Origin: Gaiellales bacterium
GTDB lineage: Bacteria > Actinomycetota > Thermoleophilia > RBG-16-64-13
Assembly (NCBI GenBank): GCA_012719395.1
Contig: JAAYAL010000081.1
Location: 1 to 63,010 of the forward strand
DNA length: 63,010 bases
Direction: 5' to 3'
The position numbers and the translations under genes were made by a program. The notes under the pieces are model-generated. The model worked only from the letters and a program-made list of their open reading frames with translations, searched no databases and was not told the origin of the DNA. Below, in pieces: positions 1 through 63,010 of this stretch. How positions within the stretch are numbered: the stretch's first letter is position 1; the number at the start of each line of letters is the position of its first letter.

Positions 1-550
1 GGGTGTGACGCAGCGATTGGGAGAGTACTCGCGGGGCATGAGGCAGAGGCTGGGCCTGGCCCAGGCGCTGGTCAACGCGCCGCAGTTGCTCCTGCTGGAT
101 GAGCCCACCAGTGCCCTCGACCCCTTGGGGCGCAAGAACGTGTTGGATATGGTTCAGTCGTTGCGCGGCCGGACCACGGTCTTCTTCTCCACGCATATCC
201 TCTCCGATGTGGAGCGCGTCTGCGATTCAGTGGCCATCATCAACCGCGGGCGGCTGATAGCAGAATCGTCCATGGACGATCTCCTCAGGCAGTATGGGCG
301 ACAATGGATCCGCTTGGAGGTGGAGGCACCCCCTTGCGAGATGGCGCAGGCGGTGGCCGGGTTCCCCTGGCTTGTGGAGAGCAAGGAGGTGGAGGGTGGT
401 CTGCGCTTGGCGGTGCGCGATGTGAGGGCGGCCCAGAAGGCGGTTCCTGAGATGCTGGCCGCCCGAGGTTGGGGCCTTCGGCGCTTCGAGGTGGAGGAAG
501 CGGGTTTGGAGGATGTCTTCGTGCAGCTTGTGGGGGAGGCCGCAGAATGA
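1..550 (+). CDS. ABC transporter ATP-binding protein, C-terminal part (5' end outside window)
   Basis: Translation carries the ABC signature/Walker B/H-loop region: ...[30 protein letters not shown]...[18 protein letters not shown]... The ORF runs to the window edge. ABC-2 type, paralogous to the ATPase at 59854. Confidence 0.85.
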
Positions 551-1311
551 GAGGATTCGCCCCGCTTTTCCGCAAGGAGTTGCGCGAGATGCGGCGGACG
601 GCGCGGCTCTGGGTTCTACCCGGCATCATGCTGTTCTTCGCCCTGACCGCGCCGCTTCTTGCCAAGCTGACTCCGATCCTGCTCAACTCGGGTGCCCTCG
701 CCGAAGAAGGCGTGGTCATACAGGTTGCAGACCCCACCTACCTGGATGCGTATCGCTCCTTCTCCCAGAATCTCACCCAACTGATGATCATGGCCGTCAT
801 CATCGCTGCCGGCGGCCTCGTGTCCGGCGAGGTACGGAAAGGCACGGCCGCCCTGGTGTTGGCGAAGCCGGTTTCGCGGGCGGCGTTCGTGCTGGCCAAG
901 GGCGCGTCGCAGGCCCTGCTGGTGCTTGTCACCGCGCTGGTGGGAGCCGCGGGCTCCTGGGCGGCCACCTACCTGGCCTTTGGCGAGGCCCCGGTGGCCG
1001 CCCTGGTGGCGGGGGTCGGGTTGTGGACGGTGATGGCTCTCCTGTTCAGTGCAGCCATGCTGGTGATTTCGGCGGGGGTGGCGTCGCAGCCCGGTGCGGC
1101 CGGGATCGGCTTGGGCGCGTACGCGCTCTTGGCGGTGCTCTCCCTTTGGAGCGCGGCCAAGCGCTTCACCCCGGCAGGCCTCTTCGATGCGGTGTATGCG
1201 GCGCTCGCCGGGGAGAGCGCGTCGTTGCTGTGGCCGGCGCTCACTGGTCTTGTTGGTGCGGGCCTGCTGTTGACGGGGGCGGTGGCCGTGTTCCGCACGA
1301 GAGAGATATAG
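547..1311 (+). CDS. ABC-2 family transporter permease
   Basis: ATG at 547 overlaps the upstream stop (ATGA). Product is hydrophobic and multi-TM ([17 protein letters not shown]..., about 6 predicted TM segments). Translationally coupled to the ATPase. Start chosen by the ATGA overlap rather than the longer ORF beginning at 469. Confidence 0.7.
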
Positions 1312-1361
1312 CTGCAGCGGGTGAAGGCGCCGGTCCCAAGCGGGGGCCTGAGGCCTCGAGC

Positions 1362-2606
1362 TCAGGCGTGGTGCAGGATTCTACCCAACAGCGGTCGGTC
1401 TATCTCGATGGCCCGCTGTGGGCACATCTCCTGGCAGCAGTAGCAGCGGATGCATCTGCTGTAGTGGTGCACCGGGGGGCGACGAGGAGCCGATGAGCCC
1501 GGTGCGGTCGGCGGGTTGGTCTCCGGCTCGGCTATGAGTGGAGCGTCAGGCCCTACTGCGGCGAGGCCCGGGTCCTCAGCGAACGCGACGGCTTCTGGTG
1601 TCACCGGGCAGACTCTGACGCAGGTGCCGCAGGCCGTGCACAGGTCCGGCCTGATGGCAGGCCGGGGGACCACGAGATTGCGCGCCAGGCGCCCCCAGCG
1701 ACCGGATATTCCGGTGGTGGAGCCGGGGCGCCGGTTGATCACAAATGAGGGAACGACAAGGGGTTCCAGGGGGTCACCAAGCAGTTCGATGTGCGAATAG
1801 CTGCCCAACCCGTACTCCTGGCCCCAGCGCACGGTGACCACCAGGGCGGGATCAAGGCCAACAAGCCTGCAGGCGACCGCGTCCAGCGCCACCGGGTCAG
1901 AGGAGAGCAGCAGGGCGGACAGCTGACGGGGGTCTCCACTGCGCGGTCCGTTTCCCTCCATGGCGACGATGGCATCCATGACAAACAGCCGGGGTTGCAG
2001 CAGGCGGTTGAGATCCACCAGCATCTGCCCGAAGCGGTCCATGGTTCCCATACGCAGGTGGAACTCGCTTTTGAGCAGCCCGGGAATACAGCCGAACTGG
2101 TTCTTGACCGCCCCCGTCATGCGGGTGAGGCCGTGCGCCTTGAGCTTGGGAAGCGACACGATGCCGTCGGCGTCCAGGGCGGCGGCCGCTACGGTGAACT
2201 GCTTGTTCTGCCGCCCATCGGGGAATGATACTGAGCGGCCGGTGGCGAAGTCGGCAGGCCTTATCCCTTCGGCTTCAGCCACCTCCACGAGTCCGCTCCT
2301 GTGGGCGGCGCCCATGGTGGTGCCGAAGCCGGGAGAATCGCCGTAGGTGAGTACGGCGCCGCATCGCTTCAGGTGCCGTGCAACTCCACGGAACACGGCA
2401 GGGTGCGTGGTCACTGCCTGGGAAGGCCGGCTCCCTACCAGCAGATTCGGTTTCAGAAGGATGTGCTCGCCCGGTCGAGCGAAGGTTTCGGCTCCGCCCA
2501 GCAGATCCAGACCCCGGCCGATCGCCTGCTCCACCCCCACCTCCTCATAGGTGGGGCAGTGGAGGACGGCCACGCGGGAAGGCTCCTGCCATTTGCCCAT
2601 GCGCAT
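1362..2606 (-). CDS. DUF362 domain protein fused to 4Fe-4S ferredoxin-type domain
   Basis: N-terminal VAVLHCPTYEEV..ILLKPNL.. is typical of DUF362. The C-terminus has two Cys clusters (CTACGTCVRVCP and CIRCYCCQEMCP) typical of a dicluster ferredoxin. Start is uncertain: ATG at 2606 or 2600, GTG at 2636. Confidence 0.6.
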   Translation of the reverse strand: MRMGKWQEPSRVAVLHCPTYEEVGVEQAIGRGLDLLGGAETFARPGEHILLKPNLLVGSRPSQAVTTHPAVFRGVARHLKRCGAVLTYGDSPGFGTTMGAAHRSGLVEVAEAEGIRPADFATGRSVSFPDGRQNKQFTVAAAALDADGIVSLPKLKAHGLTRMTGAVKNQFGCIPGLLKSEFHLRMGTMDRFGQMLVDLNRLLQPRLFVMDAIVAMEGNGPRSGDPRQLSALLLSSDPVALDAVACRLVGLDPALVVTVRWGQEYGLGSYSHIELLGDPLEPLVVPSFVINRRPGSTTGISGRWGRLARNLVVPRPAIRPDLCTACGTCVRVCPVTPEAVAFAEDPGLAAVGPDAPLIAEPETNPPTAPGSSAPRRPPVHHYSRCIRCYCCQEMCPQRAIEIDRPLLGRILHHA

Positions 2607-2709
2607 ATGATACGGCTTCCACGTCTCCCGCTCCACGCCCCGGGGTGTTGTCTTGGCCGAAGTGGGGAAGAACTAGACAGGCAACGCGTTTCCGAAGAGG
2701 AGGGGGGGA

Positions 2710-2906
2710 TGGAGCTGACGTTGACATCGGAGCAGGCGAAGATCCTCGACGAGGTGCTGCAATCCAACCTCCATCAGTTGCTGCTGGAGATCGCCCACAC
2801 CGACTCAAGGAGCGGGCACACGGAACTCATGCGCCGGCATGAGGTGATCTGCGGCATGAGAGAGCAGCTGATCAGGGCGCAGGCGACCGAAGAGGTCAGC
2901 CTCTGA
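2710..2906 (+). CDS. small hypothetical protein (65 aa, predicted helical)
   Basis: ORF MELTLTSEQAKILDEVLQSNLHQLLLEIAHTDSRSGHTELMRRHEVICGMREQLIRAQATEEVSL, preceded by a purine-rich GAGGAGGGGGGG. No homolog recognised. It may be a spurious call. Confidence 0.3.
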
Positions 2907-2960
2907 GGAGATGCCGGGCGGCGGGCATGAGCCCGCCGCCCCCTGTGTCAGTATCGTGGC

Positions 2961-5900
2961 CTAGGCGGGCGTGGCCTCGGCGGCATCGGCAATGCTCCGA
3001 TGGTAGGCCTGCAGTGACTGCACCGGTTCGGAGGCGTCTTTCATGGCGGCAATCCCCTTGGCGGCTGCCACCGCGGCCGCTGTGGTGGTGATGTAGGGCA
3101 CTCTCAGGCGGATGGCGGCCTTGCGGATGTAAGAGTCGTCGAATTCGCTGCTCTTGCCGGCCGGCGTGTTGACCACCAGCTGGATCTCGCCGTTCTTGAT
3201 GGCATCCTCAATGTTGGGTCGCCCTTCATGCATCTTGAGGATGGGCTCCGCCTCGATGCCGGCGTCTGCCAGGAAGGCTCGCGTGCCCTCAGTGGCCTTG
3301 ATGCGGAAGCCCAAGCGGGCGAACTCCTGCGCCGCCGGAAGCAGCCCTCCTCGATCCCGCTCCGCGACTGTGATGAGGACGGTGCCACCCAGCGGCAGAC
3401 GTTGCTGGGCCGCTTCCTGGGCTTTGAAGAAGGCCAGGTCAAAGGAGCCCGCCAGTCCCAAGACCTCACCGGTGGAGCGCATCTCCGGCCCCAAGAGGGG
3501 ATCAACCTCCGGGAACATGTTGAAGGGGAAGACGGCTTCCTTGACACCATAGTGCGGGATGGACTGGCGCCGGGGCCCGAGTTCCTTCAACGTTGCGCCC
3601 AGCATGAGCTGAGTGGCCAGTCGGGCCATCTGGATATCACACACCTTGGAGACGAGCGGAACCGTCCGCGAGGCGCGGGGGTTGGCCTCCAACACGTAGA
3701 CCGTGTCTTCCGCAATGGCGTATTGCATGTTCATGAGACCGACCACTCCCAGATCGTGGGCGATGCGCTCCGTGTAGTCGTTGATGGTGGCAAGGTGCTT
3801 CTCGGGGATGGTGACGGGGGGGATGACGCAGGCCGAGTCACCGGAATGGACGCCGGCGTACTCAATGTGCTCCATGACCGCCGGTACGAAGACCTCGTGG
3901 CCGTCGGAGAGGGCGTCGGCCTCGCACTCGATGGCGTTCTCCAGGAACTTGTCAATGAGAATGGGCCGTTCTGGTGTGACGTCCACCGCGGCGCGCATGT
4001 ACTCACGGAGCATGTCCTCATCGTGGACGATCTCCATCCCGCGTCCCCCCAGCACGTATGAGGGCCGGACCATCAGCGGGTAGCCGATCCGTGCCGCCAC
4101 AGCCAGTGCTTCCTCCACCGTGGTGGCCATGCCCGCCTCGGGCATGGGGATGCCGAGTCTGTCCATTATCGTGCGGAAGCGATCGCGGTCCTCGGCCAGA
4201 TCGATGGCCTCCGGTGAGGTCCCTATGATCTTGACCCCGGCTGCCTCCAGCTGCCGGGCGATGTTGAGCGGGGTCTGCCCTCCGAACTGGCAGATGACGC
4301 CTTCCGGCCTCTCTTTCTCCCAGATGGCCAGCACGTCCTCCACGGTGAGCGGCTCGAAGTAAAGCTTGTCCGAGGTGTCATAGTCGGTGGATACCGTCTC
4401 CGGGTTGCAGTTGACCATAATGGACTCGTAGCCGGCATCGCGCAGGGCGAAGGCGGCGTGCACACAGCAGTAGTCGAACTCTATGCCTTGGCCGATACGG
4501 TTGGGGCCGCCACCCAGCACCATGATCTTGCGACGGTTACTCACGGGGACGGTATCCGGGGCGTTGTAGGTGGAGTAGTAGTAGGCGGCATTCTCCACGC
4601 CGCTCACCGGTACGGGTTGATAGCCATGGATCAGGCCGAGCGCCAAGCGCTGCTCGCGGACCAGCGGCTCCGGCACCTCCAGCAACTTGGCCAGATAGGC
4701 ATCGGCGAAGCCGTCCTTCTTGGCCCTGCTCAGCAGCTCATCGGGAAGGATGTTCCCCTTGTGAACCAGAATCTCCTCCTCGAGCTCCACCAGTTCCTCC
4801 ATCTGCTGGAGGAACCACTCCTTTACGTGCGTCCGCGCGGAGATCGTGGCCACGGGGACGCCCTTGCGCAGCGCCTCGTAGATGATGAAGTGGCGCTCGC
4901 TGGACGGCTCCGCGAGCATGCCCAGCAGCTCGTCCGCCGAGCGGCTGTTGAAGTCCTTGGCGAAGCCCAGCCCGTAGCGCCCGATCTCCAGCGAGCGGAT
5001 AGCTTTCTGCAATGATTCCTTGTAGTTCTTGCCGATGGACATGACCTCGCCCACGGCCCGCATCTGCGTCCCCAGCCTGTCCATGGAGCCGCGGAATTTC
5101 TCGAAGGCCCAGCGCGCGAACTTGACCACCACGTAGTCGCCGGAGGGTGTGTACTTCTCCAACGTGCCGTCCCGCCAGTAGGGGATCTCGTCGAGCGTGA
5201 GCCCACCGGCCAGCAACGAGCTGACCATGGCGATAGGGAAGCCGGTGGCCTTCGATGCCAGCGCCGAAGAGCGCGACGTGCGGGGGTTGATCTCGATGAT
5301 GACCACGCGATCCGTCTGGGGATCATGGGCGAACTGGACGTTGGTCCCACCGATGACGCCGATGGCCTCCACGATGTCGTAGGAGTGCTTCTGCAGCCTG
5401 GCCTGCAGGGCGGGGTCAATGGTCAGCATGGGCGCCGTGCAGTAGCTGTCCCCCGTGTGCACGCCCATGGCGTCAACGTTCTCGATGAAGCACACGGTGA
5501 TCATCTGGTTCTTGGCGTCGCGCACCACCTCGAGCTCCAACTCCTCCCAGCCCAGCACCGACTCCTCCACCAGCACCTGTCCCACGAGGCTGGCGGCGAT
5601 GCCTCGTGCCACGATCACCCGCAACTCCTCGACGTTGTACACCAGCCCACCACCCGTTCCCCCCATGGTGTAGGCGGGGCGGATGACCACGGGATAGCCC
5701 AAGTCGGCGGCCACCGTCTCCGCTTCCTCCATGCTGTAGCAGACCCGGCTCTTGGGCATCTCGATGCCCAAGCGGTTCATGGTCTCCTTGAAGGCCAGCC
5801 GGTCTTCGCCTCGCTCGATGGCATCCGCCGCCACGCCGATGATCTTCACGCCGAACTTGTCCAGCACGCCGTTGCGGTGCAGATCAGAAGACAGATTGAG

Positions 5901-6185
5901 GCCTGATTGCCCGCCCAGGTTCGGCAGCAGCGAGTCCGGGCGGGAAGCCTCGATCACGGCGGCAAGCGAGTCCACGTTCAACGGCTCGATGAACGTGAGA
6001 TCAGCCATGACCGGGTCGGTCATGATGGTGGCCGGATTTGAGTTCACCAGGACGATCTCGTAGCCAAGGCTGCGCAGCGCCTTGCAGGCCTGCGTGCCCG
6101 AGTAGTCGAATTCGCATGCCTGGCCGATGATGATGGGGCCGGAACCGATGATCATGACTCGCTTCACGTCGTCACGGCGCGGCAT
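2961..6185 (-). CDS. carB: carbamoyl-phosphate synthase large subunit
   Basis: 1075-aa product begins MPRRDDVKRVMIIGSGPIIIGQACEFDYSGTQACKALRSLGYEIVLVNSNPATIMTDP.... It shows the duplicated ATP-grasp halves and a C-terminal MGS-like domain. Start ATG is set at 6185; the longer ORF to 6383 has no support. Confidence 0.9.
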   Translation of the reverse strand: MPRRDDVKRVMIIGSGPIIIGQACEFDYSGTQACKALRSLGYEIVLVNSNPATIMTDPVMADLTFIEPLNVDSLAAVIEASRPDSLLPNLGGQSGLNLSSDLHRNGVLDKFGVKIIGVAADAIERGEDRLAFKETMNRLGIEMPKSRVCYSMEEAETVAADLGYPVVIRPAYTMGGTGGGLVYNVEELRVIVARGIAASLVGQVLVEESVLGWEELELEVVRDAKNQMITVCFIENVDAMGVHTGDSYCTAPMLTIDPALQARLQKHSYDIVEAIGVIGGTNVQFAHDPQTDRVVIIEINPRTSRSSALASKATGFPIAMVSSLLAGGLTLDEIPYWRDGTLEKYTPSGDYVVVKFARWAFEKFRGSMDRLGTQMRAVGEVMSIGKNYKESLQKAIRSLEIGRYGLGFAKDFNSRSADELLGMLAEPSSERHFIIYEALRKGVPVATISARTHVKEWFLQQMEELVELEEEILVHKGNILPDELLSRAKKDGFADAYLAKLLEVPEPLVREQRLALGLIHGYQPVPVSGVENAAYYYSTYNAPDTVPVSNRRKIMVLGGGPNRIGQGIEFDYCCVHAAFALRDAGYESIMVNCNPETVSTDYDTSDKLYFEPLTVEDVLAIWEKERPEGVICQFGGQTPLNIARQLEAAGVKIIGTSPEAIDLAEDRDRFRTIMDRLGIPMPEAGMATTVEEALAVAARIGYPLMVRPSYVLGGRGMEIVHDEDMLREYMRAAVDVTPERPILIDKFLENAIECEADALSDGHEVFVPAVMEHIEYAGVHSGDSACVIPPVTIPEKHLATINDYTERIAHDLGVVGLMNMQYAIAEDTVYVLEANPRASRTVPLVSKVCDIQMARLATQLMLGATLKELGPRRQSIPHYGVKEAVFPFNMFPEVDPLLGPEMRSTGEVLGLAGSFDLAFFKAQEAAQQRLPLGGTVLITVAERDRGGLLPAAQEFARLGFRIKATEGTRAFLADAGIEAEPILKMHEGRPNIEDAIKNGEIQLVVNTPAGKSSEFDDSYIRKAAIRLRVPYITTTAAAVAAAKGIAAMKDASEPVQSLQAYHRSIADAAEATPA

Positions 6186-6534
6186 AGGTGCTCCTCTGCA
6201 AATGATGTGTGAATCGGCGGCGCCGGCTTCAACGGCGCCGCCGCGTGCCATTCTACCCCTGCCGGCGGACCTCCTGTGAGCGCCGCAGGGCTTGCTCGTG
6301 GGCACGTTCCCAGCTTCCGGGGCGTTTGACGCGTTCCACCGCAGCCAAGCCCGCGGCAGCCGTGCGGCCCGGCCGGAAGGCATCGGATGTCAGTGTGCTG
6401 TGCCGTCAGTCGGTACCGGCACGGTGGTTCAGAGGAAGAAGCCTGCCAACGCGCCGGCGCACACCGTCTCCGTGTCAACTCCGGGTCTGCAGGGGCGTGA
6501 GAGCGACCGTTGATGCGGCAAGGAAGCCTCTTTA

Positions 6535-6552
6535 TATCAACAATCGTTGATA
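6535..6552. promoter_or_regulatory. palindromic operator candidate TATCAAC-N4-GTTGATA immediately upstream of the TetR gene
   Basis: Perfect 7-bp inverted repeat with a 4-bp spacer in a local AT-rich patch, ending 2 bp before the TetR ATG. This is the classic placement for a TetR autoregulatory operator. Confidence 0.4.
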
Positions 6553-6553
6553 A

Positions 6554-7261
6554 ATGGTACGATGCGATCGGATGCAACCAGGACATCATCCAGAATCTGG
6601 TGTCTTACTTGGCTCGCCCGTCAAGCGCGGGAGGCGGCAGGGACCGAGCCGCACGCGGGACGCGATACTGGATGCTGCCCGCAAGTGCTTTGGAGAGATG
6701 GGGTACCAGAAGGCCACGCTGCGGCGAATCGGTGCTGAGGCCGGCGTCGACCCGGCCCTGGTCCTGCAGTTCTTCACCAGCAAGGAACAACTCTTCCGCA
6801 TGGCGGTGAAGTTACCCCTCGAGCCCTCGGCGCTGCAGATGGCCGTGCCGAGGGATGCCGGCCGCAATCTCGGATCCCGGGTCGTCCGAACGTATCTGCA
6901 GCTGTGGGAGTCTCCGGAGGCCAGAGACACCTTGACGGCCATGTTGGTCAGCGCTGGCACCCACGACGACGCGCTCCGAGCGATCCAGCACTATCTGAGG
7001 GACCACGCCATGAAGCCCGTTGCGGCCGAGATACGCTCGGACGCCCGGCGCACTCGCATTGCACTGGCCACCAGCCAGTTGGTGGGCTTGGCATACGCCC
7101 GCTACGTCATGAAGATGGGACCGCTGGCACGAGCATCCGTGGACCGCTTGGTGGAACTCGTCGCCCCCATTATTGATCACTACCTCACAGGAGATCTCGC
7201 CGGCACAGTTGTGTCTTGTTCAGAGATAACACCGCGCCCACGGGAGTCGAGTGGTGCCTGA
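6554..7261 (+). CDS. TetR/AcrR family transcriptional regulator
   Basis: N-terminal HTH ...SRTRDAILDAARKCFGEMGYQKATLRRIGAEAGVDPALVLQFFTSKEQLF.... The true start may lie downstream (for example near 6617) because the operator abuts the annotated ATG. Confidence 0.8.
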   Translation: MVRCDRMQPGHHPESGVLLGSPVKRGRRQGPSRTRDAILDAARKCFGEMGYQKATLRRIGAEAGVDPALVLQFFTSKEQLFRMAVKLPLEPSALQMAVPRDAGRNLGSRVVRTYLQLWESPEARDTLTAMLVSAGTHDDALRAIQHYLRDHAMKPVAAEIRSDARRTRIALATSQLVGLAYARYVMKMGPLARASVDRLVELVAPIIDHYLTGDLAGTVVSCSEITPRPRESSGA

Positions 7262-10200
7262 GGTGGGGCAGGGCTGTGCGATAGGCCTGGATATTGGGTC
7301 CACAACGGTCAAGATGGTGGTGTTGGATGAGGGGCTGCGTCCCATGCACCACTGCTACCGTCGCCACCACTCCGACACCCGCTCCGCTGTGCAGAATCTC
7401 CTGTGCCAAGCGGTCACCATTGTGGAAGACAGACCGGTTCGGTTGCGGATAACCGGGTCGGGTGGACTGGGCCTGGGCAAACGGTTGGGTCTTGAGTTCG
7501 TGCAGGAGGTTGTGGCAGTTCGCACTGCCGTCCGTTGCCTCGCGTCGGATGCGGACGTCGTGATCGAACTGGGTGGTGAAGACGCCAAGATTGTCTATCT
7601 TTCGGGCAGCGTGGAAGAGCGGATGAACGGGAGCTGCGCCGGCGGCACCGGCGCGTTCCTCGACCAGATGGCCTCCCTTCTGCGGACCGATGCTGCCGGA
7701 CTGGACGCGCTGGCGGCAGACGCCACCACCATCTACCCCATCGCAGCCCGCTGCGGGGTGTTCGCCAAGACCGACGTCCAACCGCTCCTCAATCAGGGAG
7801 CGCGGAGAGAGGACGTCGCGGCCTCGATTCTACAGTCGGTGGTGACCCAGACCATCAGCGGGCTGGCCTGTGGCCGCCCCATCCGCGGCAACGTGGTGTT
7901 TCTGGGCGGGCCGCTCAACTACCTACCCCAGCTCCGCAAGCGTTTCGTGGCGACATTGGGGCAGGATCTGACCTCGGCGGTGTGCCCGGCCAACGCTCAT
8001 TTGGTGGTGGCCACGGGCGCCGCGCTGTGTGCGCGCGAAGGCACGCCGGACTCGCTCGCCCGCGTTCTTGAGGAGCTCAGCGCCCTTGACGCCGGCATCA
8101 CCTCCAAGGGCATCCTTCAGCCCCTCTTCGCGTCGGCGGAGGAGTTTGCCGGTTTCTCTGACCGTCATGGGAGTTCGATCGTGCCCCGACGTGACCTTGA
8201 CACGTTCAGCGGGCCGGCCTATCTGGGGATCGACGCCGGGTCTACCACGTTCAAATTGGCGCTGGTCGGCTCGGAGGGAGAACTGCTCTATTCGTGTTAC
8301 GGCGCCAACCGTGGAGACATCATCGCGTCGGCCACCCGCGCCTTGCGCGAACTGTACCGGCGGTTGCCTTCCACGGCCACGATCGCCTCGTCCGTGGTCA
8401 CCGGCTACGGCGAAGGCCTCCTGCACACTGCCCTCCGCGTGGACCGCGGTGAGATCGAGACCATCGCCCACGCCCGCGCGGCCCGCGAGCTCGCGCTCGA
8501 TGTCGACTTTATCCTCGATATCGGGGGTCAGGATATGAAGTGCCTGCACATCACGGACGGAGTCATCGATCGCATCATGCTGAACGAAGCCTGCTCCTCC
8601 GGCTGCGGGTCATTCATCGAGACCTTCGCCGATTCGCTGGGGCTCTCTCTCAGCCGTTTCGTGTTCCACGCGCTGTTCGCGGAGAACCCTGTGGATCTAG
8701 GCTCGCGCTGCACGGTCTTCATGAACTCGCGCGTGCGGCAGGCGCAGAAGGAGGGCGCGAGCGTAGCCGACATCGCGGCCGGGTTGTGCTATGCGGTGGT
8801 GAAGAACGCTCTGTACAAGGTCATCCGCATCCGCGACCTTTCGGAACTGGGGGCACGCGTGGTGGTGCAGGGCGGCACCTTTGCCAACGACGCCATCCTC
8901 CGTGCTTTCGAGCGCCTCACGGGGCGTGAGGTGCTTCGCCCGGACATCGCAGGTCTGATGGGGGCTTGGGGGGCGGCTCTCCTTGCTCGGGACCACGCCG
9001 GGCCTGATGCCACCTCTTCCCTGCTCTCTGTTGACGAGATCGATCGCCTGACGTTGGAGCAACATACCTCCCGCTGCCGCGGGTGTTCCAATGCCTGCCT
9101 TCTGACCATCAGCCGCTTCGACGGCAACCGCTCATACACCTCCGGGAATCGCTGTGAGAGGGGCGGGGCAGGCGGCACGGAGGGGAAGGCGGCGGCCACC
9201 GCTTCGGCCGCCGCCGCGCTCAACGCGCCCAATCTCCCCCGCTACAAGTACCACCGGATCTTTGACTATGAGCCGCTCCCCCTGAAAGAGGCCCCTCGTG
9301 GGACGGTTGGCATTCCGAGAGCTCTCAACATGCACGAGAACTACCCATTCTGGTTCACGTTTTTCTCGCGCCTGGGCTTCCGCGTCATCCTCTCGTCGCG
9401 CACCACGGGCCGCACCTACCAGACGGGCATAGACTCCATCCCCTCGGAGTCCGTCTGCTACCCGGCCAAGCTCGCTCACGGCCACGTGGAAGACCTCATA
9501 GCACGAGGCGTGAAGCGCATCTTCATGCCGTGTGTACGTTGGGAGAGAAGCGAGGACGCCGAAGCATCAAACCACTTCAACTGCCCAATTGTCATGAGCT
9601 ACCCTGAGGTGCTCAAGCTCAACATCGAACGCCTCGCCAATGAAGGAATCGATTTCCGCAACCCCTTCCTCCCCTACCACGACAAACGAGCGCTGGTGCA
9701 CCGACTGCACGAAGTGGTGGCGGATTGGGGGCCCACGCGGGCGGAGATCAAAAAGGCCGTGGAGGCGGCCTGGGCGGAGGATCGTAGGTTCAAGCAGGAC
9801 ATCCGGGACCAGGGGAGGGCGGCGCTTGAGTGGATGGAGCGCACCGGCGGCCGCGGCATCGTATTGGCCGGGCGACCCTATCATCTGGACCCGGAGATTG
9901 GCCACGGCATCCCCCAGATGATCGAGCGCCTGGGGCTGGCCGTGCTCACCGAGGACAGTGTGGCCTGGATGGCCAAGCCGCCCCGTCCGCTCCGTGTCCA
10001 CGATCAATGGATGTATCACACGCGCCTGTACGCGGCGGCAACTGCGGTGACCGCCCGGGAAGACCTGGAACTGGTGCAACTCAACTCCTTCGGGTGTGGT
10101 CTCGATGCTCTGACCGTGGATCAGGTGGGAGAGATCCTGGCTGCGGCCGGCCGCATCCACACCGTCCTGAAGATCGATGAGATCAGCAACATGGGCGCCG

Positions 10201-11714
10201 CGCGCATCCGCCTCCGGTCCTTGTTGGCCGCCGTGGAGGAAAGGACGGCTCGCGAGAAGCGTGAGGCAACCGTTGGGCGCAGCACGCCGCCAAGCGCCCG
10301 CAACGGCACTGCCCCGTCTTCATTGGTGCGTGCTCCTCGCTACACAAAACCCATGAAAGAGGCCGGGTGGACGGTTCTTTCCCCGCAGCTGGCGCCTCTG
10401 CACCTTGATCTCCTGACCGAGGCCTTTCGTCGCAGCGGCTACAATCTGCAGCTGCTGCCGGTGGCGGGGCCAAGCGCAGTGGAGGAAGGGCTACGGCACG
10501 TCAACAACGACGCCTGCTACCCGGCAGTCATTGCCATAGGCCAAGTCATGGAGGCTCTCGCCTCCGGCGGGCACGACCCTGACCGCACGGCTGTCATCCT
10601 CACCCAGACAGGAGGGGTATGCCGGGCGACCAACTACGTGGCCCTGTTGCGCAAAGCCCTCGCGGATTCCGGACTCGGCCACGTGCCCGTGATATCTCTC
10701 ACCGCCGCAAACACGGGTGAGACGTCTCCGGGCTTCTCCGTCACCTCACCCCTGTTGCTGAGAGGCCTTGCCGCCGTGGTGTACGCGGATACCCTTTCCC
10801 GGTGTCTCTACCGAACCAGACCGTACGAGGCCACTCCCGGATCGGCCGCCGCTCTGGTGGCCGACTGGAGTGAACGGGCCAAGCAGGCGCTGCGCGGCCG
10901 CTTGGATGTGAGCCGCTATGTCGAGGGATTGCGTTCCATGGTGGCGGACTTCGATACCTTGCCCCTCGTCGGCGGGCGACGACCGCGTGTGGGAATCGTG
11001 GGAGAGATCCTGGTGAAATACCACCCGGACGCCAACAACCACCTTGTTGAGCTCCTGGAGTCCGAGGGCTGTGAGGCCACGGTGGGAGACCTCATGAGCT
11101 TCCTGCTGTACAGCTCCAGCGGTGGGGCGGTGCGCCGGCACGAATTGCGCACTCCCTACCGCCACGCGCTGCTTGCGCGGGCGGGGATGGGAGGACTCAA
11201 CCTCCTGCGCCGCGCTGCCGTCACCGCCCTCGCCGCGAGCCGGCGCTTCGAACCGCCCAGCGACCTTGCCGCGGTCCGGGCGCTCGCCGCTGACGTGCTT
11301 TCCACCTGCAACGCCATGGGTGAGGGGTGGCTTCTCACGGGCGAGATCCGTGAATTCATCGCGCGTGGTGTCCCCAACATCGTGTGTGCACAGCCTTTTG
11401 GATGTCTGCCGAACCACGTGGTGGGGAAGGGCGTCCTCAAGGAGATCCGACGACTCCACCCGGAGGCGAACATCGTGGCCGTTGACTACGATGCCGGCGC
11501 CTCGGAGACGAACCAGCTCAATCGCCTGAAGCTCATGATCGCCACGGCCAGAGAGCGCCATCACGCACAACCCGGCGAAGTCGTCCCCACCCGCGCGCGT
11601 CCCACAGCGCTCTGTGCTCCGGGAGGCCTCCACGACGTCGGGGCGGCGGAGGCTTTCCCAGCCCGGCCTTCGCGCGAGTCCGCGACCACGCGCGCGGCCG
11701 ATGTCTTTGCGTGA
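7251..11714 (+). CDS. CoA-substrate-specific enzyme activase (fused double BadF/BadG/BcrA/BcrD-type ATPase + DUF2229/HgdB-like region), 1487 aa
   Basis: Two ASKHA ATPase starts (GLDIGSTTVKMVVL and YLGIDAGSTTFKLALV), HgdC-like activase motifs, and the C-terminal ...PFGCLPNHVVGKGVLKEIRRLHPEANIVAVDYDAG... typical of the DUF2229 activase partner region. GTG start overlaps the TetR stop by 11 nt; a start at 7263 is also possible. Confidence 0.75.
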   Translation: MVPEVGQGCAIGLDIGSTTVKMVVLDEGLRPMHHCYRRHHSDTRSAVQNLLCQAVTIVEDRPVRLRITGSGGLGLGKRLGLEFVQEVVAVRTAVRCLASDADVVIELGGEDAKIVYLSGSVEERMNGSCAGGTGAFLDQMASLLRTDAAGLDALAADATTIYPIAARCGVFAKTDVQPLLNQGARREDVAASILQSVVTQTISGLACGRPIRGNVVFLGGPLNYLPQLRKRFVATLGQDLTSAVCPANAHLVVATGAALCAREGTPDSLARVLEELSALDAGITSKGILQPLFASAEEFAGFSDRHGSSIVPRRDLDTFSGPAYLGIDAGSTTFKLALVGSEGELLYSCYGANRGDIIASATRALRELYRRLPSTATIASSVVTGYGEGLLHTALRVDRGEIETIAHARAARELALDVDFILDIGGQDMKCLHITDGVIDRIMLNEACSSGCGSFIETFADSLGLSLSRFVFHALFAENPVDLGSRCTVFMNSRVRQAQKEGASVADIAAGLCYAVVKNALYKVIRIRDLSELGARVVVQGGTFANDAILRAFERLTGREVLRPDIAGLMGAWGAALLARDHAGPDATSSLLSVDEIDRLTLEQHTSRCRGCSNACLLTISRFDGNRSYTSGNRCERGGAGGTEGKAAATASAAAALNAPNLPRYKYHRIFDYEPLPLKEAPRGTVGIPRALNMHENYPFWFTFFSRLGFRVILSSRTTGRTYQTGIDSIPSESVCYPAKLAHGHVEDLIARGVKRIFMPCVRWERSEDAEASNHFNCPIVMSYPEVLKLNIERLANEGIDFRNPFLPYHDKRALVHRLHEVVADWGPTRAEIKKAVEAAWAEDRRFKQDIRDQGRAALEWMERTGGRGIVLAGRPYHLDPEIGHGIPQMIERLGLAVLTEDSVAWMAKPPRPLRVHDQWMYHTRLYAAATAVTAREDLELVQLNSFGCGLDALTVDQVGEILAAAGRIHTVLKIDEISNMGAARIRLRSLLAAVEERTAREKREATVGRSTPPSARNGTAPSSLVRAPRYTKPMKEAGWTVLSPQLAPLHLDLLTEAFRRSGYNLQLLPVAGPSAVEEGLRHVNNDACYPAVIAIGQVMEALASGGHDPDRTAVILTQTGGVCRATNYVALLRKALADSGLGHVPVISLTAANTGETSPGFSVTSPLLLRGLAAVVYADTLSRCLYRTRPYEATPGSAAALVADWSERAKQALRGRLDVSRYVEGLRSMVADFDTLPLVGGRRPRVGIVGEILVKYHPDANNHLVELLESEGCEATVGDLMSFLLYSSSGGAVRRHELRTPYRHALLARAGMGGLNLLRRAAVTALAASRRFEPPSDLAAVRALAADVLSTCNAMGEGWLLTGEIREFIARGVPNIVCAQPFGCLPNHVVGKGVLKEIRRLHPEANIVAVDYDAGASETNQLNRLKLMIATARERHHAQPGEVVPTRARPTALCAPGGLHDVGAAEAFPARPSRESATTRAADVFA

Positions 11715-11859
11715 CCGGGAACAGCTGTGACTCCGGCCGGGCCGGTCGTTCAAGCCGCCCGCGTTGCCTACTTGGCCGGCCACGTGAGCTGCGGAGTGTA
11801 GGCGAGAGGCGGTAGAATGACGGCGCCATTCTTCCCTCCACCCCCCTAGGGAGGCGACC

Positions 11860-14646
11860 GTGACCGACTGGTTTCGCTCCTCTGCCGATGAAGCCCTCCG
11901 CCGGACGGCGAGCGCCTCCACCGGCCTGACCGGCGGGGAGGCCGGGCGTCGCCTGGCGGAGCACGGTCCAAATCAACTGGCTGAGACGGCCGCCAAGAGT
12001 CCTTGGCGCATACTGCTGGAGCAGTTCACCTCGCTGCTCATCGTAATCCTCATCATTGCCGCCATCCTCTCCGCCTTCCTGGGCGACTACGAAGACGCCA
12101 TCGTCATCCTGGCCATTGTCATCCTGAACGGTGTGCTGGGCTTTCGCCAGGAGTACAGCGCGGAGAGGACCATGCTGGCCCTGCGCAGATTGGCCGCCCC
12201 CAACGTCAGGGTGCGGCGGGACAACGCGGTGGTGGAGGTGCCTGCGCCGGATCTGGTGGTGGGCGACATTGTCCTTGTGGAAGCGGGCAATATGGTGCCG
12301 GCGGATTGTCGTCTCATCGAGTCTTCCAGCCTGCGGGTGCAGGAATCGGCGCTGACGGGCGAGTCTGAGGCAGTGGAGAAGATGGCGTCTCCCATAGAGG
12401 AGCCGGAAGTAGCCTTGGCGGATCGTCTCAACATGCTCTTCATGGGCACCGCTGCCACGTACGGGCGCGGTGAAGGCGTGGTGGTGGCCACGGGCATGGA
12501 AACCGAGTTGGGCAAGATCGCCGGCATGATTCAAGGCGTGCGCAATGAGGCCACTCCACTGCAGAGGCGTCTGGGTCAGCTGGGGCGCTGGTTGGCGCTG
12601 GCGGCGCTGTTGTTGGTGGCCGTCATCTTCTTGCAGGGCCTGCTGCGCGGCCAGGACGCGCGCGTGATGTTCATGACGGCGGTGAGCATGGCAGTGGCGG
12701 CCGTGCCGGAGGGGCTGCCTGCCATCGTGACCGTGGCGCTGTCTCTGGGGGCGCAGCGCATGCTCAAACGCCGGGCGCTTATTCGCCGCCTTCCCGCGGT
12801 GGAGACGTTGGGCTCCGTCACCGTGATCTGCTCGGACAAGACGGGGACTCTCACCGAGAATCGCATGACCGTGGCCATCGTGACCGTGGCCGGTCATGAG
12901 GTGGATCTCATCGAGGAGATCAAGCATGGGCGCCCGGCACCGCTGGCCGCCATGGAGGCCGGGCATGCGGCGGAGTTGCTGCAGGACAAGCCCTCGCTGG
13001 CGCTGCTGTCGGCTGCGGGCGCGCTGTGCAACGACTCCATCCTTCAGACCGCCAGCGTGGGCGAGACCAGCGCCGACGCCTCCGAGCAGCTCCGGGCCCT
13101 GGGAGACCCCACGGAGAGCGCCCTGGTAATCGCCGCTGCCAAGTTGGGCATCATCAAGCACCATCTGGAGGCGTCCTTCCCCCGCGTGGGAGAGATTCCC
13201 TTCGAGTCGGAGCGGAAGCTGATGACCACCGTTCACGCCAAGCCGGCCGGCACGGTGTTCGCTCTGGAGGAGTTGGAGGACTTCCTCACGGCCGAGGGGG
13301 CGCAGCACGTTGCCTTCACCAAGGGGGCGCTGGAATCCATGCTTCCCCTTGCTGCCGGCGTCTGGGATGGGGAACGTGTGGTGCACATCGATGAAGCCAT
13401 GCGCGGGCGCATCCATGCCGCCAACGCCGACCTGGCGCTGCGCGGCATGCGCGTGCTGGCCGTTGGCTTCAAGCCGCTGCGTTCGGGCGAGCACGACGAC
13501 CCCTCCAGGTGGGAGCGGGACATTCTCCTGATCGGGCTGATCGGCATGATAGATCCTGCCCGGCCGGAAGCGCGCGAGGCGGTACTCACCGCTCTGTCTG
13601 CCGGCATCCGCCCGGCCATGATCACTGGGGACCAACCACTCACCGCGGCCAGCATCGCCGCTCAGGTGGGCATCGTGCCTCAGGAGGCGGCCCAAGCCGG
13701 GGAGGTCCGCGTGCTGACCGGGCTCGAGCTTGAGGCCATGTCCATCGAGGAGTTGGAGGCGGTGGTGGAGGATGTGCCGGTCTACGCTCGCGTGGCGCCG
13801 GAGCAGAAGCTCAAGATCGTCCAGGCGCTCCAAGATCGCGGGCACATCGTGGCCATGACCGGTGATGGTGTGAATGATGCCCCTGCCCTGCAGAAGGCCA
13901 ACATAGGGGTGGCCATGGGCATCACCGGCACGGACGTGGCCAAGGAGGCCGCCGACATGGTGCTCATGGACGACAATTTCGCCACCATAGTGGCTGCTGT
14001 CAAAGAGGGCCGCGCCATCTACGACAACATCCGCAAGTTCATCAAGTACCTCATGGCCACCAATGTGGCCGAGTTGGCAGTGATGCTGGTCTCTCCCTTC
14101 TTGGGTATGCCGCTGGCCCTGCTGCCGTTGCAGATCCTGTGGATGAACCTGGTCACCGATGGCCTGCCCGGGTTGGCCCTGGGGTTCGAGCCACCGGAGA
14201 AGGACGTGATGAAGCGACGGCCGCACCCGCCCAACGAGAGCATCTTCGCGCGGGGCCTGGGCTCTCACATCCTGTGGGCCGGCCCCTTCATGGGCATGGT
14301 GGCGCTCATCGTCGGCTGGTTCTACTGGCGCGCGGGCGACGAGGACTGGCAGACCATGCTCTTCACCGTGCTCACCCTGGAGCAGATGTTCCACGTGATG
14401 GCCATCCGCTTGGACCGGGAGTCGCTGTTCGTGGAGGGGCCGCTTTCCAACCGGCTTCTCTTCGGCGCGGTGATCCTCACCTTGGCACTGCAGTTCGCGC
14501 TCATCTATGTGCCCTTCTTACAGAACATCTTTGGTACCCGGCCCCTGTCGCTTTCGCACATCCTCATCGCCTTTGCCCTGGCCACCATGATCTTCTGGGT
14601 CATCGAGATACAGAAATGGGTGGAAAGGCGTCGGGATAGGGTGTGA
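11860..14646 (+). CDS. cation-transporting P-type ATPase (P2-type, Ca2+/Mg2+-like)
   Basis: DKTGTLT phosphorylation motif, TGES-like actuator motif (LTGESEAV), [10 protein letters not shown] hinge, and 10 predicted TM helices. GTG start with AGGGAGG RBS at 11845-11851. The 953-aa minus-strand ORF across it is a shadow ORF. Confidence 0.85.
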
Positions 14647-14686
14647 GTAGCGGGGCGCGGCCGTCAGCGGGCGGGTGGCGTGAGCG

Positions 14687-15550
14687 GTGAACCTGATCCA
14701 ACGTGTCCTGGATACTCTCACCGGGTTCCTTGACAAGGTGCTGCGGGCTCGCCTGCTGAGTGACGCCTCCCCCGTCTCTCGCTCTCCGGTGACCTTGAAC
14801 GGAGCCAGTTCCTTTCACCTGCTGTGGCAGATGGAGTCGGAACCCTTGGAGGAGGTCTCGGCCGTGCTGGAGGTGCTCACGCCGCCGCGGGTCGACGCGC
14901 TCTACTTCTGGGCACTGCAGGTGGAGTTCGCGGAGGGGGAGAGGGGCAGAGGGGGAGCGCACGTGGGCCTGCAGTGGCATCCGCGCTTCCCGGGTTCAAC
15001 CGCCGTCAACTGGGGCGGCTACGCGCCGGCGGAAGAGGGCGGAGGTGTGCTTGCCGGTTCCGCCTCCGCTCTCCCGGGATTCGAGGACGAGCCGAACACT
15101 CTCTCCTATGATTGGGTTCCGCAGCGGTCCTACCGCCTGCGTGTCTTCCGTGCCCCGGGCTCTTGGGGCTGGCGGGCGGAGGTCGCTGATCTCACCACGG
15201 GCAGGGTAGACGCCATCCGCGATCTCTACGTGAATGCCACATTCCTGCGTGCACCGGTGGTGTGGGCTGAGGTCTTCGCCCCCTGCGACGCGCCGTCTGT
15301 ATCCGTTCGCTGGAGCGGTTTCCAGGCCCGCAATGCCTTGGGCCTCACGGTGCACCCTCGCGCGGTGGTGGTCAACTACCAGAGCGCGCGACAGGGTGGC
15401 TGCACCAACACCAACGTGACGCGGGACGGCGACGGTTTTGTTCAGGTCACCAACACAGAGAGAATCGCCCCTTTGGGCACGCGTTACGATGTCTCTCCGG
15501 TTGGTGCCACAGGGCAGGTAGGCCCATGTACCGGCAACGCCGGGCTATAG
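14687..15550 (+). CDS. hypothetical protein (no recognisable domain)
   Basis: 287-aa ORF in coding-like GC3 context with a GTG start after an in-frame TGA. No signal peptide and no family recognised. Converges on, and overlaps by 6 nt, the opine dehydrogenase gene. Confidence 0.4.
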   Translation: MNLIQRVLDTLTGFLDKVLRARLLSDASPVSRSPVTLNGASSFHLLWQMESEPLEEVSAVLEVLTPPRVDALYFWALQVEFAEGERGRGGAHVGLQWHPRFPGSTAVNWGGYAPAEEGGGVLAGSASALPGFEDEPNTLSYDWVPQRSYRLRVFRAPGSWGWRAEVADLTTGRVDAIRDLYVNATFLRAPVVWAEVFAPCDAPSVSVRWSGFQARNALGLTVHPRAVVVNYQSARQGGCTNTNVTRDGDGFVQVTNTERIAPLGTRYDVSPVGATGQVGPCTGNAGL

Positions 15551-16672
15551 GCCCACTGTCAGGAGGCTCCTCAACGCTGCCCTGGTCATCCCGGCCAGCC
15601 CCAAGGCCTCCAGCGTCCGCGGCGAACGCGAGAGATCCTCATGCAGCAGGCTGCCGAACAACACCAGTAGCGACTGCATGATGGGGGTGGGAGTCCCGCT
15701 CCACCGCCCTACCGAGGCCTGGAGCGCGAGGTTGAGCCGGACATCCTCCAGTACGTAGCGGTGCTGGAGCGTCAACTTCTCTCTCCATCTCTCCCCCTCG
15801 ACCAATTCTCTGTGACCGGCGTCACCGTACATCCAGTGTCTGTCGGGGCCGGGAGCATAGTGGTCGGCAAACGGGTAGTGAGGAGGCGCGTAGCCAAGCG
15901 CCCGCCGCAGCACCACGCGCTCGGCGTCATGCTCCAACACCAGCCGTTTGACCGAAGGAGACGATCCTTCATTGTGGATATCCCAGGAAGGTTGGCTTTC
16001 GATAGGACCCACATTCATGAGCACGAGAACGGAGTGGATGATTGGCCCCACGTTGAGAAGGGCCACGGACAGCGCGTCTTCCACGCCGTGTGCCTCCGGA
16101 TACAGGGCGCTCAGAGTTGTCACGACTTCCGCCGTGCGCCGGGCGGGAAATGCTCCGATCGGCAGTCTCACGGTGCGGCCGCTGAGGAAGACGGCCGGCA
16201 CCTCCCCCTCGGCGGCAACGACGGACTTGCGGGCCAAGTATGGGAGCGTGCCGGGCTCTGCACAGACAATGTCCGCGCCGCAGCCGGCCGTTCGGCAGGC
16301 CCTCGTGAACGCGTACCCCCCGAGCGATCCGGGTGACAGCAGCACCACCTGTCCGTCCTCCAGCCAGGGAGCCAGCAGGCGGGCCCGCGACTCCTGTGTG
16401 AAGGCCGGATCCATGGCGATGACCACATCGGCCGAGGGAATGACCTGGTCGATGCGGGAACTCACGCATGCCGGTCTGGCCATCATGCCCTTGCCCAGCC
16501 CGTCTATGCGAATGGCGCGTGTGGAGAACAGGGCGGCGTGCCTCCCCTGGTCACCCGGCCACATGCTGACCTCATGGCCCTCGGCCGCGAGATGAGCAGC
16601 CGCTGCATAGGAGCCGTTGCCCCCGCCCACCACTGCCACCTTCAGCCCCACGCCACCCTCCTGTTTCGACAC
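15545..16672 (-). CDS. NAD(P)-dependent opine (octopine/nopaline) dehydrogenase family oxidoreductase
   Basis: N-terminal Rossmann fold LKVAVVGGGNGSYAAAAHLAAEGHEV is typical of the opine dehydrogenase family. Length 375 aa. Confidence 0.6.
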   Translation of the reverse strand: MSKQEGGVGLKVAVVGGGNGSYAAAAHLAAEGHEVSMWPGDQGRHAALFSTRAIRIDGLGKGMMARPACVSSRIDQVIPSADVVIAMDPAFTQESRARLLAPWLEDGQVVLLSPGSLGGYAFTRACRTAGCGADIVCAEPGTLPYLARKSVVAAEGEVPAVFLSGRTVRLPIGAFPARRTAEVVTTLSALYPEAHGVEDALSVALLNVGPIIHSVLVLMNVGPIESQPSWDIHNEGSSPSVKRLVLEHDAERVVLRRALGYAPPHYPFADHYAPGPDRHWMYGDAGHRELVEGERWREKLTLQHRYVLEDVRLNLALQASVGRWSGTPTPIMQSLLVLFGSLLHEDLSRSPRTLEALGLAGMTRAALRSLLTVGL

Positions 16673-16722
16673 CGGCCCACCCGCCGGGGGTCGGCCGCAG
16701 CCCCGATGCCCCTTCTTTCGGA

Positions 16723-19700
16723 TTGCAGATAGAATTGAACCACGTCATGGGTCCCCAGCAGAAGACAGTCGCCGGCCGAATCATGCCGCACCTCTCCGTA
16801 CGCGAGCGTCAGTGCAGTGACGGGAGTTGGGCGGTGAGTGCTCGCGGTCTTCTCGCCATGATCGTGGCGGGCTGCATCCTGATGGTGGCGACCGGATGCG
16901 GCGGAACGCCGCTTTCCGCGGATGTGGATGGCCATATGGTGACGCTCCCTCGTGTCATGAGAGCGGGAGAGACCACCCGGGTAGGTTTCACGCTTTTCGC
17001 CGGAGAGGAATTGGGGCAGGGCCAGGTTCAGGTTTCGCTGCGTGCTGCCGGTCAGTCGCTGGCCAAGGCGGAGGGCGGCATTGCCGGCACGGGCACGTTG
17101 GCCTTGGATGTACCGCAGGTCCCGGCGGGCGAGTACCAGGTGGAAGTGGCAGGCCCGGGCTTCAAGGAAGCTGCCTTCGTGGAGATAGAGCCGAGGATGC
17201 TCGTGCTCATTGAAACGGACAAGCCCGTCTACCGGCCCGGACAGACGGTTCTCATGCGCGTGGTAACGCTGGATTCCTCGCTCAAGGCGGCTCCGGTGGA
17301 AGTCGAAGTGGAGGCCTTGGACGCTCTGGGCAACCGCGTGTTCAGGAAGACCGTAGTGTCGGATGAGTTCGGCATGACCTCCCTGGAGATCCCTCTCTCC
17401 AGCGAGCCCAGCCTGGGGGTGTGGCAGCTCACGGCCTCCGCCGGAGAGAGCAGCACGCGGTTGGATGTGCAGGTGGAGGAATACGTGTGCCCCAAGTACG
17501 AGGTGAAGGTGGTGCCCTCTCGGGACTGGTTCCTCTCCAACGAGCCCCTCGAGGGTACGGTCTCAGCCACCTACGCCTACGGCCGGCCGGTGGAGGGACG
17601 ACTGGAGATCAGAGCCTGGCGCTACGTGGGTGCGTGGGAGGAATACGCGTCATACTCGGGGCCGGTTGACGGAGAGGGCTCATTCCGGGTTGATCCTGTG
17701 CGCGACGTGGCGGAAGCTCCGCGCACGGATGGTCTGGGCAACGTGCGCTTGGAAGTGAAGGTGGTCGAGGAGGCCACCGGTGACGAGCAGACCGTCACCG
17801 AGTTTCTCACCGCAGCCGCCGACCCTGTCCAGATGAGTATCGTCACCGAGAACATGGCCTTCAAGCCAGGCCTGCCCTTCAGCATCCTTTTGGTCACCAA
17901 GACGCCCGCAGGGGAGGCGGTCGAGTCGGCCGTTGTGGTGGAGACGGTCTACTACGCTGAGGACGAGAGCAGGGTGGGCATGGAACGGCAGCAGGTTGAG
18001 ACCGGAGGCGGCTCAGCCTTGGTGCGGTTGGCGCCGCCCGTCCGGGCGGCACGTATGGAGGTCACAGCATCAACGGGCTCGGTGGTGGCCGGCAAGGCGC
18101 TGACCGCGGCCTACTCTCCTTTGGGGAGCTTTGTGCACGTGGAGCAGTTCGGCTCGCCGTCGCTGCATATCGGCGACGCCGCTGTCTTCAGTGTCTATAG
18201 CACCAGCGAGGCCCACACTCTTCACTATGAGGTTGTGTCGCGTGATCGCATCGTGCTCACGGACAGCTCGTCCGGCGACATCCAGTTCCGCATCACCCCG
18301 GCCATGGCAGGGGCGTGTCGGCTGCTCGTCTACCATGTGCTGCCTTCGGGTGAGGTCGTGGCAGACGGCCTTCCCTTCACGGTCGAGGGTGAGTACCCGC
18401 AGAATGTCACCATTGATCTGGGCGCCGAGGAGGCACAGCCCGGCGCGGCTGTGCAGCTCCGGCTGCGCACGCAAGGCGAGGCCAGAGTTGGGCTGACCGG
18501 CGTGGATCACTCCGTGTTCGTCCTGTCGGAAAGTCGCCTGAACCTGCAGCAGGTCTTTGCCGAGCTGGGACGCCTCTCTCCGCAGCCTCAGGTGGAACAG
18601 CAGGAGGTGGATGGCGTCGGTCCCTTGCTGGTCCCCGGCGCCATGGACGCTTTCGCGGGAGCAGGACTGCTGGTGCTTTCGGACAAGGACATCCCTGGGG
18701 GCAAGACCGTCGAGCAACACGGGATCGTCTCCGCAGATGGGGAAGAGGGACCGGTGGCGGGAGGGGACGGCACACCCGCCGATAGCGAGGGGGGAAGGCA
18801 GGCCGGAGGTCTGGCACACGTTCCGCAGGCCCAGCAGTCCTTCCCTGAGACTTGGTTGTGGGAAGAGGTCACCACGGGAAAGGACGGCAAGGCGTCACTG
18901 TCTCTCGAAGTCCCTGATTCCATCACCACTTGGGATGTTCGCGCAGTGGCCGTGTCTGCCGAGAAGGGCCTGGGCATAGCCGAAACCTCGCTCCGTGCCT
19001 TCCAGCCCTTCTCCCTGACCGTGGATCTCTCTCCGTCTGCAATTCGCGGGGAACAGCTCCCTGTCAGGGTTGCTGTCTACAACTACACGGATGCTCCCCA
19101 GGAATTCACGGTGGAGATTGACGCGTCTCCCTGGTTCGATCTGTTGAGTGGTTACCGGCAGACGGTGTTGGTGGCGGCCAATGATGCGGGCGCCGCCGAG
19201 TTTGTGCTTCGGCCGGCGGTGCCGGGCACGCAGGTGGTGAAGGTGACGGCGCGCAGCGGTCGGATGACGCGTGCGGTGAATAAGAGCATTGCCGTGGAAG
19301 CTGGGGGGGTAGAGCAAGAACTCGTGGCAAACGCGGTGGTGGAAGCCGGCTCCTCGATGGCGCTGGATCTGAGCACTCCGGCCACCGGGGTGGTGCCGGA
19401 TTCGGGCACGGCTCACCTGACCCTGGCCGGCGGCTTACTGGCACCGTCCCTCGCGGGGCTGGATCAGCTGCTGCGGATGCCCTTGGGGTGCGGCGAGCAG
19501 AGCATGGTTCACTTCGCCTCCGCCACCTACATCCTTCGCTACATGAAGCAGGCGGGTGTGGTTGAGCCGGAGGTCCAGGCGAAGGCGGAGCGTCTGCTCC
19601 TCACCGGGTATCAGCGCGGACTGACCTTTCGGCGTGCGGATGGGAGCTTTTCGCCTTTCGGGGAAAGCGATGAGGAGGGCAGCCTCTTCCTGACGGCCTT

Positions 19701-20931
19701 CGTGCTCAAGACGTTCGCCCAGGCCGAGGGGCTGATCTACATAGACGAAGACATCATGGCCGCAGCAGGTGAGTGGATTGCTGAGCGGCAGCGGACCGAC
19801 GGGTCGTTCGAGTCCGTGGGGTTCGTCCATGATCAGGAGATGATGGGAGGAGGGGGCAACGAGGCGCTGACGGCGTACGTGGCCGTGGCGCTGCTCGAGG
19901 CGGGGATCACGGAAGCAGCGCAGAAGGCCATTGACTACCTGGGCGGCAGAGTTGATCAGGTCTCTGATCCCTACACGCTGGCTCTGGTCACCTTTGCCCT
20001 GGGCAGAGGGCGGAGCGAGGGGGCTGCCGATGCTAGGCAGCGGCTGCTTTCCCTTGCCACAGAGGGGGAAGACGGATTGCGCTGGGGCGCGGCATCGGCC
20101 GAGCCGGGTGGGCAGCCCGCGCAGGAGCACGTGGACGTGGCGGGTTCACCGTTGCTGGGCTCCGAGGTAGAGACAACGGGGTATGCGGCTCTGGCCCTGA
20201 GTCAGGCGGGTGATCGCGCCAACGCGGCCAAAGCCGTGCGCCGGCTGATGGGCGGGCGCAACAGCGTCGGTGGGTTCGCTACCACGCAAGGAACGGTGGT
20301 GGCCGTGCAGGCCTTGTCGGAGTTCGCAGCCGCTCAGGGGGAGGGCGCCGATCTCACGGTGCGCGTCTCCGGCGGGGGCCTGTTCAGAGAAGTGAGATTC
20401 GCTCCGGACAGCCTGGACGCGGAAGTGATAGAAGTCCCGATGGGGACCAAGCTCACCGTATCCGTGGAGGGACAAGGTGAAGCTGTGGTCCAGGGCGTGG
20501 TGCGCTATTGCCTCACTGCGCCCCCAGAGCCCGTCGCCTTCGACCTCAGGGTATCCTACGACGCTTCCCAGGTTGACGTGGGTGACGCCGTGCGCGTCAC
20601 GGCAGACGTCATGTTCACTCCGCCGGAGCCCCTTCAGGGATTGAACGCCGGAATGGTGGCGCTGGGCGTCGCGGTGCCAACCGGCTTTGAGGTGGTGCAG
20701 GAATCGCTTGCCGCCTTGCGCGAGTCGCCATACGTCAGGCGGTGCAGCCAATCGGGCCGCAAGGTAGTGGTGTACGTCGAGGATATGACGCCGGGCCAAG
20801 GCTTATCTCTGTCATTCACGATGTGGGCGCTGTATCCGGTGCAGGCCAAGAGCGCTGCTTCGCAGGTCTACTCCTGCTACCGGCCGCAGTGGAGGGGCGA
20901 GACGCTGAGTGAGGAGGTGAGCGGGAAGTAG
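16723..20931 (+). CDS. alpha-2-macroglobulin family protein with intact thioester (CGEQ), probable lipoprotein
   Basis: MPLGCGEQSMVHFA thioester motif, about 1400 aa, with MG-domain-like repeats. N-terminal lipobox LLAMIVAGCILMVATGCGG. Start is uncertain; GTG at 16834 gives a cleaner signal peptide. Confidence 0.85.
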   Translation: MQIELNHVMGPQQKTVAGRIMPHLSVRERQCSDGSWAVSARGLLAMIVAGCILMVATGCGGTPLSADVDGHMVTLPRVMRAGETTRVGFTLFAGEELGQGQVQVSLRAAGQSLAKAEGGIAGTGTLALDVPQVPAGEYQVEVAGPGFKEAAFVEIEPRMLVLIETDKPVYRPGQTVLMRVVTLDSSLKAAPVEVEVEALDALGNRVFRKTVVSDEFGMTSLEIPLSSEPSLGVWQLTASAGESSTRLDVQVEEYVCPKYEVKVVPSRDWFLSNEPLEGTVSATYAYGRPVEGRLEIRAWRYVGAWEEYASYSGPVDGEGSFRVDPVRDVAEAPRTDGLGNVRLEVKVVEEATGDEQTVTEFLTAAADPVQMSIVTENMAFKPGLPFSILLVTKTPAGEAVESAVVVETVYYAEDESRVGMERQQVETGGGSALVRLAPPVRAARMEVTASTGSVVAGKALTAAYSPLGSFVHVEQFGSPSLHIGDAAVFSVYSTSEAHTLHYEVVSRDRIVLTDSSSGDIQFRITPAMAGACRLLVYHVLPSGEVVADGLPFTVEGEYPQNVTIDLGAEEAQPGAAVQLRLRTQGEARVGLTGVDHSVFVLSESRLNLQQVFAELGRLSPQPQVEQQEVDGVGPLLVPGAMDAFAGAGLLVLSDKDIPGGKTVEQHGIVSADGEEGPVAGGDGTPADSEGGRQAGGLAHVPQAQQSFPETWLWEEVTTGKDGKASLSLEVPDSITTWDVRAVAVSAEKGLGIAETSLRAFQPFSLTVDLSPSAIRGEQLPVRVAVYNYTDAPQEFTVEIDASPWFDLLSGYRQTVLVAANDAGAAEFVLRPAVPGTQVVKVTARSGRMTRAVNKSIAVEAGGVEQELVANAVVEAGSSMALDLSTPATGVVPDSGTAHLTLAGGLLAPSLAGLDQLLRMPLGCGEQSMVHFASATYILRYMKQAGVVEPEVQAKAERLLLTGYQRGLTFRRADGSFSPFGESDEEGSLFLTAFVLKTFAQAEGLIYIDEDIMAAAGEWIAERQRTDGSFESVGFVHDQEMMGGGGNEALTAYVAVALLEAGITEAAQKAIDYLGGRVDQVSDPYTLALVTFALGRGRSEGAADARQRLLSLATEGEDGLRWGAASAEPGGQPAQEHVDVAGSPLLGSEVETTGYAALALSQAGDRANAAKAVRRLMGGRNSVGGFATTQGTVVAVQALSEFAAAQGEGADLTVRVSGGGLFREVRFAPDSLDAEVIEVPMGTKLTVSVEGQGEAVVQGVVRYCLTAPPEPVAFDLRVSYDASQVDVGDAVRVTADVMFTPPEPLQGLNAGMVALGVAVPTGFEVVQESLAALRESPYVRRCSQSGRKVVVYVEDMTPGQGLSLSFTMWALYPVQAKSAASQVYSCYRPQWRGETLSEEVSGK

Positions 20932-20972
20932 AGAGCCGCCAATGGCGTGGACCGGCGAGAACAGCGAAGCGC

Positions 20973-21569
20973 TCAGTCCCCGGCGAATGCTGCCTCTCGG
21001 AACTCTCGAAACAGCTCAGCCAGGCGCCGGGGAGTGTGGTTGGCGTTGAGGCCACTGGTGCTGGGGAGCACCCATACGCCCGCCGACCCTACGGTCTCCT
21101 GCTGCCGGCCCAGTGGGGCGGTTGGTCTCTGGAAGGCAGTGCGGTAGGCGCCAATGCCCACGAAGGCCAACCAGCGGGGCTCATAGCACGCCGCCTTCTC
21201 TTCCAGATGCCGACGTCCCGCGCGGAATTCGGCCGCCGCCAGCTCGGAGGCCGCTCTGGTGGCGCGGGCCACCAGATTGGTGAGCCCCAGGCCGTACGAC
21301 AGCAGTTCTGCCTCCTCGCATGGGGTCAGTAGGCGGGGTGTGAAGCCGCTCTCGAAGAGGGCCGGCCAGAAGCGGTTGCCTGGTCTCCCGAAGTGATGGC
21401 CTATGGCGGCGGTGTAGAGACCGGGGTTGATGCCCACGAAGAGCACAGTCAAGTCCGGCTTGATGAGGTCCGGGACAGTCTTGCCGGCCGCCGCCAGCAA
21501 CTCGTCCTTGGTGGGCCGCCGTGGGCGCTGACCATCCGGAGCGGCTGCGGCGCGGGAAGCATCGCTCAT
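20973..21569 (-). CDS. G:T/U mismatch-specific DNA glycosylase (Mug/TDG family)
   Basis: LFVGINPGLYTAAIGHHFGRPGNRFWPALFESG matches the Mug/TDG motif GINPG...HF..P.NRFW. Confidence 0.7.
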   Translation of the reverse strand: MSDASRAAAAPDGQRPRRPTKDELLAAAGKTVPDLIKPDLTVLFVGINPGLYTAAIGHHFGRPGNRFWPALFESGFTPRLLTPCEEAELLSYGLGLTNLVARATRAASELAAAEFRAGRRHLEEKAACYEPRWLAFVGIGAYRTAFQRPTAPLGRQQETVGSAGVWVLPSTSGLNANHTPRRLAELFREFREAAFAGD

Positions 21570-22063
21570 CTGCGCTGGACCGCCTGGGGTGGGAGGTGCA
21601 GGCTCGGCTGCGGCATTCGGGTTCCTATGAGCCCTTTGTCTCGCATTGCGGCCTGCTCGTCGCCCACAATGTAGGCGAAGATGCGGGGTACCTCCGAGAG
21701 GGTCTGCACCAAGTAGACCACCTGGAAATCGATGCTCTCTTCCGATTCATCCTTGCTGCGGTATGTTGAGAGCCATCGGACACGCGCCACACTGTGGAGT
21801 TCATCCAGATGCGTGATCTCCATGGACTGAATGCTCATGGCTTCCATGCCGATGCTCCGGTAGGACTCGTATCCCCGCGGAATCATCTGGCGGAACACTT
21901 CGTCGTTCTGCCCGCAGCTCACACCTTGAGGGCCCGCTTCCACAAAGCAGTCGGCGAAATGGGCGGCGGTGGCCTCCGCGTTGCCGTGCCCAGCCAGTGC
22001 ACGGGCGAACTCCGCAGCATAGCCGGCAAAGAAACGCTCTATCGCGCTCGTGCGATCATCCAC
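21566..22063 (-). CDS. hypothetical protein, possibly NTF2/SnoaL-like fold
   Basis: 165-aa ORF whose stop overlaps the mug start by 4 nt. No firm family assignment. Confidence 0.4.
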   Translation of the reverse strand: MDDRTSAIERFFAGYAAEFARALAGHGNAEATAAHFADCFVEAGPQGVSCGQNDEVFRQMIPRGYESYRSIGMEAMSIQSMEITHLDELHSVARVRWLSTYRSKDESEESIDFQVVYLVQTLSEVPRIFAYIVGDEQAAMRDKGLIGTRMPQPSLHLPPQAVQRR

Positions 22064-22139
22064 GGGGCCTTCTTCTCCATTCTCGAAGCTTCACGTACAG
22101 CGGAGCGTTCGCGCGCGGTGCCTTGTAGGCGCCAGGAGG

Positions 22140-22835
22140 CTAAAGCTGGGCCAAGGCCTCCCTGCCACGAAAGGGGTCAAATGCGCCCAATACGTCCACC
22201 GCTTCGTATAGCTCGATGATGAGGTCACGAATGGCTCTGTCCCGCTGCGGTCCGGCCGCCATGCCGGCGATCTCCGCCGCGTCAAGTGTCACCATCACGC
22301 TGGGAACGAAGCCGGGGTGGAAGATCGCGCCCCGCTGGCGCGGAAGGTCCACAGCGCGTCCCAGCACGCACTCTGCGGCCACTTCACCCATGCAGAGGAC
22401 GATCTCCGGCTTCACCACGTCGGTTTCCGCCCGAAGCCAATGGCGGCAGGCGTTGCCAGGGCCAATGTTCGCGGAGCCGACGCCCACGTTCAGGGCGCGC
22501 CCGCCCGCCACACTTCCTGGCGACGCATGCTTGACGGCGTTGGTGAGATACACGTCTGGCGCGCCGATGCCGGCTCCCTGGAAAGCCTCCTCCAAGATTT
22601 CTCCCGCCGGGCCGGAAAGAGGCCTGCCACTGGACACGTCCTCTGCGGTGGAGTGACCTCCCACGATCATCAGACGGGCGGAGGCCGGTCCCAAGCCCAC
22701 CACTGCAGGCGAGCCGGCGGCCCCCAGCGCGCAACTGCGGCACTCCTGGGTGCAGCGCTGCAGCAGCTTCAATAGGTCCTCCGGGCAGAAGCCTCCGGGG
22801 TTGCACAGTCTTTCCTGGAACTCCTGGTACTCCAT
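22140..22835 (-). CDS. uracil-DNA glycosylase, family 4
   Basis: MEYQEFQERL...CRSC...LMIVGGHSTAEDVSSGRPLSGPAGEILEEAF...VYLTNAVKH carries the family-4 UDG motifs (GE.PG..ED and the Fe-S Cys). Start set at ATG 22835, 3 nt after the histidine kinase stop. Confidence 0.7.
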   Translation of the reverse strand: MEYQEFQERLCNPGGFCPEDLLKLLQRCTQECRSCALGAAGSPAVVGLGPASARLMIVGGHSTAEDVSSGRPLSGPAGEILEEAFQGAGIGAPDVYLTNAVKHASPGSVAGGRALNVGVGSANIGPGNACRHWLRAETDVVKPEIVLCMGEVAAECVLGRAVDLPRQRGAIFHPGFVPSVMVTLDAAEIAGMAAGPQRDRAIRDLIIELYEAVDVLGAFDPFRGREALAQL

Positions 22836-22840
22836 GCCGC

Positions 22841-24112
22841 TTAGGCTAACACGGCCGGCAGGCGAACGGTTACCACCAAGCCCCCCTCCGGAGGGGCGAC
22901 GGCGGTGACCGAGCCCTCGTGCGCTTCCGCCACTGCCTTCACGATGGAGAGGCCCAACCCGAATCCTCCAGTGCTCCGGCTGCGTGAGCGGTCCCGGCGG
23001 TAGAAACGCTCGAAGAGCCTCCCGGCGTCCTCCGGGGGGATGATGGAACCGCCGTTGCTGACCCGCAGCCACGCAGCGGAAGTGCCGACGCCGGCTGCGT
23101 GCTGCCGTCGTAGGCCGGTGGGCTTCTCCATGCCGGTTTCGACCCTGACGAAGCCGTGGTCCAGGTTGTGGCGGATGGCGTTCTCCACCAGGTTGGCGAT
23201 CATCCGCTCCAGCAACACGGGATCGCCCACCACCGAGGCGGGTTGTAGGGTTGCGTCAACCGAGAGGTGGCGTAGGACGGCCTCTCCTCGTTTGCCGTCC
23301 ACTACTCGCGTCGCCATCTCCGCCAGGTCCACTTCCTCCCTGGTGGACGAGCCTCCCACTCGGGCCAGGAAGAGCAACCGATCGATGAGCTGGTCGGAAC
23401 GGGTTACTGCATCGCGTATGACGGAGGCCATCTCCTTGTAGTCTTCGGCAGTGGCCGCCGGGTCGCTCGTGGTCACGTCCAATTCGGTGCGGATGATGGT
23501 CAGGGGGGTCCTGAGCTCGTGGGAAGCGTTGGCCACGAATTCCTTCTGAGCCGTGAAGGCGGACTCCAAGCGGCCGAGCATGGCGTCGAAGGTGTCCGAG
23601 AGCTCCTTGAGCTCGTCGGCCGGTCCCTGCATGGCAATGCGCTCTTTGAGGGTTGAGGCGGATAGCCTCCGCGCCGTGCTGGTGATGTCCTGCAGCGGCC
23701 GCAACATGCGACCGGCTAGGAGCCAGCCCATCACCAACGACAGCAGCGCCATCACTCCCAGCGCGATTCCCGACTTCACGGCCAGTTGGTTCAGAGACCA
23801 TGAGGTGACTTCCCGCTCAATCTCGTCAACCAGCGTGGAAAGGGGCACATCCCCCACCATCACCGGTCCGTAGATTGGGTCTCCTCTGGGTCTGACCTGT
23901 TCCTCGGGGATTCCCAGGCGCACGGCCACCTCGATCCCCACATCTTTTGGGCTGACAACGAAGCTGTCCCGGATGAGGAGGTAGTTGAGGCCCAGCAGGA
24001 GTGCTCCGGCGAGCAGAAAGAGCGCGGCGTACCAGAGACTCAGGCGCAGCCGCACGGTTGGTGGGGGGAGCTTCACGAAGATGTGTGTGGGGCGCAGTTC
24101 ATGCGTCTGCAT
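22841..24112 (-). CDS. sensor histidine kinase (two-component system)
   Basis: Two TM segments plus a HAMP region, an H-box HELRTPL, and N/G-box ATP-binding motifs (VSNGGSIIPPED.., GGFGLGLSIVK). Confidence 0.85.
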   Translation of the reverse strand: MQTHELRPTHIFVKLPPPTVRLRLSLWYAALFLLAGALLLGLNYLLIRDSFVVSPKDVGIEVAVRLGIPEEQVRPRGDPIYGPVMVGDVPLSTLVDEIEREVTSWSLNQLAVKSGIALGVMALLSLVMGWLLAGRMLRPLQDITSTARRLSASTLKERIAMQGPADELKELSDTFDAMLGRLESAFTAQKEFVANASHELRTPLTIIRTELDVTTSDPAATAEDYKEMASVIRDAVTRSDQLIDRLLFLARVGGSSTREEVDLAEMATRVVDGKRGEAVLRHLSVDATLQPASVVGDPVLLERMIANLVENAIRHNLDHGFVRVETGMEKPTGLRRQHAAGVGTSAAWLRVSNGGSIIPPEDAGRLFERFYRRDRSRSRSTGGFGLGLSIVKAVAEAHEGSVTAVAPPEGGLVVTVRLPAVLA

Positions 24113-24770
24113 CCGGCTTTATGCGGTAGCCAACGCCGGTCACGGTCTCGATGAGACCGGGCTCGCCCAGCTTGCGGCGCAGGGTCATGATGGTCACGCG
24201 AACCACATTGGTGAAGGGGTCTACGTTCTCGTCCCATACCTGCTCCAGGAGTTGTTCCGCGCTGACCACGGCCCCCTGGGCGGTGAGCAGTACCTCCACC
24301 ACGCCGAATTCCTTCTTCGTCAGGCCCAAATCTCTGCCGGCACGCGTGGCTTCCCGTTTGGCCGGATCTACGATGAGGTCGGCGACCCCCAGTATGGGTG
24401 GGGTCGATCTGGCTGCACGGCGCGCCAGCGCCCTCACCCGGGCCACCAACTCGTCGAACGCGAAGGGCTTGGGCAGATAGTCGTCCGCACCGATGGTAAG
24501 GCCTTCCACCCGGTCTTCCACGGAGCCGGCGGCGGTGAGCATCAGCACACGCGCCGTGGACCCGTCCTCCACGAGCCGGCGACAGACATCGTCGCCGTGC
24601 ATGCCGGGCAGGTTGCGGTCCAGGACAATCACATCGTAGGAGTTGACCGCGGCCTTCTCACTCCCTATCAGCCCGTCAAACGCCACGTCCACCGCCATGC
24701 CCTCACGGCGAAGTCCACGGGCCACCGCGTTGGCCAGTCGCTCTTCGTCCTCCACCACTAGTACTCGCAT
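24099..24770 (-). CDS. OmpR/PhoB-family response regulator
   Basis: MRVLVVEDEERLANAV...VIVLDRNLPGMHG receiver domain plus a winged-helix C-terminus (VTGVGYRI). Start at ATG 24770; the stop overlaps the kinase start. Confidence 0.85.
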   Translation of the reverse strand: MRVLVVEDEERLANAVARGLRREGMAVDVAFDGLIGSEKAAVNSYDVIVLDRNLPGMHGDDVCRRLVEDGSTARVLMLTAAGSVEDRVEGLTIGADDYLPKPFAFDELVARVRALARRAARSTPPILGVADLIVDPAKREATRAGRDLGLTKKEFGVVEVLLTAQGAVVSAEQLLEQVWDENVDPFTNVVRVTIMTLRRKLGEPGLIETVTGVGYRIKPDADA

Positions 24771-24900
24771 TAGTGCACCACATCTGGATCGATTGCCGGG
24801 CAGGTGATGCTCGCCGTAGGGAGCACGGCGGATATTACCTGCTATTAGTCTACTCATTGTCGCGTAAGACCCAGGTAAAAGCGGGCGGCATTCCGCGCGG

Positions 24901-24922
24901 CTTACAGCGGCTTTACGCCGGC
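24901..24922. promoter_or_regulatory. tandem 11-bp direct repeat TTACAGCGGCT/TTACGCCGGCT in the rr/htrA divergent intergenic region
   Basis: 9 of 11 positions are identical with 11-bp periodicity, typical of an OmpR-class binding site. It lies about 90 bp upstream of the htrA start. Confidence 0.3.
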
Positions 24923-25009
24923 TGCGGCATAGTGAGGGTGCGACGAGGCGGAGCGCGAGCGCCGCCGTTGAGGAGAGATACGAACAGGGAGAGACAAGGA
25001 GAAGTGGCA

Positions 25010-26188
25010 ATGCATCCGGCAATTGGAACGGCCAGCTCGAACCACGCGCGGCTGCATGTGCTTGGCGGGGCTGTGGCCGTGCTTCTGATGGTAGTGAGCC
25101 TGCTGAGTGGATGCACCGCGGCCGATACCGCTGCCACCAACGCCGCCGGGGAAACGGTAGGAGATTCTGCGTCAGGCGGGCGATCCACCGTGGTGGCGGA
25201 GACGGTGGCTCAGGTGCAGAGCCGGCTCTCGCTGGGAGAAAGCCCGGCGGAGACGGTAGCAGCTGCTGTCGGCCCCAGCGTGGTGAACGTCAGGGTGTCG
25301 GGCGTGGCTCGGTCGCAGTTCTTCGGCGATCAGCCCTACGAGGGTGTGGGCTCTGGGGTCATCATCTCGGCGGATGGCTACATCATCACCAACCAACACG
25401 TCATTTCTGAGGGCGGCTATGTGTCGGATGCAATCGAGGTGACGCTGAGCACGGGCGAGGTGATCCCGGCTGAGCTGGTAGGCGAGGACGAGTTCACCGA
25501 CATTGCCGTCATCAGGATAGACAAGGAGGGGCTGACCCCCGCCGAGTTCGCTCCGTCCGCGGAGACCACTATTGGGGAATACGCCATTGCCATCGGGAGC
25601 CCGCTTGACTACGCCAACTCTGTGACCCTGGGCATCGTGAGCGGTCTCAACCGGACCATTGAGGGCAGCGACAGCACCTCCTTGGTTGATCTGGTGCAGG
25701 TCGACGCCGCCATCAGCCCGGGGAATTCCGGGGGTGCCGTCCTGGATTCCAGCGGACGCGTCATCGGCATCGCTGTGGCCTATATGCCCCCCGAATCGAC
25801 CGGCGCTCAGAACATCGGCTTCGCCATCCCGTCCGACATCGCACTGTCCGTGGCTGAGGAGCTCATGGACACAGGCAAGGTCAGCCATGCCTACCTGGGC
25901 ATCAACTACACGACCATCACCAGCGAACTGGTGCAGCGTTTCGGGCTCTCCCGGGATTCCGGGGCGCTTGTCACCCAGGTGGGACAGGGTACGCCGGCCG
26001 CGGAGGCAGGCATGAGGGCCGGCGACGTCATCCTCAGCATCGGCGATGTGGCGGTCACCCAGGACGGGGATGTGGTGGTGGCCCTGCGCCGCTCGGCGTC
26101 CGGAGAGACCGTGCCGGTCAAGGTGGATCGTGATGGCAACGAGATGACGCTGCAGGTCACGCTGGGAGAGCGTCCTGTCTCCGGTTGA
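25010..26188 (+). CDS. HtrA/DegP-family serine protease with PDZ domain
   Basis: Signal/TM anchor, trypsin-like catalytic motifs (IITNQHVI, GNSGGAV) and a C-terminal PDZ. AAGGAG RBS lies 8 nt upstream of ATG 25010. Confidence 0.85.
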   Translation: MHPAIGTASSNHARLHVLGGAVAVLLMVVSLLSGCTAADTAATNAAGETVGDSASGGRSTVVAETVAQVQSRLSLGESPAETVAAAVGPSVVNVRVSGVARSQFFGDQPYEGVGSGVIISADGYIITNQHVISEGGYVSDAIEVTLSTGEVIPAELVGEDEFTDIAVIRIDKEGLTPAEFAPSAETTIGEYAIAIGSPLDYANSVTLGIVSGLNRTIEGSDSTSLVDLVQVDAAISPGNSGGAVLDSSGRVIGIAVAYMPPESTGAQNIGFAIPSDIALSVAEELMDTGKVSHAYLGINYTTITSELVQRFGLSRDSGALVTQVGQGTPAAEAGMRAGDVILSIGDVAVTQDGDVVVALRRSASGETVPVKVDRDGNEMTLQVTLGERPVSG

Positions 26189-26356
26189 CGGGCGGCTCGG
26201 GAGGCATGTTGCTGATAGAATAGTTGAGACGAAGACGGAAGCGGGATTGTCGAACGAGGTGGGGTGATCTTGCCGCTGGAATCGGTGACGGCCGCGGCCG
26301 TTGCGGTGCCGGCCTTCGCCGTTTCCGCTCCCGCTCCGCGTGTGTGCTGACACTCA

Positions 26357-27517
26357 GTGCTGCGGCAGAGGTGTGGGAGCCAAGAGAGAAAGGAACCCGC
26401 AGTGCCCTTTGTCGGTCCTTCCCCTGAAGCCTCCGGCCACCTACTGGCTGCACTGGGTTACTGTGGGCAATGGCAGCAAGTCTTCCGGCCCTTTGCCGAC
26501 GAGGGCCTTCTCCCCGGCAGGGTGGTTCGCGCCGATCGCGGTTCGTGTGTGGTGGCCTGGAGCCGTGGCTTTGCCCGCGCCCCGTTCTCCGCACAGTTGG
26601 TGAAGGCTGCTTCGACTGCGGTTGACCTACCGGCCGTCGGCGATTGGGTGACGCTGAAGAGCGCCCCGGTGTGCGATCAGGGCACGGCCGTTGTCATTGA
26701 AGGCGTGTTGCCGCGCCGGACGGCCTTCGTGAGGTCCGACCCGGGAAGAGAAGCCGTGGGCCAGGTTCTGGCGGCCAACATCGACGTGGTTCTCATCGTG
26801 CATTCCCTGGAGGCGGAGCCCAACTTGCGCCGCATCGAGCGCGAACTGGCCGTGGCGTGGGAGAGCGGCGCTACCCCGGTAGTGGTCCTCACCAAGGCTG
26901 ATCTGGCTACGGATCCCGTGTTGTATGTGCCCATCGTGTCTACAGTTGCGCCGGGTGTCGAGGTGCTTCTGGTGTGCGGCAAGACGGGCAGTGGACTAGG
27001 CCCGTTGCTCTCCTTGTGCCGCCGCGATCGCACCGTTGCCCTGATCGGCCCCTCGGGCTCCGGCAAGTCAACGCTCATCAACTCCATGATCGGTGAGGAG
27101 CGCCAGGCCACGCGTGGGGTGCGGGTAGCTGACGGCAAAGGTCGCCACACCACGGTCGCACGCGAGTTGATCGCGGTTCCTGGCGGAGGCGTGCTGGTGG
27201 ACACGCCGGGGTTGCGGGCGTTGGCCCTGTGGGAAGCGGACGAGGGGATAGGCCGGGTGTTCAGCGATATCGAGGAGTTGGCCGGCTCCTGCCGTTTCGC
27301 GGACTGTGCGCACGCGCGGGAGCCCGGTTGTGCCGTGCGTTCGGCAGTGGAGCGCGGCGAGCTGACCACGGAGCGTGTGGAAAGCTATCGCAAGTTGCTG
27401 CAGGAGTCCGCGCGGGTGACCACCTTGCGGAACGCGCGGCGGCCGCTGGAGGGGAAGAGGAAGTGGAAAAGCAGGTCGAAGGATGCACGGGCCTTTCACC
27501 GCTTGGTGGGGCGTTGA
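26357..27517 (+). CDS. rsgA: ribosome small subunit-dependent GTPase A
   Basis: Circularly permuted GTPase: G4 motif LTKADL precedes the G1 P-loop GPSGSGKSTLIN, followed by DTPG and the C-terminal Zn-binding CRFADCAHAREPGC. The start may be downstream of 26357. Confidence 0.8.
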   Translation: MLRQRCGSQERKEPAVPFVGPSPEASGHLLAALGYCGQWQQVFRPFADEGLLPGRVVRADRGSCVVAWSRGFARAPFSAQLVKAASTAVDLPAVGDWVTLKSAPVCDQGTAVVIEGVLPRRTAFVRSDPGREAVGQVLAANIDVVLIVHSLEAEPNLRRIERELAVAWESGATPVVVLTKADLATDPVLYVPIVSTVAPGVEVLLVCGKTGSGLGPLLSLCRRDRTVALIGPSGSGKSTLINSMIGEERQATRGVRVADGKGRHTTVARELIAVPGGGVLVDTPGLRALALWEADEGIGRVFSDIEELAGSCRFADCAHAREPGCAVRSAVERGELTTERVESYRKLLQESARVTTLRNARRPLEGKRKWKSRSKDARAFHRLVGR

Positions 27518-28950
27518 GCGACGCGAGGGCAAGAGTCCCACTGCTCTGTGTAGCGATGCTGTTGGCTTTGGCATTGTGGCTCGTGGGGTGCGGGAACAGC
27601 TCGGGGACCGGTTCGTCCTCCACCCTCCCTGAATCCACCGATACCACCAAGGAAGCCACCGGCACCACCATCCCGCCCGAAACGGTTCCGCCTGAGTTGG
27701 CGGACAGAGCACTGGAGCTGGTGCAGCTCATGGCGGAGGGCTCGTTTTCGCAGGTGGTCCTGAGTTTTGATGAGACCATGGCGGCGGCGCTCCCCGCGGC
27801 GAAGCTCGCCGAGGTCTGGCAGGCGCTCGAGCAGCAAACAGGCGGTTTCGTGGAGCCGTCTGGCGTGCGCATGGAGACCGCTGGCGGGTACCGGCCGGTC
27901 ATTGTGACCGGCCTCTTCGGCGAGGCCAAGATAGACATACGCATCGTCTTCGACGACCAGGACAGAGTGGCCGGCCTGTTCTTCAAGCCCTCGGAGACGG
28001 CCTACGTGTCGCCCTCCTATGTTGACCCTGCCGCTTTCACAGAGAGCGAGATCGCCGTGGAGAATGGTGAGATCCGATTGCCGGCAACGCTGAGCGTGCC
28101 GCTCGGTGGGGGCCCCTTCCCGGCGGTGGTGCTGGTGCATGGCTCCGGGCCCAACGACCGCGATGAGACGTTCGGTCCCAACAAGCCGTTCCGGGATCTC
28201 GCCCAGGGATTGGCCACGGCCGGTATTGTCGTGCTCAGATACGACAAGCGTACGTTCGTCTACGGTCAGGAGGCGGATTTCTCGGTGCCCACGGTCAAGG
28301 AGGAGACGGTGGATGATGCGCTCGCCGCCTTCGCCCTGTTGCGCGGGGTGCAGGACGTGGATCTGTCACGAACCTTCATTCTGGGACACAGCCTGGGTGG
28401 CATGTTGATGCCGCGTATCGCCGTGGAAGCCCCGCAGGCGGCCGGTTTCGTGCTGTTGGCTGCCGTGGCGCGCCCACTCGAGGATCTCATCCTGGCCCAG
28501 AATCGCTATCTCCTGTCTCTGGACCCCGGCCGGAACAGCGACAGCGAGGCGGAGTCAGGGTTGGCCGAACTGGAGAAACAGGTGCAGAAGGTCAAAGACC
28601 CCGGGTTGGCGGCGGATACGCCGGCAGTCGAATTGCCGCTGGGCATCCCGGCGGCCTATTGGCTTGACCTGCGTGGCTACGAGCCGGCAACGGCGGCCAA
28701 GGCCATCGATCAGCCGCTGCTTGTTGCGCAGGGAGGGCGTGACTATCAGGTGACGGAGCAGGACTTCGAGATGTGGCGCGATGCGCTGTCGGACAGAGCG
28801 GACGTGACCTTCGCCTTCTACCCAGAGCTCAATCACCTTTTCGTTGAGGGCGAGGGAGTCTCCCGTCCCAGCGAGTACCTCGTGGAGGGTCACGTGGCTG
28901 AGGGTGTTGTAGAAGACATCTCAGCCTTCGTCTCGACCGCCGTACGTTGA
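27513..28950 (+). CDS. alpha/beta-hydrolase lipoprotein with N-terminal DUF3887-like domain
   Basis: Lipobox LALALWLVGCGNS, nucleophile elbow GHSLGG, and a predicted catalytic triad spread across the C-terminal half. Alternative start is ATG 27556; the six-frame ORF from 27229 overlaps rsgA and is not credible. Confidence 0.65.
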
Positions 28951-28983
28951 CCCGGAGGTGTCCGGCATGATAGGGAGGAACGT

Positions 28984-29841
28984 GTGATACTCAACCGACA
29001 GAACACGGCGGTGATCGTCGACTCCACGGCCGATCTGCCGGACTACCTGGCGATGGATCCCAACTTGACCATCGTCCCCTTGATGGTCCACATTGGGGGC
29101 GAGACCTACCTGGACTGGGTCGAGCTCAAACCGGAGGCCTTCTACGAGAAACTGTCCGTAGTGGAGCAACTGCCGCGCACATCGCAGCCGGCGGTTGGCG
29201 TCTTCAAGCAGCTCTACGAGCGGCTGCGGGGACACTACGAGCATATCTACTCCATCCACCTTAGTAGCGAGTTCAGTGGGACCTACTCCAGCGCCTGCAT
29301 GGCACAGCAGTCCGTCTCGGGAGTGACCGTTGTGGATTCCCAGCTGGCCACAGGGGGGATCGCCCTGCTGGTGGACCGTGTGATGGAGAGATTGTCAGCC
29401 GGCATCGCCAAAGAGGACTTGGATGCTTATCTATCCCGCTATGTGGCAGACCGCGGCTTCTACTTCATCCCGCAAACGCTGGACTACTTGGCCAAGGGTG
29501 GTCGCATCGGTCGCGCGGCGCACCTGGTGGGCACGCTGCTCAATATCACGCCCGTGCTCACCATCAAGGACGGGATGGCCGATGCATACAAGCGGGTCCG
29601 GGGCATGCGCCAGGCCCTCCGTGCCATGCAGAAGGCAGTGCTCAGCCACACCTCATCGGGTCGGCCCGTGTATATGTCGCTGATGCACGCAGTCAACCTC
29701 CCCCTTCTGGAGCGGCTGCGTGAAGCCATGCAGTTGATCCCGGACCGTCACATCGAGATACGGCTCACCACCACGGTTGGTCCGGTGATCGGCACGTATT
29801 GTGGGCCGGGCGCGGTAGGCATATGTTTCATCCAGGAGTAG
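28984..29841 (+). CDS. DegV family fatty-acid-binding protein
   Basis: MILNRQNTAVIVDSTADLP... matches the DegV N-terminus. GTG start with AGGGAGGAA RBS at 28971-28979. Confidence 0.8.
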   Translation: MILNRQNTAVIVDSTADLPDYLAMDPNLTIVPLMVHIGGETYLDWVELKPEAFYEKLSVVEQLPRTSQPAVGVFKQLYERLRGHYEHIYSIHLSSEFSGTYSSACMAQQSVSGVTVVDSQLATGGIALLVDRVMERLSAGIAKEDLDAYLSRYVADRGFYFIPQTLDYLAKGGRIGRAAHLVGTLLNITPVLTIKDGMADAYKRVRGMRQALRAMQKAVLSHTSSGRPVYMSLMHAVNLPLLERLREAMQLIPDRHIEIRLTTTVGPVIGTYCGPGAVGICFIQE

Positions 29842-29888
29842 AACCAGGTCAGGAAGGCGCCGGGGGCGTTGAGCTTGGAGGCAAAGAG

Positions 29889-30449
29889 ATGATCGAGCGC
29901 TTGCTGGAAGGCAATCGTCGGTATGCCGCAGGGCGGTCGAGTGCGGCGAACGCGTCGCCGGCCAGGCGCCGGGAGTTGGTCGCCGGCCAGGCGCCTGCGG
30001 CTGCCGTGTTGTGTTGCTCCGATTCGCGCGTCCCGCCCGAGATCATCTTCGACTGCGGTTTGGGCGAGCTCTTCGTTGTGCGTGTCGCCGGGAATGTGAT
30101 TGATCCCGTGGTCCTGGACAGCCTGGAATACGCCGTGGATCACCTGGGGGTGCAGCTGGTGGTGGTGCTGGGCCACAACAACTGCGGGGCGGTAACGGCG
30201 GCCTGCGCGGGGGGGCACAGCCGATCTCCCGGGCACCTTGCTGATCTGCTGTGCCTCCTGGGGCCGGCGGTAGAGGCGGCGGACGCGCTGGGCCGGCCCG
30301 CCACGCGGGTGGACGATGCGGTTGCAGCCAACGTGCGCATGGCCGTCCAGAAGCTGGAGCAGCACCTGGGAACCGCATCGGTGGGGCGGGGGTTGCTCGT
30401 GGTGGGCGCACTCTACGATCTCGAGTCCGGAGTGGTCTCCCTCCTCTGA
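29889..30449 (+). CDS. beta-class carbonic anhydrase
   Basis: CSDSRVPPE...HNNCGAV zinc-ligand motifs. ATG at 29889 with a GGAGG RBS. Confidence 0.8.
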   Translation: MIERLLEGNRRYAAGRSSAANASPARRRELVAGQAPAAAVLCCSDSRVPPEIIFDCGLGELFVVRVAGNVIDPVVLDSLEYAVDHLGVQLVVVLGHNNCGAVTAACAGGHSRSPGHLADLLCLLGPAVEAADALGRPATRVDDAVAANVRMAVQKLEQHLGTASVGRGLLVVGALYDLESGVVSLL

Positions 30450-30513
30450 AGCCCCTGGGAGCCCTCTCCTTCCCGCGTTCGCACTCCCTGCTCCCAGCGT
30501 CTATGCTTTGCCA

Positions 30514-32277
30514 ATGGCTCGCGGCTCGCGCAAAGGATCCAGTCCCTATCTCCGCAGGCGCATCGCGGCTGCCGTCCTCGCGGCTGCCGTCGTCCTGCTG
30601 CTGTTGGTTGCTGTCGACGCGGTGGCGTACTGGGGGCGCATTCACCATGGCATCAGCGTGGCCGGGGTGGATTTCGGGGGCATGAAGAGGGATCAGGCGG
30701 TGGAGAGGCTGAGCGAGCTCGCGGGGGCCTCTCTGGCCCGGAGCATCACACTAGCGGCCGGAGGCCGCGCATGGCCGGTGCAGCCGTCGCTGTTCGGCAC
30801 GCAGATCATGGAGGAAGCCACTATTGCGGAAGCCATGGCCCTGACGCGCAACCGCAGTTTCTTCAACAACGTGTCCAAGCGCCTCAGGCTCTACTTCTCC
30901 CGGCAGAATGTTGATCTGCTCGGCTCGGTCAACGAGAAGAGCATGGATGCCTTCATCGCCGATATCGCCAAGCAGTTGGATATCCTGCCGGTGAACGCCT
31001 CCCTGGAATTCCACGGCTCCGTCGTCAGGGTGCGAGATGGCGAGCCGGGCCTGGTGGTGGATCGTGACGCTCTGCGCAATGCCCTCACCTCCACTCTGCT
31101 GTCGCTACACGCCACGCAGATCGAGATTGCCGTTGTCGAGGCACAGCCGGCAGTCCACGCCGCGGACACGGCAAAGGCTGTGGAGGAGGCGCGGGTGATG
31201 ATCGCCGCCCCCGTCGTCTTGGCTCACGGCGAGAACAAGTGGAAGCTGACCGGGGAGGAGATCCAGGCTTTCGTCGACTGCGTGGTGGAGAAGAGGGGCG
31301 GTGTGGCCGAGTTGATCCCGGTGATATCTGCTACCAAGGCGGAGGGCTTCCTGAATGAGATCGCTTCAGAGGTGAATCAGGCGATGGGCAATGCCACTTG
31401 GGACACCGACGGCCAGACGGCAACCCTTCTCGAGGCGTACAGCGGGTTTGAGTTGGACAGGGCTGAGACGGCGCTGGCCCTGACCAACGCCGCCAAGGCC
31501 TCCGCCAATCGGGTGGCGCAGGCGGTGATTGCCGAAGTGAAGCCGGAGCGGACTACTGAGCAGGCTCAGGAGATGGGCATCGTGTCGGCGCTGGGCAGGT
31601 TCAAGACGGAGTTCGAGGGAACCGAGAACCGTGTGTCCAACATCAAACGGGCGGCGGAACTCATCAGTGACACCCTGCTCGCCCCCGGAGAGGAGTTCAG
31701 CTTCAACAAGGTGGTGGGCGAGAGGACCGAGGAGCGCGGATTCCATCAGGCCAAGGTTGTCTCTGCGGACGGGACCCTGCAGGACGATCTGGGCGGAGGG
31801 ATCTGCCAGGTGGCCACCACTCTGTTCAACGCCGCTTTCGCGGCGGGGTTGGACATCACCGAACGGAAGAACCACTCGTTGTACTTCGAGTCGTACCCCA
31901 AGGGGCGGGATGCCGCCGTGAGCTGGGATGGCCCCGACCTTCGTTTCGTCAACGATACCGGCCATTGGCTGCTGATCAGAGCCGCTGCCACCAACAAGAG
32001 CGTCGTCTTCGTGCTGTACGGAACACCTGACGGACGGGTAACGGACACCACCACCAGTGACTGGTACGAGGTGGAGCCCCAGGGCACGAAGACTGAACTC
32101 TCCTCTGAGCTGGCGGCGGGCCAAACGCGCGTCAAGGATCACGGGCAGGACGGCAGGTCGTGCACGGTCACGCGGATTGTAAAGGATGCCTCAGGAACCG
32201 TGCTGCACGAGGATGTCTTTGAGAGCTGCTATCCCATGTATTTCCAGATCATTGAAGAGGGTACGAAGACCTCGTAG
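30514..32277 (+). CDS. VanW family protein (N-terminal TM anchor, VanW domain, G5-like C-terminus)
   Basis: N-terminal TM segment, then a VanW core (...FSFNKVVGERTEERGFHQAKV...GGGICQVATTLFNAAFAAGL...). Start at ATG 30514. Confidence 0.7.
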   Translation: MARGSRKGSSPYLRRRIAAAVLAAAVVLLLLVAVDAVAYWGRIHHGISVAGVDFGGMKRDQAVERLSELAGASLARSITLAAGGRAWPVQPSLFGTQIMEEATIAEAMALTRNRSFFNNVSKRLRLYFSRQNVDLLGSVNEKSMDAFIADIAKQLDILPVNASLEFHGSVVRVRDGEPGLVVDRDALRNALTSTLLSLHATQIEIAVVEAQPAVHAADTAKAVEEARVMIAAPVVLAHGENKWKLTGEEIQAFVDCVVEKRGGVAELIPVISATKAEGFLNEIASEVNQAMGNATWDTDGQTATLLEAYSGFELDRAETALALTNAAKASANRVAQAVIAEVKPERTTEQAQEMGIVSALGRFKTEFEGTENRVSNIKRAAELISDTLLAPGEEFSFNKVVGERTEERGFHQAKVVSADGTLQDDLGGGICQVATTLFNAAFAAGLDITERKNHSLYFESYPKGRDAAVSWDGPDLRFVNDTGHWLLIRAAATNKSVVFVLYGTPDGRVTDTTTSDWYEVEPQGTKTELSSELAAGQTRVKDHGQDGRSCTVTRIVKDASGTVLHEDVFESCYPMYFQIIEEGTKTS

Positions 32278-32279
32278 GG

Positions 32280-33266
32280 GTGGAGGAGGCTGGCGTGCCG
32301 ATCGGTGGCTATTGCGAGGAGTGCGGCAAGTGGGTGTGGGTGACCTCATCGGGTGAGTGCCGGCATGGTCACCCGGCGTCTTCGGTGCGGGAAGTCCAAG
32401 TCCTCAAACCGGCGGAGAGGCCGTTGGGGCCCTTCGGTCGGGCACCGCGACCTGCTCAGGCGGAAAGGGGGACAGGCCGTTGGTGGTGGCGACACTCCTT
32501 GTGGATGGTGTGGACCTTCACGTTGGGCGTGTTGACCTGGGTTTCCTTCGTCTATGTCGGTCAACGGGCGCGGAGTAGGGCATGGATTCTGTGGGGTTTG
32601 GTGTACGCCGTCCCCATGGTGCTTACCATTGCCTCCATAGGCTCCGGGTATCTGCAGTATGCGGTGGCGCTGCAGGTGCTGGTCTCCATCATCTCCATCG
32701 TGCATGCCTTTCTCATTCGTCCCACCTACCGGGCGATCATGTTTGGGGATCCGCCGTCCGGGATCGGTCCCGCGCCGCCGGCCATGTTGTTGGAGAGGGG
32801 AACGCGCGGCGCCCTGCCCCCCGGGGGGCACGAGGCGGTCGGTGCAGTGCTGCAGGAGGCCCAGTCTCGGGTGGATGGCATTGCCGCTGCAGCTGAGGTC
32901 ATCGCCAAGCCGGAGGTGAGGCAGGCGGTGGGACGCCTCTGCCTCACCGCGGAACAGATCCTGGAGGAGATCCTGCTCAAACCCGGGCAGGCGGAGTTGG
33001 CCCGAGGCTTTCTCAACTACTATCTGGAGGCCGCCGATCGTATCATTCGCGGCTACGCCGACCTGTCGGGGCGCCACTTGGTGTCGGCTGAGGTCACGCA
33101 GACTCTCGCACAGGCGGAAGCTTCCCTGGGAGGTATCCAGAAGGCGTTCGACAATCAACTGTCCATGCTGCTCCAGTACCGGTTGCTGGACCTCGACGGC
33201 GAGATAAGCCTTTTGGAGAAGACGGTGCAGATGGACGGCCTGGCAGGTCCAGGAGCGTCGGGGTGA
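32280..33266 (+). CDS. zinc-ribbon-containing membrane protein (hypothetical)
   Basis: N-terminal CEECGKW...CRHGH zinc ribbon, 2-3 TM helices, and a helical C-terminus. GTG start 3 nt after the vanW stop, so translationally coupled. Confidence 0.45.
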   Translation: MEEAGVPIGGYCEECGKWVWVTSSGECRHGHPASSVREVQVLKPAERPLGPFGRAPRPAQAERGTGRWWWRHSLWMVWTFTLGVLTWVSFVYVGQRARSRAWILWGLVYAVPMVLTIASIGSGYLQYAVALQVLVSIISIVHAFLIRPTYRAIMFGDPPSGIGPAPPAMLLERGTRGALPPGGHEAVGAVLQEAQSRVDGIAAAAEVIAKPEVRQAVGRLCLTAEQILEEILLKPGQAELARGFLNYYLEAADRIIRGYADLSGRHLVSAEVTQTLAQAEASLGGIQKAFDNQLSMLLQYRLLDLDGEISLLEKTVQMDGLAGPGASG

Positions 33267-33413
33267 CACGCCCCCGCTTGTCAGGTATAGTGTAGGTCAC
33301 CATGTCTCGATAGGAACCCTCCTCGGCGCCCCGCTGGACTCCCAAGTTCTCTCGGTCGTTTCGTAGGCTCGCCTATCGGGATGTGGCAGCGCAACTCCCA
33401 GTTTGGAGGGTCA

Positions 33414-33743
33414 GTGAGTTCAGCAAAGCTGTATGTGGGCAATCTCAGTTACGGCACCACGGACGGCACTATTCGGTCGCTGTTCGAGTCCCACGGGACC
33501 GTGGCCTCGGTCAACCTCATCGCGGACCGGGAAACCGGCCGGCCGAAGGGCTTCGGCTTCGTGGAGATGGGAACCCCGGAAGAAGCAGAGGCTGCCAAGA
33601 GCGCGCTCGACGGCACAGAGGTGGATGGGCGTACCATCAAAGTGGACATGGCCAAGGTGCAGCAACCGCGTAGAAGCGGTGGCGGTGGTTATGGTGGTGG
33701 CTACGGCGGCGGTGGGTACGGCGGCGGCAGCCGTCGCTGGTAG
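33414..33743 (+). CDS. RRM-type RNA-binding protein with glycine-rich tail
   Basis: RNP-2 KLYVGNL and RNP-1 KGFGFVEM motifs, with a C-terminal GGGYGGGYGGGGYGGG tail. GTG start with GGAGGG RBS at 33405-33410; the ATG at 33381 is an alternative. Confidence 0.8.
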   Translation: MSSAKLYVGNLSYGTTDGTIRSLFESHGTVASVNLIADRETGRPKGFGFVEMGTPEEAEAAKSALDGTEVDGRTIKVDMAKVQQPRRSGGGGYGGGYGGGGYGGGSRRW

Positions 33744-33772
33744 ACGCGCGTAGCGGACAAGACCGTTTGTGA

Positions 33773-33800
33773 GCGCCGCCGGCCTTCGGGCCGGCGGCGC
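33773..33800 (+). terminator. GC-rich hairpin (12-bp perfect stem, TTCG loop) downstream of the RRM gene
   Basis: GCGCCGCCGGCC-TTCG-GGCCGGCGGCGC followed by TCGTTGTC. Probable intrinsic terminator with a weak U-tract. Confidence 0.5.
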
Positions 33801-33814
33801 TCGTTGTCAGAGTG

Positions 33815-33850
33815 GGCAAGGAGGGCGCCGGGTGGCGCCCTCCTTGCCCT
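33815..33850 (-). terminator. GC-rich hairpin (16-bp stem) downstream of trkH on the minus strand
   Basis: GGGCAAGGAGGGCGCC-GGGT-GGCGCCCTCCTTGCCC. With 33773-33800 it forms a back-to-back terminator pair between the convergent RRM and trkH genes. Confidence 0.5.
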
Positions 33851-33871
33851 GTGTCCTCTTTCGTTGGGCTC

Positions 33872-35317
33872 TCATTTCTTCCAGAACTGGCGCGTAAAAG
33901 GCAGCAGTATGGCGTACAGCTCCAGGCGGCCGATGACCATCAGCGCGGTGAGCACAAGCTTGGCGAAGGGCGTCATGAAAGCGTAGTTCATAGTCGCTCC
34001 CACAGCCCCCAGCCCCGGGCCTATGTTGTTGAAGGTGGCGATGACCGAGGTGGAGGCGGTGATGAGGTCCGTGTTGCTTGTGGCGATGAGCAGGGAGCCC
34101 ACAACGAAGACCATCACGTAGAGGGCGAAATGCTGGAACACCGATATCCGGATGGATTCGGGGACGACCTGCCCGCCCAGTTTCAAGGGCAGTACGGCCT
34201 TTGGATGGAGTTGGCGGGTCAACCCGTGATGGGTGCTCTTCAGAAGCACCAGCAGGCGTGACACCTTGAAGCCGCCGGCGGTGGAGCCCGCCGATCCACC
34301 GATGAACATGAGGATGAGGAGTAGGAACTTGGCGAACGTGTTCCATTGATCGAAGTCGGCGCTGACGAATCCGGTGGTGGTCTGCACGGAGACAACCTGG
34401 AAAGCGGCCTCGCGAAAGGCGTGCCCGATCGTGAAGTGGCTCTTGGCCGCGATGAGGCTGATGGTAATGGCGATGATGCTCAACCCCACGATACCCGTGT
34501 AGCTGCGGAACTCGGGACTCTGGAACAGCTTGCGACGCTGCCCGCGGAGAAACGCAAAGTAGAGGGCGAAGTTGCCACCCGCCAGGAACATGAACCAGGT
34601 GATGATCGCTTCGTAAGTGACGTTGTTGTAGGTGGCGACACTTCGCTCCAGGGGTGAGAACCCGCCGGTGGCCATGCTGCCGAAGGAGTGCGTGACGGCG
34701 TCAAACAGTGGCATGCCCGCCGCGGTGAGTAGCACGGTCTCCAGCAGTGTCAGGGCCACGTAGATCAACCACAGGCCGCGGGCGGTGTCTCTGAGCTTGG
34801 GGGTCAACCGCTCAGTGACGGGACCGGGTGATTCTGCAGAGAACAGCTTCATGGCTCCCGCGCCGATAGAGGGCAGGATGGCCACGAAGAGCACCAGTAT
34901 CCCCATCCCGCCGTACCAGTGCGTGAGGCTGCGCCAAAAGAGGATACCGTGTGGCTGGTTGTAGTCCACCAGCACGCTGGCGCCCGTGGTGGTGAAGCCG
35001 GACATGCTCTCGAAGAGGGCGTCCACTACGCCGAAAGTCCCGTTCAGGATGAAGGGGAGCGCACCAAAGATCATGGCCACGATCCAGCCCCCTCCCACGG
35101 TGAGGAAGCCTTCGCGGTACCCGATAGTGGTCCTCCCACGGGGACGGGTGGCCAGCAGCACGGGAAGCGCCACGACCACGCAGACGCCGGCACTGAGGAG
35201 AAAGGCCCAGACATCTGGGTCTCGGTAGATGGCAGAAACGCCGGCACTGAGCAGGATGCCCGCGCCGACGGCAAGGATCACCAGGCCGTTGAGGTACCCA
35301 ACCAGGCGCAGATTCAC
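33872..35317 (-). CDS. trkH: Trk/Ktr-system potassium uptake protein, membrane subunit
   Basis: 481-aa polytopic membrane protein with repeated M-P-M pore motifs, TrkH/KtrB family. Confidence 0.85.
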   Translation of the reverse strand: MNLRLVGYLNGLVILAVGAGILLSAGVSAIYRDPDVWAFLLSAGVCVVVALPVLLATRPRGRTTIGYREGFLTVGGGWIVAMIFGALPFILNGTFGVVDALFESMSGFTTTGASVLVDYNQPHGILFWRSLTHWYGGMGILVLFVAILPSIGAGAMKLFSAESPGPVTERLTPKLRDTARGLWLIYVALTLLETVLLTAAGMPLFDAVTHSFGSMATGGFSPLERSVATYNNVTYEAIITWFMFLAGGNFALYFAFLRGQRRKLFQSPEFRSYTGIVGLSIIAITISLIAAKSHFTIGHAFREAAFQVVSVQTTTGFVSADFDQWNTFAKFLLLILMFIGGSAGSTAGGFKVSRLLVLLKSTHHGLTRQLHPKAVLPLKLGGQVVPESIRISVFQHFALYVMVFVVGSLLIATSNTDLITASTSVIATFNNIGPGLGAVGATMNYAFMTPFAKLVLTALMVIGRLELYAILLPFTRQFWKK

Positions 35318-35333
35318 CTGCCGCCCGCCCCCT

Positions 35334-36674
35334 TCACCTGGAGCGAAACATCCTTTCCACTTCGGTCACAGCCTCTTCTGCGGAGAAGACGATGGCCAGA
35401 TCTCCGGGGCGGGGAACGGAGTCCCCTCTGGCCATGATGACCTCCTCTCCCCTGACGAGCACTGCCAAGACGGCTCCGCGTGGGAAGCGCCCCTCCCGCA
35501 GCGGGGATCGGGACACCGCGCTGTTGGGGCTTACCCGCAGCTCGAGCACTTCGCCCGCGGATTTGTCGAGGAGGGCGGCGTTCACAACCTCACCCTTGCG
35601 CACGTAGCGCAACACGGCTGATGCCGTCAATTGACGCGGGCTCACGGCCACATCCACCCCCATGGACTGCAGCACGCGGGTGAAGTCGCTGGTCTCAACC
35701 ACGGCGATGGTGCGCTGTGCACCCAGGCGTTTGGCCTGGAGGGCGGCGAGCATGTTCAATCTATCGTCGCCGGTGGCGGCAACGAACAACCCCACCTCGT
35801 CGACGCCTTCCGACAGGAGGAAGGACTCGCTCAGGCCCTCGTCGTGGAGGACAAGGCAGTGCGAAAGCACTGCGGCAGCCTCCATGGCCCGCTCGTGGTC
35901 CTTCTCGAGCACTTTGGGACGCAATCCCCGGTTTTCCAATTCGAGCGCGATCTGCAGCCCGATGTCACCGCAGCCCAGCACCATGGCCGAGTGGCGTTCC
36001 TTCCGGTGGCCGGAGAGAAGCGCGGCGGTCTGCTTGACGGGGTCGGGGATTCCCACGATGAAGACGGTGTCTTCCTGACCGAGGACGGTGGAGCCGCGAG
36101 GCATAGCGACTTCCCCTCGGGTGAGCAGCCCGGTGATAAGCACCCCCCGCGGCAGTCCCATGTCCATGATTCTCTTGCCGACCACGGTGCTGTGTCGGTC
36201 CACGCGCACCTCGACCATGCTGACCTGCCCGTTGGCAAAGGACTCAACCTCCAACGTGCCGGGGTAGTCGGCCAGGCGGCCCACCTGCTCGGCGACGGCA
36301 GCTTCCGGCTGGATCACGCGGTCAATGCCGGTGAAGTCACTCGAGACACCCTTTCCGGGTTCGACGTAGTCCTCATTGCGGATGCGGGCCACGGTGAGCG
36401 GGACTCCGGCCCGCTTGGCCACCATGCAGGCGATCATGTTGACCTCGTCGGAATCTGTGACCGCCATGAGTATTGCTGCATTGGCTACGTTGGCCTCGAG
36501 GAGCACCCGGCGGGAAGCACCGTTCCCCACGATGGTCAGCGCGTCGGCTTCGTCTGCGAGCTGCTGCAGACGCTCCGCGTCGCGGTCGATCACGGCCACA
36601 TCGTGACCCTCACGACCGAGCATCTCCGCGATGTATTGACCTACTTCCCCTGCACCAACCACCACTGCATACAT
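35334..36674 (-). CDS. trkA: Trk/Ktr-system potassium uptake protein, NAD-binding RCK subunit
   Basis: MYAVVVGAGEVGQYIAEML..HDVAVID Rossmann fold, and a second RCK_N + RCK_C half (MVLGCGDIGLQIA..). Start alternatives are 36687 and 36731. Lies 16 nt upstream of trkH. Confidence 0.85.
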   Translation of the reverse strand: MYAVVVGAGEVGQYIAEMLGREGHDVAVIDRDAERLQQLADEADALTIVGNGASRRVLLEANVANAAILMAVTDSDEVNMIACMVAKRAGVPLTVARIRNEDYVEPGKGVSSDFTGIDRVIQPEAAVAEQVGRLADYPGTLEVESFANGQVSMVEVRVDRHSTVVGKRIMDMGLPRGVLITGLLTRGEVAMPRGSTVLGQEDTVFIVGIPDPVKQTAALLSGHRKERHSAMVLGCGDIGLQIALELENRGLRPKVLEKDHERAMEAAAVLSHCLVLHDEGLSESFLLSEGVDEVGLFVAATGDDRLNMLAALQAKRLGAQRTIAVVETSDFTRVLQSMGVDVAVSPRQLTASAVLRYVRKGEVVNAALLDKSAGEVLELRVSPNSAVSRSPLREGRFPRGAVLAVLVRGEEVIMARGDSVPRPGDLAIVFSAEEAVTEVERMFRSR

Positions 36675-36775
36675 GCCTCTGAGCATACCGGAGCAAAGAG
36701 GCCCTTGAAAGACGAGCGACAAGCTCTCCACTGGAATAAGGATTAGAGAGACTCGGAAACGGGTACCGAAACGAT

Positions 36776-37648
36776 ATGGCCGGCATCGTAGTCGTCGCTG
36801 ACTCCAGTTCCAACATTCCCCTCGCTTTGGCCGAGGGGCTCCCGCTGGTCATTGTGCCCATGGTTGTGGTGTTGGAGGGGCGGGAGCTACGCGACGGCAT
36901 CGATGTGACACCGGACCAGTTCTATGCTTGGCAGGCGGCTCATCCGGATGCTGAGTATTCCACCTCCTGCCCTTCGCCCGGTGACTTCAGAGCCGCCTAC
37001 GAGGATGTGGCCGCCACTGCCGATGGGATCGTCTCTGTGCACATCGCGGCGGGGCTCAGCACCACCCTGGATTGTGCGTCCCGGGGAGCCGCGCTGTTCG
37101 CCGAGCATCGTCCGGCGGGCTTCCCTCCGGTGATGCTGGTGGACACCGGTGTTGTGAGCATGGCCTGCGGGTTCTGCGCCCTGGCTGCGGCCAGGAAGGC
37201 GCAGGAAGGGGCCGGTCTGGAACAGGTGTTGGGGGAGGCCAACCGCGTCAGGGAGCTGGTGCGGATGTACGCTGTGCTTCGCACCCTGCGCTACGCGGCG
37301 AGAAGCGGCCGAGTGCCGTCAATCGTCAAGTACGTGGTGGCGCAGATCCCCGTGCGCCCCCTGCTTCGCATCGGGGGTGGCAGGGTCAGCTTGGTACGTG
37401 CGGACCAGAGTTACCAACGGGCGATGAGGCGGCTGCGCGAGGTTGTGGTACGCGAGGCGGGCGGCCTCCCGGTCCGCATGGCAGTGATGCACGCTGCGGC
37501 GCCGGAGGAGGCCGAGGAGTTGGCCGCGGAGCTGTGCCGTGCGTGTGATTGCCGGGAGATTGTGATCGGGCCCTTCACGCCGGTGGTCGGGGCGCATACC
37601 GGCCCCGGGTTGCTGGTGGTGGCGTTTCATCTGGACAAGGGTGAGTGA
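36776..37648 (+). CDS. DegV family protein (second paralog)
   Basis: MAGIVVVADSSSNIPLA... DegV fold. Stop overlaps the plsY ATG (ATGA). Confidence 0.75.
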   Translation: MAGIVVVADSSSNIPLALAEGLPLVIVPMVVVLEGRELRDGIDVTPDQFYAWQAAHPDAEYSTSCPSPGDFRAAYEDVAATADGIVSVHIAAGLSTTLDCASRGAALFAEHRPAGFPPVMLVDTGVVSMACGFCALAAARKAQEGAGLEQVLGEANRVRELVRMYAVLRTLRYAARSGRVPSIVKYVVAQIPVRPLLRIGGGRVSLVRADQSYQRAMRRLREVVVREAGGLPVRMAVMHAAAPEEAEELAAELCRACDCREIVIGPFTPVVGAHTGPGLLVVAFHLDKGE

Positions 37649-38277
37649 TGAGCTGGGCCAACGTCGTGGCGCCGCTGGCTGGATACCTGATCGGCTCTGT
37701 GCCCACCGCGTACCTGGTTGCCCGGCGGCGGCATGGAGTGGACATCCGGGAGATCGGCAGCGGCAACGTGGGCGGCTCCAACATGCGAGCCGTTGGCGGT
37801 GTCTGGGGCACGATCCTGGTAGGCGTGACGGACCTGGTCAAAGGTGCGGTTGCAGTCTGGGCGGTGCTGCTGCTCGGCCTGGGGGAGGGCACGGCGGGGA
37901 TCACCGGCATGGCTGTGGTGGCGGGACACAACTGGCCTGTCTGGCTGGGGTTTCGGGGCGGCCGGGGTGCCGCCGCCACCCTGGGAGTGCTGCTGGTGTT
38001 GTTCCCCCTGGGCTTCCTCTGGGTGCTGTTGTTCCTCGCTGTGGGCAGGCCGCTGCAGTTGGTGGCCGTGCTGCACGTCGTGGCCGTGGTGTCGCTTTCC
38101 GGCTTGGCGGTCGTTGTCGGAGAGCCGGCTTCCATGGTGTGGCTTCTCGTTGCGCTGGCCCTGCTGATGGTGATCAAGCGTCTGGAAGCCAACCAGCGGT
38201 TTCGAGTCCCGACAGGGACGGAGACTTCACGCCGTGTGCTGGCGAACCGTCTCCTGCTGGACCGCGACCAAAGATGA
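37645..38277 (+). CDS. plsY: glycerol-3-phosphate acyltransferase (acyl-phosphate dependent)
   Basis: LIGSVPTAYLVARRRHGVDIREIGSGNVGGSNM...GHNWPVWLGFRGGRG match the PlsY motifs. Confidence 0.85.
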   Translation: MMSWANVVAPLAGYLIGSVPTAYLVARRRHGVDIREIGSGNVGGSNMRAVGGVWGTILVGVTDLVKGAVAVWAVLLLGLGEGTAGITGMAVVAGHNWPVWLGFRGGRGAAATLGVLLVLFPLGFLWVLLFLAVGRPLQLVAVLHVVAVVSLSGLAVVVGEPASMVWLLVALALLMVIKRLEANQRFRVPTGTETSRRVLANRLLLDRDQR

Positions 38278-38318
38278 GGAGGCCGCCGCCTCACCTGGTT
38301 TCTGGAGGCGGGTGGTGA

Positions 38319-39791
38319 TCAGAGATTCATCAGCGCCCAAAGGAGTGCCGCCACCTCACCGCGTGTTGCGGGCGCCCATGGATCCCAATCCAATCCCACG
38401 TTGTAGAGTCCGGCCAGAAGGCCGTTGTGCTCGGCGATCTTCAGGTTGGTGTCATGGAGGCCAAGCCCGGTGAGAGCTACGGAGGGAGCGAACCCAACAG
38501 GAGGCGTGTCCAAGGCGTTGGGCTTCAAGGACTGGGCCGCTCGAATCACCATGGTGATCAACTGTGCGCGGCTGATGCTATCCCAGGGAGCGTAGCGGCC
38601 GGGCGCCACGCCTTGGGCGATACCGGCGCCGGCGGCTGCAGCGATGAACTGATGCGGATAGTGGGTGGAGGGATCATCGGCGCCCAGGTCTGAGAAGGAG
38701 CAGCCCTGACCCTCGCTCACCTCTATGCCCATGGCGCCACATATCATCTTCGCAAACTGCGCCCGATTGACCTCTTGCTCTATGCGGAATTCCCAGCCGT
38801 CCGCCACTTGGTAGCCGTCAATGATACGAGCCTGCTTCATTCCGTCGACTGCGGGGAAATAAGGGTGGGTGCTCGGCACGTCGACGAAGCCGTTCTCCGC
38901 GGGAGGGACGCTGGTCATCTGGGCAGCGGTCTGGTTGATGACCGTCACAGAAATGGCCATGGTGTTGGTGTTGCCCGCCGCATCGAACGCGGTGGCCCTA
39001 AGAGTGTAGGCGCCGTCGGGGCACTTGGTAGTGTCCCAGACGAACTGGTAGGGAACATCGATATCCGAGGCGGTCAGTGTATCGTTGATGGTCAGCTCTG
39101 TACGAGTGACGCCCACATTGTCAGACGCGGTGAGATCGATCACCACGTTCTCCCCGCTCACGGTGGCTCCGGTGGAGGGGCTGGTGATGCTGACAACCGG
39201 ACGCTGCGTGTCGCGCGGCTGCTGCTCGGTCCGAGCGGAGGCATCGATGTAGCCTCCGAAATCAGTGGTCCAGTAGGTGCCGTAGGCCGATCCTGACACT
39301 GTCAACATCGAGATGCCGATCACTCTGAATTCGGAGTTGAGCATGTTGGCGTTGTGACCGGGAGAGTTTCTCCACCCTTCAAACACGGCCTGCGCCGTGG
39401 CAAAACCTGCAGCTATGTTCTCGCCCTTTGTCGTGGAGTAGTCATAGCCTGAGGCCGCCATACGGTCCCATGGCGCACTTCCCGGGGCAAAGAAGTCCGA
39501 CTGGACGGTGTAGTGTGAGAAGAAGCCGTAGGCGCCCATGTCCGAGTTGTGGCGTCCGCAGGCTTCGCTGATTGTGCTGCTCAGCATCAACTCGCCAAGC
39601 CCGTTTTGCCGGCGATAGTCATTGATCAAGCCGAGGAAGGCAAGCTCCTGGGTGTTGAAGGCGTGGGCCGTGGCCGGTAGGCAGAGCGAGCCGATGATGG
39701 TCATGACGAGGAGCACGGCCACCGCGCCGACAAGCCTGCGCCGTCCGCTGCAGTATCTTGATGCTTGGTGCTCAGCGCCCCTTGCGACCAT
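38319..39791 (-). CDS. secreted CAP (SCP/PR-1)-domain protein with Big-like domain and C-terminal SLH domains
   Basis: Signal peptide, CAP domain (...GHNANML..), Ig-like segment, and C-terminal S-layer-homology repeats (FVDVPSTHPYFPAVDGM..., ...ISRAQLITMVIRA...). Start ATG at 39791 or 39830. Confidence 0.7.
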   Translation of the reverse strand: MVARGAEHQASRYCSGRRRLVGAVAVLLVMTIIGSLCLPATAHAFNTQELAFLGLINDYRRQNGLGELMLSSTISEACGRHNSDMGAYGFFSHYTVQSDFFAPGSAPWDRMAASGYDYSTTKGENIAAGFATAQAVFEGWRNSPGHNANMLNSEFRVIGISMLTVSGSAYGTYWTTDFGGYIDASARTEQQPRDTQRPVVSITSPSTGATVSGENVVIDLTASDNVGVTRTELTINDTLTASDIDVPYQFVWDTTKCPDGAYTLRATAFDAAGNTNTMAISVTVINQTAAQMTSVPPAENGFVDVPSTHPYFPAVDGMKQARIIDGYQVADGWEFRIEQEVNRAQFAKMICGAMGIEVSEGQGCSFSDLGADDPSTHYPHQFIAAAAGAGIAQGVAPGRYAPWDSISRAQLITMVIRAAQSLKPNALDTPPVGFAPSVALTGLGLHDTNLKIAEHNGLLAGLYNVGLDWDPWAPATRGEVAALLWALMNL

Positions 39792-39950
39792 TTGTGCGAC
39801 GCTCCCGTGCTGGCCCTGACAGTGATCCAATTGTGTCTCGTTGTTCCACTATAACGAAATAGAAGATCGGAAGTTGCGGAAAAGCTGCACGCTAACAGAA
39901 GGACGCAGACATGCGGGACGGCGGCAGAGCATTGGCAGTGGGCGGGTGGG

Positions 39951-39993
39951 GCAGGAGGGCGGGGGGAGGACCATCCTCCCCCCGCCCTCCTGC
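39951..39993. terminator. perfect 20-bp GC-rich stem with 3-nt loop between the CAP/SLH gene and ppiB
   Basis: GCAGGAGGGCGGGGGGAGGA-CCA-TCCTCCCCCCGCCCTCCTGC. It lies downstream of minus-strand ppiB and is likely its terminator; no U-tract. Confidence 0.45.
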
Positions 39994-40209
39994 TAAGTGA
40001 GGTTGCGCATGCGCAGAGCCGACCAGGTGGCACCGACGGCTATGTTGGACACGGAACCCATGCCGATGGCCTGCGAAGACTCCACATAGTGTCTCGGTTG
40101 AGGTCGTGCCCTGCAGCCGCTGCGGCGCGGGTTCGGCCAGAGACAAGGCGGACATCCCGTGGGAACATCAGGATGACATTGATGCCCCGAGGAGGCATAA
40201 CCGGCTGCT

Positions 40210-40722
40210 CTACTCGGTGATGGCAGCGCTTTCAATCACAACCGGCTCGCGCGGCACGTTCTCATGCATGCCGGAGCGACCGGTGGGCACCTGGACGATG
40301 CTGTCGACGACGTCCATGCCCGCCACCACTCTGCCGAAGACTGCATAGCCCCAGCCCGATGCGTTCTTGGCCGTGTGGTTGAGGAAGTCGTTATCGGCTA
40401 CGTTGATGAAGAACTGACCGGTGGCGCTGTGTGGGTCAGCGGTACGGGCCATGGCGATGGTGCCGCGCTCGTTCTTCCGGCCATTGTCGGCTTCATTGGC
40501 AATGGGGGCACGCGTCGGCATCTGACTCATGGCGGAGTCGAACCCTCCACCTTGGATCATGAAGCCCGGGATGACCCGGTGGAAGATGGACTGGTTGTAG
40601 TGACCCGAATGCACGTAGTCGATGAAGTTCTGCACCGTGACCGGCGCAACGTCTGAGAAGAGCTCCAGGGTGATGGCGCCCAAGGACGTGCTCAAGACCA
40701 CACGAGGGTTCTGTTCCGGCAT
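40210..40722 (-). CDS. ppiB: peptidyl-prolyl cis-trans isomerase, cyclophilin type
   Basis: [15 protein letters not shown]...[21 protein letters not shown] are cyclophilin signature motifs. Confidence 0.9.
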
Positions 40723-40976
40723 GGATGTCCACCTTTCTTCAGGGTTGGATGCTTACCGTGAACGCCACCGTGCACGTGCGGACATCGTACCGCACATCCC
40801 GGCTCTGCCTTCCGGCGGCGTGACCGGCTCGGACAGCATGGGTGGTATTGTCTGGTAGGCTAAGGGGTATCTGAAGGAACACTGGGCGTCCGCCTGTCGT
40901 CAGGAGACTACAGGAACCAGCGACGGCGCGGCCGCGGGAGACACGTCTGCTGCCGGTCTTCGGGGAGGGGAGTGCG

Positions 40977-41924
40977 ATGAGACACGTTCTGATGCGAGGT
41001 AGTGGACGGAGAGTCATCGGCTGCTGCACGGCGGCTGCGCTTCTCTTTCTCCTGGCGTTTGTCGCCGGGTGCGGCAGCGTTCAGCCTGGGGAGGGGGAGT
41101 CGACTGATACCACTGTGATGGCCGCAACCTCGTCCACCGAGGTGCAGGCATCCTCCACCACGACGGTCGGAACGTCGACCACGGTGGACGGGGGTGACCA
41201 GAAGGAGCCCTTGGAGCTTTCGGTCTACTTGTGTGGACCTGACGAGAAGCTGTGGCCGGTGCATCGGGAAGTCCCGTACACCGCTGCCACGGGGAAGACG
41301 GCCATGGAAGCGCTGCTGGGCGGGCCCACCGCCGCCGAAGAGGAAGCCGGCCTCGGCAGCTGCATACCGGACGGGACTGCGTTCTTGGGTCTCGACATAG
41401 AGGATGGCATTGCCACGGTGGATCTGTCGCGCGAATACGCGTCTGGTGGAGGCAGCCTCTCCATGGGCCTACGACTGGCTCAGGTCATCTTCACGCTGAC
41501 CCAGTTTCCAGAGGTGACGGCCGTCCGTTTCCAGGTGGAGGGGGAGACGGTGGACACTTTCGGAGGAGAGGGAATCATCCTTGATGGGCCGGTAGGGCGC
41601 GTTGATTTCGAAGACAGTTCGCCGGCCATTCTGGTGGAGTCGCCGGCTCTGGGTGATACCATCACCAGCCCGGTACGCGTGCGGGGTTCAGCAAATGTGT
41701 ACGAGGCCACCTTCCAGCTCAACCTCGTGGATTGGGACGGCAAGATCATAGCGGAGGAGACGGTCACTGCTTCTTCGGGCACGGGCACGCGCGGCACCTT
41801 TGACGTCACGGTCCCGTTCTCCGTGGACATGGCCGGGCGGGGCGCTCTGATCGTCTTCGTCTACTCAGCCAAGGATGGGTCGCAGGTGAACGTGCGGGAG
41901 ATTCCGCTGACGATCCAGAAGTGA
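40977..41924 (+). CDS. GerMN-domain lipoprotein (sporulation/germination-like Gmad1/Gmad2 architecture)
   Basis: Lipobox LLAFVAGCGS, Ser/Thr-rich linker, GerMN-like region (LSVYLCGPDEKLWPVHREVP..ALLGGP..), and a C-terminal Ig-like domain. RBS GGGGAGGGGAG lies before the ATG. Confidence 0.65.
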   Translation: MRHVLMRGSGRRVIGCCTAAALLFLLAFVAGCGSVQPGEGESTDTTVMAATSSTEVQASSTTTVGTSTTVDGGDQKEPLELSVYLCGPDEKLWPVHREVPYTAATGKTAMEALLGGPTAAEEEAGLGSCIPDGTAFLGLDIEDGIATVDLSREYASGGGSLSMGLRLAQVIFTLTQFPEVTAVRFQVEGETVDTFGGEGIILDGPVGRVDFEDSSPAILVESPALGDTITSPVRVRGSANVYEATFQLNLVDWDGKIIAEETVTASSGTGTRGTFDVTVPFSVDMAGRGALIVFVYSAKDGSQVNVREIPLTIQK

Positions 41925-41990
41925 ACCACGGGCCGTCGCGCGGGCGTCGGCCGGAGGTGTGCCCTCCAAGGGCGGCGGGCCGGGGGCGGC

Positions 41991-43739
41991 TTAATCGCGA
42001 GAACGGGCGGAGAAGGCGGTCTCCGAGGCCGGGCTTCCCACCATGAGCAGGGTCATGCCTTTGCGGAGCACGGTGTCGGGTCCCACGCTCAGGTTCGGCC
42101 TTCCGTCTCCATCCTGCACGGCAATGACGGTGGCGCCGGTGAGGACGCGGATGTTGGACCAGCTCAGGGTGGCTCCCTCCAGGGCTCTGGGCACGATCCT
42201 CCAGAATATGTGAACACCTTCGGTCAGGAAGATGGTCTTGCGCCCCTCGATGACATTAGTCACGATGCTGGCTCCCACTGAGGAGTGGGACACAACGAAG
42301 TCGGCGCCGGCAGCGTAGAGCTCAGAGACGTTCTCCTCCCTGTTCGCTCTGGCCACGATGCGGATGTGGGGATTGAGTTGGCGACAGGCCAAGGTGAGGA
42401 ACACGTTGGTCCCGTCGTCGTTGGTGGTGATGATGAGGCCGTGCGCCCTGTCGATGCCGGCCTGCTGCAGCACGGCCTGCCGACTGGCATCGCCCTGCAC
42501 CACTTGGACCGGCGTTCCGACGTGTAGGTCGGGCATGTTCTCGCTGGTTACCGGCTGCTCGCCCTGCGCCCCCAGAGGTCTGATCTGCCGGAAGTCCCTA
42601 TCGACCACCACATGATCCACCGAGTTCCTGCCCAAGAAGCCGGCTGCCGCCCTTCCCACCGTGCCGTAACCGAGGATGATGATCAGGTCGCTCTCGGATG
42701 TCTCTCCCACCAGCCTCTCGAGTGTTTCCAGGTGCTTCTTGGTACCCGCCAGCATCAGTACCATGTCGTCCGTGATGAGTGTCTTTGCCTGAGGGAGGGA
42801 GAAGCGTCCTCGTTGCCAGATGCCGATGACCGATGCCCCGGTGGATTCGCGGATCCCGGTTTCGCTGAGCAACTGCCCGCTGAAGCGTGTGCCGTGAGCC
42901 GGTATCTCGGCGAAGAGGAGCTCTCCCAACGAGTCCACCACGTGGGACATGGCGCCACGGGTGGTGGCACGCACCGCCAGGTAGCCGGCCAGGATCTCCC
43001 GCAAGGCAACCACCTGATCCGCGCCGGCCACCTTCATGAGGTCTGTTCGCTCCGGTTCAGTGGTGACCGCCACGATTGCGGTAGGGCACACGGAGCGAAC
43101 GGTGAGGACGAGGTTCGCATTATCGGTGTCACTCATATTGGCGATCAGGAAGGAGGCCTGCGCGACCCTTGCCCGTACCAGGACCTCGGCGTCCGTGGGG
43201 ATCCCATAGATGACCGAGACGCCTTCTTCTTCCAGCCGGACGACGCTGTTGTAGTCGCTCTCGATCAACACGTAGCCGTGCCCTGCCGCACGCAGGTTGG
43301 CGGCCACCGTCCGTGTCACTGGATCCCACCCGCAAATCACGACGTGGCCGCGAGTGTCTTCCGGTATCTGCAATGGTGGTCGGTAGCGCAGACGCTCCTC
43401 CAGGTAAGGCCCGAAGAACATGCTGATGAGCCAGAAGGGCAGGAGGATCAGCAGGAACAGCACGCCGGACATGGTGACAATCATGGAGAAGAGCCGTCCG
43501 CCATCGGAGTGGAAGGTGATGTCACCAAAGCCAAGAGTGCTCATGGCGGTGATGGTCCAGTAGATGCTGGAGGTGAGCGAGTAATCCCGTCCCTCCAGGG
43601 TCAGCATCAGGTGGCGGAAAAGGAAGGCAAAGCCCAGGATCAGACCCGTCACGAACGCCACGTACAAGAGGAGGAAGCGGAGGTTTCGTCGAGCACGACC
43701 CCTGAAGAAATATGCAAGCTCGGCAGCCAGTGTTTTCAT
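41991..43739 (-). CDS. potassium channel protein with two RCK (TrkA-N/TrkA-C) gating domains
   Basis: Two TM helices with pore helix and filter TLGFGDI, then tandem RCK domains (VICGWDPVTRTV.., IILGYGTVGRAA..). Start set at ATG 43739; the ORF extension to 44084 overlaps marR and is rejected. Confidence 0.75.
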   Translation of the reverse strand: MKTLAAELAYFFRGRARRNLRFLLLYVAFVTGLILGFAFLFRHLMLTLEGRDYSLTSSIYWTITAMSTLGFGDITFHSDGGRLFSMIVTMSGVLFLLILLPFWLISMFFGPYLEERLRYRPPLQIPEDTRGHVVICGWDPVTRTVAANLRAAGHGYVLIESDYNSVVRLEEEGVSVIYGIPTDAEVLVRARVAQASFLIANMSDTDNANLVLTVRSVCPTAIVAVTTEPERTDLMKVAGADQVVALREILAGYLAVRATTRGAMSHVVDSLGELLFAEIPAHGTRFSGQLLSETGIRESTGASVIGIWQRGRFSLPQAKTLITDDMVLMLAGTKKHLETLERLVGETSESDLIIILGYGTVGRAAAGFLGRNSVDHVVVDRDFRQIRPLGAQGEQPVTSENMPDLHVGTPVQVVQGDASRQAVLQQAGIDRAHGLIITTNDDGTNVFLTLACRQLNPHIRIVARANREENVSELYAAGADFVVSHSSVGASIVTNVIEGRKTIFLTEGVHIFWRIVPRALEGATLSWSNIRVLTGATVIAVQDGDGRPNLSVGPDTVLRKGMTLLMVGSPASETAFSARSRD

Positions 43740-43865
43740 ACCGTGAGAGTACTTGATATGGCTGTCGTCTGGGGGCTTGACAGTGTCGTTCTCCAACTCT
43801 ACACTTCCGCGCGGAATGGTTTTGTCCAGAACTATCTTTGGGGATCCGCTCGTCGTGAGACTGAC

Positions 43866-44399
43866 ATGATGCACGAACCTGATATGCCCCCTCGTCGGCT
43901 GGAAGGGCTGGACCCCTTGTCTGCCGGGGTCTTCCTTGCCTTTCGAAGGGCCTTCGTGCTGCAGCGGCGGCTGGTCTCCAAGGCTTTCGCGGAGAGGGGC
44001 ATACATCCCAGCGAGGCTATGTGCGTACGTGTGCTTGCGGACCGCAACGGCATCAGCCAGCGGGACCTGGCAGACAGCCTGCACTTGTCGCGGCCCCGCG
44101 TGACTGCCATCCTACAGGCGTTGGAGCGGTCAGGGGCAGTGGCGCGGCAGCCCGATTACGACGACCAGCGCCTGACCAGGGTCTTCCTGACGCAGCATGG
44201 GCGGGTATTGTCCGGCGAATTGCAGGGGGTATTCGCTTCGTGCCTGGGCACTACCATCGGTTCCCTGTCCGAAGAAGACCGTAGGGAGCTCATCCGGCTG
44301 TTGGAAATCATGGCCGATAGTACCAAGGGCAGCCTCCATGAGACGGAAGCGGGAGAACCGGAGCGTCACGACACGGCAGCGAAGGCGCCAACGCCATGA
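43866..44399 (+). CDS. MarR family transcriptional regulator
   Basis: Winged HTH ...ISQRDLADSLHLSRPRVTAILQALERSGAVARQPDYDDQRLTRVFLT.... Stop overlaps the ABC exporter ATG. Confidence 0.8.
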   Translation: MMHEPDMPPRRLEGLDPLSAGVFLAFRRAFVLQRRLVSKAFAERGIHPSEAMCVRVLADRNGISQRDLADSLHLSRPRVTAILQALERSGAVARQPDYDDQRLTRVFLTQHGRVLSGELQGVFASCLGTTIGSLSEEDRRELIRLLEIMADSTKGSLHETEAGEPERHDTAAKAPTP

Positions 44400-46135
44400 T
44401 GCGCATGTTGCTGGAATACGTGCGTCCCTACAGGGCCCAAGCCTTTGTTGTGGTGCTGCTCGTCTTTGTGCAGGCACTGGCCAACCTCTATCTCCCGGAA
44501 CTGAACGCTGAGATCATCAACAACGGCGTGGCCATGGGCGACATTGCCTATATCTGGCGCGCCGGCGGCATCATGCTGGCCGTGGCCTCTGGGGTTGGTG
44601 TGTGCGCCATCGGCGCCGTCTACTGGGGTGCCAAGGTGGCCATGCGGGTGGGGAGGGACATGCGTGGGGATCTCTTCCGCAAGGTACAGAGCTTCGCGCA
44701 GCTGGAAGTCAACCAGTTTGGCACGCCTTCGCTTGTCACGCGCAACACCAACGACGTGCAGCAGGTGCAGATGCTGGTGGTCATCGGCCTCAACATGATG
44801 GTCATGGCTCCCATCATGGCCGTGGGAGGGGTCCTCATGGCTCTGCGCCAGGACGTTCCTCTGTCCGCCCTGCTGGCTGTCATCCTCCCGGTCATGGGAG
44901 TGGTCATATACGTCATGATCAGGAAGGCGGTGCCGCTCTTCCAATCCATGCAGACCAAGCTGGACCGCATCAATCAGGTGTTGCGGGAGAAGCTTTCCGG
45001 TGTGCGGGTCATTCGGGCCTTCGTGCGCACGCAGTTTGAGGAGCAACGCTTCGACGAGGCCAACGTGGACCTCATGCAGGTGGGCCTCAAAGTCCAACGC
45101 CTCTTCGCCATCATGATGCCCAGCATCTTTCTCATCTTCAATCTCTCCACCGTCGCCATCATGTACTTCGGAGGGCGGCGCGTCGGCTCGGGTGAAATGC
45201 CTATCGGCAACCTCACTGCCTTCATCGCCTACGTGATGCAGATCCTTATGTCCGTGATGATGGCCACCATGATGATGGCCATGGTCCCGCGGGCGTCCGC
45301 CTCTGCGGAACGGATCAGGCAGGTGCTGGACGTAGTGCCCGGTATCGCGGACCCGGAGGTCCCTCGTCTACCGCAACCCCCCACTCGTACGCGCGGTGTC
45401 GTGGAGTTCAAGAACGTGGAATTCCGGTACCCAGGCGCGGAGGACCCCGTCTTACACGGCATCTCCTTCGTGGCGATGCCGGGGAGGACCACGGCCATCG
45501 TGGGCGGCACAGGAAGCGGCAAGTCCACTCTCATCAACCTCATCCCCCGCTTCTATGACGTGACGGGCGGCAGTATCGAGATCGATGGTGTGGGCATCCG
45601 GGAAATGGAGCGCGCGGACCTGTGGCGTCGCATCGGGTTTGTCCCGCAGAAGGCGTTCCTGTTCTCGGGCACGGTGGCCGGCAACCTGCGCTACGGGGAT
45701 GAGGACGCTTCCGAGGAAGACCTCTGGCACGCGCTGGAGGTGGCCCAAGGCAAGGATTTCGTGGCGGAGATGCCCGACGGGTTGGAGGCCGAGATAACCC
45801 AGGGAGGCACCAATGTCTCTGGAGGCCAACGCCAGCGGTTGGCCATCGCTCGGGCGGTGGTGAAGAGGCCGGAGATCTACGTGCTTGACGACAGCTTCTC
45901 CGCCCTGGATTTCAAGACGGATTCGTTGCTGCGGGCCGCCCTCAAACGGGAGACGGTGAACGCGACCGTGTTCATCGTGGCGCAGCGGGTCAGCACCATC
46001 ATGCATGCCGACAGCATCATCGTGCTGGACCAGGGGACCATGGCGGGCATGGGAACCCACGATGAGCTGATGCAGACCTGTGAGACGTATCGGGAGATCG
46101 TCTATTCGCAGCTGACGGCGGAGGAGGTGGCGTGA
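44396..46135 (+). CDS. ABC exporter, fused permease/ATP-binding protein (heterodimer partner 1)
   Basis: Six TM helices, then Walker A GGTGSGKST, signature VSGGQRQR, and Walker B IYVLDDSFSALD. Confidence 0.85.
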   Translation: MMRMLLEYVRPYRAQAFVVVLLVFVQALANLYLPELNAEIINNGVAMGDIAYIWRAGGIMLAVASGVGVCAIGAVYWGAKVAMRVGRDMRGDLFRKVQSFAQLEVNQFGTPSLVTRNTNDVQQVQMLVVIGLNMMVMAPIMAVGGVLMALRQDVPLSALLAVILPVMGVVIYVMIRKAVPLFQSMQTKLDRINQVLREKLSGVRVIRAFVRTQFEEQRFDEANVDLMQVGLKVQRLFAIMMPSIFLIFNLSTVAIMYFGGRRVGSGEMPIGNLTAFIAYVMQILMSVMMATMMMAMVPRASASAERIRQVLDVVPGIADPEVPRLPQPPTRTRGVVEFKNVEFRYPGAEDPVLHGISFVAMPGRTTAIVGGTGSGKSTLINLIPRFYDVTGGSIEIDGVGIREMERADLWRRIGFVPQKAFLFSGTVAGNLRYGDEDASEEDLWHALEVAQGKDFVAEMPDGLEAEITQGGTNVSGGQRQRLAIARAVVKRPEIYVLDDSFSALDFKTDSLLRAALKRETVNATVFIVAQRVSTIMHADSIIVLDQGTMAGMGTHDELMQTCETYREIVYSQLTAEEVA

Positions 46136-48120
46136 GCGCGCGCGCGCGCAATGGCGCGTCGACACCGGAAGGTCCGCGCGGCCGCCGCCGGCCTCCCCAC
46201 GGGCCGGGCTTCGGCCCTCCAGGCCTGGTCGGCTCCGGGGAGAAGTCGCGGGACTTCAAGGCATCCTTCGAGAGACTTCTGAAGAGGCTGCGTCCGGAGC
46301 GAGTGGGGATCGGCGCCACTGTGGCGCTGGCTGTCTGCAGTGTCGCACTCACCATTCTGGGACCCAAGATCATGGCGCGGGCCACGAACCTGATATTCGA
46401 GGGCTTCATTGGGCGCCGCATCCCCGCCGGAGTGACCAAGGAGCAGGCGGTTGCCATGCTCCAGGCGAACGGCCAAGATCGGTTGGCCGCAATGCTTTCC
46501 TCCATGAATGTCATTCCCGGCCAGGGCATAGATTTTGGCGCGGTGGGGCGGATTCTCGCCATAGTGGCGGCCATATATGCAGTCAGCGCATTGTTTGGCT
46601 GGCTGCAGGGCTACGTCATGGCGGGCGTGGTGCAACGCGTCGTGTACCGCTTGCGCAAAGACGTGGACGAGAAGCTTGCCCGTCTTCCACTCAAGTACTT
46701 TGACGGGCACGCCCGCGGCGACATACTGAGCCGAGTCACCAACGACATTGACAACATCACCAACACGCTTCAGCAGACGCTGACGCAGATCATCACCTCG
46801 GTCTTCACCCTGATAGGCGTCATCATCATGATGTTCTGGATCAGCCCGCTACTGGCGCTGATCTCGCTGATCACCATCCCCATCTCTGTCTTGGTGACCA
46901 TGCTGATAGCCAGGCGCTCGCAGCGACAGTTTGCCCTGCAGTGGGAGAGCACCGGAACCCTCAACGGGCACGTGGAAGAGATGTACACCGGTCACAGTAT
47001 CGTGAAGGTATTCGGGCGGCAGAAAGAAGCCATCGCCGTCTTCGACAAGGAGAACGAGGAGCTCTACCATTCCAGTTTCAGAGCTCAGTTCATCTCCGGT
47101 ATCATCATGCCGTCCATGATGTTCATCGGTAATCTCAACTACGTGGCCATCTGTGTGCTCGGCGGGCTCCGTGTGGCCGGAGGCACCCTCTCTCTTGGTG
47201 ATGTTCAAGCCTTCATCCAGTACTCCCGGCAGTTCACGCAGCCCATCACTCAGGTGGCGAGCGTGGCCAATGTGCTGCAGTCGGCGGTGGCCTCGGCGGA
47301 GCGCGTGTTCGAGCTCTTGGATGAAGCCGAGGAAGCGCCGGACACAGCCCACTCGGTGGTACCAGCTGAGCCGGAGGGCCGGATCAGCTTCAAGCATGTC
47401 TCTTTCCGCTATCTGCCGGATGCGCCGCTCATCGAGGATCTGAATCTTGAGGTGGAGCCGGGGCACACCGTGGCTATTGTGGGTCCCACCGGGGCGGGCA
47501 AGACCACGCTGGTGAACCTGCTGATGCGTTTCTACGAGATTGACTCCGGCAGCATCTCGGTGGACGGTGTCGATATCCGCGATATGAAGCGAGACGACTT
47601 GCGGCGCATGTTCGGCATGGTGCTGCAGGATTCCTGGCTCTTCGGCGGCACTATCCGCGAGAACATCGCGTATGGTCGTGAAGGTGCCACGGAGGCAGAG
47701 ATCACGGCGGCGGCGGAGGCGGCGCACGTGGACCACTTGGTACGCACTCTGTGCGCTGGGTACAACACCTGCCTGAATGACGACTCCACCAACGTCTCCC
47801 AGGGTGAGCAGCAGCTGCTCACCATCGCCAGGGCCTTCCTGGCCGATCCGGAGATTCTCATCCTGGACGAAGCCACCAGTTCCGTGGATACCCGGACGGA
47901 GGTGTTGATCCAGAAAGCCATGGCGAAGCTGCTGCACAACCGCACCAGCTTCGTGATAGCCCATCGGCTGTCCACCATCAAGGACGCAGACACCATCTTG
48001 GTCATGAACGAGGGCAGCATTGTGGAACAGGGGACGCACGAGGAGCTATTGGCCCGCGGCGGCTTCTACGCGGAACTGTACAACAGCCAGTTCGTGGAGC
48101 CTTTGGTGGAGGCAGCCTAG
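46132..48120 (+). CDS. ABC exporter, fused permease/ATP-binding protein (heterodimer partner 2)
   Basis: TM domain, then GPTGAGKTT, VSQGEQQLL and ILILDEATSSVD. Overlaps the upstream gene by 4 nt. Confidence 0.85.
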   Translation: MSARARNGASTPEGPRGRRRPPHGPGFGPPGLVGSGEKSRDFKASFERLLKRLRPERVGIGATVALAVCSVALTILGPKIMARATNLIFEGFIGRRIPAGVTKEQAVAMLQANGQDRLAAMLSSMNVIPGQGIDFGAVGRILAIVAAIYAVSALFGWLQGYVMAGVVQRVVYRLRKDVDEKLARLPLKYFDGHARGDILSRVTNDIDNITNTLQQTLTQIITSVFTLIGVIIMMFWISPLLALISLITIPISVLVTMLIARRSQRQFALQWESTGTLNGHVEEMYTGHSIVKVFGRQKEAIAVFDKENEELYHSSFRAQFISGIIMPSMMFIGNLNYVAICVLGGLRVAGGTLSLGDVQAFIQYSRQFTQPITQVASVANVLQSAVASAERVFELLDEAEEAPDTAHSVVPAEPEGRISFKHVSFRYLPDAPLIEDLNLEVEPGHTVAIVGPTGAGKTTLVNLLMRFYEIDSGSISVDGVDIRDMKRDDLRRMFGMVLQDSWLFGGTIRENIAYGREGATEAEITAAAEAAHVDHLVRTLCAGYNTCLNDDSTNVSQGEQQLLTIARAFLADPEILILDEATSSVDTRTEVLIQKAMAKLLHNRTSFVIAHRLSTIKDADTILVMNEGSIVEQGTHEELLARGGFYAELYNSQFVEPLVEAA

Positions 48121-48396
48121 CAAACGGGTCGGTCACGGGATGCGTCCAAGGGAGGCGATGGTGGAGAGCACGACTCCGGCGCCTCAGGCCCGCCTTCATG
48201 CGCCTATTCCGGGACGACCTCCGGCTTTCCCTCGGCCACATGGTCCAGGTAGGGCAGGAGGAAGGGAAGCCCGATGGCCGTGACCACCATGCTGCCGGAC
48301 AGGATACCAGTACGCGCTCCACAAATGCTTCCACAGGCGGGCGGGTGCGAACGATTTCGCGGGTGACCGCGCCCCGGCGACGTTCCTCTCACCCGG

Positions 48397-49014
48397 CTAC
48401 GGACTCCCGGTTCTCGCGACGCACTCCCGTAGTTGGGCGGCGGTGATGACCCAGCCAAACGCCAGGGAGATGGTCTTGAGGGATGCGGTGTGGGCCTCAG
48501 TGTTCCCGGTGGCCGCCGCGTCGGAGAGGACCACCACCCGGAAGCCCAAGGCAAAGGCCTCGCGGGCCGTGGACTCCACGCAGACGTTGGTGGCAATCCC
48601 AGCGATGACAACGGTATCGCGGCCATCCCGGCGCAATATGCTTTCCAAGTCCGTGCGGCCGAAGGAAGAGTAGGTGAGCTTATCGATGAGCACATCGTGA
48701 GGCGCCGGCTGAAGCTCATCTACTATCTCGAAGTCCCGGGTGCCCCGGCAGAGCCGGGGGGTACCGTCGTCAAGGAAGTGGCCGGGGAAGAGCTCGGGAT
48801 AGGCCCCGCAGGCCATTCCCTCGTGGCTCATGCGGGTCCAGACGATCTCCATACCCTGTGCGCGGCAGAATTCCGCGGTAGAGCGCACAACGGGGACGAT
48901 CGCTCGTGCCTGGGGCACGAACATCACGCCGTCTGCCTCCAGAAAGGCCTTCTGCATGTCCACGATCACCAGAGACGATTGCGTGGGGTCGATGTGGGGT
49001 GGCTCCCGCTTCAT
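48397..49014 (-). CDS. isochorismatase-family cysteine hydrolase (possible nicotinamidase)
   Basis: SLVIVDMQKAF...VVIAGIATNVCVESTAREA carries the D/K/C catalytic triad pattern. Start ATG at 49014 overlaps the upstream stop by 4 nt. Confidence 0.7.
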   Translation of the reverse strand: MKREPPHIDPTQSSLVIVDMQKAFLEADGVMFVPQARAIVPVVRSTAEFCRAQGMEIVWTRMSHEGMACGAYPELFPGHFLDDGTPRLCRGTRDFEIVDELQPAPHDVLIDKLTYSSFGRTDLESILRRDGRDTVVIAGIATNVCVESTAREAFALGFRVVVLSDAAATGNTEAHTASLKTISLAFGWVITAAQLRECVARTGSP

Positions 49015-49604
49015 GCCTGTTCCCTGAGGCGTTGAGGAACGTTCCACTCCTCCAGTAGGCGGGCGCAGGCGGGTGGGACAAGGTGATGCCATGGCCGCCC
49101 GCCGGCCATCAGCCGGCGCACATGGGTGGCGTTCAGGCCCTTCCGCTCCGTGGGCCGCTCCCACAGCACCTCGGTGCGAAGGCCGAGTTCTTGGAACAGT
49201 TGCAGCTTGCGGTGCCCCCATTCATCGTAAACAGTGAGGAAGAACACGGCGTCCAAGGGGACGTAGTAACGGCAGAGCTCGGGGAGATTGATGGGGAAGG
49301 GGACTGTGATGAACCGCTCTGCCGGCACACCGGCTTCACGCAGAACGTGCGTGATCAGAAGCGCGCGCTCGAAGTATGTCAGCGGGTTTGCACCCGGCGC
49401 GGACCGATGCGGATCCGCCGGATCGCTGCGGGTGAGCGATGGGTCCGGATTGGTGATGCCGATGACCAGGAGTCGGCAGCGTTCACTGCCTGCGAGCAAA
49501 TAGCGCAGATGGTCGTTGTGGAGCACTTGGAAGCGACCGTGTATGACCCCCATCGGCAGAAGGGAAGGAATGGGCGCTGCCGGCGTTTGCCCCATCTGAT
49601 TCAT
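49011..49604 (-). CDS. NMNAT/cytidylyltransferase-like nucleotidyltransferase (HxGH-type variant)
   Basis: GVIHGRFQVLHNDH resembles the (H/T)xGH motif of NadM-type adenylyltransferases. 197 aa. Start ATG at 49604 overlaps the upstream stop by 4 nt; the long 424-aa ORF extension is a shadow over the next gene. Confidence 0.55.
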   Translation of the reverse strand: MNQMGQTPAAPIPSLLPMGVIHGRFQVLHNDHLRYLLAGSERCRLLVIGITNPDPSLTRSDPADPHRSAPGANPLTYFERALLITHVLREAGVPAERFITVPFPINLPELCRYYVPLDAVFFLTVYDEWGHRKLQLFQELGLRTEVLWERPTERKGLNATHVRRLMAGGRPWHHLVPPACARLLEEWNVPQRLREQA

Positions 49605-50254
49605 TTGACACGGGCGCGAAGCAGTCGGTTGAGCACTGCAGCGTTCGGGTGCAGAGCTAGGTACACGAGTGCCAGCAGAGTGGCTCCCGGCCAACGGCCG
49701 GCCAGCAGCGCCGCCGTCACATTCACTGCTGAGCGCGTGCCCTTGCCGGCGCGGGTGGCCCATCCCACTTCCAGGCCCAGCGCTTCGGCCCGGGCGGCGG
49801 AGTAGCTCACGGCGTTGCTGCCCAGCAACGCCAAGCCGCCGAGCAGCCACAATGCCGTCCGTGGCCACTCGGGGCGCGCATGCATCAGATACGCCAGGCT
49901 CCCTACAACCATTGCTCCATCGGTGTACCGGTCCAGGACGGAATCCAGGTAGGCTCCTCGGGCGCTCTCCTGCTTGGTCAGTCGCGCGACCTGACCATCC
50001 ACGCCGTCCATGATCTGGGCTGTCGCGGCCAGGACGGCGCCTGCGGCCGGGTGCCCTCCTCCGTACGCTATTCCCCCGGCCGTACCCAATGCGGCGTTGG
50101 TGACTGTGGCCATCCACGGCCGGATCCAGGGTATTCGGGCAAGGCGCCGGGAGACGGGCGCCGCAAGATTCACCTTGATCCAGCGCAACACGAACCGGTC
50201 GGTCGGTTTTGTCATCCAGCTTTCGGTGGACGCTTGTCTCATCATGTCCAGCAT
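49601..50254 (-). CDS. CDP-alcohol phosphatidyltransferase family protein
   Basis: DGVDGQVARLTKQESARGAYLDSVLDRYTD matches D-G-x2-A-R-x8-G-x3-D-x3-D. Membrane protein. Confidence 0.7.
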   Translation of the reverse strand: MLDMMRQASTESWMTKPTDRFVLRWIKVNLAAPVSRRLARIPWIRPWMATVTNAALGTAGGIAYGGGHPAAGAVLAATAQIMDGVDGQVARLTKQESARGAYLDSVLDRYTDGAMVVGSLAYLMHARPEWPRTALWLLGGLALLGSNAVSYSAARAEALGLEVGWATRAGKGTRSAVNVTAALLAGRWPGATLLALVYLALHPNAAVLNRLLRARVK

Positions 50255-50373
50255 AACAGCCTATCCGGTCCGGCTTCCATCGCATCCTTCTCCCCCTTTA
50301 CGCCCGTCTTACGGAGGCGGCCCTAAGCTGAGCGTGACGTATGCGAGGGAGATCCCTCGCCGGATGGTAGTAA

Positions 50374-51543
50374 ATGAGGGGCGCCAACACGATGAGAAGA
50401 TTTGCACTCACGATGGCTCTGCTGGTCGCGGCCGTATGTGCCTGTCTGGCGGCAGGGTGCGGAGCCACTGCGGCCGTGGCGGGAATGGGCATCGCCATGG
50501 GCGGCACGGCCTCCGTCTCGGCTTCGGCTACACCCACAAGTGCAGTCTGGGACGCGTCGGCGGAGAACCTGGCGGACGGCTGTTCTCTCAGCATCTCGGA
50601 AGACAGCCTCACCATTGAGACCGATGGGTTGGGCGCCGTTCTGGCCGTCAACGGCGGGGAGGCGACGCTGAGCAACGCGGACATCGTCACCACCGGAGTC
50701 GCCTCTATACCCTTGGCGGTTGACAGGGGCGGTGCCGGGATTACCGCCACCGACTGTCGCGTTGTCAGCTCGGGAGGTGAGTCGCCCTGCCTCTACTCCA
50801 CGGGGGACATGGTGATCCAAGGGGGCGTTTACGAAGCCATGGTGTCTGAAGCGGCCGTGGTGGAGGGCGATGGCTCCCTCATGGTGGCGGAGGCCGCGCT
50901 CTCTTCGAAGTCCAACGACGGAGCAGTGCTGCTGTTTTCCACCGCAACAGACGGGACTACCACGGCCCTGGGCAGCTTCACCATGGAGGGGGGCGCGCTC
51001 GTCTACGCGGACCGACATGGTTCGCTCTTCACCGTCAGCAACTGCACATGCGTCATCTCGCTGTCCAAGGTGGACATGGCGGCGCTATCCGGGCAGCTGC
51101 TGACGGCGGCCGCGGGTGAATGGGGCGCTCCCGGTTCAAACGGTGGCCACGCGGTGCTGCATGCCGACAACCAGCAGCTTGCCGGCGTGCTGAGCGCTGA
51201 CGCTCTCAGCACGCTCGACATGTCCCTGCAAAACGGCTCGTCCCTCAGCGGCTCCATCAACCCGACGGGCATGGCGGCTGAGGCCCACCTGACACTGGAT
51301 GCCTCCAGCACCTGGAAGGTCAGCGAGGACAGCCATCTGACCAGCCTCACGCTCATAGACGTGGAGCCGGGTGACACCATCGCCAACATCATCGGATGCG
51401 GCCACATCGTCACGTATGACCCCGACTGCCCCGCGAGCTCAGCTCTCGGCGGCCGGACCTACAGCCTGAACGGCGGGGGCTGTCTCGTGCCTGCCGTCCA
51501 ACAAGAGCCAACCACTCCTATCTCGCGCGAAGAGGATCGATAA
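50374..51543 (+). CDS. hypothetical lipoprotein with beta-helix-like repeats (paralog of the next gene)
   Basis: Lipobox CLAAGCG, then a Gly/Ser/Thr/Asp-rich repetitive sequence (..TGGTITV.., DDGINV-type degenerate turns). Confidence 0.45.
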   Translation: MRGANTMRRFALTMALLVAAVCACLAAGCGATAAVAGMGIAMGGTASVSASATPTSAVWDASAENLADGCSLSISEDSLTIETDGLGAVLAVNGGEATLSNADIVTTGVASIPLAVDRGGAGITATDCRVVSSGGESPCLYSTGDMVIQGGVYEAMVSEAAVVEGDGSLMVAEAALSSKSNDGAVLLFSTATDGTTTALGSFTMEGGALVYADRHGSLFTVSNCTCVISLSKVDMAALSGQLLTAAAGEWGAPGSNGGHAVLHADNQQLAGVLSADALSTLDMSLQNGSSLSGSINPTGMAAEAHLTLDASSTWKVSEDSHLTSLTLIDVEPGDTIANIIGCGHIVTYDPDCPASSALGGRTYSLNGGGCLVPAVQQEPTTPISREEDR

Positions 51544-53495
51544 TGAAGAAGGTATTGGCACTACTCATGGCGCTATTGCTTGCACTGAGCGTGGCGGCGT
51601 GTGGCGAAGGGACCTCGGACATCACTACCAGTGCATCAACTGCCACCACGGCGACGGCGGAGACGCCGACCACCGGCGGGACTGGAACAGCAGGGGAAGC
51701 CGGCAACCTGGAGCAGACGGTGGATGCCGCGGCGGGTGCGCTCCGCGCCACCTACAATAGCGAAGACCTCGACGCCTCCTGGGATGTGTCCAGTGCTACC
51801 CGCATCACCCTGTCGGGAGACTCCATCAGCTGCGACGGCCTGGGGGCCGTCGTGGAGGGCAGCACGGTCACAGTTGTGGCCGGAGGTACATACATCCTGA
51901 GTGGCGCGCTGACGGACGGTCAGATAGTGGTCAACTCGGCCGACCAGGAGACGGTGAAGCTGGTTCTGGACGGCGTGGAAATCGCTTGCGCCGACAGCGC
52001 TCCCGTCTACGTGATGGCCGCCGACAAGGTCATTGTCACCTTGGCCGACGGTACCCAGAATGCCCTGAGCGACGGGGCAACCTACCTTGTGGAGGGGGAA
52101 GCAGCCGGCGAAGTGGATGCCGCCCTCTTCAGCAAAGGAGATCTCACCATCAACGGCGGCGGCGCGCTGGTGGTGACGGCCAACTACAACGACGGCATCT
52201 CGAGCAAGGACAACCTGAAGATCACCGGCGGGACCATCACGGTGGATGCCGTCAACGATGCCCTCAAGGGGAGAGACTGCATCGGGATCAAGGACGGCAT
52301 TGTCACACTCACCGCCGGTGGTGACGGCATGCAGTCCAATAACGATGAAGACCAACAGCGCGGCTACGTCTCGCTGGACGGGGGTGTGATCGAGATCACG
52401 GCCGGAACCGACGGCATCCAGGCCGAGACCGGGCTCTTGATCGCAGGTGGCACAATCGACGTGCAGTCGGGCGGTGGAAGCGCCAACAGCAGCAGCAACT
52501 CCGGCACGGCCGGCAACACCTGGGGCGCCTGGGGCGCGGGAGAGGCCTCGCAGGGCGGGCAGGCCGCGGCGACCGGCACCACCGCCAGCGCCAAAGGGCT
52601 GAAGGCCGGCACGGCCTTGGCCATCGTCGGCGGCACCATCTCGCTCGATTGCTCCGACGACGCCATCCACAGCAACGGTAGTGTCGCCATCAGCGGCGGG
52701 GCCATCACTCTTGCCTCAGGCGACGACGGCGTGCACGCCGATGCCTCCCTGGAGATGGGCGGTGGCGAGCTGAACGTGACCACCTCCTACGAAGGCTTGG
52801 AGAGCGCTCAGATCACCGTCAACGAAGGCACCCTTCATGTGCAGTCCAGTGATGACGGCATCAATGTGGCCGGCGGTGCCGACGGGTCTGCCGTGGATGG
52901 CCGGCCGGGCCAAAACACCTTCACCGTGTCCGGAGACGGCTATCTCTCCATCAACGGAGGTTACATCACCGTGGATGCCGGCGGAGACGGCTTGGACATC
53001 AACGGGGCCATCCTGATGACCGATGGCACCGTCTTGATCAACGGCCCCACCGATGACGGCAACGGCTCCATTGACTACCTGGGCGAATGCACCATCTCCG
53101 GAGGTTTCCTGGTGGCCGTGGGGAGTGCGGGCATGGCGATGGCGCCAAGTGCCTCATCCACTCAGCATGCCCTGCTGGTCAACTTGCCCTCCGTGCAGGC
53201 GGCAATTACGCTGGTGCACGTGGAGGCGGAGGACGGAAGCGGGGTCCTGACCTTCGCTCCCGCCAAGCAGTATCAATCGGTGCTGCTGTGCTCGCCCGAT
53301 CTGCAGGAAGGAACCACCTACACCGTGTACCTGGGCGGGAGTTCCAGTGGCTCGGTCACCGACGGCCTCTACACAGGCGGAGCCTACGGTGGTGGTGTGG
53401 AGAGCACCTCGTTGGCGCTCTCCGGGATGATCACCACCTCCGGGGCGGCCGGCCGGGGCGCTGTCGGCGGAGCGGGCAGGCCCGGGCGACCGTAG
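51543..53495 (+). CDS. carbohydrate-binding beta-helix lipoprotein, Cthe_2159-like
   Basis: Lipobox LALSVAACGEG. Recurring turn motifs (DDAIHSNGSV, DDGVHADAS, DDGINVAGG, GDGLDINGA) and the overall repeat architecture resemble the Cthe_2159 family (this call is from memory of the family, not a search). ATG at 51543 abuts the previous stop. Confidence 0.5.
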   Translation: MKKVLALLMALLLALSVAACGEGTSDITTSASTATTATAETPTTGGTGTAGEAGNLEQTVDAAAGALRATYNSEDLDASWDVSSATRITLSGDSISCDGLGAVVEGSTVTVVAGGTYILSGALTDGQIVVNSADQETVKLVLDGVEIACADSAPVYVMAADKVIVTLADGTQNALSDGATYLVEGEAAGEVDAALFSKGDLTINGGGALVVTANYNDGISSKDNLKITGGTITVDAVNDALKGRDCIGIKDGIVTLTAGGDGMQSNNDEDQQRGYVSLDGGVIEITAGTDGIQAETGLLIAGGTIDVQSGGGSANSSSNSGTAGNTWGAWGAGEASQGGQAAATGTTASAKGLKAGTALAIVGGTISLDCSDDAIHSNGSVAISGGAITLASGDDGVHADASLEMGGGELNVTTSYEGLESAQITVNEGTLHVQSSDDGINVAGGADGSAVDGRPGQNTFTVSGDGYLSINGGYITVDAGGDGLDINGAILMTDGTVLINGPTDDGNGSIDYLGECTISGGFLVAVGSAGMAMAPSASSTQHALLVNLPSVQAAITLVHVEAEDGSGVLTFAPAKQYQSVLLCSPDLQEGTTYTVYLGGSSSGSVTDGLYTGGAYGGGVESTSLALSGMITTSGAAGRGAVGGAGRPGRP

Positions 53496-53565
53496 GCGCC
53501 CCCTCCACCCGTGCCGCGCGCCGAGGCCGGCCTCGTTCGGCGGCGGGGGCTCTGCCGGCCGGGTA

Positions 53566-53595
53566 TTGACGCTGCTCCGTAGTCGGCCGTAGAAT
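53566..53595 (+). promoter_or_regulatory. sigma-70-like promoter TTGACG-N18-TAGAAT
   Basis: Near-consensus -35 and -10 hexamers in the 200-bp gap ahead of the CoA-transferase genes. Predicted TSS around 53602. Confidence 0.4.
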
Positions 53596-53654
53596 ACCCG
53601 CGCTGCAGTGCTAGCCGGAGCCGAGCAATCTACTGCTCTGCTCAAAGACTTGAA

Positions 53655-53698
53655 CCCCCAGCGGCCGGCCCCGCCCTTTCGCTGGGGGTTTTCTGTTT
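53655..53698 (+). terminator. intrinsic terminator (9-bp GC stem + TTTTCTGTTT) about 55 nt downstream of the predicted TSS and 15 nt upstream of the CoA-transferase start
   Basis: CCCCCAGCG-16 nt loop-CGCTGGGGG followed by a U-tract. Together with the promoter this defines a roughly 95-nt leader or small RNA. Confidence 0.6.
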
Positions 53699-53713
53699 GT
53701 GGAGCACTGGAAG

Positions 53714-54733
53714 ATGGATAACGCGGACATTGGATCACAGCCAGGTGCCGCTGCCTGCGGCCGGCGCGATGGGGTTTGCCACAAGCTTCTCACCTCCCGG
53801 CAGGCCGTAGAGCGCTACGTGAAGCCCGGCTGCACCTTGGCCGTGGGCGGCTTCACCATCAACCGTAACCCCATGGCCTTGGTGCACGAGATCGTACGCC
53901 AGCGTATCTCCGACCTGCACTTGGTGGCGCACTCCAACGGCCAAGCCCTGGATGTGCTGGTGGGCGGCGGCTGCGTGAGCTGCGTGGAGGTGGCCTATGC
54001 GGGCAACGGGCGCTTCGCCCCCAGCTGCATCCGCTTCCGTCGGGCGGTGGAGCGGGGCGAGCTGGCGGTGGAGGACTACTCCAACTACCAGATGAGCCTG
54101 CGCTTTCTGGCCGGGGCGCTCAACGTGCCCTTCGTGCCTACCAAGTCCGGTCTGGGCACCGACCTGGTGGCCAAGCAGGGCTTCTCCGCCGAGCTGCGCC
54201 GCCGCCGCCGCCTACCCCGGCAGAAGGTGATTGTCAGCTCCGACCCCTTCCACCACGGTGCCAACGACGTAGTGCTGCTGCCCGCCCTCAACCCGGACGT
54301 GACCTTGATCCACGCCCAGTACGTGGGCGACGACGGCACGGTGCGCATCAAGGGCCTCACTTTCGCCGATCTGGAGGAGGTGAAGGCGGCGAGCGCCGTG
54401 GTGGTGAGCTGCGAGCAGATCGTGCCCCGTCGGTGGCTGCGGCAGGACCCCGACCAGAACAGCCTGCCCGGCTTCATGGTGGATGCCTACGTGTTGGCCC
54501 CTTGGGGCGCCCACCCCACCGCCTGCCACTACTTCTACGACTACGATCCTGCCCACCTCAAGTACTACGCCCAAGCGGCCAAGGACGAGGAGAGGTGGGC
54601 CGCTTACCTTGCGGAGTGGGTGTACGGGCTCGATGGCCACGAGGCGTACGTGGACAAGGTGGGTGGCACCGCCCTCATGCGCATCGCCGCTGATCGGGCG
54701 CGGGGCTTTGCCCCGGGCCTGGACCGGAGGTAA
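53714..54733 (+). CDS. CoA-transferase subunit A (glutaconate CoA-transferase family)
   Basis: ...GCTLAVGGFTINRNPMALVHEI... and overall similarity to GctA-type family I CoA-transferase alpha subunits. RBS GGAG at 53701-53704. Confidence 0.75.
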   Translation: MDNADIGSQPGAAACGRRDGVCHKLLTSRQAVERYVKPGCTLAVGGFTINRNPMALVHEIVRQRISDLHLVAHSNGQALDVLVGGGCVSCVEVAYAGNGRFAPSCIRFRRAVERGELAVEDYSNYQMSLRFLAGALNVPFVPTKSGLGTDLVAKQGFSAELRRRRRLPRQKVIVSSDPFHHGANDVVLLPALNPDVTLIHAQYVGDDGTVRIKGLTFADLEEVKAASAVVVSCEQIVPRRWLRQDPDQNSLPGFMVDAYVLAPWGAHPTACHYFYDYDPAHLKYYAQAAKDEERWAAYLAEWVYGLDGHEAYVDKVGGTALMRIAADRARGFAPGLDRR

Positions 54734-54738
54734 GGGGG

Positions 54739-55515
54739 ATGGCGTTCTCCACCCTCCCTCCCTATTCCGCCCGGGAGATGATGGCCATCGCCGCCGGCCG
54801 GCTCATCAGCAACGGCGACATCCTCTTCGCCGGCACGGGCGTGGCCATGCTGGCCGCCTGCGTAGCCAAGCATATCCACGCCCCCCGCTCTGTGGTTCTC
54901 GTCGAAACGGGCGGCATCGATCCCACCTTGACCGAGCTGCCTCTGGCCGTGGCCGATCCCCGGGTCATGGACGAAGCCGCCCTCAACAGCGGCCTCATCG
55001 ATTCCTTCTCCATCATCGGGCACCGCAAGCTTCACACCGTGGCCTTCCTGGGTGCAGCCCAGATCGACCGCTACGGTAACCTGAACTCCACCTGCCTGGG
55101 CGACTACCACCGGCCTCGGGTCCGCTTCAGCGGCTCGGGTGGGGCCTGCGACGCCGGCTCGCTGGCCGGCAGCTTCATCGTCTTCATACATCACGGGCGC
55201 AACAAGTTCGTGGAGAGGCTGGACTACCTGACCACACCTGGCTGGCTTGAGGGCGGGGACTCCCGTACGGCGGCCGGCTTCCCGCGAGGCGGGCCCCTGG
55301 CCGTGGTCAGCGATTTGGGGGTGCTGAAGTTCGCCGAACCGGGCAAGGAGATGTATCTGGCCGAGTACTACCCGGGGGTCACGCCCCAACAGGTGGCCGA
55401 GCATACCGGCTTCGCCCTGGATGTCTCCCGGGCCCGGGAAGCCGCACCGCCCGGCGCCGACGAGTTGCGTATCTTGAGGGAGGAGATCGATCCGCAGCGG
55501 CTGATACTGGGCTGA
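54739..55515 (+). CDS. CoA-transferase subunit B
   Basis: ...DILFAGTGVAMLAA...LVETGGIDP... resembles the GctB-type beta subunit. Lies 5 nt after subunit A. Confidence 0.75.
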   Translation: MAFSTLPPYSAREMMAIAAGRLISNGDILFAGTGVAMLAACVAKHIHAPRSVVLVETGGIDPTLTELPLAVADPRVMDEAALNSGLIDSFSIIGHRKLHTVAFLGAAQIDRYGNLNSTCLGDYHRPRVRFSGSGGACDAGSLAGSFIVFIHHGRNKFVERLDYLTTPGWLEGGDSRTAAGFPRGGPLAVVSDLGVLKFAEPGKEMYLAEYYPGVTPQQVAEHTGFALDVSRAREAAPPGADELRILREEIDPQRLILG

Positions 55516-55607
55516 GCGCCTGCTGCAGTCAGACGAGTGATGCTCTGTTCGACCGCGCCGGACGTGGCAAACTAGCAGTAGTCGCAGAATCGGACAGCGA
55601 GCGGGGA

Positions 55608-57047
55608 ATGAGCCAACCGAAGAACGTGGGCATACTCGTGGGGGGTGGGCCGGCCCCCGGCATCAACAGCGTCATCAGTGCCGCAACCATACGCTGCCTG
55701 CTGGACGGCGTGGATGTCATCGGTATCCGCGACGGATTTGAGTGGATCATGCAGGGAGACATCGAACATGTCGTCCCCCTGGCCATCGAAGCGGTCAGCC
55801 GAATCCACTTTCGGGGTGGCTCCTATATCGGCATATCCCGGAGCAACCCCACCACCAACCCGACGGCGCTGGAGAACACGGTCACCTCTCTCCTGCGGCT
55901 CAACGTGTCGCAGCTCATCACTATTGGCGGCGACGACACGGCCTTTTCCGCCATGAGGCTGGAAGAGCGGGCCGGGGGGCGCCTCCGGGTGGTGCACGTC
56001 CCCAAGACCATCGACAACGATTTGGACCTTCCGCCCTATATCGATACCTTCGGGTATCAGACAGCGCGGCACTACGGCGTAGAGATCGTACGCAATCTCA
56101 TGGTGGATGCCGATACCACGTCACGCTGGTATTTCGTCATTGCCATGGGCCGCAAGGCAGGCCACCTGGCCTTGGGCATAGGGAAGGCGGCGGGTGCCAC
56201 ACTGTCGCTCATCCCGGAGGAATTCACCGGCAAGCCCATCCGCCTCAAGGAGGTGGTGGACACCCTGGTGGGTGCCATCATCAAGCGCCTCAGCTACGGT
56301 CGGCGGGATGGAGTGGCCATCATTGCCGAGGGTCTGGTGCTGGGCATAGACCCCAATGACCTGACTGCTCTGGACGCCGTGGAATGCGATGCTCACGGCA
56401 ATATCCGCATCGCTGAGGTCAACATTGGCGAGATACTGAAGGCCGCGGTGGCCAAGAGACTGGGCGAGTTCGGTCTGAGGACCACTATCGTGGCCAAGAA
56501 CATCGGCTATGAGTTGCGTTGTGCCGACCCGATACCTCTGGACATGGAGTACACGCGGGACCTGGGTTACTCCGCCGCCAAGTACCTTCTCTCCGGGGGG
56601 AACGCCGCCATGATCTCCATGCAGGGTGGCCATTTCGTGCCCATCCCCTTCCATGATCTCCTGGACGCAGAGACGGGCCGCGCGCGCGTGCGTCTGGTGG
56701 ATGTACATTCCACCCGCTATGGGATCGCCCGCCGCTATATGATCCGTCTGCGTCGGGACGACTTCGAGGATCCCTACGAGCTGGCCAAGCTGGCGGCCAC
56801 CGCCGGCCAGTCGCTGGACCGCTTTCGCAGTGAGTTCGAGTACCTGATTGGGGGCGAGCCGGGGCGGCTGGTGGTGGAAGCAGGGGAGGACGGTTTCGTG
56901 GAGCAACCGGCGAGCGGCCCTCCGCCCCGTGGGCAACGCCGTCCCAGCGGGCGCCGTGCGGCGCGGGTACGAGTGCGGCGCAGTGGCACGGCCACGCGTG
57001 GTAAGGGCCGGCTTGGGAGAGCCGCTGCCTCACGCCATCCGGCGTAA
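55608..57047 (+). CDS. pfp: pyrophosphate-dependent 6-phosphofructokinase (PPi-PFK-type signature)
   Basis: GILVGGGPAPGINSVI, GGDDT (Asp at the ATP-PFK Gly104 position) and PKTIDNDL (Lys at the Gly124 position) are the residues used to distinguish PPi- from ATP-dependent PFKs. Unusual roughly 60-aa Arg-rich C-terminal tail. Confidence 0.8.
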   Translation: MSQPKNVGILVGGGPAPGINSVISAATIRCLLDGVDVIGIRDGFEWIMQGDIEHVVPLAIEAVSRIHFRGGSYIGISRSNPTTNPTALENTVTSLLRLNVSQLITIGGDDTAFSAMRLEERAGGRLRVVHVPKTIDNDLDLPPYIDTFGYQTARHYGVEIVRNLMVDADTTSRWYFVIAMGRKAGHLALGIGKAAGATLSLIPEEFTGKPIRLKEVVDTLVGAIIKRLSYGRRDGVAIIAEGLVLGIDPNDLTALDAVECDAHGNIRIAEVNIGEILKAAVAKRLGEFGLRTTIVAKNIGYELRCADPIPLDMEYTRDLGYSAAKYLLSGGNAAMISMQGGHFVPIPFHDLLDAETGRARVRLVDVHSTRYGIARRYMIRLRRDDFEDPYELAKLAATAGQSLDRFRSEFEYLIGGEPGRLVVEAGEDGFVEQPASGPPPRGQRRPSGRRAARVRVRRSGTATRGKGRLGRAAASRHPA

Positions 57048-57425
57048 GGCCCCATGCTTGTTCTCCACACGCACGGCCTGCATGAGCAGGGCCATGGCGT
57101 CGTCCTCGCAGCCCATGTCCAGGGAAGCTTTGGCGGCCTGCTCCACGCAGCGGGCCGCCATGGCGAAGTCGTCGTGATGCTCGAAGGCGGTCTCCGCCGA
57201 GAAGAGTAGCGAGAACGTGGGAGCGGATTCCAGCAATTCCCAGTACCGACGGGCAATGGCCAGGGCGCACAGAGCCCAATCCCGGTCCCGCTCGCGGCGC
57301 CGTGCCTCCAAGGCATCGCGCACGACGTCCAGCCACGCCCTGAGTGCGGCCGGCGAATCATCGGCCCGATGAGCGGCGATCACCAGCTTCAGCTCACTGT
57401 TCGACAGCGAACGGAGGTCAACCAT
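57030..57425 (-). CDS. hypothetical helical protein
   Basis: 132-aa ORF (MVDLRSLSNSELKL...) with a GGAGG RBS. Converges on and overlaps the pfp tail by 18 nt. No family recognised. Confidence 0.35.
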   Translation of the reverse strand: MVDLRSLSNSELKLVIAAHRADDSPAALRAWLDVVRDALEARRRERDRDWALCALAIARRYWELLESAPTFSLLFSAETAFEHHDDFAMAARCVEQAAKASLDMGCEDDAMALLMQAVRVENKHGALRRMA

Positions 57426-57604
57426 CCGAGGCCACACTTCAGATTTCAACGTCTCCTCCTGCCTGTCTCGGTTGGAGAGAAGCCATCGGACGTGTGCGGC
57501 GCTTCGGCTGCACATCTCTGTTGTGACAGTACTCTGCGAGTTTGAAACCTCGAGAGCGTGGTGAGGTTTGCCGGCATGGCCTGGAAGGCGGCAGCGGCAG
57601 GTTG

Positions 57605-57976
57605 TCAGCGAAAGCGGATGCGGTCACCCCGGTTGTAGGTGTTGGAGCGATCGAGGCGGGCGAGGTGCTTCTCCTCCAACCGCTCCAGCGCTTCCTCCGG
57701 CTTCTCTTCGGATTCCGCCACCGTCTCCACCACCTCAAAGTGGAATGATTCCTTGCCGTGCGCCATGAAGTCCTCCTGCAACTCCGGGTTGTTGAAGGAG
57801 AACGATCCGAGCTCCAATTCGAACTGGATTCGGCGCAATGGTCTGTCCGCGTCCAGGCAGGAGCCCAGGAACACCCTGCCGTTTGTGGTGTTGGTGATGG
57901 TGAACACCCCGGCCGTCTGCTTCCGGTTCTTGAACTCCTCCTTCAGGCGTTTCTTGTCTTCGTTCGTCGGTTCCAT
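57605..57976 (-). CDS. GIY-YIG nuclease-domain protein
   Basis: GVFTITNTTNGRVFLGS fits the GIY-x(9-11)-YIG core, with a downstream conserved Arg and Glu (..RRIQFELE..). Locally lower GC than its surroundings. Confidence 0.6.
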   Translation of the reverse strand: MEPTNEDKKRLKEEFKNRKQTAGVFTITNTTNGRVFLGSCLDADRPLRRIQFELELGSFSFNNPELQEDFMAHGKESFHFEVVETVAESEEKPEEALERLEEKHLARLDRSNTYNRGDRIRFR

Positions 57977-58081
57977 CTCGCCCTTTCGATAGTGTTTCGA
58001 CGATCCTCAGCGTGCACGATAGCGCGACCTGCCTATAATGGGGGCGCTGGTCTGGCCGCGTGCGCCGCAGGGATGGTGCTT

Positions 58082-59845
58082 ATGCCGAAGAAGATCCTGA
58101 CCGAGTCTCACGAGGCACTGCTGGCCGAGGAGCGTCAGCTGCTGGGAGAGCTTCAGGTCATCCTGGCACGTCATGACGCGGCGCGGGAAGACCAGACAAC
58201 GCTGGAGCGCTCTATTCGCCGGCTGGATGAATTGTTCCTGCTGGTGGTGGCGGGCGAGTTCAACTCGGGCAAGAGCGCCTTCATCAACGCCTTGCTGGGC
58301 AGTCGCCTACTGGAAGAAGGTGTCACTCCCACCACCAGCCGCATCCACCTCCTGGGGTACGGGGAGACATCGACCGTCGAGGTTGGAGCGGATGGTGTGC
58401 AGCGGGTCAAGGCCCCAGTGGATCTGCTGCGCGAGGTGGAGATCGTCGATACCCCCGGCACCAATGCCTTGGACCGTGAGCATGAGGCTATCACCCAGCA
58501 GTACATCCCCCGCTCCGACCTGGTGCTCTTCGTCACTTCCGCGGATCGCACCTTCACCGAGAGCGAGCGCGCGTTCATTGAGCAGATACGCAGCTGGGGC
58601 AAGAAACTGGTCTTCGTGGTCAACAAGGTGGACATCCTCCGCTCAGAGGGGGAGCGCGAACAGATCGAGCGTTTCGTGATCGAGAGCGCCCAGCGGCTGC
58701 TGGGCTTCTCGCCCAGCGTGTTCTCCCTCTCCGCGCGGGAGGCGTTGGAGGCCAAGCTGGCGGGGGAGGACGGTGGCGAGTTGCTGGAGAAGAGCCGCTT
58801 CCCCGCCCTCGAGGGATACCTGGTGGACACACTGGACGATGCGGAGCGGGTGCGCCTCAAGCTGCTCAACCCCTTGGGCGTGGCGCTCAATCTGGTTGAC
58901 TCCTACCAGACGGCCGTGCAGGGGAGACTGGACATCCTGGTGGACGACTTCTCCGCTCTGGATGGGATCGAGCACCAGCTGGATCTATACAAGGAGGATC
59001 TGGGGCGCGAATTCCGCTTTCGCCTCTCGGATGTGGACAACGTTCTGCATGAGTTGGAAGAGCGCGGCCAGGAATTTCTGGACGACACCGTCCGCTTGGG
59101 GCGCATCTTCGACCTGGCCCGCAAGACGCGCGTCAAGGAGGAGTTCGAGCGCAAGGTGGTGCTCGACGCACCGGAGGAGATTGAGCAGAAGGTGGGTCAG
59201 ATCATCGATTGGATGGTGAGTGCCGAGCTACGGCAATGGCAGGCGCTGAGCCGGCACGTGGCCGAGCGGCAGGCGCATCATGCCGACAGGGTCATGGGCA
59301 CCATAGGGACCTTCGATCAGGACCGCCGTCAACTGCTGGATACGCTGGGGCGGGCGGCGCAGCGCACGGTGGAGACATATGATCCGGAGGCGGAGGCGGA
59401 TCGCTTGGCCGATTCGGTGCAGAACTCCGTGGCCGGATTGGCGGTCATCGAGGTGGGGGCCATCGGTCTGGGTGCGCTTGTGGCGGCACTTGCCACGACC
59501 ACGCTGGTGGATGTGACGGGGATACTCGCCGCCAGCTTCGTGGCGGTGATGGGGCTCTTTGTCATCCCGGCACGCCGCGCCAAGGCCAAGGGGGAGCTGG
59601 CGCAGAAGATCGCGGAACTGCGCACCCGCCTGATGGGAGCCCTGATTGAGCAGTTCGAGCAGGAGAGTCAGCGCAGCCTGCTGCGCATCCGCGAGGCCGT
59701 GGCTCCCTACACGCGTTTCGTACGTGCCGAACGAGAGCGACTCCAGAACATGCGCGATCAGGTGCAGGAGGTGTCGATGCGTCTCGGCGCCTTGCGCCGT
59801 CGGTTGGAGGGAGGCGATGTCGGCTCCGGGGGGCCGACGGCCTGA
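58082..59845 (+). CDS. bacterial dynamin-like GTPase with C-terminal membrane hairpin
   Basis: P-loop GEFNSGKSAFINALLG, DTPG, and NKVD; long helical stalk; hydrophobic paddle (LAVIEVGAIGLGALVAALATTTLVDVTGILAASFVAVMGLFVI). RBS AGGGATGG; TATAAT at 58035-58040. Confidence 0.75.
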   Translation: MPKKILTESHEALLAEERQLLGELQVILARHDAAREDQTTLERSIRRLDELFLLVVAGEFNSGKSAFINALLGSRLLEEGVTPTTSRIHLLGYGETSTVEVGADGVQRVKAPVDLLREVEIVDTPGTNALDREHEAITQQYIPRSDLVLFVTSADRTFTESERAFIEQIRSWGKKLVFVVNKVDILRSEGEREQIERFVIESAQRLLGFSPSVFSLSAREALEAKLAGEDGGELLEKSRFPALEGYLVDTLDDAERVRLKLLNPLGVALNLVDSYQTAVQGRLDILVDDFSALDGIEHQLDLYKEDLGREFRFRLSDVDNVLHELEERGQEFLDDTVRLGRIFDLARKTRVKEEFERKVVLDAPEEIEQKVGQIIDWMVSAELRQWQALSRHVAERQAHHADRVMGTIGTFDQDRRQLLDTLGRAAQRTVETYDPEAEADRLADSVQNSVAGLAVIEVGAIGLGALVAALATTTLVDVTGILAASFVAVMGLFVIPARRAKAKGELAQKIAELRTRLMGALIEQFEQESQRSLLRIREAVAPYTRFVRAERERLQNMRDQVQEVSMRLGALRRRLEGGDVGSGGPTA

Positions 59846-59853
59846 GGCTGGCT

Positions 59854-60825
59854 GTGGACGCTATCAGCACACGGGGGCTCAGCAAGTACTACGGAAAGAC
59901 CCGCGGCGTGGAGGACGTGTCACTCTCCGTACCGGGGGGTGCCGTCTACGGATTCCTTGGTCCCAACGGATCGGGCAAGACCACCACTATTCGCTGTCTG
60001 CTCGGCATGCTGAGGCCCACGGCGGGCGAGGCGACCGTCTTGGGGCATCAGGTGACGCTCGATGGCGCGGAGTTGCGGCGACGAGTAGGGTACGTGGCGG
60101 GTGAGGTCCATCTCTACGAACGGGAAACGGGGCGTTGGCATCTGGACTACGTTGCCGGGTTCCGCGGGGGGAGGGGTACTCTCACCGACGATCTTGTTGA
60201 ACGTTTCGACTTCGATCCTTCCAAGAGGGTGAAGGAGCTCTCCAAGGGCAACAAGCAGAAGCTGGCGCTCATCCTGGGCATGGCGCACGATCCGGAACTG
60301 CTGATCCTTGACGAACCCACCAGCGGCCTTGACCCACTCAATCAGGAAGCGGTGTACGGGGTGATCGACGAGCGCATCGCCGCCGGCCGCACGGTCTTCC
60401 TGTCCAGCCATGTCCTGTCCGAGGTGGAGCGGGTATGCGAGAGGGTGGGGATTGTCCGCTCCGGCCACCTGGTGGCCGAGGAGAACGTACGGGACCTCTT
60501 GGGCAAGCGGCTGCGCCAAGTGGAGGTGCGGTTCGCCGAGACTGTGGCGCCCTCCTTCCTGGCGGACCTGCCGGGGGTGGACAGCGTGACGGCACTGAGC
60601 GAGGTGGTGCTGGCGGCGCGGGTCAAGGGCGGTGCCATCGATATGGTGCTGAAGCGCCTGGCCGGGCGCGCGGTTACCGATATCACCATAGAGCAGGCAG
60701 GCTTGGAGGACGTCTTCCTGGAGTTCTATCGGGGCGATGAGCCTGCCAATCCACCCGCGCCCGTGGCCGGAGAAGGGAGCGAGGGACCCGGCAGTGTGAC
60801 TTCCCACCGGGGGGGTGCGCTGTGA
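59854..60825 (+). CDS. ABC transporter ATP-binding protein (ABC-2 type)
   Basis: GPNGSGKTTT, LSKGNKQKL and LLILDEPTSGLD. GTG start 8 nt after the dynamin stop. Confidence 0.85.
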   Translation: MDAISTRGLSKYYGKTRGVEDVSLSVPGGAVYGFLGPNGSGKTTTIRCLLGMLRPTAGEATVLGHQVTLDGAELRRRVGYVAGEVHLYERETGRWHLDYVAGFRGGRGTLTDDLVERFDFDPSKRVKELSKGNKQKLALILGMAHDPELLILDEPTSGLDPLNQEAVYGVIDERIAAGRTVFLSSHVLSEVERVCERVGIVRSGHLVAEENVRDLLGKRLRQVEVRFAETVAPSFLADLPGVDSVTALSEVVLAARVKGGAIDMVLKRLAGRAVTDITIEQAGLEDVFLEFYRGDEPANPPAPVAGEGSEGPGSVTSHRGGAL

Positions 60826-61619
60826 GTTGGACGTTGCTCCGCGGCACGCTGCACCAGCGACGCGCATCCATCTTCTGGTTCTGCATCGGCCTGGTTCTCT
60901 ACTCTTGGCTCATGACGTGGTTCTATCCCAAGATCGGCGGGGGCCGGTATGCGGAGATGATCCAGAGCCTGCCGCCGGAGGTGCTTGTCATCTTCGGGGG
61001 GACGGAGGTGCCGTTTGCGTCCTTGGGGGGGTACTTCCAGACCGAGTACCTCGGCCTCATGTGGATGATCATCGTGGCGGCGGCGGTCGTGTTGTTCGCC
61101 GGGCGGGCGTTCTCCGGTGAAGTTGGCGCCGGGACCATGGAGCTACTGCTGGCGCAGCCCATCTCACGTCTGCAGCTGGCCCTCACGCGGGTGGCGGCCT
61201 TCGTGGGCTACACCGTGGTGCTGTCCGCAGCTTCCTTCGTGCCCATCCAGGCTTTCGGCCCCGCCTACGGTATTGAGCTTGGCGCGAAGACCTTCTGGAC
61301 GCTGTTCGCTTTCGGCACACTCTTCATGCTGGCTGTGGGTGGTTTGGCCATGCTGCTGAGCGCGGTGTTTCGTGACAGCGGCAGGCCCAGTGGGATCGCA
61401 GCCGGCCTGCTTGTAGTGTTTTGGATCGCCGACTTGGTCTCGAGCGTCTCGAAGGCAGCCCGTTTCTTCGATCCCATCAACCTTGTCTCCTACTGGCAGC
61501 CGGGCAAGATCATCAATGGGGAGTCCATTTCGCCGCGGGCCTGGTGGATCTACGGGTTGGTGGGAGCCTTGTCGTTGGCGGCAGCGGTGGTGCTGTTCCG
61601 GCGTCGGGACGTGGCCTGA
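60822..61619 (+). CDS. ABC-2 family transporter permease
   Basis: GTG overlapping the upstream stop (GTGA). Six predicted TM helices. Confidence 0.7.
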   Translation: MSWTLLRGTLHQRRASIFWFCIGLVLYSWLMTWFYPKIGGGRYAEMIQSLPPEVLVIFGGTEVPFASLGGYFQTEYLGLMWMIIVAAAVVLFAGRAFSGEVGAGTMELLLAQPISRLQLALTRVAAFVGYTVVLSAASFVPIQAFGPAYGIELGAKTFWTLFAFGTLFMLAVGGLAMLLSAVFRDSGRPSGIAAGLLVVFWIADLVSSVSKAARFFDPINLVSYWQPGKIINGESISPRAWWIYGLVGALSLAAAVVLFRRRDVA

Positions 61620-61685
61620 TCGTGGTTGGATGGGCCGGCATTGGGACGGGAGTGGTGTCCCTGGGGCGCTGCGAGGAGTGGCATT

Positions 61686-61973
61686 ATGTCTGAGATCAAC
61701 ATGGCGCAGGCCCCGGATTTCGAGCCGGCTGATGCCGGTGGGATGCCTTTCGTGCTTTCCGCTCTCCGCGGGAGCAAGAACGTCCTCCTGGTACTCAATC
61801 GCGGGTTCGGCTGACCATACAGCCGCGCGCACCTGGCGCAGTTGCGCCACGACTCCCCGAGATATGAAGAGGCTCAGACCACGATTGTGGTGATCGGCCC
61901 GGTCCCCAGTGGCCGGGCCGCGCCTTCCGGATCGCCGGCGCCCGCCTCTTGGCCTACTTCCTCACCGGTGTAG
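61686..61973 (+). CDS. redoxin/AhpC-TSA-like ORF with in-frame TGA at the CxxC position (candidate selenoprotein; apparently 3'-truncated, possibly a pseudogene)
   Basis: MSEINMAQAPDFEPADAGGMPFVLSALRGSKNVLLVLNRGFG-[TGA 61812-61814]-PYSRAHLAQLRHDSPRYEEAQTTIVVIGPV... aligns with the Prx-like pattern ..VLVF.RG.WCPYCR..L..L...Y.EF...GAEVV.IS.D, with the TGA where the first Cys sits. GAGGAG RBS 9 nt before the ATG. Hairpin TGGCGCA-GT-TGCGCCA at 61834-61849 lies 20 nt after the TGA. The ORF ends after only about 95 codons, overlapping the SPFH gene. Confidence 0.4.
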
Positions 61974-62847
61974 TTGTGGTGACGGGTTTGGGCGCCACCG
62001 GCACCACGCCCGCCAGTTCGCCGATGACGTTGATCAGCTGCGTGTCACCCGGAACCACCACTTTGGCGTTCTGGGCGAGGGCACGTTCCACGGCCTCCAG
62101 CTTGCGCAGAATCTGCGCGTTGCCGACGAAGAACTTGTCGGCTGCCTCGTTGACCAGTTGAATGGCCTGGGCCTGGCCCTCAGCCTCCAGTATGCGCGCC
62201 TGCTTGGTGCCCTCTGCCTTCTTGATCTCGGCACGCCGCTGGCCGTCGGCCTGCGTCTCGACAGCCGTGGCGAAGTCTATAGCCGCCACCTTCTCGTTCT
62301 CGGCCTTGACCACTTTGTTCATGGTCTCCTGCACGTCCTCGGGCGGATCGATCTCCTTGAGTTCCGTACGCAAGATCTCGATGCCCCAGCTGGCGGTCTC
62401 GATGAGGAGGGTGCTGCGCAGTTCCTCGTTGATCTTGCCTCGTTCGCTGTTGGCCGATTTGAGCGTGAGCGTTCCGATGATGTTGCGGAGGGTGGTGCGG
62501 GCCAGGTTGACGATCTGGAACTGGTAGTTGGCCACGTTGTACTGCGAGGCCTTGACGCTCTCCTCATCCGCTTTGACCTTGAGGTAAACCTGGGCGTCCA
62601 CGCGGGCATTGAGGTTGTCGTTGGTGATGATCATCTGCGGTTGCGCTTCCACCATCATTTCGCGTATGTCCACCTGGAACATTCGCTCGATCACGGGGAT
62701 GATGAGGTGGAAACCCGGCAAGGCGTAACGGTTGTACTTCCCCAGACGTTCCACCAGCCCCCGGTGCGTGGGCCGGACGATCCTGATACCCGACGCGATG
62801 ATGGCCAGCACGAGGACCACAGCGACGAGAACGGCAATCGTAGTCAC
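61954..62847 (-). CDS. SPFH/band-7 (stomatin/prohibitin-like) membrane protein
   Basis: N-terminal TM (TTIAVLVAVVLVLAIIASGIRIV), then an SPFH core (...LERLGKYNRYALPGFHLIIPVIERMFQVDIREM...) and a coiled-coil tail. GTG start at 62847 with a GGCGGAG RBS; the longer ORF to 62964 is possible. Confidence 0.75.
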   Translation of the reverse strand: MTTIAVLVAVVLVLAIIASGIRIVRPTHRGLVERLGKYNRYALPGFHLIIPVIERMFQVDIREMMVEAQPQMIITNDNLNARVDAQVYLKVKADEESVKASQYNVANYQFQIVNLARTTLRNIIGTLTLKSANSERGKINEELRSTLLIETASWGIEILRTELKEIDPPEDVQETMNKVVKAENEKVAAIDFATAVETQADGQRRAEIKKAEGTKQARILEAEGQAQAIQLVNEAADKFFVGNAQILRKLEAVERALAQNAKVVVPGDTQLINVIGELAGVVPVAPKPVTTTTPVRK

Positions 62848-62884
62848 AGACTCCGCCTTTCTGCCGGCAAACCGGCTTCGCACC

Positions 62885-63010
62885 CTAGTGTCCTGCGTTG
62901 TTAATCCGTTGGCAATAGGAGGCCAGCCCCTCCAGGATCTGATCAGCGGTCTTGTGCCAGACATAGGGCCGGGGGTTGTCGTTCCAGTGGGCGATCCAGG
63001 TACGGATGGA
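62885..63010 (-). mobile_element. IS630-family transposase, C-terminal fragment (remainder outside window)
   Basis: Minus-strand translation ...SIRTWIAHWNDNPRPYVWHKTADQILEGLASYCQRINNAGH* matches the conserved C-terminal N.NPKPF.WTKTAD.IL tail of IS630/Tc1-mariner-type bacterial transposases. The window ends inside the gene. Confidence 0.45.

What the first reader, a model, noticed from the sequence alone, without database searches (positions are those of the whole stretch)
61686..61973. In-frame UGA at the redox-active Cys position of a Prx-like redoxin: candidate selenoprotein, but 3'-truncated
The ORF downstream of the ABC-2 permease reads through a TGA that sits where the first Cys of the (W)CPYC redoxin motif would be (..NRGFG-U-PYS-RAHLAQL..). 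The Prx-like pattern continues in frame for about 30 residues beyond it (LAQLR...Y.EA...IVVIG), which argues against a simple stop codon. A short GC hairpin with G/U in the apical region begins about 20 nt downstream, within the distance range of a bacterial SECIS element. The second Cys is replaced by Ser (UxxS). The reading frame ends after about 95 codons, with the last 20 or so residues being low-complexity and overlapping the convergent SPFH gene. The thioredoxin-fold C-terminal half is therefore missing: this is either a decaying Sec-gene remnant (an IS630 copy lies 900 bp away) or a very unusual mini-redoxin.
Basis: partly seen in the sequence, partly recalled or inferred. Interest (0 to 1): 0.75.

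Follow-up and report, generated by a model that had tools for sequence, protein, structure and literature searches.

The report
Truncated selenoprotein gene remnant
This is the front half of a peroxiredoxin-like selenoprotein gene that still has its selenocysteine codon and recoding hairpin but lost its back half in a deletion of about 670 bp, so it is a dying gene and not a new kind of protein.

Summary
ORF 61686-61973 (+) has an in-frame TGA (61812-61814) at the first position of a redox motif, and homology continues for 29 codons after it.

All 86 fetched homologous loci, plus two sister-species loci, carry TGA at the same codon. They read on for 110-130 codons. They share a hairpin 20 nt downstream (UGGCGC-AGUU-GCGCCA) whose synonymous sites are frozen: Leu is TTG in 84/84 loci against 13% elsewhere in the same genes. 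The window copy matches this hairpin base for base. The TGA is therefore an inherited Sec codon with its bacterial SECIS.

Two sister species with the same gene order (ABC ATPase, ABC-2 permease, redoxin, DUF1801, convergent SPFH) have full-length genes of 156-158 residues with the same U-P-Y-S motif. UxxS is thus a lineage trait and not a sign of decay.

Relative to them the window lacks about 670 bp: the redoxin's last 84 codons and the whole DUF1801 gene. The last 23 codons of the window ORF are former spacer and antisense SPFH sequence. Eight independent assemblies span the junction and all show it; one has an extra frameshift.

Verdict: a recent pseudogene of the known Prx-like selenoprotein family. 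Whether this organism has Sec machinery could not be tested.

The parts
60822..61619 (+). ABC-2 family transporter permease gene, the upstream neighbour. It served as the anchor for finding orthologous loci.
   Evidence: Pfam ABC2_membrane_2. An identical protein is named 'MAG: ABC transporter permease subunit [Gaiellales bacterium]', with longest contig 63010.
61673..61678 (+). Shine-Dalgarno-like GAGGAG, 7 nt before the ATG of the remnant.
   Evidence: Read directly from the sequence. The same GAGGAG is present in the sister locus L095.
61686..61811 (+). Codons 1-42 of the Prx-like selenoprotein gene (MSEINMAQAPDF...VLNRGFG).
   Evidence: It is 74% identical in protein to L095 over residues 1-73.
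61803..61805 (+). GGG run that is GG in one strain (L001), shifting the frame 7 nt before the TGA.
61812..61814 (+). In-frame TGA, the inherited selenocysteine codon (U of U-P-Y-S).
   Evidence: TGA sits at the aligned codon in 86/86 homologous loci and in both sister species.
61815..61901 (+). Codons 44-72 (PYSRAHLAQLRHDSPRYEEAQTTIVVIGP), the last stretch homologous to the family.
61834..61849 (+). Bacterial SECIS hairpin UGGCGC-AGUU-GCGCCA: a 6-bp stem and a 4-nt apical loop containing G.
   Evidence: It is identical to the family consensus. Pairing is 94-99% per pair in 84 loci and the loop is AGUU in 81/84. Synonymous sites are frozen. RNAalifold predicts exactly this stem.
61902..61903 (.). 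Deletion junction (within a few nt). About 670 bp present in sister species are missing here.
   Evidence: Homology to L095 runs 5886-6082 = window 61706-61902, then breaks. It resumes with L095 ~6750-6800 = window ~61903-61953.
61903..61973 (+). Non-homologous tail of the ORF (VPSGRAAPSGSPAPASWPTSSPV, stop TAG at 61971-61973). It is former spacer upstream of the SPFH stop plus 20 nt antisense to SPFH.
   Evidence: No family member has matching residues.
61954..62883 (-). Convergent SPFH/Band 7 gene, the downstream neighbour, which is intact.
   Evidence: Pfam Band_7. It is called as 309 aa in L001 and L088-L089. It is 92% identical to L095 and about 88% identical to L010 and L014.
62885..63010 (-). 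3' end of an IS630-type transposase gene, which runs off the window.
   Evidence: L089 continues it as a 378-aa product with HTH_23/28/29/32 and DDE_3. It is absent at this place in sister locus L095.

Best explanation
The ORF is a recently truncated, non-functional remnant of a Prx-like (AhpC/TSA-fold) selenoprotein gene.

In the ancestor the gene encoded a protein of about 156 residues. A UGA, 42-43 codons in, was recoded to selenocysteine by a small hairpin 20 nt downstream. This would work by the standard bacterial mechanism, in which SelB-GTP-Sec-tRNA(Sec) binds the SECIS within the coding region. That mechanism is inferred from the family and was not tested here. In this lineage the motif is U-P-Y-S and the protein has no cysteine, so the selenol would be the only redox centre.

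A deletion of about 670 bp then joined codon 72 (...IVVIGP) to the spacer just upstream of the convergent SPFH gene's stop. It removed the last 84 codons of the redoxin and the whole overlapping DUF1801 gene.

What remains is the ribosome-binding site, the start codon, 42 codons, the UGA, the intact SECIS and 29 more homologous codons. These run on into 23 codons of meaningless sequence. If the cell still decodes Sec, the remnant would yield a 95-residue product. That product would lack the part that aligns to residues 74-133 of the closest solved structure, M. tuberculosis AhpE, including the conserved GRMPAQ-LVD segment. If the cell does not decode Sec, the product would be a 42-residue peptide. 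Neither is expected to fold or act as a redoxin.
For: Shown:
1. TGA sits at the aligned codon in 86/86 homologous loci, each reading on for 110-130 codons.
2. The hairpin is conserved in 84 loci. Leu is TTG in 84/84 (13% of Leu codons elsewhere in the same genes) and Ala is GCG in 80/82 (23% elsewhere). Loop AGUU is found in 81/84, and there is a doubly compensated version in low-GC L007. RNAalifold predicts the same 6 pairs, and the window copy equals the consensus.
3. Two sister species (ABC-2 permease 86-87% identical) carry full-length genes with U-P-Y-S followed by DUF1801. L095 shows the whole gene order PFK, dynamin-like GTPase, ABC ATPase, ABC-2, redoxin, DUF1801, convergent SPFH. The short L101 contig shows the ABC-2, redoxin and DUF1801 part.
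4. DNA homology to L095 is 83% up to nt 61902, then breaks and resumes at the SPFH stop. About 670 bp are missing.
5. Neither the missing C-terminal half nor DUF1801 is anywhere else in the 63 kb.
6. The window peptide covers only positions 4-65 of the 124-position AhpC-TSA profile, whereas the sister protein covers 1-123.
7. The same junction appears in the eight assemblies from different samples and assemblers that span it (L001, L088-L091, L093, L103, L104). L001 carries a further 1-nt deletion that shifts the frame before the TGA.

Inferred: loss of fold and function, from the missing half of a thioredoxin-fold domain.
Against: - The remnant shows little decay. The reading frame, ribosome-binding site, UGA and SECIS are all intact.
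- Substitutions on the window branch are only weakly in excess: 20 against 10 and 9 in 64 codons, compared with 57 against 63 and 41 in the ABC-2 gene (my chi-square p is about 0.07). This fits a recent deletion but does not by itself exclude continued constraint.
- The frameshifted variant comes from one contig at 3.3x coverage and could be an assembly error.
- Whether the organism has Sec machinery, or a second intact copy elsewhere, is unknown.
- The deletion endpoints are placed by comparison with a sister species that is 83% identical, not with the true ancestor, so they are good only to within a few nt.
Confidence: 0.87

Rival explanations
1. The truncated ORF is still functional. It might act as a 95-residue mini-selenoprotein, or as an RNA element whose intact UGA-SECIS binds SelB, for example to titrate or sense Sec-decoding capacity.
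For: The ribosome-binding site, start, UGA and SECIS are all intact, and the frame stays open for 95 codons. The truncated allele is the only one seen in the eight assemblies that span the junction. There is no strong excess of substitutions on the window branch.
Against: The tail is former spacer and antisense sequence with no homolog. Half of the thioredoxin-fold domain is gone. One strain has a frameshift 7 nt before the UGA. The contigs are at least 99.4% identical, so fixation of the allele and the lack of decay are what a recent neutral or hitch-hiking deletion would give. No such function is known for SECIS remnants.
Confidence: 0.05
2. The truncation is an assembly or binning artefact, and the real genome has a full-length gene.
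For: The window is a MAG contig. Metagenome assemblies can collapse or mis-join sequences, and one related contig (L103) does have an unexplained junction at 61720.
Against: The identical junction at 61902/61903 is present in eight contigs from different samples and different assemblers (SPAdes NODE_, MEGAHIT k141_ and JGI names), at 99.4-100% identity across it. No full-length allele of this near-identical sequence was found. The exact-pattern scan of JGI metagenomes returned only truncated copies.
Confidence: 0.02
3. The TGA is an ordinary stop. Either the gene is a 42-codon ORF, or a Cys codon (TGC/TGT) mutated to TGA in a Cys-type redoxin that was already dying.
For: TGC to TGA is a single base change. 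Gene callers annotate a 42-aa ORF here. Cys-type relatives (C-P-F-C) exist in the wider family.
Against: All 86 nearest homologous loci and both syntenic orthologs have TGA at this codon, with long in-frame continuations. The SECIS hairpin with frozen synonymous sites lies at the expected distance. The TGA therefore predates the truncation.
Confidence: 0.01

Closest known systems
Prx-like thiol:disulfide oxidoreductase selenoprotein family. It has the AhpC/TSA fold (PF00578) and a UxxC or UxxU motif. It was described from Geobacter and other Deltaproteobacteria, the Sargasso Sea and GOS data (PMC1088965, PMC2398784, PMC1794560, PMC13188914).
   Same: The AhpC/TSA-type domain is shared. Sec is at the first position of a thioredoxin-like UxxC-type motif, not at the Prx TxxU position (alignment to AhpE; PMC1088965). 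A small SECIS hairpin with G in the apical loop lies just downstream of the UGA. Cys-type homologs coexist with the Sec forms.
   Different: The window copy has only 72 of about 156 homologous residues. Its lineage has Ser in place of the second Cys (UxxS), and the intact sister proteins contain no Cys at all. The 2026 review lists only UxxC and UxxU for this family. I could not fetch the reference protein (WP_010940744.1). Assignment to this named family therefore rests on motif, fold and description, not on a direct alignment.
NCBIfam NF040769, SelL-related redox protein
   Same: It is the best-scoring NCBIfam model for the window peptide and for full-length relatives. The N-terminal half, including the redox motif, aligns to it.
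   Different: Scores are far below the curated cutoff of 120 bits: 35 bits for the window peptide and 73-85 bits for full-length relatives. Only model positions 2-99 of 173 match. This is not a member.
Mycobacterium tuberculosis AhpE (Rv2238c), a 1-Cys peroxiredoxin; the closest solved structure (5c04, 1xxu and others)
   Same: The fold and length are the same, with E 2.4e-7 over residues 3-133 of the sister-species protein. Like AhpE, the UxxS clade would have a single redox-active residue.
   Different: In the alignment the AhpE peroxidatic Cys falls on the Ser of U-P-Y-S, and the Sec falls on the conserved Thr position. The active residue is thus shifted by three positions. Sequence identity is low.
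Selenoprotein gene loss in bacterial lineages (Zhang et al. 2006, PMC1794560)
   Same: That work inferred frequent loss of selenoprotein genes between sister genomes, including in Actinobacteria. This locus is an example of such a loss caught while the remnant is still recognisable.
   Different: That study inferred losses from presence or absence between genomes. Here the deletion itself and the surviving UGA-SECIS half are visible.

Membership tests
Prx-like (UxxC-type) selenoprotein family | In-frame UGA at the first position of the redox motif, aligned with Sec or Cys of homologs | tested here: met
   TGA at 61812-61814 aligns with TGA in 86/86 loci and with Cys in Cys-type homologs.
Prx-like (UxxC-type) selenoprotein family | Bacterial SECIS: a stem-loop shortly downstream of the UGA with a small apical loop containing G | tested here: met
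   The hairpin at 61834-61849 is identical to the family consensus. Synonymous sites are frozen, one compensated variant exists, and RNAalifold predicts the same stem. There is no Rfam match, as expected for a family-specific element.
Prx-like (UxxC-type) selenoprotein family | Second redox residue (Cys or Sec) three positions after the Sec | tested here: not met
   The window has Ser (AGC at 61821-61823). 83/84 homologs have Cys. The two intact sister orthologs also have Ser, so this is a clade variant.
Prx-like (UxxC-type) selenoprotein family | Complete AhpC/TSA (thioredoxin-fold) domain | tested here: not met
   The window peptide covers profile positions 4-65 of 124, at 25.2 bits against a cutoff of 26. 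The sister protein covers 1-123 at 60.4 bits. The missing half is not elsewhere in the window.
Prx-like (UxxC-type) selenoprotein family | Host genome encodes Sec machinery (selA, selB, selD, tRNA-Sec) | not testable with these tools
   The 63 kb holds no tRNA at all, no SelA, SelB or SelD domains in 40 predicted genes, and no other TGA-split gene.
NCBIfam NF040769 SelL-related redox protein | Score at or above the curated cutoff (120 bits) over the full model | tested here: not met
   The window peptide scores 35.4 bits. Full-length relatives score 84.8 and 73.5 bits, matching model positions 2-99 of 173 only.
Typical peroxiredoxin (PxxxTxxC / TxxU) | Peroxidatic Cys or Sec at the fourth position of TxxC, preceded by conserved Pro and Thr | tested here: not met
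   In the alignment to AhpE, the Sec aligns with the Thr position and Ser aligns with the peroxidatic Cys.
Pseudogene (truncated remnant) | Shorter than syntenic orthologs because of an identifiable lesion, with the lost part absent | tested here: met
   About 670 bp are missing relative to L095, and L101 likewise carries the full-length redoxin followed by DUF1801. Gene order on both sides is the same as in L095.
Pseudogene (truncated remnant) | Evidence of relaxed selection (further disabling mutations, raised substitution rate) | tested here: inconclusive
   There is one extra frameshift, in a single contig at 3.3x coverage. The window branch has 20 changes against 10 and 9, compared with 57, 63 and 41 in the neighbouring gene (p about 0.07). 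Pairwise dN/dS is 0.31-0.47, against 0.56 between the two intact sisters.

The most novel reading that the evidence does not exclude
The remnant is not dead. Because its ribosome-binding site, UGA and SECIS are intact and the allele is fixed in all sampled populations, it could still be translated with Sec insertion into a 95-residue selenopeptide. Alternatively its SECIS could act as a SelB-binding RNA element with a new role.
Probability: 0.05. Interest if true: 0.55.

Novelty: new member of a known kind. Interest (0 to 1): 0.25.

Why it matters
For the question asked, the result is mostly reassuring. An in-frame TGA at a redox-motif position, followed by continued homology and a hairpin, really did mark a selenoprotein gene. 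The odd short length is explained by an ordinary deletion. The locus is a clean, datable example of selenoprotein gene loss in progress in an uncultured Actinomycetota lineage (a MAG labelled Gaiellales), with the recoding signals still intact.

Two by-products are of modest use.

1. The family is widespread. At least 576 loci were confirmed in GTDB species genomes. The 80 best were fetched, mostly from Chloroflexota and Actinomycetota, and every one has TGA at this codon. Annotation pipelines split these genes into 43-45-aa and roughly 110-aa pieces, or translate the TGA as Trp. The very conserved hairpin would make a good annotation model.
2. A Cys-free U-P-Y-S subclade exists. Its selenol must work without an internal resolving thiol.

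Tried and rejected
1. The word-indexed protein search with the read-through peptide found only the same locus. The exhaustive phmmer search was needed.
2. Rfam found nothing at gathering thresholds, and in E-value mode only chance-level hits such as symR at 21.8 bits against a cutoff of 61. Folding the single sequence gave z = 0.39. Neither result speaks to SECIS status.
3. I first read the C-to-S, M-to-L and F-to-L changes as decay. The window deviates at 5 of 25 columns that are at least 90% conserved, and it sits on a long branch relative to L010 and L014. I rejected this reading. The intact sister orthologs share C-to-S, M-to-L and F-to-L, so these are clade traits. L010 and L014 share only the SPFH neighbour.
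4. IS630-mediated deletion: there is no support. The IS lies 912 nt away, beyond an intact SPFH gene, and no repeat or IS end is present at the junction. Only an 8-bp inverted repeat, CGGCCCGG/CCGGGCCG, flanks it, which is unremarkable at 65% GC.
5. The promoter and terminator scan of 61400-62200 found nothing above shuffles.
6. The search for a second selenoprotein gene or Sec machinery in the window found nothing.
7. Looking for the lost half elsewhere in the window found nothing.
8. I considered predicting a structure for the 95-residue product and did not run it. A model built from the family alignment would show the native-like N-terminal half whatever the real stability.

Full report
**What is in the sequence.** The ORF at 61686-61973 (+) lies 66 nt downstream of an ABC-2 permease gene and is preceded by GAGGAG at a 7-nt spacing. 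It translates to MSEINMAQAPDFEPADAGGMPFVLSALRGSKNVLLVLNRGFG*PYSRAHLAQLRHDSPRYEEAQTTIVVIGPVPSGRAAPSGSPAPASWPTSSPV*. The internal stop is TGA at 61812-61814. With Cys substituted there, the peptide matches Pfam AhpC-TSA over residues 8-70. This covers only profile positions 4-65 of 124, at 25.2 bits, just under the cutoff of 26. The best NCBIfam model is NF040769 (SelL-related redox protein) at 35 bits against a cutoff of 120. The window contains no tRNA and no Rfam family at gathering score. The fold of this stretch is no better than shuffled sequence, however (z = 0.39). The single sequence therefore cannot decide anything.

**The family.** A word-indexed search found only the same locus. An exhaustive phmmer search of 1.84 billion representatives, with X at the TGA, gave 22 hits of three kinds.
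- Proteins of about 150-165 residues with C-P-F-C at the aligned place.
- Proteins with Trp at that place.
- Calls of 43-45 residues that end exactly there.

The DNA behind the last two kinds shows an in-frame TGA followed by 110-122 more codons of the same domain. A pattern scan of GTDB species genomes confirmed at least 576 related loci. The best 80 come mainly from Chloroflexota (Anaerolineae) and Actinomycetota (Thermoleophilia, Gaiellales) MAGs. In all 86 fetched loci the codon aligned with 61812-61814 is TGA, inside NRGF-x-U-P-[FY]-C-[RQ]-x-H. Full-length members score 73-85 bits on NF040769, so they are not members of that NCBIfam family. They match PF00578 over its full length. By motif and fold they correspond to the 'Prx-like' selenoproteins of the literature. 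[quoted passage not shown] The 2026 review lists them as 'Prx-like thiol:disulfide oxidoreductase, PF00578, UxxC/UxxU' (PMC13188914). In the alignment to the closest solved structure, M. tuberculosis AhpE, the Sec falls on the Thr position and the second motif residue falls on the peroxidatic Cys.

**The hairpin is the family's SECIS.** Downstream of the TGA nearly all loci read ATG GCG CAG TTG CGC CAx, which forms UGGCGC-AGUU-GCGCCA.
- The Leu codon is TTG in 84 of 84 loci, although TTG is 13% of Leu codons elsewhere in these genes.
- The Ala codon is GCG in 80 of 82, against 23% elsewhere.
- Each of the six pairs is formed in 94-99% of loci, with 11 G-C to G-U changes.
- The low-GC locus L007 has the doubly compensated UGAUGC-AGUU-GCAUCA.
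- The loop is AGUU in 81 of 84 loci.
- RNAalifold on 27 diverse members predicts exactly these six pairs.

A small apical loop containing G, just downstream of the UGA, is the stated hallmark of bacterial SECIS elements (PMC1088965). The spacing here is 25 nt from the UGA to the loop. From my own knowledge this lies within the 16-37 nt range of the bSECISearch model. The window copy is identical to the consensus hairpin.

**What happened to the gene.** The identical ABC-2 permease is on record as 'MAG... [Gaiellales bacterium]' with a longest contig of 63,010 bp, which is this window. Two sister species have permeases 86% and 87% identical.
- L095-L097 (three samples) show the full gene order: PFK, two small genes, a dynamin-like GTPase, ABC ATPase, ABC-2 permease, redoxin, DUF1801, convergent SPFH.
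- L101 is a short contig that shows the ABC-2, redoxin and DUF1801 part.

Their redoxin genes are full length (156 and 158 residues) with TGA, the hairpin, and U-P-Y-S, H-L-A-Q-L-R and V-L-N-R-G-F, just as in the window. I had first taken these departures from the family consensus as decay. They are traits of an intact clade, whose proteins contain no cysteine at all.

DNA homology between the window and L095 is 83% from 61706 to 61902 and then stops. It resumes, at about 60-65%, between window 61903-61953 and the L095 spacer just upstream of the SPFH stop. About 670 bp of L095 (6083 to about 6752) have no counterpart. These are the redoxin's last 84 codons and the whole DUF1801 gene, which overlaps the redoxin's end. 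Neither is found anywhere else in the 63 kb. The 23-codon tail of the window ORF is therefore read-through into old spacer plus 20 nt antisense to SPFH.

**Is it real, and how old?** Ten metagenome contigs from different samples and assemblers carry this locus at 99.4-100% identity, and the eight that span the junction all show it. One of them (L001, 3.3x coverage) also lacks a G in GGG at 61803-61805, which shifts the frame 7 nt before the TGA. Substitution counts give only a weak signal. In 64 aligned codons the window branch has 20 changes (11 synonymous, 9 not) against 10 and 9 on the sister branches. In the ABC-2 gene the counts are 57, 63 and 41 (my chi-square p is about 0.07). Pairwise dN/dS for the remnant (0.31-0.47) is no higher than between the two intact sisters (0.56). 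The clade's redoxin evolves faster than its neighbours, which have dN/dS of 0.07-0.17. The simplest reading is that the deletion is recent compared with the split from the sister species. That also explains why the start signals, UGA and SECIS are still perfect.

**Mechanism and status.**
- Shown: an inherited Sec codon with its SECIS, a deletion that removes half of the domain, and fixation of that allele in the sampled populations.
- Inferred: the remnant cannot form a thioredoxin fold, because the part that aligns with AhpE residues 74-133 is missing, including the conserved GRMPAQ-LVD segment. It would produce either a 42-residue peptide or, if Sec decoding persists, a 95-residue product without function.
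- Not testable here: whether the organism still has selA, selB, selD and tRNA-Sec. None is in the window, and no other TGA-split gene is there either.

**Rivals.**
- Assembly artefact: contradicted by the eight independent assemblies that span the junction.
- Plain stop, or a Cys-to-stop mutation: contradicted by TGA in every relative and by the SECIS.
- A still-functional mini-selenopeptide or SECIS RNA element: cannot be excluded, but nothing speaks for it beyond the lack of decay.
- IS630 involvement: not supported, because an intact SPFH gene separates the IS from the junction.

**Verdict.** The thing itself is an ordinary, recently made pseudogene of a known selenoprotein family. It is a new member of a known kind and of low to moderate interest.

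Noticed in passing
L095 5863-6333, L101 1419-1895 (also L096, L097): Intact sister-species orthologs have U-P-Y-S and contain no cysteine. This is a one-selenol, Cys-free subclade of the Prx-like selenoprotein family, always followed by an overlapping DUF1801 gene. The 2026 review table lists only UxxC and UxxU for this family.
   Followed up: partly
L008-L087 (80 genome loci), L002-L007: The family is widespread in Chloroflexota and Actinomycetota MAGs, and every fetched locus has TGA. Gene callers split it into a 43-45-aa ORF plus an ORF of about 110 aa, or translate the TGA as Trp (P0002, P0004, P0012). The nearly invariant ATGGCGCAGTTGCGCCA hairpin would serve as an annotation marker.
   Followed up: partly
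L103 1-977, joined at window 61720: A contig at 1.8x coverage carries the same truncated allele. Upstream of window position 61720, however, it continues into a fragment of an AMP-dependent acyl-CoA synthetase gene that is not in the 63 kb. This is either a chimeric assembly or a further rearrangement in one strain.
   Followed up: partly
window 61803-61805 (L001 3290 region): GGG is GG in contig L001 (3.3x coverage), a frameshift just before the TGA. L001 is also the most divergent strain, with 6 mismatches in 4.4 kb.
   Followed up: partly
L006 343-708: A metagenome copy has U-P-Y-A and only 73 codons after the TGA, and it loses homology after ...GIPDPLH. It looks like a second, independent decayed member of the family.
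   Followed up: no
L009 10130-11275; L037 10130-10738: In these two loci the frame stays open for 381 and 202 codons after the TGA, instead of about 115. These could be domain fusions or lost stop codons.
   Followed up: no
window 62885-63010 (-), continued in L089 2329-3465: An IS630-type transposase gene ends 1 nt from the called SPFH start. It is absent at this place in the sister species. Contigs L001 and L091 both break inside it at window 62938, as expected for a repeated element.
   Followed up: partly
window 61895-61920: A perfect 8-bp inverted repeat, CGGCCCGG ... CCGGGCCG, brackets the deletion junction. It could be chance in 65% GC DNA.
   Followed up: no
window 38322-39830 (-), 40977-41921 (+), 16723-20928 (+), 7251-11711 (+): The contig of this Actinomycetota MAG also encodes several other proteins. 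They are an SLH-domain CAP/Big_7 surface protein, a Germane/Gmad2 (GerM-like) protein, a 1402-aa alpha-2-macroglobulin-like protein and a 1487-aa BcrAD/BadFG-DUF2229 CoA-enzyme activase.
   Followed up: no
L010 4167-6166; L014 10001-11836: Two other Actinomycetota MAGs have a UxxC-type redoxin convergent with an SPFH gene about 88% identical to the window's. They have a nitroreductase upstream instead of the ABC transporter. The redoxin-SPFH pairing is therefore older than the UxxS clade.
   Followed up: partly
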